NCBI GenBank assembly: GCA_041639695.1
Contig: JBEQBQ010000020.1
Location: 1-17,087 of the forward strand
Source: Candidatus Nanohaloarchaea archaeon
GTDB lineage: Archaea; Nanohalarchaeota; Nanosalinia; Nanosalinales; Nanosalinaceae
Direction: 5' to 3'
Length of the DNA: 17,087 nt
Part shown: positions 1 to 17,087 of the stretch, piece by piece
Position numbering within the stretch: the stretch's first letter is position 1
Layout of the letters: the number at the start of each line of letters is the position of its first letter
Notes under the pieces: model-generated
The model's database searches: none
What the model was told of the DNA's origin: nothing
Seen by the model: the letters and a program-made list of their open reading frames with translations, nothing else
Made by a program: the position numbers and the translations under genes

Positions 1-471
1 CAACGGGTAGACGATCTGTGAAATGCTCTGACTGTCTTCTTCACCTGAAGCGACTTCTGCCATCGAGCGCTGCCCTCTGTTAATTGTAGTCTCTTTCGAC
101 ATTTCGAGGACGTCGTGGAAGTATTCGGTCTCTTCCTGGAACTCTCTACCTCTAATGAATTCGGCGTCAAGTCCTGTGGCTTTGAAGGTGGCTTCCCAGT
201 ACTCTGTCATGGCCTGGATCCATTCCTCCTCGCCTTTCTTGTTCAAATATGTGTGAAGATCTGCGAAAAGCACTTTCAGGTCGAAACCGGCCTTCTGCAG
301 ATCCGTTAGTTTTCTTATTGATGCCCAGTGTCCGAGGTGTACAGGACCCGAGGTCTCATAGCCTACATAAGTGGTTGGTTCTTCTTTTTCGAGAACTTCG
401 TCAAGTTCTTCTTCTGTAACGATTTCAGTAGTATTTCTCAGGACCAGTTGTTTGCGCTCCTCGGTGTCCAT
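1..471 (-). CDS. tyrS: Tyrosyl-tRNA synthetase, archaeal type (N-terminal 157 aa; runs off the left edge)
   Basis: Not in the ORF track. Manual translation from ATG at 471 gives MDTEERKQLVLRNTTEIVTEEELDEVLEKEEPTTYVGYETSGPVHLGHW...KVLFADLHTYLNKKG...FIRGREFQ...SQIVYPL, with a HIGH-type motif (HLGH), ADLH and YPL motifs typical of archaeal TyrRS. The frame is open to position 1. Confidence 0.96.
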   Translation of the reverse strand, partial: MDTEERKQLVLRNTTEIVTEEELDEVLEKEEPTTYVGYETSGPVHLGHWASIRKLTDLQKAGFDLKVLFADLHTYLNKKGEEEWIQAMTEYWEATFKATGLDAEFIRGREFQEETEYFHDVLEMSKETTINRGQRSMAEVASGEEDSQSISQIVYPL

Positions 472-492
472 AACTTGTTGTGCGGGTCTAAG

Positions 493-502
493 GGTTAAAA
501 CT
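493..502 (-). promoter_or_regulatory. Putative TATA box for tyrS (likely leaderless mRNA)
   Basis: TTTTAA on the minus strand (495-500), about 25 nt upstream of the ATG at 471, with no SD motif in between. Confidence 0.5.
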
Positions 503-512
503 GTTGGCGGTT

Positions 513-1352
513 CTACAGAATTTCGGAGTCATCCAGCTTGTCCAGAGGGTTGGTGCTTATCAGGTTTTCAGATCGTTTAAGTGTGTCGAAGAACTCTTTC
601 ATCTGTCTTGAAAGTTCTTGCTCTCCGAAACTTTCGGATCTTTCCTCTATGTTCTCGACGTTGCTTGGGCTTCCTGCTTTATCCGGGTTGATGAACCTGT
701 TACCGGCTTCTAGGTTGTTCCTTCTTCTGTAATCCGAAAGATCGCTGAAATGTCCTATGCCCTTCTTGTAGGCTTGCCAGCTTTTTTCCGTGTTCCTCTC
801 GGCCTCCTCGAGCACGGCCTCGATGTTGAAGCTGTTTGATGCCCCGGATATGTGTTCAAGTATGCTGTTGTAGAACCTGAGTTCTCGGGCCGTCCCCAGC
901 ATCTCTTCCTCTATCTCCTTCCGCTCTTCGCGCTGCTGTTCTGCATCGATCTGTCTCTTTAGGTCCCTGTACGAGGGGATGCTTAGAGCCTTCATATAGA
1001 GTTCCTCCGATTCTGCCTTGATGCTTTCAAGTAGCTGGGTTACGACGCCTTCGAGCTCATCGCCTTCATGCATGTCTCTTAACTCCCTATTCGAAGGCAA
1101 TTCGCCGGTGAAGGGCTCTATCAGGGTCACACCGTCTCGTTCCTCTGCCTCGACCATCAGGTTATCGGCGTAGAAAAGCAGGTTATCGGTTTTCCCCAGC
1201 ATGTCGTGCGCTGTCCTTCCATACGGCTGCTTCCGGGTCTTAAGATACCTTTCCAGCGCTCTCTCCGCCTCTGAAGCATAGAAGCACAGTTCTCTTGTGC
1301 GATCCAACACACTTTCCTGCAGCTGTCTTTCTACTTGTTTTCGCCCGGTCAT
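513..1352 (-). CDS. Hypothetical acidic, helical protein with internal repeats
   Basis: 279-aa ORF filling the gap between tyrS and the YbaK gene. Glu-rich, with AGGTGG upstream of the ATG. No family motif recognised. Confidence 0.75.
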   Translation of the reverse strand: MTGRKQVERQLQESVLDRTRELCFYASEAERALERYLKTRKQPYGRTAHDMLGKTDNLLFYADNLMVEAEERDGVTLIEPFTGELPSNRELRDMHEGDELEGVVTQLLESIKAESEELYMKALSIPSYRDLKRQIDAEQQREERKEIEEEMLGTARELRFYNSILEHISGASNSFNIEAVLEEAERNTEKSWQAYKKGIGHFSDLSDYRRRNNLEAGNRFINPDKAGSPSNVENIEERSESFGEQELSRQMKEFFDTLKRSENLISTNPLDKLDDSEIL

Positions 1353-1381
1353 CTATGTTCCACCTTTACAACTCAACTCTT

Positions 1382-1903
1382 CTATCCGCATATATCCTCG
1401 ATTGAAGGGTTTAAAGATCTAACAAGTTCTTCTGGTTCAAGCTCGACCCCAACAACCCTGGAGCCCGCGGCAGGGCGTACCAAGTCCTTTTCAGGTATCG
1501 AGCTATCCATGAAAACATCGATATCAAGATCGAAAGGTGAAACACCTCCGACAATATAGCCGGTATGGTTTTCCACTTCCGAAGGTTTTGCCATCCTGAC
1601 CTTCGAACCTGTCAAATCTTCCAGGCTCTGCTCGGAAACCCTGCTGTCGCCCGGGCACAGAACCGCAACGAAGTCGTTCTCTGTCTTGAAAACCAGGGTC
1701 TTCACGATCTGATCAAGGTCGAGATCTGTTTTCTCCGCTGAATCCTTTGCTGACTCGCTTGTTCTATGGAAAAGGAACTCTGCATCAATATCTTTTTCCT
1801 CGATAAATTTTGCGACCCTCCGAACGTTCTCGATATCCTCTTCAAGAAAACTCAGCATCTCAAGAAGCTCATCCCTTTCCAAGTCGAAGTACTTGTCGCC
1901 CAT
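1382..1903 (-). CDS. YbaK/EbsC-family aminoacyl-tRNA editing (deacylase) protein
   Basis: QIVKTLVFK (conserved Lys), RMAKPSEVENHTGYIVGGVSPF and AAGS motifs of the YbaK/ProX superfamily. Subfamily and exact start uncertain. Confidence 0.9.
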   Translation of the reverse strand: MGDKYFDLERDELLEMLSFLEEDIENVRRVAKFIEEKDIDAEFLFHRTSESAKDSAEKTDLDLDQIVKTLVFKTENDFVAVLCPGDSRVSEQSLEDLTGSKVRMAKPSEVENHTGYIVGGVSPFDLDIDVFMDSSIPEKDLVRPAAGSRVVGVELEPEELVRSLNPSIEDICG

Positions 1904-1946
1904 AGAACCGAAACCGGTTCAAAGCTTTAAGCCATCAACCTATATC
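1904..1946. promoter_or_regulatory. Compact divergent promoter (YbaK gene / rtcA) with inverted repeat
   Basis: 43-nt spacer between ATG 1903 (-) and ATG 1947 (+). Contains GAACCG-AAAC-CGGTTC (1905-1920), palindromic AAAGCTTT (1921-1928) and TTTAA (1926-1930), which is TATA-like on both strands. Confidence 0.5.
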
Positions 1947-2963
1947 ATGATCGAGATAAACGGTGAGAACGGTGGCGGCCAAGTCCTGAGAACTGCGTTA
2001 ACACTTTCTGCGGTAGAAAACAAGGCTTTCCGGATGGAGAATATCAGGGGTTCAAGGTCGAATCCGGGGCTGAAGAGGCAGCACCTAGAGTGCGTTGAGG
2101 CTGTCCAAAGACTTTCTAATGCAGAGGTTGAAGGTGCAGAACTAGGTTCTGAGTCACTTGTATTCAAGCCTCAGGAGCTAAGAAATGAATCTTTCACTTC
2201 AAATATAGGAACTGCGGGATCAATCACTTTGCTTTTTGACACCGTACTACCTATCGGAACACGGTTGTCCGGGTCTTTCCGTTTAACTGGGAAAGGCGGT
2301 ACGGACGTGAAATGGTCTCCGCCTATTGATTACTTGAAACAGGTCAAGCTTCCTTTACTGGAAAAATTTGGTTTAAACGCTTCAGTAGATCTGGAAAAGA
2401 CCGGTTACTATCCTTCAGGCGGAGGAGAAGCTAATTTGAAGGTTGAAAATAACTCTTTAGATCCTATAGAATTAAAGGATAGAGGAGAACTCGAAAGGTT
2501 CGAAGTTTACTCGAAAGCGTCTAAGGAGCTGGAATCACAGAATGTTGCGGACCGACAGGCGGATGAAGCTGAAAGAATACTGAAGAACTCGCACATCTCC
2601 AAACCTGTAGAGAAACATATTGGCTACGAGAAGACCGTTTCAACAGGCTCTACTTTAGTGGTTAAAGCGGTTTATGAGAACTCTGTGGCGGGATTCGATG
2701 TTCTGGGTGAAAAAGGAAAGAGAAGTGAGAAAGTTGCGAAAGAAGCTGTTCAAAAGTTCAAAAGTTTTCATTCCTCTGATGCGGCGGTCGACAAACACAT
2801 GGCTGATCAGCTAATGGTTTTCATGGCTCTTAATGGGGGAAGTATGGCTGTTCGCGCCAAAACCTCCCATATAGAGACTTCAGTTGACGTCCTGAAAGTG
2901 TTTGGCAAGAATGTTTCTTCGTCAGATGAACGTTTGCTCGAAGTTGAGGTGTCAAATAAATGA
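1947..2963 (+). CDS. rtcA: RNA 3'-terminal phosphate cyclase
   Basis: MIEINGENGGGQVLRTALTLS, IRGSRSNPGLKRQHL, IGTAGSITL, GGTDVKWSP, GYYPSGGG, HMADQL and TSHIET (adenylated His) match RtcA. Start moved from 1893 to the ATG at 1947, which gives the canonical N-terminus and removes the overlap with the divergent gene. Confidence 0.96.
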   Translation: MIEINGENGGGQVLRTALTLSAVENKAFRMENIRGSRSNPGLKRQHLECVEAVQRLSNAEVEGAELGSESLVFKPQELRNESFTSNIGTAGSITLLFDTVLPIGTRLSGSFRLTGKGGTDVKWSPPIDYLKQVKLPLLEKFGLNASVDLEKTGYYPSGGGEANLKVENNSLDPIELKDRGELERFEVYSKASKELESQNVADRQADEAERILKNSHISKPVEKHIGYEKTVSTGSTLVVKAVYENSVAGFDVLGEKGKRSEKVAKEAVQKFKSFHSSDAAVDKHMADQLMVFMALNGGSMAVRAKTSHIETSVDVLKVFGKNVSSSDERLLEVEVSNK

Positions 2964-3397
2964 GGGATGAGCGTTTCAAGCCTGAGACTTATTATGATCA
3001 GGTGACGTTGGAGAATATGCGGGATGTGGGGGAAGGAAGACAGTTTGATTTCCTGTACCGGCAGGAGTTCAAGGACGGCCGGCAGAAAGCCGAGATAATT
3101 AAGGCAGATACGGGAAATAGGCGAGTTCATTTTCTTGATGTTGTTTTCCTCAGCTATGATGTGCCTGAGGCTTATAGACATGCATTAATGCACAGGATGG
3201 AGTCTTTCGAGCTTGACTGGGACTATAGCGGAGGCAGCAGTTTCTGGGATTTCGAATCTAGAGATTCAAAGCCGTTGGAGGGCCAGATATACATTCCCGA
3301 TCCCGACGGTATTGATGAGGCCTCGCTTGAGGATTTAGAGGCTTTGTTAAGTCGGAGTCTAGATGAACTTCAGTCTATAGAGCCCCGGAAACATTAG
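2960..3397 (+). CDS. Hypothetical protein translationally coupled to rtcA
   Basis: 145-aa acidic ORF whose ATG overlaps the rtcA stop (ATGA, 2960-2963). No family recognised. Confidence 0.7.
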   Translation: MRDERFKPETYYDQVTLENMRDVGEGRQFDFLYRQEFKDGRQKAEIIKADTGNRRVHFLDVVFLSYDVPEAYRHALMHRMESFELDWDYSGGSSFWDFESRDSKPLEGQIYIPDPDGIDEASLEDLEALLSRSLDELQSIEPRKH

Positions 3398-3490
3398 AAT
3401 ATAAAAAATTCTATTGAGTACAACAAAATAGATGTTTGGGAGATCTCGAAAACCCAGGGCCAATAAATTCTCTATGGGGGAGGTCTCCGG

Positions 3491-4282
3491 TTGGCAGAGA
3501 TAGGTGTTGAAAGAGCGGCCTCCAGATACGGTTTCCCTGAAGCGGTCGTAGAAGATGTTGTAAATGGCATGATAGATTCTGCAGGTTTTGATATTAATTT
3601 AGATGACGTAAGGGTAGAAGAAGCCCAGCTAAGGCAAAACGTTCTAGCTGAGGATCCACGTTACCCTGATATGCACCGTTTAATGAGGGACAATCAGGCT
3701 GAGCTATATCTAAGTTTGATGGAAGATGGTAAGACGCGTTGGGATGCCGCTTTTCTGGAAGCAGATTTCTACGAGCCTGCTGCCGGTTCGAAATATTTTG
3801 AAGGCGCTGACAGCAGAGATATGGATGTAGAGCAGAGGGGAGGGGATGCGGATCTTCTTCTCGTGGATGTAGATGAAAGAAATATGAAAATGCTGGAGCT
3901 GAAGCCAGGCCAAGGCTATGAGGGACGTTTTAAAAAGAAAAAAGAGAACTGGAGTCGTTGTTTTGAAGCAGCAAAAGATACTTCGGGCACGGATTGGAGC
4001 TCTGAAGAGCCTGAAATAGTTATGGTGGATGAGATAACTAGAGCTTTTGAAAGAGGAGAGCTCAAGGGATTTACGTCATTAATGCCGGATCTCTACGGAG
4101 AAAGAGGAGGGTACATAGTTACAACAGAGGAAGGTATAGGAAAGTTAAGGGGTTCGGAAGAGTTCAAAGAAATCGCTAACAATTTACTCTGGGATGCTGT
4201 TGATCCTGTATACAACGATTTTATTGCAGATAACTTCGGCTACCCTGTTGTTGAACCTCTAGACGTTGAACATCGTATTTAA
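3491..4282 (+). CDS. Hypothetical protein, putative PD-(D/E)XK nuclease fold
   Basis: 263-aa acidic ORF with TTG start preceded by GGAGGT (3479-3484). Contains E...GGDADLLLVD-x7-MLELK, resembling the D-x(n)-E-x-K restriction-endonuclease-like active site. Confidence 0.6.
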   Translation: MAEIGVERAASRYGFPEAVVEDVVNGMIDSAGFDINLDDVRVEEAQLRQNVLAEDPRYPDMHRLMRDNQAELYLSLMEDGKTRWDAAFLEADFYEPAAGSKYFEGADSRDMDVEQRGGDADLLLVDVDERNMKMLELKPGQGYEGRFKKKKENWSRCFEAAKDTSGTDWSSEEPEIVMVDEITRAFERGELKGFTSLMPDLYGERGGYIVTTEEGIGKLRGSEEFKEIANNLLWDAVDPVYNDFIADNFGYPVVEPLDVEHRI

Positions 4283-5247
4283 TCTGCCTCTCCCACTACA
4301 AAATCGTTTTTGGCGATCATTTCCTCAGGTAGCTCCCCAAAACGGTGACCGGGTTTAAGATCGACACCTTCTCTGCAGTATTTCAGCTCCTTCTGGAAAA
4401 ATTGTTGTTCTGGTGCGGCATCAAAAGCCTTGTTTTCTTGAATCTCAAAGCTGTGGTGCTCGAAAACTTCGTCTTCACCTCTATCGATGTGAACGTTTTC
4501 TACACCTTCAGGCTTCAGTGAAAGTAAGTGTACGCTTCTATCCGGCATTATACAGGTTACATCGTAGTTGTATGTTCCGCCCCCAAGGCTGAAAACTCCT
4601 GATCTACCGACCTCCATGGGCTGAGGCCGGTGGTTATGTGAATGAACAGCTATTACAGGTTCGTTGCCTAGCTCATGCGGTATGTCGGCAGGGTGATAGT
4701 CTTGATGTCTTTTCAGCGGATCTACGTTGAACATTAGTTCCTCCATCAGTTTTTCTTTGTTTTCGTGATGGGGTTCGTGCTGTATCCATACTTTGTAGTC
4801 TTCAAACGGGTTAAACTCCACGCTTCTTCCTTCGATACTGTACTCTGTTTCGGTCTCGATAGGCTGGTTTATGTCCGTAACTTGTCTTTTCCAGCCTATG
4901 CGTGGTTCTGGCGGTTTCACGTCCTTTGTGTAGTCCTCATCGCCCTCAAGTATGTAGACGGGCATTTCGTTTTCCATTCCGTCCAGAAATCCTTCTAACG
5001 CGTTTCTGCTTCCGAAGTCGCCGGTGATGCATAATGCGTCGATTCCGTGCCTTTCTGATAGCTCTCTGAAGTATTCGGCTTCTCTGGCGCCTACCGCGTA
5101 GTCTTTACCTTCTCTCTGCCATGAGTGGAAATCAGGTAGACAGGCTAGGTTGTAGGTATTTTCTCCTGTTAAATCGGGAGTATAAGGTTCAGAATGGGAT
5201 GGTTGGTCGAAGCCTTCGAAGTCGCTTCCTCTGGTGGCTCCGGACAT
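4279..5247 (-). CDS. Calcineurin-like metallophosphoesterase, divergent
   Basis: Five motifs in the expected order: LPDFH, ITGDFG, LEGDED (in place of GNH[DE]), IQHEP and HSHNH. Confidence 0.75.
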   Translation of the reverse strand: MSGATRGSDFEGFDQPSHSEPYTPDLTGENTYNLACLPDFHSWQREGKDYAVGAREAEYFRELSERHGIDALCITGDFGSRNALEGFLDGMENEMPVYILEGDEDYTKDVKPPEPRIGWKRQVTDINQPIETETEYSIEGRSVEFNPFEDYKVWIQHEPHHENKEKLMEELMFNVDPLKRHQDYHPADIPHELGNEPVIAVHSHNHRPQPMEVGRSGVFSLGGGTYNYDVTCIMPDRSVHLLSLKPEGVENVHIDRGEDEVFEHHSFEIQENKAFDAAPEQQFFQKELKYCREGVDLKPGHRFGELPEEMIAKNDFVVGEAD

Positions 5248-5292
5248 TTATACAGAAAATAAGTCTACAATATGTTATATTCGTTGTGGTGA

Positions 5293-5314
5293 GGGAGTAG
5301 AGAAAGAGAAAAAC
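5293..5314 (-). terminator. Putative archaeal pyrimidine/oligo-T terminator after hsp20
   Basis: Minus strand reads GTTTTTCTCTTTCTCTACTCCC directly after the hsp20 stop codon. Confidence 0.5.
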
Positions 5315-5734
5315 TTACTCGATCTCCACGTCCCAATCGTCGCTGTCCTCCTCTTTCTCAGCTCTAACAGTAAGAACGCCTTCATCATACTTTGCCTTGA
5401 TAGTTTCCGGGTCGATCTTGGTAGGCCAGCCGATTTTCCTTGAGAAATGTCTCGAGCTTCTTTCTTTCCTGATGTATTTCTCGTTTTCTTCTTTGATCTC
5501 ATGCTTCGCTTCGGCTGTGATCTCTATACGGTCCTCGTCGGCTTTAATGTTGATATCGTCCTTTGTAACTCCCGGAAGGTCAGCTGTAAGAATTATTTCG
5601 CCGTCTTCATCTTTCATGTCGACAGGCACTCCTGTTACTCCGGCTTGTTTTCCAAGGTTCTGGAACTGGTTTAGCATCCTCTGCATCTGATCTCTGAAGT
5701 CGTCGAAGCCGTCATGTCGGTCGAGGCGTCTCAT
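5315..5734 (-). CDS. hsp20: Small heat shock protein (Hsp20/alpha-crystallin family)
   Basis: PVDM...ADLPGVTKDDINI...YIRKERSSRHFSRKI...IKAKYDEGVLTVRAEK with a C-terminal VEI motif. Start at ATG 5734 preferred (GTGAT SD-like upstream, AT-rich TATA at about 5757-5770); 5749 is the alternative. Confidence 0.93.
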   Translation of the reverse strand: MRRLDRHDGFDDFRDQMQRMLNQFQNLGKQAGVTGVPVDMKDEDGEIILTADLPGVTKDDINIKADEDRIEITAEAKHEIKEENEKYIRKERSSRHFSRKIGWPTKIDPETIKAKYDEGVLTVRAEKEEDSDDWDVEIE

Positions 5735-5771
5735 AAATATCACATACACTTTTTTGTTTATATCTTTAAAA

Positions 5772-5975
5772 TTATTGTTCTTCTTGAGTCTTTTCCTGGC
5801 TCACCTGCTTCAAAAAGTCCAGCTGCTCATGCACTTCAGAAAGAATCTCCTCAACCCTCTGCTGCTTATCACTTAGATCGCCTTCAGCATTAGAATCCTT
5901 GACCTCCTCAAACTCGTGATCCAAGGTCTCAACCTCCGACTCAAGCTCCTCCACAATCTCTTCTTCATCTGACAT
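5772..5975 (-). CDS. Small acidic helical/coiled-coil hypothetical protein
   Basis: 67 aa, very Glu-rich with heptad-like hydrophobic spacing. TTATAAA on the minus strand at 6001-6007 lies about 26 nt upstream of the ATG. Confidence 0.7.
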   Translation of the reverse strand: MSDEEEIVEELESEVETLDHEFEEVKDSNAEGDLSDKQQRVEEILSEVHEQLDFLKQVSQEKTQEEQ

Positions 5976-5999
5976 ATAACAAATCTACGGCCTTCAACC

Positions 6000-6066
6000 G
6001 TTTATAACTCCCGTACCGACCCGGTTTGTTCGATAGAAATCGAATAACTGTCTGAATGTTATAAGC
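6000..6066. promoter_or_regulatory. Divergent promoters with central palindrome
   Basis: TATA-like boxes at 6001-6007 (-) and 6059-6064 (+, TTATAA) flank TTCGAT-AGAA-ATCGAA (6029-6044). Confidence 0.55.
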
Positions 6067-6101
6067 CGGAGGAACCAATTTAGGCGTGTAGGAATAAGAC
6101 T

Positions 6102-6827
6102 ATGTCGATTATTAGCCTTCAGGACGTTGAGAAAAACTACCAGCTCGGAGAAACAATAGTCAGAGCTTTAAGAGGTTCAAACGTCGAGATAGAGGAGGGA
6201 GAATTCATAGCGGTCATGGGGCCATCCGGATCGGGCAAAAGCACCTTGATGAACATGATAGGGGCTTTAGACGTGCCCAGTGAAGGTACCGTAAACATAG
6301 GCGGCGAAAAAATAAACGAGATGACGGAAAACCAGCTTGCACTACTAAGAAGCAAGAAAATCGGGTTTATATTTCAAGAATTCAACCTGGTTAACTCGAT
6401 GAACGCCCGGCAAAACGTAGCACTGCCCATGATCTTCAGAAATACTCCGAAAAAGAAGAGGGTTGAAAGAGCAGACGAGCTACTCGAAGAAGTCGGTCTA
6501 GGCGAAAGAAAAACATTTAGGCCTTCCGAACTATCCGGAGGTCAGAGACAGAGGGTTTCTATAGCCAGAAGCCTTGCAAACAACCCTGAAATAATTCTAG
6601 CGGACGAACCTACGGGTAACCTTGACACAGAGACCGGCTCAAAAATAATGGATTTACTAACGGAACTAAACGAAGAAGGAAAGACAATCATAATGGTTAC
6701 ACACGATCCAAACGATGCTGAATACGCTGACAGAATTGTAAGAATAGTAGACGGAAAAACAAATCCTGAAGAAGGCCTGGAAAACCAGGAAAAACTCAAG
6801 AATCCAGAGAAAGACGATGAAAACTAA
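6102..6827 (+). CDS. ABC transporter ATP-binding protein, LolD/MacB-like
   Basis: Walker A GPSGSGKST, Q-loop GFIFQEFNL, signature LSGGQRQR, Walker B/D-loop ILADEPTGNLD, H-loop VTHD. Confidence 0.96.
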   Translation: MSIISLQDVEKNYQLGETIVRALRGSNVEIEEGEFIAVMGPSGSGKSTLMNMIGALDVPSEGTVNIGGEKINEMTENQLALLRSKKIGFIFQEFNLVNSMNARQNVALPMIFRNTPKKKRVERADELLEEVGLGERKTFRPSELSGGQRQRVSIARSLANNPEIILADEPTGNLDTETGSKIMDLLTELNEEGKTIIMVTHDPNDAEYADRIVRIVDGKTNPEEGLENQEKLKNPEKDDEN

Positions 6828-8001
6828 AAAACTTGCATTCACGGTTTCGCTGCTACTTTTAACAGGTATCGCAGCCGCACAATCCTCAACCCAAATAGAT
6901 ATCTCGAAAAAGACTTTGGAGCCTACACCGCTCCAATCATCGGAGTACGCAGACATATGGATCGAAGTAAGAAACACCGGTAATACAGCCGCAAACGATG
7001 TTAATGTAGAATTTCTGGAGAACTATCCTTTCTCGGTTGACAGGGACGACAAAAATTCCTGGAACTTAGGGGAACTGGTTCCGGGAGAGTCAAGCCAGAT
7101 CCACTTAGAGGTAAAGGTGGATGAGAACGCGGTGCACGGTGAAAACATGCTCGAGTTCAAAACCGCTCTAGGCTCTGAGAACATCGAATTAGAGAAGAAA
7201 GTTCCAGTAGAGGTCAGGACCGATAGCTCCATACTTTCAATTTCAAACGTTAATTTTCCGGACAAGGTTGCTCCTGGGGCCTCGGAAGAAATGACTGTAA
7301 ATCTTGAAAACATGGCTGACTCACAGCTCAAAAACATCGAGGTAAAGCTTGGATCGGAACAGGTTCCGGTTGCAGCATCAGACTCAAACATAGCCAACGT
7401 CAGAAAGATAGAGCCACGAGACAACACAAACGTTTCATTCCGGTTGAATATAGATGAGTCAGCCGAAAACGGGGTTTACAAGCTTCCTTTAATGCTTGAA
7501 TACGAGAATGAGGCCGGAACATCCTTCTCAGTTGGTTCTACAACCGCTTTAGTTGTTGGAGGAGAACCTGACTTACAGATTGGAGTGAACGATGCAGGAA
7601 CACTGACACCGGATTCAACAGGCACAGTAACACTGAGGCTAATAAACCAGGGTGAAGGTTCAGCCGACTTCGTAGACCTTGAAGTTAAAGAGTCTGAAAG
7701 CTACGAAATCCTATCCTCCAACACAGAATACATAGGTGAGATGGATCCTGACGACTATCAAACAGTCGAACTTAGAATGCACGTCTCCGGAAACGCTGAA
7801 AGTCTTCAAATACCTGTAGAACTTGGTTACAAATCAGATTCGCAGAAGTCGGAGATACAGACTGTTGACGTCAAGCTTTACACTTCACAGGAGCTTGAAA
7901 GATACGGTCTGGCTAGTGGAGGAAGCATCATGCCGTTGATCGTTGTTGTGCTGTTGATCGGCGGCGGTATCTACTACTGGAGGAAGAGACGCGAGAGATA
8001 A
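6817..8001 (+). CDS. COG1361-like (S-layer domain) surface protein with signal peptide and C-terminal membrane anchor
   Basis: Sec signal (MKTKKLAFTVSLLLLTGIAAAQ), three beta-rich Ig-like repeats (IEVRNTG / VNLENMA / LRLINQG), YIGEMDPDD motif, and a C-terminal TM helix followed by YYWRKRRER. Typical position in archaeal MacB-like ABC operons. Confidence 0.8.
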   Translation: MKTKKLAFTVSLLLLTGIAAAQSSTQIDISKKTLEPTPLQSSEYADIWIEVRNTGNTAANDVNVEFLENYPFSVDRDDKNSWNLGELVPGESSQIHLEVKVDENAVHGENMLEFKTALGSENIELEKKVPVEVRTDSSILSISNVNFPDKVAPGASEEMTVNLENMADSQLKNIEVKLGSEQVPVAASDSNIANVRKIEPRDNTNVSFRLNIDESAENGVYKLPLMLEYENEAGTSFSVGSTTALVVGGEPDLQIGVNDAGTLTPDSTGTVTLRLINQGEGSADFVDLEVKESESYEILSSNTEYIGEMDPDDYQTVELRMHVSGNAESLQIPVELGYKSDSQKSEIQTVDVKLYTSQELERYGLASGGSIMPLIVVVLLIGGGIYYWRKRRER

Positions 8002-9197
8002 TGCTGCTTGACTTCCTGAAACTGGCTTACAGGAACATCAGGCACAGGAAGAAGAGATCCTGGCTTACGATAATAGGCACACTTATCGGTATAATGGCTG
8101 TAGTATCACTGGTTTCAATTGGTCAAGGTCTTCAGACATCTATAGAAAGTGAGTTCAGGGAAATAGGAGCTGACAAAGTGTATGTTTCGCCGGGAGGTGG
8201 CAGCACCGCAGAAAGGTTTTCCGGCACGGCTGCTAAACTTGGAGAAGACGACCTGGAAGCAATAAGAAGAACGAGAGGTGTTAAGACAGTTGATGGAAGG
8301 GTTTCAGGTTCTTTACTTGTTGGGATCGATGATGAAAACTTTTTCAGGCAGATCTACGGAGTCAAGCCAGATTCCGATCTTATGAAGCAGACACTTGATA
8401 TTCAGATCGATGAAGGAAGGTATCTAAGACCTACCGACAGCTCAGGTGTGGTTGTAGGCCAGAGTATTGCTGAAGATGAGGGTTTGGAGCCAAGATCACG
8501 GCTGGATATAGATGGAAAGGATTACAGGGTTGTTGGGGTAAGTGAAGCATCCAGTAACAGAAATGTCGACTCAGGTATAGTGATGGCTATCGAAGAAGCA
8601 AGAGAGCTTCTCAACAAACCTGAAGCTTTTGATTCGATAAACGTTAAAGTTCTCGAGGGTTACGAACCGTCCGAAGTCGAAAAGAATGTAGGGAAAAATC
8701 TGAGAGACGAGAGAAACGTTGAGAAAGGAGAGGAAGACTTCACCACAAATACCGCTGAAGACCTAATAAGATCGCTTAACAACCAGCTGAGTATCGTAAG
8801 AGGTGTTTTATTGGGTATAGGTTCTATCTCTCTCCTGGTTGGTGCGGTGGGAATTATGAACACTATGTATACTTCGGTGGCGGAAAGAACCCGTGAAATA
8901 GGGGTTATGAAAGCTGTCGGAGCCACGAACCGCCAAATACTTACTTTGTTCCTTATAGAATCTGGCGCCATCGGTTTAGTTGGCGGGGCTATGGGAGCTA
9001 CGGTCGGAATAGGTCTGAGCTGGGCCGCAACATCCTTAATCACATCACAGCTCGGTATAGCGATAAGTCCATATATCGGGGTTGACCTGATACTTGGATC
9101 CCTGATCTTCTCCTTCATAGTTGGAATGGTTTCCGGTGTCTTACCGGCTAGAAAAGCCTCGAAGCTTGAACCTGCGGAGGCGATACGCTACGGATGA
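8001..9197 (+). CDS. ABC transporter permease, MacB/FtsX/LolE-like (1)
   Basis: RSWLTIIGTLIGI TM1, large extracellular domain, GIMNTMYTSVAERTREIGVMKAVGA, PARKASKLEPAEAIR. TAATG coupling with the upstream gene. Confidence 0.94.
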   Translation: MLLDFLKLAYRNIRHRKKRSWLTIIGTLIGIMAVVSLVSIGQGLQTSIESEFREIGADKVYVSPGGGSTAERFSGTAAKLGEDDLEAIRRTRGVKTVDGRVSGSLLVGIDDENFFRQIYGVKPDSDLMKQTLDIQIDEGRYLRPTDSSGVVVGQSIAEDEGLEPRSRLDIDGKDYRVVGVSEASSNRNVDSGIVMAIEEARELLNKPEAFDSINVKVLEGYEPSEVEKNVGKNLRDERNVEKGEEDFTTNTAEDLIRSLNNQLSIVRGVLLGIGSISLLVGAVGIMNTMYTSVAERTREIGVMKAVGATNRQILTLFLIESGAIGLVGGAMGATVGIGLSWAATSLITSQLGIAISPYIGVDLILGSLIFSFIVGMVSGVLPARKASKLEPAEAIRYG

Positions 9198-10402
9198 TAA
9201 AAGACTTCTTCACTTTAGCGGTCAGAAACCTGCTTCACAGAAAGAGAAGATCATGGCTAACCGTGATAGGTGTGTTCATCGGTATCGCCGCCGTTGTTTC
9301 ACTGGTTTCTCTCGGACAGGGTTTGGAGGACTCTGTAGAGAAAGAGTTTGAATCAATAGGAAGCAACAAGCTCTTCATTAATCCTGGAGGCGACCAGACA
9401 CAGGGAAACGCCGCGTCCGGATCAACTTTGACGGAAGAGGATCTTCAGGCTATTAGAAACGTGAAGTCGGTCGATGAGGCAGGAGGCGCACTGTTTAAAA
9501 CAGCGCAGATCAGTTACAACGACAACAAAGAGTTTGTAGTGGTTTTAGGTATCCCTATGGGTGAGGCCAAACAGATCGTTGAGACGAGCTGGGCCATGGA
9601 GGTAGGTGAGGGACGAGAACTAAGACCTACCGATACATCAAGTATAGTAATCGGCAGCGCGATATCCGACAAATTTAATTCGGATATAGGTATAAGATCT
9701 CAGTTAGAGGTCAGGAACGATACTTACAGGGTTGCAGGAATTTTGAAGCCGACAGGAGATCCTTCGATCGATGGGGCGGTTCAGCTACCTATAGAAAACG
9801 CTAGAGAGCTTCTAGGAGCTGAAGACGATACTTACGACTGGATATTCGCCAGAATACAGGACGGTTTTGAAGCAGAAAGCGCGAAAGAAGAGGTTGAAGA
9901 AGCCTTAAGACAGAGAAGAAATGTTGAGGAGGGCAACGAACGCTTTACGGTTTCAACACAGGAAGACCTGATCTCATCATTCACAAGCATACTCAACGTC
10001 GTAAGAGGCGTGGTAATCGGTATAGCATCAATATCTCTTTTGGTTGGCGCGGTCGGTATCATGAACACTATGTACACGGCGGTAACTCAGCGAACCAGGG
10101 AGATCGGGGTAATGAAGGCGATAGGTGCGACAAACAGGCAGGTAATGCTTCTCTTCATTCTAGAATCCGGCATGCTGGGCTTAATCGGAGGAGGTCTTGG
10201 AGTGTTTGTAGGAGTTTCACTCTCATCCCTCGCGTCTTGGGGGGCCACCCAAGCAGTAAATATACCGATAAATCCTTACCTAGGGCCTGAACTGTTGATA
10301 GGTTCCCTGCTGTTCTCCTTTGTGGTTGGAACGCTTTCCGGTGTTTTCCCTGCAAGAAGGGCTGCAAAACTTGAGCCTGCCGAAGCATTAAGATACGAAT
10401 AA
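9194..10402 (+). CDS. ABC transporter permease, MacB/FtsX/LolE-like (2)
   Basis: Paralogue of the preceding gene with the same motifs (GIMNTMYTAVTQRTREIGVMKAIGA, PARRAAKLEPAEALRYE). ATGA overlap. Confidence 0.94.
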   Translation: MIKDFFTLAVRNLLHRKRRSWLTVIGVFIGIAAVVSLVSLGQGLEDSVEKEFESIGSNKLFINPGGDQTQGNAASGSTLTEEDLQAIRNVKSVDEAGGALFKTAQISYNDNKEFVVVLGIPMGEAKQIVETSWAMEVGEGRELRPTDTSSIVIGSAISDKFNSDIGIRSQLEVRNDTYRVAGILKPTGDPSIDGAVQLPIENARELLGAEDDTYDWIFARIQDGFEAESAKEEVEEALRQRRNVEEGNERFTVSTQEDLISSFTSILNVVRGVVIGIASISLLVGAVGIMNTMYTAVTQRTREIGVMKAIGATNRQVMLLFILESGMLGLIGGGLGVFVGVSLSSLASWGATQAVNIPINPYLGPELLIGSLLFSFVVGTLSGVFPARRAAKLEPAEALRYE

Positions 10403-10403
10403 A

Positions 10404-11102
10404 TCAGAGTTCGATGTCGTAGAACTCTTCCATTCCTCTGGCGACCTCTTCAACTTCCTGATCGGTAGTACCATCCACCATTTTTAGATCTCTGAAGAAG
10501 TTTATAGCGTATCTTGTCTCGTGCTGCTCCACATCCTCGCTGAAGGAGTTCTCAAAAGCCAAGTTGGCAGCCATCACAGCTTCGTTACCCTCAAGGTTCG
10601 GACTGCTGAGCACTCCGATTATCGTAGGTCCATAGCTCTCGATCAGATCCGGATTTCTGACGTGTCTGAGCGCGAACAGGGTATCCTCTGTATCTACGGT
10701 TTTATCGACGTGTTCTGCCAGACGGTAGGCTTTAAGCGAGTGATCATACTTCGCGATATCCCTTATAGAGGTTTCATTCACCTCTATGTATCCTTTCCTG
10801 TTGGTGTCAATTATTTCTTGGTCGTCAAGTACAGAGATAAACTGGTCTAGTCTTCCTGACTCGAAGTTACGCCAGTCCGACACGTCCGAAAGCAGTGTAC
10901 GTCTCTTAACCTTTTCCGGATGATCTTCCGCATGAACAATATCTATCAGCTCCTCTATAACATACGGGCCTGATTCATACGCAAACTCCCAGGCCTCCTC
11001 GTTCAGATCGTTCTTTAAGAATCGGTAATCGTCCACGTTTTGTACGAAATCTATAGTTTTGTAATCGGTGATGTCCTCAAACAACCTGTCTGATCGGCTC
11101 AT
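10404..11102 (-). CDS. Hypothetical protein, possibly winged-helix-like
   Basis: 232-aa acidic ORF with TTTAA about 27 nt upstream. The segment LDQFISVLDDQEIIDTNRKGYIEV resembles a recognition helix plus wing (weak). Confidence 0.7.
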   Translation of the reverse strand: MSRSDRLFEDITDYKTIDFVQNVDDYRFLKNDLNEEAWEFAYESGPYVIEELIDIVHAEDHPEKVKRRTLLSDVSDWRNFESGRLDQFISVLDDQEIIDTNRKGYIEVNETSIRDIAKYDHSLKAYRLAEHVDKTVDTEDTLFALRHVRNPDLIESYGPTIIGVLSSPNLEGNEAVMAANLAFENSFSEDVEQHETRYAINFFRDLKMVDGTTDQEVEEVARGMEEFYDIEL

Positions 11103-11140
11103 CCAACTAGAACTATGGCGGTGAAATGTTAAATTAGTTA

Positions 11141-11165
11141 GAAAAAAGAGGGAAAAGAAGAGAGG
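11141..11165 (-). terminator. Putative oligo-T terminator of S-layer gene 1
   Basis: Minus strand CCTCTCTTCTTTTCCCTCTTTTTTC immediately after the stop at 11166. Confidence 0.6.
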
Positions 11166-13700
11166 TTACTGGGTCTCGACCTCGGTGCTTATAAGGATCG
11201 ATCTGTTTTCAAGCCTTTCCGAGTTCTCCTGGTAGTTGGACAAATAGTCGGCTGCAGCCTCTGTCTCATCTGCAGTGGTGCCTGCAACGATCAAAGTATC
11301 TCCGTTGAAAGCTTCCGTGGACTGAAGAAGCCAGGAACCTTCTTCGTACTGGTCAGCTGTAGGCGTAACGCCCTGTGAAGCTAGCTCCTGGGTCAGAGAG
11401 TTGACGGCAGGACCTCCCACAAGGATTACATTCTGGTCCTGTCTAAGCTCCGAAACCTCGGGGTTTGAAGCGTTGTAGACTATATTCGGCATCTCCTGAC
11501 CGGTCTGCTCCATATCTGTCTGCTCAGTGCTCGTCTGGTTCATGGAATTGCTGAAACCGATTAATGCGTAGGACTGTGACTCAGGTATCGAAAGCGTGAA
11601 GCCTCCATCATCAGGGTCGTGAGTCGAGTAAGCACCGAACCTGTCGTAACCAACGGTTACGTCTTCCTCGGTCTCTGCTGTACGCCGGAAACCGGTGTAG
11701 TTAGGTTGATCGACTATTACATCCTCATCGTCGACCTCGGTCCTCGCTACATAGGCCTCCTGCTGGTCATCGCCGTTAGAAGGCTCTATTATCAGGATCG
11801 AAGGATCATCGATAATGTTGTCGGTGTAAGCACCGGCCATCACCTCTCCGTTCTGGGTTCTGAAACCATACTCCTGTCCGCCTTCAACCGTGGCAATCAC
11901 TGTACCGTTCTCGGTTCTTGTCTCGACACCTGAAGAGCTGGAAACCGCTTCGACCGTGCCGTTGGAAGAACTGATGGTTACTGTCGGTTCTCCGGAGGAT
12001 GCGGGAAGACGGAAGGTTCTCTCGCCCTCGAAGTCAAGCATCGCATCATCGATTATCGAAACTGCGGAACCGTCACCTGTTTCGAGCGCGGGAAATAGAG
12101 GCGTGGAATCGGGATCCCATACCGCGCTCACCTCCTCTTCCGGAGTAACGTAGAAAGTGAAGCTCCTGCCATCAATAACCTTCTCCGCTTTGTAGATGCC
12201 GTCCGAGGGCTGAAGTTCTACACTGGCAGAACTTTCGGATAGCTCATCCTCAAGCTGAAGCGTGGCTTCTCCTTCGGAAAGGTCTGAGTCGGCATCAACT
12301 GACTCGATTCTCCACAGCCGGGAGAAACCTGCTGCATCCGTAGGAAGGTAGTCGTCCTCGGTCAGGGACTGGTTCTGGTATGTTCCGAATGTATCGCCGT
12401 CATCATTACCAAAAACGGTGGAGTTGTTGGCTAGGGTGGAGAAACCTACGTTGGCCTCGCCTTCGGAAGTGGTGAAGGATACCTCTGCGGTTTCACCCGG
12501 GTTTATCTCCACGCTGCTTCCCTCTTCGCTGGAGAAACCTTCGAAGCTGAACGAGGGACTGAAAAGGTTCGAGGAATACGAACTTCCTTCTCTAACGTAA
12601 GTCCGGTCCTCGTCGTTCGCACCTATGAAGAAGCTGAGGGATTGAAGGCTGCTGAAGTTTCCAGCGGCTTCGTAACCGATACCGGATATTTCTTCATCTC
12701 CGGAGCTTATGCTTCCGCCGCTCAAGGTTAATTCGGTTGATCCTGCGGAGAAACGTACTATGCCGTTGCTTCCCTCTAAATCGATCAGTTCCTGGACCCT
12801 CATCGATGCATCGTTCAGGCTGAAGCTTTCACCTTCCTCAAACTGTCGTAGTTCGCCATTAATTCTTGCTGCGACCTGTCCATCGTTAACGCTTACAACA
12901 GAAACAGTATGGTCAGATCCATCGATCGTAACGGTTCTTGACTGGTTTGTTCTCAGTTCTAGATCTCTTTGACCTGTCAACAAGACAAGTTCGTCCTGTG
13001 TAGTTTCTTCGGAGACCGTGAATGTTCTGCCGAAGAGACTTAGTTCCTGACCTGCTGCATCATCGGACGTAAGGTCTGCCGGGCTGTCCATGTTCGCCTC
13101 TAATTCGTAAAGGTGTTCGTCCTGACTGGGAACAGGGTTTTCTATGTAGAGGAAAGGCTCTGCATCGTCGTTAGGCCGTCCGAAAGTAACGTTCTGGTTT
13201 CCCACTCTGAGGAACTGTTCTATCTCGGTGTCCTCTTCCCCGGCATCAAAAGTGGTTGTGCTAAGTGAGTCAAGATCCTCCTCGGTCAGAATGTTTCTCG
13301 ATGAGTCTATAGTTGATCCTAGGTAAAGCCGCTCGTTCTCCGTAGTTAAGGGAACTTCTATGCTTGTTTGACTTGTTTCCTCGGTTGTGTTATCGTTTTC
13401 TGTTTCCGGTGTTTGATCGGTCTGGGAGTAAAGTGTTTCAGCAAGGTTCCTCGCGGAGTTAACATCGGTTTCCGAGGCAGATTCGCCGAAGACCACGATC
13501 GAGTTGACTTCGTTGTCCGTTACGTAGGGTTCAGGGAATTCGCCTAAACTTGTAGTTGTGTTGTTTTCGCTGTCCTGAGTGTTTTGAGTTGTGTTGTTTG
13601 TCTGTGCTGTTGCGCCTGCGACCAGTAGTGAGGCGGCAGCGACCGTTCCTGCGCCGTAGAGGGCTTTGGAAATGTTTTTCTTCGTTATGTTTAGCTTCAT
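11166..13700 (-). CDS. S-layer protein paralogue 1 (Methanococcales/Thermococcales-like N- and C-terminal domains)
   Basis: Signal peptide ending ATA-Q, N-terminal IVVFGESASETDVNSARNLA and C-terminal NVILVGGPAVNSLT...LIVAG...TEAAA motifs. Acidic, Ser/Thr-rich, many N-x-S/T sequons, AGGAGG SD upstream. Confidence 0.85.
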   Translation of the reverse strand: MKLNITKKNISKALYGAGTVAAASLLVAGATAQTNNTTQNTQDSENNTTTSLGEFPEPYVTDNEVNSIVVFGESASETDVNSARNLAETLYSQTDQTPETENDNTTEETSQTSIEVPLTTENERLYLGSTIDSSRNILTEEDLDSLSTTTFDAGEEDTEIEQFLRVGNQNVTFGRPNDDAEPFLYIENPVPSQDEHLYELEANMDSPADLTSDDAAGQELSLFGRTFTVSEETTQDELVLLTGQRDLELRTNQSRTVTIDGSDHTVSVVSVNDGQVAARINGELRQFEEGESFSLNDASMRVQELIDLEGSNGIVRFSAGSTELTLSGGSISSGDEEISGIGYEAAGNFSSLQSLSFFIGANDEDRTYVREGSSYSSNLFSPSFSFEGFSSEEGSSVEINPGETAEVSFTTSEGEANVGFSTLANNSTVFGNDDGDTFGTYQNQSLTEDDYLPTDAAGFSRLWRIESVDADSDLSEGEATLQLEDELSESSASVELQPSDGIYKAEKVIDGRSFTFYVTPEEEVSAVWDPDSTPLFPALETGDGSAVSIIDDAMLDFEGERTFRLPASSGEPTVTISSSNGTVEAVSSSSGVETRTENGTVIATVEGGQEYGFRTQNGEVMAGAYTDNIIDDPSILIIEPSNGDDQQEAYVARTEVDDEDVIVDQPNYTGFRRTAETEEDVTVGYDRFGAYSTHDPDDGGFTLSIPESQSYALIGFSNSMNQTSTEQTDMEQTGQEMPNIVYNASNPEVSELRQDQNVILVGGPAVNSLTQELASQGVTPTADQYEEGSWLLQSTEAFNGDTLIVAGTTADETEAAADYLSNYQENSERLENRSILISTEVETQ

Positions 13701-13760
13701 GTTTTCATTCCTCCTGTCAAAGACAGGTGTTCTCTAGAAAGTAAACGATTATTATACGCT
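13701..13760 (-). promoter_or_regulatory. 5' leader and promoter of S-layer gene 1
   Basis: Minus strand: TATAATAA (about 13749-13756) ... CCTGTC-TTT-GACAGG hairpin (13713-13727) overlapping the AGGAGG SD, then AATGAAAAC-ATG. Confidence 0.55.
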
Positions 13761-13810
13761 CTAGGAACGGTTAAAACAGGAATTAAGGTTGTAGAGGTTT
13801 CTTTTCACAG

Positions 13811-13831
13811 GAGTAAATGTCCTGTTTACTC
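13811..13831. repeat. Inverted repeat GAGTAAA-N7-TTTACTC
   Basis: Perfect 7-bp arms at 13811-13817 and 13825-13831, just downstream of the DUF433-like stop and upstream of the S-layer 1 promoter. Confidence 0.6.
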
Positions 13832-13836
13832 TTGGT

Positions 13837-14012
13837 CTATTTCCGGTATCTTAGGGCTTCCTCGGCTTGAAACGTGGAGATTCTAAGCTCTGAAGAAATA
13901 GTTTCGATACTCCGATCTAAACTGTAGAATCTGGTGCAGACATCATCTACTGCAACTCGGGTTTTCCCTATAACAGGTTTGCCTGACCGGATTTCAGGAT
14001 TTTGAGTATCAT
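13837..14012 (-). pseudogene. DUF433-family antitoxin-like gene with a 1-nt frameshift after codon 2
   Basis: Not in the ORF track. The frame ending at TAG 13837-13839 reads TQNPEIRSGKPVIGKTRVAVDDVCTRFYSLDRSIETISSELRISTFQAEEALRYRK, matching the DUF433 pattern P.I..GKP.I..TR..V...AL.Y. The only nearby ATG (14012) is out of frame; ATG-to-stop length is 176 nt, one short of 59 codons. Confidence 0.75.
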
Positions 14013-14051
14013 GGTTATGTAAAGATAAACCTAAACTAGCTCTCTAGGTTT

Positions 14052-14189
14052 TTAGCGCCTCAACGTCTTTACTTCCTCAACAGAGTCAACATCTAGATCG
14101 GAGAACTTGGCAGATAGAACTTCGCCCAGTTTTCTTTCACTTTCCTCATTTCCTGCAAGGCTGGCGACATCCCGAGCATATAGTCCCAT
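14052..14189 (-). CDS. Small 45-aa protein, possible VapB-like antitoxin
   Basis: Not in the ORF track. MGLYARDVASLAGNEESERKLGEVLSAKFSDLDVDSVEEVKTLRR; GGTG 6 nt upstream of the ATG. The C-terminal DSVEEVKTLRR resembles tails of archaeal VapB-type antitoxins. Confidence 0.5.
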   Translation of the reverse strand: MGLYARDVASLAGNEESERKLGEVLSAKFSDLDVDSVEEVKTLRR

Positions 14190-14247
14190 ATTTACACCAA
14201 TTTTTTGGAAAAAATAATAGATTTTGGGTTGTGAAGTAGTCGGTCTT

Positions 14248-14280
14248 TCAGAAGAAAAAAGAAATGGTTAAGAAGAAGTC
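14248..14280 (-). terminator. Putative oligo-T terminator of S-layer gene 2
   Basis: Minus strand CTTCTTCTTAACCATTTCTTTTTTCTTC just after the stop at 14285. Confidence 0.55.
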
Positions 14281-14284
14281 TCGG

Positions 14285-17087
14285 TTACTGTGTCGAGACC
14301 GTTGTCTTCTCCAAGCTCTTGCCAGTCATCTCGTCTTGGTGGTCCTGGTAGTTGGCAAGGTAGTTCGAAGCAGCCTGAGTGTCTTCAGCGGAATGTCCGG
14401 CCACAACTAATGCTTGGTTCTGGTTGAAGGCGTTTTCAACCGTCTGAAGCATCCACATGTCCTCTTGGTACTCGCTCGAAGATTTGGTCTGGTTGTTGTC
14501 TGCCAAGGTCTCTGTCAAACTGTTGACTGCCGGACCTCCAACTAGGATCATGTTCTGGTTCTGACTGGCTTGTGTGTCCAGGGTTGCTGCGTTAGGCCAT
14601 CCGGCAGGTCTCTGAACGCTGGAACTTCCTGTCGAACTTAGTTCTCCGGTTCCGAAGCCAGCTCCAGCAGTTGCCTGCGAATCAGGATAGTTCAGGGTAA
14701 GCGAGCCCTTTCCATCAGAGTCATGTTCCGTGTAGACCCCGTAACGGTCGACTCCCGCAGTAACATCGTCATTCGACTCAAGAGTTGCGGTCTGCCTGTT
14801 CGAACTACTGTAGCTAGGCTGATTAACCGTTACCTCAGAATCACCTCCATCATAACCCGGTGTAACCGTGTAACTGTGCTGATCACCATTCTCTGTCTCC
14901 TCCTCAATAACCACAAGTCCTGGTTTGGAAGGAAGAATGGAGTTCAAGCCTGTTACTCCTGAAGTCTCCGAGGAATCAGTCGACCAGTACTGGACGTTTC
15001 CTGTTGAGGATCCGAAGACCGTGTCTCCCGTACTGTAGTCGTTAGAGGAGTCGGAGTCAACTACTACGGTATCTGATGAACTGAATGGCTGGCTTCCTGT
15101 ATGCTTGGTCTGAGATCCGAATGAGACAAGACTTGTTCCAACGGAAGGTGTGCCGTCTGCTCCGTTCAATAGGACGTTGTCGGCCTGTGCGGTGTAGACT
15201 CCGTCACCATCTGAATCGATAGCGAGGAAGTCGTTTGAGTTGTCCCAAGCACCACCATCTGTGCTGTCGTAGGAATCGATTGTCCAGTCGGAGTCTTGAG
15301 AGTTCGATACTGTAATCGGTGTTCCTCCTGATGGGGCGTTTCCGGCTACAACGGTATCGGCCTGTGCGGTATAAGATCCGTCGTTATCGTCGTCTACAAA
15401 GACTTCGTCACCGCTGTCATATCCATTAGCACTGTTGACGTTTATCCATCCAATCCCGGAAGGGTTGCTTACCGTGGAAAGATCCACAAGGCTATCTCCG
15501 TCTGCCCTGTTGTTGCTTCCGCCAGCGTTTACCACTGTGTCTGCTCCTGCGGAGTAAGTTCCTCCATCGTGGTAATCGATGATTATATCGTCACCATCAC
15601 TATAAGTGGAGTCCCCTCCGCCGAGAGCTATATGATCGGAAGAGACGAAGCTTGTCGCTCCGTTACCGGCTCCATAAGTCTGAGCTCCATCGTCGCCTGT
15701 AGAAATCAGGGTGTCTGCACTGCTTCTACCATCTCCGGTAGAATCCCAGTAGATATCGTCTCCGGCGTCGAACCCATTACTGTCTGCATCGTTGTAGTAG
15801 AGAGTGCCTGATCCTGTTGCGGTATAAGGTCCACTAACGCTTGCGGCGTTTGAGAGATCAGCGGTCATACCCCAATCGTTGTCTTGGGATGCTGTACCGT
15901 CGGCATCAACTACTTGATCTGGTTGAGCTGTGTAGACTCCATCGTTGTCGTCATCGGTCACTACATCCTCTCCAGAATCAAAGGCACTATCTGATGAAAC
16001 TAGATAATAGGTACCTCCCGTGATTGAGGACATTGAGGAATAGCTTGTCCCGTCAGTTGAATCAACTCCTGAGTTTGAACCTGTGTTTAGGGCTGTGTCT
16101 GCTCCTGCGGAGTAGGTTCCTCTGTCGCCTATGTCTAGGATTATTGCGTCGTTCGAACTGTCGTAAGCGTCTCCGCTTGAGCTATCGTACGAATCAAGAC
16201 TCCAGTCAGCATCAAATGAACCGGTGGAGGTGTAGGATGTACTGTCTGAAGGCGCTGCACCTGCCACGGAGGTATCCGCAGAATCGGAATGTGTTCCTGA
16301 TCCTCCTGCATCCTCGATTATGCTGTCGCCGTCACCGTAACCCGCAGAAGTTTCGGTTGACTGGCTTTTGTGGTCGATAAAGTACTCGTCAGTCTGGAAG
16401 TCAACTAGAGAAGCACCTATTGCGACTCCAGAAGGATCCTGTCCCGGATCGTAGAATGCGAGTCTTGCACCGTTATCGGTTTTGATTGTTGGGAATGCTG
16501 TTGTTGTTCCTGAGTTTGCTGAGCCTGTCGCTGAGTAGTCGGAGTCGGTTCCCCAGGTAACTTCTACCTCGTCGTCGCTTCCATCGTCGTCTGATGCGGT
16601 GTTGTAGGAGAAGTGGTATGTTTGTCCGTCGATAACTTTCTCTGCTTCGTATTCTCTGTCTGAGTCTCCTGCACCCCCTGTTACGTCGTTTGCGTCAAGC
16701 TCTACTTCGATTGAAGCTCCTGAGATTTTGTCTTTTAGTTCGACTGTTGCGGTGTCTCCGCTTGAAGGAGCCTGTGAGTCCGCGTCCAGTTCTGTTACTT
16801 CCCAGAAGTGTGAGAAGTCTCCGGCATCAGATGTGAAGTACTCGTCTTCCTGTACGGGTTCGCCTTCGACCGCGACAATCTTGTCGCCGTCATCATCCGC
16901 AAGGGAGAAGCTTCCATCGTAATGTGCGAAGCCCTGCGTCATTTCGTTTGTTGAAACTTCAACTGTTTCGTCGTTCTGTGCCTGTACTTCGATGTCCTCT
17001 CCCTCGTTTAGTGAGGATAGTCCTTCGAAGCTGAATGAAAGGCTTCCGAAAACAGGGTCCTCGAACTTTTGTCCTGATGCAACGTAG
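14285..17087 (-). CDS. S-layer protein paralogue 2 with a large Asp/Gly-rich repeat insertion (5'-truncated by the window edge)
   Basis: The frame stays open past 16942 to the edge (YVASGQKFEDPVFGSLSFSFEGLSS..., aligning with paralogue 1 YVREGSSYSSNLFSPSFSFEGFSS). Shares AEKVIDG, DVT.G.DR[FY]G.Y..HD.D and N.ILVGGPAVNSLT blocks with paralogue 1. Confidence 0.87.
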   Translation of the reverse strand, partial: YVASGQKFEDPVFGSLSFSFEGLSSLNEGEDIEVQAQNDETVEVSTNEMTQGFAHYDGSFSLADDDGDKIVAVEGEPVQEDEYFTSDAGDFSHFWEVTELDADSQAPSSGDTATVELKDKISGASIEVELDANDVTGGAGDSDREYEAEKVIDGQTYHFSYNTASDDDGSDDEVEVTWGTDSDYSATGSANSGTTTAFPTIKTDNGARLAFYDPGQDPSGVAIGASLVDFQTDEYFIDHKSQSTETSAGYGDGDSIIEDAGGSGTHSDSADTSVAGAAPSDSTSYTSTGSFDADWSLDSYDSSSGDAYDSSNDAIILDIGDRGTYSAGADTALNTGSNSGVDSTDGTSYSSMSSITGGTYYLVSSDSAFDSGEDVVTDDDNDGVYTAQPDQVVDADGTASQDNDWGMTADLSNAASVSGPYTATGSGTLYYNDADSNGFDAGDDIYWDSTGDGRSSADTLISTGDDGAQTYGAGNGATSFVSSDHIALGGGDSTYSDGDDIIIDYHDGGTYSAGADTVVNAGGSNNRADGDSLVDLSTVSNPSGIGWINVNSANGYDSGDEVFVDDDNDGSYTAQADTVVAGNAPSGGTPITVSNSQDSDWTIDSYDSTDGGAWDNSNDFLAIDSDGDGVYTAQADNVLLNGADGTPSVGTSLVSFGSQTKHTGSQPFSSSDTVVVDSDSSNDYSTGDTVFGSSTGNVQYWSTDSSETSGVTGLNSILPSKPGLVVIEEETENGDQHSYTVTPGYDGGDSEVTVNQPSYSSSNRQTATLESNDDVTAGVDRYGVYTEHDSDGKGSLTLNYPDSQATAGAGFGTGELSSTGSSSVQRPAGWPNAATLDTQASQNQNMILVGGPAVNSLTETLADNNQTKSSSEYQEDMWMLQTVENAFNQNQALVVAGHSAEDTQAASNYLANYQDHQDEMTGKSLEKTTVSTQ
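14993..16435 (-). repeat. Eight degenerate 54-70-aa protein repeats within S-layer paralogue 2
   Basis: Core [FYW]-[DSG]-x-[GS]-(x)-D-x-phi-phi-x-D-x-x-x-x-G-x-Y-[ST]-A-x-A-D-x-V recurs at residues about 202, 260, 321, 391, 447, 508, 566 and 620 of the 885-aa track ORF. Three copies have exact Dx[DN]xDG (DDDNDG twice, DSDGDG). Confidence 0.8.

Follow-up and report, generated by a model that had tools for sequence, protein, structure and literature searches.

Tandem S-layer paralogues of a nanohaloarchaeon with a candidate recombining cassette of Asp-rich repeats at a fixed slot

The slpA cassette types of Clostridioides difficile and the sap system of Campylobacter fetus pair a conserved anchor with an exposed variable part that is swapped by recombination. 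Flagellins and archaellins, the subunits of self-assembling polymers, carry hypervariable outer-domain insertions in a surface loop, and the hyperhalophile Salinibacter ruber reportedly possesses cell-wall-associated genomic islands. DPANN symbionts have to recognise their hosts via the cell surface, and to our knowledge the S-layer of a nanohaloarchaeon has yet to be described in molecular terms. A passage of a 2024 paper (PMC11329633) states that no S-layer structure of any DPANN member had been obtained. According to a study of the cell-wall islands of Haloquadratum walsbyi, homologous recombination sets apart the S-layer and surface-glycoprotein genes of lineages that live together, a variation explained there as lowering viral infection (PMC4535781). 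The SymProFold paper presents the anchoring domain of M. voltae as a dimer that anchors a p6 lattice (PMC11410804). Here we describe two tandem S-layer paralogues of one nanohaloarchaeon and present comparisons suggesting that a portable Asp-rich array, lodged at a fixed slot of the scaffold, evolves as a recombining cassette, an explanation that as a whole we hold at a probability of roughly 0.6.

The window, the whole 17,087-nt stretch of DNA that was analysed, carries the two genes in tandem on the minus strand, at 11166-13700 and 14285-17086. The first, identified as an ORF and by its translation, encodes a complete protein of 844 aa (paralogue 1, P0001). The second (paralogue 2, P0002; an ORF with a PF05124 match, entered as 14285-17087) is visible for 933 aa and has its 5' end off the contig, because the window is the entire contig G000:C20; it aligns with its 1317-aa orthologue P0010 from residue 375 of the latter, and about 375 N-terminal residues are thus absent. 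Both proteins pass the PF05124 cut-off of 23.9 bits in Pfam (63.3 bits for paralogue 1, 43.6 for paralogue 2), and TIGR01564 matches paralogue 1 at 42.1 bits (cut-off 25) and gives no match to the N-terminally incomplete paralogue 2. Together with the structural match of paralogue 1 to 9fsa_A described below, these results uphold the assignment of both genes to the Methanococcales/Thermococcales-type S-layer family, which a sequence-only reading had put forward. The nearest database hits and the 0.97-Mb genome likewise support that reading's suggestion of a nanohaloarchaeon. BLASTP of the translations aligns residues 368-551 of paralogue 1 with 1-213 of paralogue 2 (35% identity, E 2e-20) and residues 633-844 with 722-933 (39% identity, E 7e-35). 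The same reading had placed the two proteins in register on either side of a single point, and the ends of the HSPs coincide exactly with the anchors it had named (FPALETGDGSAVSII and FPTIKTDNGARLAFY before the point, PSILIIE and PGLVVIE after it); the inserts between them, estimated at about 80 and 500 aa, measure 81 and 508 aa.

Within the intergenic spacer (13701-14284, minus strand; read from the sequence, its ORFs and BLASTN gaps), an oligo-T run lies directly past the paralogue-2 stop, and a TATA-like box and GGAGG precede the paralogue-1 ATG. Oligo-T is present past the stop of each paralogue gene, and each is probably transcribed separately. A 471-nt segment of the spacer (13779-14249), holding a 45-aa ORF (14052-14189), is missing in G002, a genome of the same genus. 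The search of sequencing runs matched one DNA run and listed no RNA run.

Read by eye, the translation of paralogue 1 opens with a hydrophobic stretch ending in A-x-A, a putative Sec-type signal, and closes with a polar C-terminus; from its translation it is a putative secreted protein with no evident C-terminal membrane anchor. It contains 19 N-x-S/T sequons where 10.8 are expected. In its AF2 model (mean pLDDT 87.9) the two termini together match the M. voltae S-layer cell-wall anchoring domain (PDB 9FSA): VIA-align superposes 129 of 135 residues of 9fsa_A on the model range 49..825 with Z 17.5, rmsd 2.4 A and 30% identity, and the profile match has an E of 5.3e-14. The N-terminal part of the predicted anchoring domain spans about aa 49-95 (13416-13556, minus strand; VIA-align to 9fsa_A) and the C-terminal part about aa 740-825 (11226-11483, minus strand; PF05124, profile match and VIA-align), the latter bearing an ILVGGP..N motif that is invariant in alignments A1/A2. 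The all-beta middle weakly matches Methanosarcina DUF1608 (3u2h, Z 7.5). VIA-align was informative for the anchoring domain alone, and a Foldseek search of the model against the PDB returned only whole-chain beta-propeller rows at a TM of about 0.1, which we rejected as meaningless. Between the BLASTP anchors, aa 552-632 (11805-12047, minus strand) are modelled by AF2 as an eight-strand beta module (strands at 553-625, block pLDDT >=95), and a search of these 81 aa against Pfam found nothing at E<=10. This segment is 85% identical to that of the orthologue at the amino-acid level, and the whole protein 74%. With a dS of 1.43 and a dN/dS of 0.12, paralogue 1 has diverged from its orthologue to the same extent as the neighbouring genes, and it shows purifying, not diversifying, selection.

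Measured between hmmalign anchors in 165 proteins of the family, the slot has a median length of 88 aa (5-95% range 53-205) and reaches 366-518 aa in seven; genomic copies extend this range, with slots of 64 to 547 aa. Taken at first for a special module, the 81-aa segment of paralogue 1 instead represents the usual state of the family and ranks among the best-conserved parts of the protein. Across the family, length varies with particular frequency at the anchor point itself, as expected of the variable slot that had been postulated. The further suggestion that unrelated domains recur there held in part: at least four slot contents that cannot be related to one another by BLASTP occur in the phylum, but the large inserts (366-547 aa) all belong to a single repeat family. 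The same long architecture is found in G002, G016 and G031 and in P0015, P0016, P0017 and P0020. In the P0009-type subfamily (G008 long form, P0011), long members have about 520 aa at one point where short members have about 105, although the alignment of this subfamily to the main one is too weak to equate the two sites.

The slot of paralogue 2, as bounded by BLASTP HSP ends and hmmalign anchors, spans aa 214-721 (508 aa; 14924-16447, minus strand), only about 100 residues ahead of the C-terminal anchor part at aa 834-913 (14348-14587, minus strand; PF05124, AF2 block pLDDT 82-88). Repeat analysis and a profile search place within it an eight-repeat Asp-rich array at aa 225-700 (14987-16414, minus strand), whose units 1 to 8 lie at 16238-16414, 16058-16237, 15851-16057, 15680-15850, 15497-15679, 15317-15496, 15164-15316 and 14987-15163 on the same strand. 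Each unit is about 58 aa long and has short hydrophobic strands separated by a loop of the D-x-D-x-D-G type, and a six-frame profile search of G000 recovered 8/8 units (E 1.7e-18 to 1.7e-11). Tandem Repeats Finder detected no tandem array in the DNA, because the units, 63-81% identical at the DNA level, are too diverged.

FG-GAP/VCBS beta-propellers (PF13517, PF01839) are built of Ca-binding D-x-D-x-D-G repeats. The array resembles them in its period of about 60 aa, in the acidic loop between short strands and in its occurrence on surface proteins. We rejected this identity on three grounds: the insert has no Pfam match at E<=10; PF13517 has no match in G000, yet matches occur in 21/70 genomes of the phylum; and when 79 units were compared by hhalign with 21 FG-GAP_3 units from nanohaloarchaea, the probability was 0.1% in the global and 0.65% in the local comparison. 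Neither the insert nor an 18-unit profile retrieved a relevant sequence from the PDB, and an ESM Atlas search with the array gave no usable match. A repeat of this composition (D 16.6%, E 1.1%, K+R 1.1%, S+T+G 39.7%), with no family or structure match, could be an unstructured acidic brush or spacer that hydrates the surface and buffers cations in brine, has no specific partner and varies since it is barely constrained. The AF2 model of paralogue 2 agrees with such a brush at face value, as residues 221-700 stay below pLDDT 50 (30-45) with almost no secondary structure; this poor score may, however, reflect a shallow and mis-registered alignment, the input having had 31 rows of which about 14 carried arrays. 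Against the brush stand the hydrophobic and aromatic positions that recur in a fixed pattern in the units, an aromatic (8.6%) and hydrophobic (22%) content equal to that of the folded scaffold, and unit subtypes up to 62% identical between a nanohaloarchaeon and a Haloarchaeobius protein. We consider a brush unlikely and, given the scaffold-like composition and the retention of subtypes between phyla, infer that the array is folded rather than disordered. The loop motif suggests divalent cation binding.

Other carriers indicate that the repeat is not tied to the S-layer scaffold. An archaellin-like protein, P0166, combines a PF01917 domain (62.6 bits) with about 14 of the same repeats; in the ESM Atlas it matches archaellin clusters only, at 0.84-0.85 and without structure. 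In P0012, P0013, P0014 and P0019 an N-terminal array is followed by Ig/PKD-like domains and then by a TM or PGF-CTERM tail, such that the array forms the membrane-distal head of anchored stalk proteins in halophilic archaea. The unit subtypes of the array recur in both kinds of carrier and in further S-layer long forms of nanohaloarchaea. A metagenome scan with paralogue 2 yielded 150 pattern matches and no confirmed ones. The array appears to be an undescribed repeat family, so far confined to surface proteins of halophilic archaea.

The history of the array is best seen by comparing paralogue 2 of G000 with that of G002. The scaffold DNA of the two is 90-93% identical by BLASTN (90.4% and 91.9% for the two flanks), with a flank dS of 0.36 and 0.32 and a flank dN/dS of 0.04-0.15, and the two genomes are 78-82% identical in three sampled 12-kb segments, five neighbouring genes having a dS of 1.16-1.87. 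Inside this scaffold lies a 1.4-kb core (15004-16412, minus strand) for which BLASTN finds no match between the orthologues; across the cassette dN is 0.67, dS is not computable, and the edges are sharp, within <=40 aa. The segment behaves as a replaced cassette because a core with no BLASTN match sits inside a scaffold that is 90-93% identical.

A chimeric contig or collapsed repeats, arising in assembly or binning, would give a similar picture; coverage is low, at about 7-8.6x, and the contig end falls within the gene. Yet an independent 2714-nt Logan contig from run X1, the sole matching DNA run and possibly the source of the MAG, covers 14595-17087, including both cassette junctions, with no differences, and the junctions are therefore not a chimera of this MAG assembly alone. 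The frame stays open through 933 codons, the repeats are too diverged in DNA to collapse, and the same architecture recurs in G002, G016, G031 and P0015/16/17/20. We regard an artefact as exceedingly improbable.

A more substantial alternative is that the arrays drew apart in situ, units being duplicated, lost or exchanged by unequal crossing-over and substitutions accumulating fast, with no foreign DNA. Tandem repeats are the classic substrate of slippage and unequal exchange, the first units of P0002 and P0010 are still 57% identical, and a search of 69 other genomes of the phylum for a donor of the G000 cassette gave nothing but a single 51-nt match. The units nevertheless argue otherwise. 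The subtype strings of the two orthologues (C-B-E-.-.-A-H-. in P0002 and C-L-I-M-J-.-D in P0010) diverge after the first unit; units 2, 3, 6 and 7 of P0002 share 55-62% identity with units from other lineages and 33-44% with any unit of P0010; and the order of shared subtypes is reshuffled between lineages. The units within P0002 are old, as their DNA identity shows, and the flanks, at a dS of 0.32-0.36, enclose with sharp edges a cassette that cannot be aligned as DNA. Divergence in place accordingly strikes us as improbable. P0015 and P0031 display the opposite pattern, their scaffolds being about 32-60% identical per 50-aa window and their cassette windows matching at 43/50 and 43/49 positions. 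In the close pair P0015/P0016 the array is conserved like the scaffold (33-44 matching residues in windows of about 50, one window excepted), and swapping is therefore episodic, not constant. At the level of sequence these comparisons show discordant histories of scaffold and array, the array having apparently been exchanged independently of the scaffold, and they bear out the view of the long insert as an exchangeable module.

As to the source of incoming units, tblastn of the array against phage and plasmid collections gave no match, though the low-complexity filter may hide some. The profile found no silent array copies in G000, only the eight units of paralogue 2, in an assembly that is 89% complete and whose contig ends inside the gene, so that absence is not proven. 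No invertible promoter was seen. A diversity-generating retroelement was rejected, since PF00078 has no match in G000 (89% complete) and the change is replacement of a whole cassette, not adenine-directed point changes.

On a scaffold tree from which the slot columns were left out, long forms fall at five to six places, and an AU test under LG+G4 only, with the long-form group named once the tree had been seen, rejects a single long-form clade (delta lnL 230.7, p 0.0006). Concerted evolution of the tandem scaffolds could also scatter the long forms. No further S-layer copy was found by tblastn in the 0.97-Mb G000 genome (assembly 89% complete); G002 has three tandem S-layer paralogues, and long and short forms are paired in tandem in G002, G016 and G008 and on separate contigs in G031. 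Paralogue 2 might be a minor, S-layer-anchored adhesin, held in or under a layer of paralogue 1 or of a third paralogue and not itself lattice-forming. Long forms are indeed few (7/165 proteins), the cores of the two paralogues are only 35-39% identical, and paralogue 2 carries one sequon against 19 in paralogue 1, with none in the array. The entire beta core is kept, however, and well conserved (flank dN/dS 0.04-0.15), and more than one genus has a long form paired with a short one (G002, G016, G008, G031). A purely accessory role seems to us somewhat doubtful.

The recombining-cassette explanation would join these observations as follows. In each paralogue the N- and C-termini would come together as the anchoring domain, leaving the layer to be built by the all-beta middle. 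At a fixed point of that beta core almost every family member would bear a beta module of 40-120 aa, its site being occupied in the long paralogue by the eight-repeat array, probably a portable surface module of halophilic archaea. Recombination with breakpoints in the first and last units would replace the inner units, and near-identical scaffolds of two species would therefore bear unrelated arrays. The array may face outward as a variable contact surface serving host attachment, virus escape or both, and the sequon-rich paralogue 1 may supply a glycosylated bulk layer. A bolder proposal, which we advance only tentatively and think rather unlikely, is that the array represents a new type of binding head, portable and dependent on cations, which halophilic archaea would fit into self-assembling surface polymers (the S-layer lattice, an archaellum-like filament) and onto stalk proteins, and whose inner units nanohaloarchaea would swap between lineages, changing the host or virus engaged; if so, the S-layer would be a programmable display lattice and not only a coat. 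The locus offers a candidate contact surface of variable make-up that can be tested, with a defined insertion site, a modelled scaffold and an exchanged array. Complete genomes of the same family with long and short pairs (G016, G008) would make culture tests possible if they come from cultivated strains, and the slot may suit engineered display on archaeal S-layers.

Among described systems, the present proteins are like the Methanococcales/Thermococcales-type S-layer proteins in their putative Sec signal, the apparent lack of a membrane anchor and the two termini that form one predicted anchoring domain, and they share the all-beta middle of the Methanococcales type. They are about 270-750 aa longer than the Methanococcus S-layer proteins, for which PMC11410804 gives 567-576 aa; they differ further in that two or three paralogues lie in tandem and that the core of one houses an acidic array of roughly 470 aa. 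As in the slpA and sap systems, conserved flanks (90-92% at the nucleotide level) enclose an unalignable exchanged segment between close lineages; unlike sap, G000 yielded no silent donor copies, and the protein family is unrelated. The large extra module in a surface polymer subunit recalls the archaellin insertions, of which P0166 is an example, although here the scaffold is a two-dimensional lattice and not a filament. The islands of hyperhalophiles involve whole genes or gene sets, whereas the variable element here is a segment within one gene of a DPANN symbiont, with breakpoints in repeats. Cassette variation of an S-layer is thus of a known kind, and the repeat module that it appears to exchange is undescribed.

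Two S-layer genes lie on the minus strand of the window, which is one contig (C20) in full of a 971-kb source genome (38 contigs, 89% complete): paralogue 1 (P0001, 11166-13700), a complete ORF of 844 amino acids, and paralogue 2 (P0002, 14285-17086), an open frame of 933 aa cut off by the end of the contig. Both pass Pfam family PF05124 (63.3 and 43.6 bits, respectively; cut-off 23.9), P0001 scores 42.1 bits against TIGR01564 (cut-off 25), and the closest database protein, 71% identical, is an S-layer protein from a 'Nanohaloarchaea archaeon'. BLASTP aligns the two proteins in two collinear blocks, P0001 368-551 with P0002 1-213 (35%, E = 2e-20) and P0001 633-844 with P0002 722-933 (39%, E = 7e-35), which enclose a slot that is 81 aa long in P0001 and 508 aa long in P0002. 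Because the block ends coincide with the anchors named in the sequence-only reading, its observation that the paralogues carry different modules at one insertion site is correct, coordinates included.

A profile built from 11 sequences and searched against 1.84 billion representatives retrieved a family of 4020 proteins (E<=1e-3). Among 165 proteins aligned to it, a set in which five repeat carriers are not S-layer proteins and a few entries are fragments, the inter-anchor distance has a median of 88 aa (5-95% range 53-205); slots of 366-518 aa occur only in P0002, P0010, P0015, P0016, P0017, P0020 and P0031, and slots of 188-195 aa in P0028 and P0085. Genomic copies from ten genomes have slots of 64, 88, 91, 103, 112, 116 and 138 aa at the short end and of 215, 225, 231, 244, 392, 519 and 547 aa at the long end. 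All-against-all BLASTP (E<=1e-3) sorted 20 slot contents into acidic repeats (six), a short 'ELPSTESTD' module (seven, some partial), a group from G012, G021 and P0085 (three), the paralogue-1 pair (two) and two singletons. Because lengths vary across the family and these groups are unrelated in sequence, the slot is, as judged from these alignments, a genuine hot spot of variation. The suggestion that unrelated domains recur at the slot is thus partly borne out by the length hot spot and by several sequence-unrelated contents, but every very large insert belongs to one repeat family.

In P0002 this repeat array occupies residues 225-700 as eight units of ~58 aa. The first half of each unit runs from an alternating aromatic/aliphatic strand through an acidic turn, [WY]-D and G-D-D/E to a hydrophobic strand, and the second half from a D-x-D/G-x-D/G-G loop through x-Y-[ST] and A-D-T to a further hydrophobic strand. 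The array contains 16.6% D, 1.1% E and 1.1% K+R; its aromatic (8.6%) and hydrophobic (22%) contents are the same as those of the scaffold. No Pfam family matches the array at E<=10, no PDB sequence matches the insert or an 18-unit profile, and ESM-Atlas gave no usable match to the array. A likeness by eye to the calcium-binding FG-GAP blade failed when tested: PF13517 has no match in the source genome, and when 79 units were compared by hhalign with 21 nanohaloarchaeal FG-GAP_3 units, the probability was 0.65%. Eight such units of four strands each would be compatible with a closed propeller with meeting ends, a shape that would lend itself to insertion into a loop. The AF2 model of P0002 is good for the scaffold and has pLDDT 30-45 at residues 221-700.

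Evidence on the history of the array comes from comparison with a same-genus genome, G002, in which three tandem S-layer genes lie at 8534-11332, 13217-17170 and 17318-19858 of contig C8: an extra copy of 932 aa, the paralogue-2 orthologue P0010 (1317 aa), and the paralogue-1 orthologue P0003 (839 aa; the longest ORF of the locus is 846 aa). The 932-aa copy is the nearest relative of the long-form scaffold (63% identity over the N-terminal 380 aa), and its counterpart in the source genome probably lies past the contig end, absent from the assembly. In 40-aa windows, P0002 and P0010 are 88-100% identical outside residues ~227-690 and 20-58% identical inside. At the DNA level, the paralogue-2 flanks match G002 at 90.4% (17077-16413) and 91.9% (15003-14250), and the intervening 1409 nt are without a BLASTN match. 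Codon analysis gives the flanks dS of 0.36 and 0.32 (dN/dS 0.15 and 0.04) and the cassette a dN of 0.67 with dS not calculable. The background between the two genomes is 78-82% identity in three sampled 12-kb segments of other contigs, and five genes at 5315-10402 have dS of 1.16-1.87. Because the divergence of the flanks is well below this background, the paralogue-2 scaffold is, by these alignments, recently common to both lineages, yet it surrounds an unrelated array. No reverse transcriptase is present in the source genome. Searches there recovered no additional copy of the array or the S-layer genes, and a search of the genomes of 69 other species recovered no donor for the cassette.

The subtype strings obtained by clustering 79 units of 12 proteins are (C-B-E-.-.-A-H-.) for P0002, (C-L-I-M-J-.-D) for P0010, (C-E-N-F-D) for P0015 and P0016, (C-E-.-.-F-D) for P0031 and (L-I-H-M-B-K-.) for P0011. 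The P0002 and P0010 arrays have only the first unit in common (57%); P0002 units 2, 3, 6 and 7 share 55-62% identity with units of other lineages, including Haloarchaeobius, but only 33-44% with any P0010 unit. P0015 and P0031 present the converse case, with scaffolds of ~32-60% identity per 50-aa window and two array windows that match at 43/50 and 43/49. Array replacement is episodic, since the array is conserved as much as the scaffold between P0015 and P0016.

A scaffold tree with the slot columns left out (43 selected rows: both window proteins, 16 ORFs taken from genomes and 25 proteins from databases, 5 of them outgroups) places every long form next to short forms of its own lineage. 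The window and G002 long forms are sister to the third G002 paralogue, and the long form of genome G016 is sister to that genome's short form (support 100 each); the tree implies 5-6 state changes. A single clade of seven long forms, a grouping defined after the tree had been seen, was rejected by an AU test run under LG+G4 only (delta lnL 230.7, p 0.0006). Because the junction sequences are common to all long forms, whose first units are all of type C and whose last units are D-like, we read the insert as having one origin, followed either by transfer of the slot region from scaffold to scaffold or by concerted evolution of tandem scaffolds. Under either route, the histories of array and scaffold differ as far as these sequences indicate.

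Within the source genome, the unit profile matches only the eight paralogue-2 units; across the phylum it matches 18 of 70 genomes and 11 of 32 genera, and 8 of the 28 genomes that are >=90% complete (E<=1e-5). Carriers are of four kinds. Long S-layer forms bear the array at the slot (P0010, P0015, P0016, P0017, P0020, P0031, P0167 and a 1359-aa gene of G016). Another, distant subfamily of S-layer proteins (P0009 type) is the second kind: in genome G008, a tandem pair of a long gene (1213 aa; contig C1, 3673-7314) and a short one (801 aa; 7495-9900) again differs at one point, by ~520 vs ~105 aa, and the long form bears the acidic repeat family. P0013 and P0014 (~1220-1234 aa) combine a signal sequence, nine units, Ig-like domains and a C-terminal TM helix, and the haloarchaeal P0012 and P0019 (Haloarchaeobius) have N-terminal units, Ig/PKD/cadherin-like domains and a PGF-CTERM tail. 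In P0166, a metagenomic protein of 1069 aa, an archaellin N-domain (PF01917, residues 1-155, 62.6 bits; cut-off 29.5) precedes ~14 units and a short conserved C-terminus, so that the array is predicted to be inserted in an archaellin-like filament subunit too. All of these contexts are secreted, surface-anchored or surface-polymerising proteins, and in the stalk proteins the array is at the membrane-distal end; this is the chief, though indirect, pointer to an outward-facing contact role. Host contact, virus evasion or cation binding may be its function.

Paralogue 1 is of a different character. Its AF2 model (mean pLDDT 87.9, 76-row alignment), searched with VIA-align against 48,161 PDB representatives, has as its top match 9fsa_A (Z 17.5, rmsd 2.4 A, 129 residues, 30% identity), the Methanococcus voltae S-layer cell-wall anchoring domain composed of residues 24-75 and 484-576. 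The match spans P0001 49..825; therefore the N- and C-termini are modelled as jointly forming one anchoring domain, with an all-beta middle as the remainder. The Methanosarcina DUF1608 S-layer domain (3u2h) matches more weakly (Z 7.5). The SymProFold study describes the anchoring domain as the dimeric anchor of a predicted p6 lattice (PMC11410804). The slot (552-632) has eight beta strands at block pLDDT >=95 and is, in this model, a normal folded module. P0001 and P0003 are evenly ~71-74% identical, the slot being a better-conserved part (85%), and the gene has a dN/dS of 0.12 and a dS of 1.43, equal to that of its neighbours. Paralogue 1 is an ordinary gene under purifying selection in a background-age block, and these values speak against casting it as a variable display form.

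The paralogues also differ in N-x-S/T sequons. P0001 has 19 vs 10.8 expected, a count reached by 0.6% of 2000 shuffles, and P0002 has 1 vs 11.6 expected (0/2000 shuffles so low), with none in the array; the orthologues contrast alike (P0003, 19 vs 11.9; P0010, 2 vs 16.6). Sequon depletion is likewise seen in most of the other nanohaloarchaeal S-layer copies tested. It is plausible that the paralogues divide the labour: paralogue 1 would be the bulk subunit, covered in glycans, and paralogue 2 a variable, acidic subunit left bare of them.

An oligo-T run lies directly 3' of each S-layer gene, and paralogue 1 has its own TATA-like box and GGAGG; each gene is probably transcribed as a unit of its own. 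Beside them is an ABC transporter set (6102-10402) of an ATPase, a CARDB protein and two MacB/FtsX permeases; the CARDB-domain protein has a weak match below cut-off to NF033506, 'putative S-layer protein' (29.9 bits). Directly downstream of paralogue 1, a 232-aa gene (10404-11102, minus strand), without a family match or an obvious signal sequence, shares just 56% identity (60-68% nt) with the corresponding gene of G002, much less than the adjacent genes do. Compared with G002 the window is a mosaic: 1-2840 is at 92.8% identity (gene dS 0.10-0.38), 5315-13778 is of background age (~76-80% nt, dS 1.2-1.9), and the paralogue-2 flanks (14250-17077) are young again (dS 0.32-0.36). Because young and background-age stretches alternate, recent inter-species recombination tracts are suggested. 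Positions 2841-5314 are absent from the syntenic G002 region and hold three ORFs (2960-3397 and 3491-4282, plus; 4279-5247, minus) that match nothing in Pfam, NCBIfam or PADLOC. Between the S-layer genes, 471 nt (13779-14249) lack a G002 counterpart, where G002 has 53 nt, and contain a 45-aa ORF (14052-14189, minus) with no family match. At 11906-12053 and 12745-12890, sequencing run X1 yields short extra contigs (151-187 nt, depth 2.6-4.7); because they differ by ~12-14% from paralogue 1, they hint at a second strain's paralogue-1 allele in the same sample.

We found no description of the repeat family, its insertion at the slot or intragenic swapping in the open-access literature searched. 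Cassette-type S-layer variation is known in bacteria. The protein family and its anchor domain are also already known and at least two S-layer proteins are reported for nanohaloarchaeal ancestors (bioRxiv 10.1101/2025.08.05.668663), S-layer genes of cultivated nanohaloarchaea are reported to adjoin SalXY, the same neighbourhood (PMC10266531), and recombination drives diversity of cell-wall islands in hyperhalophiles (PMC4535781).
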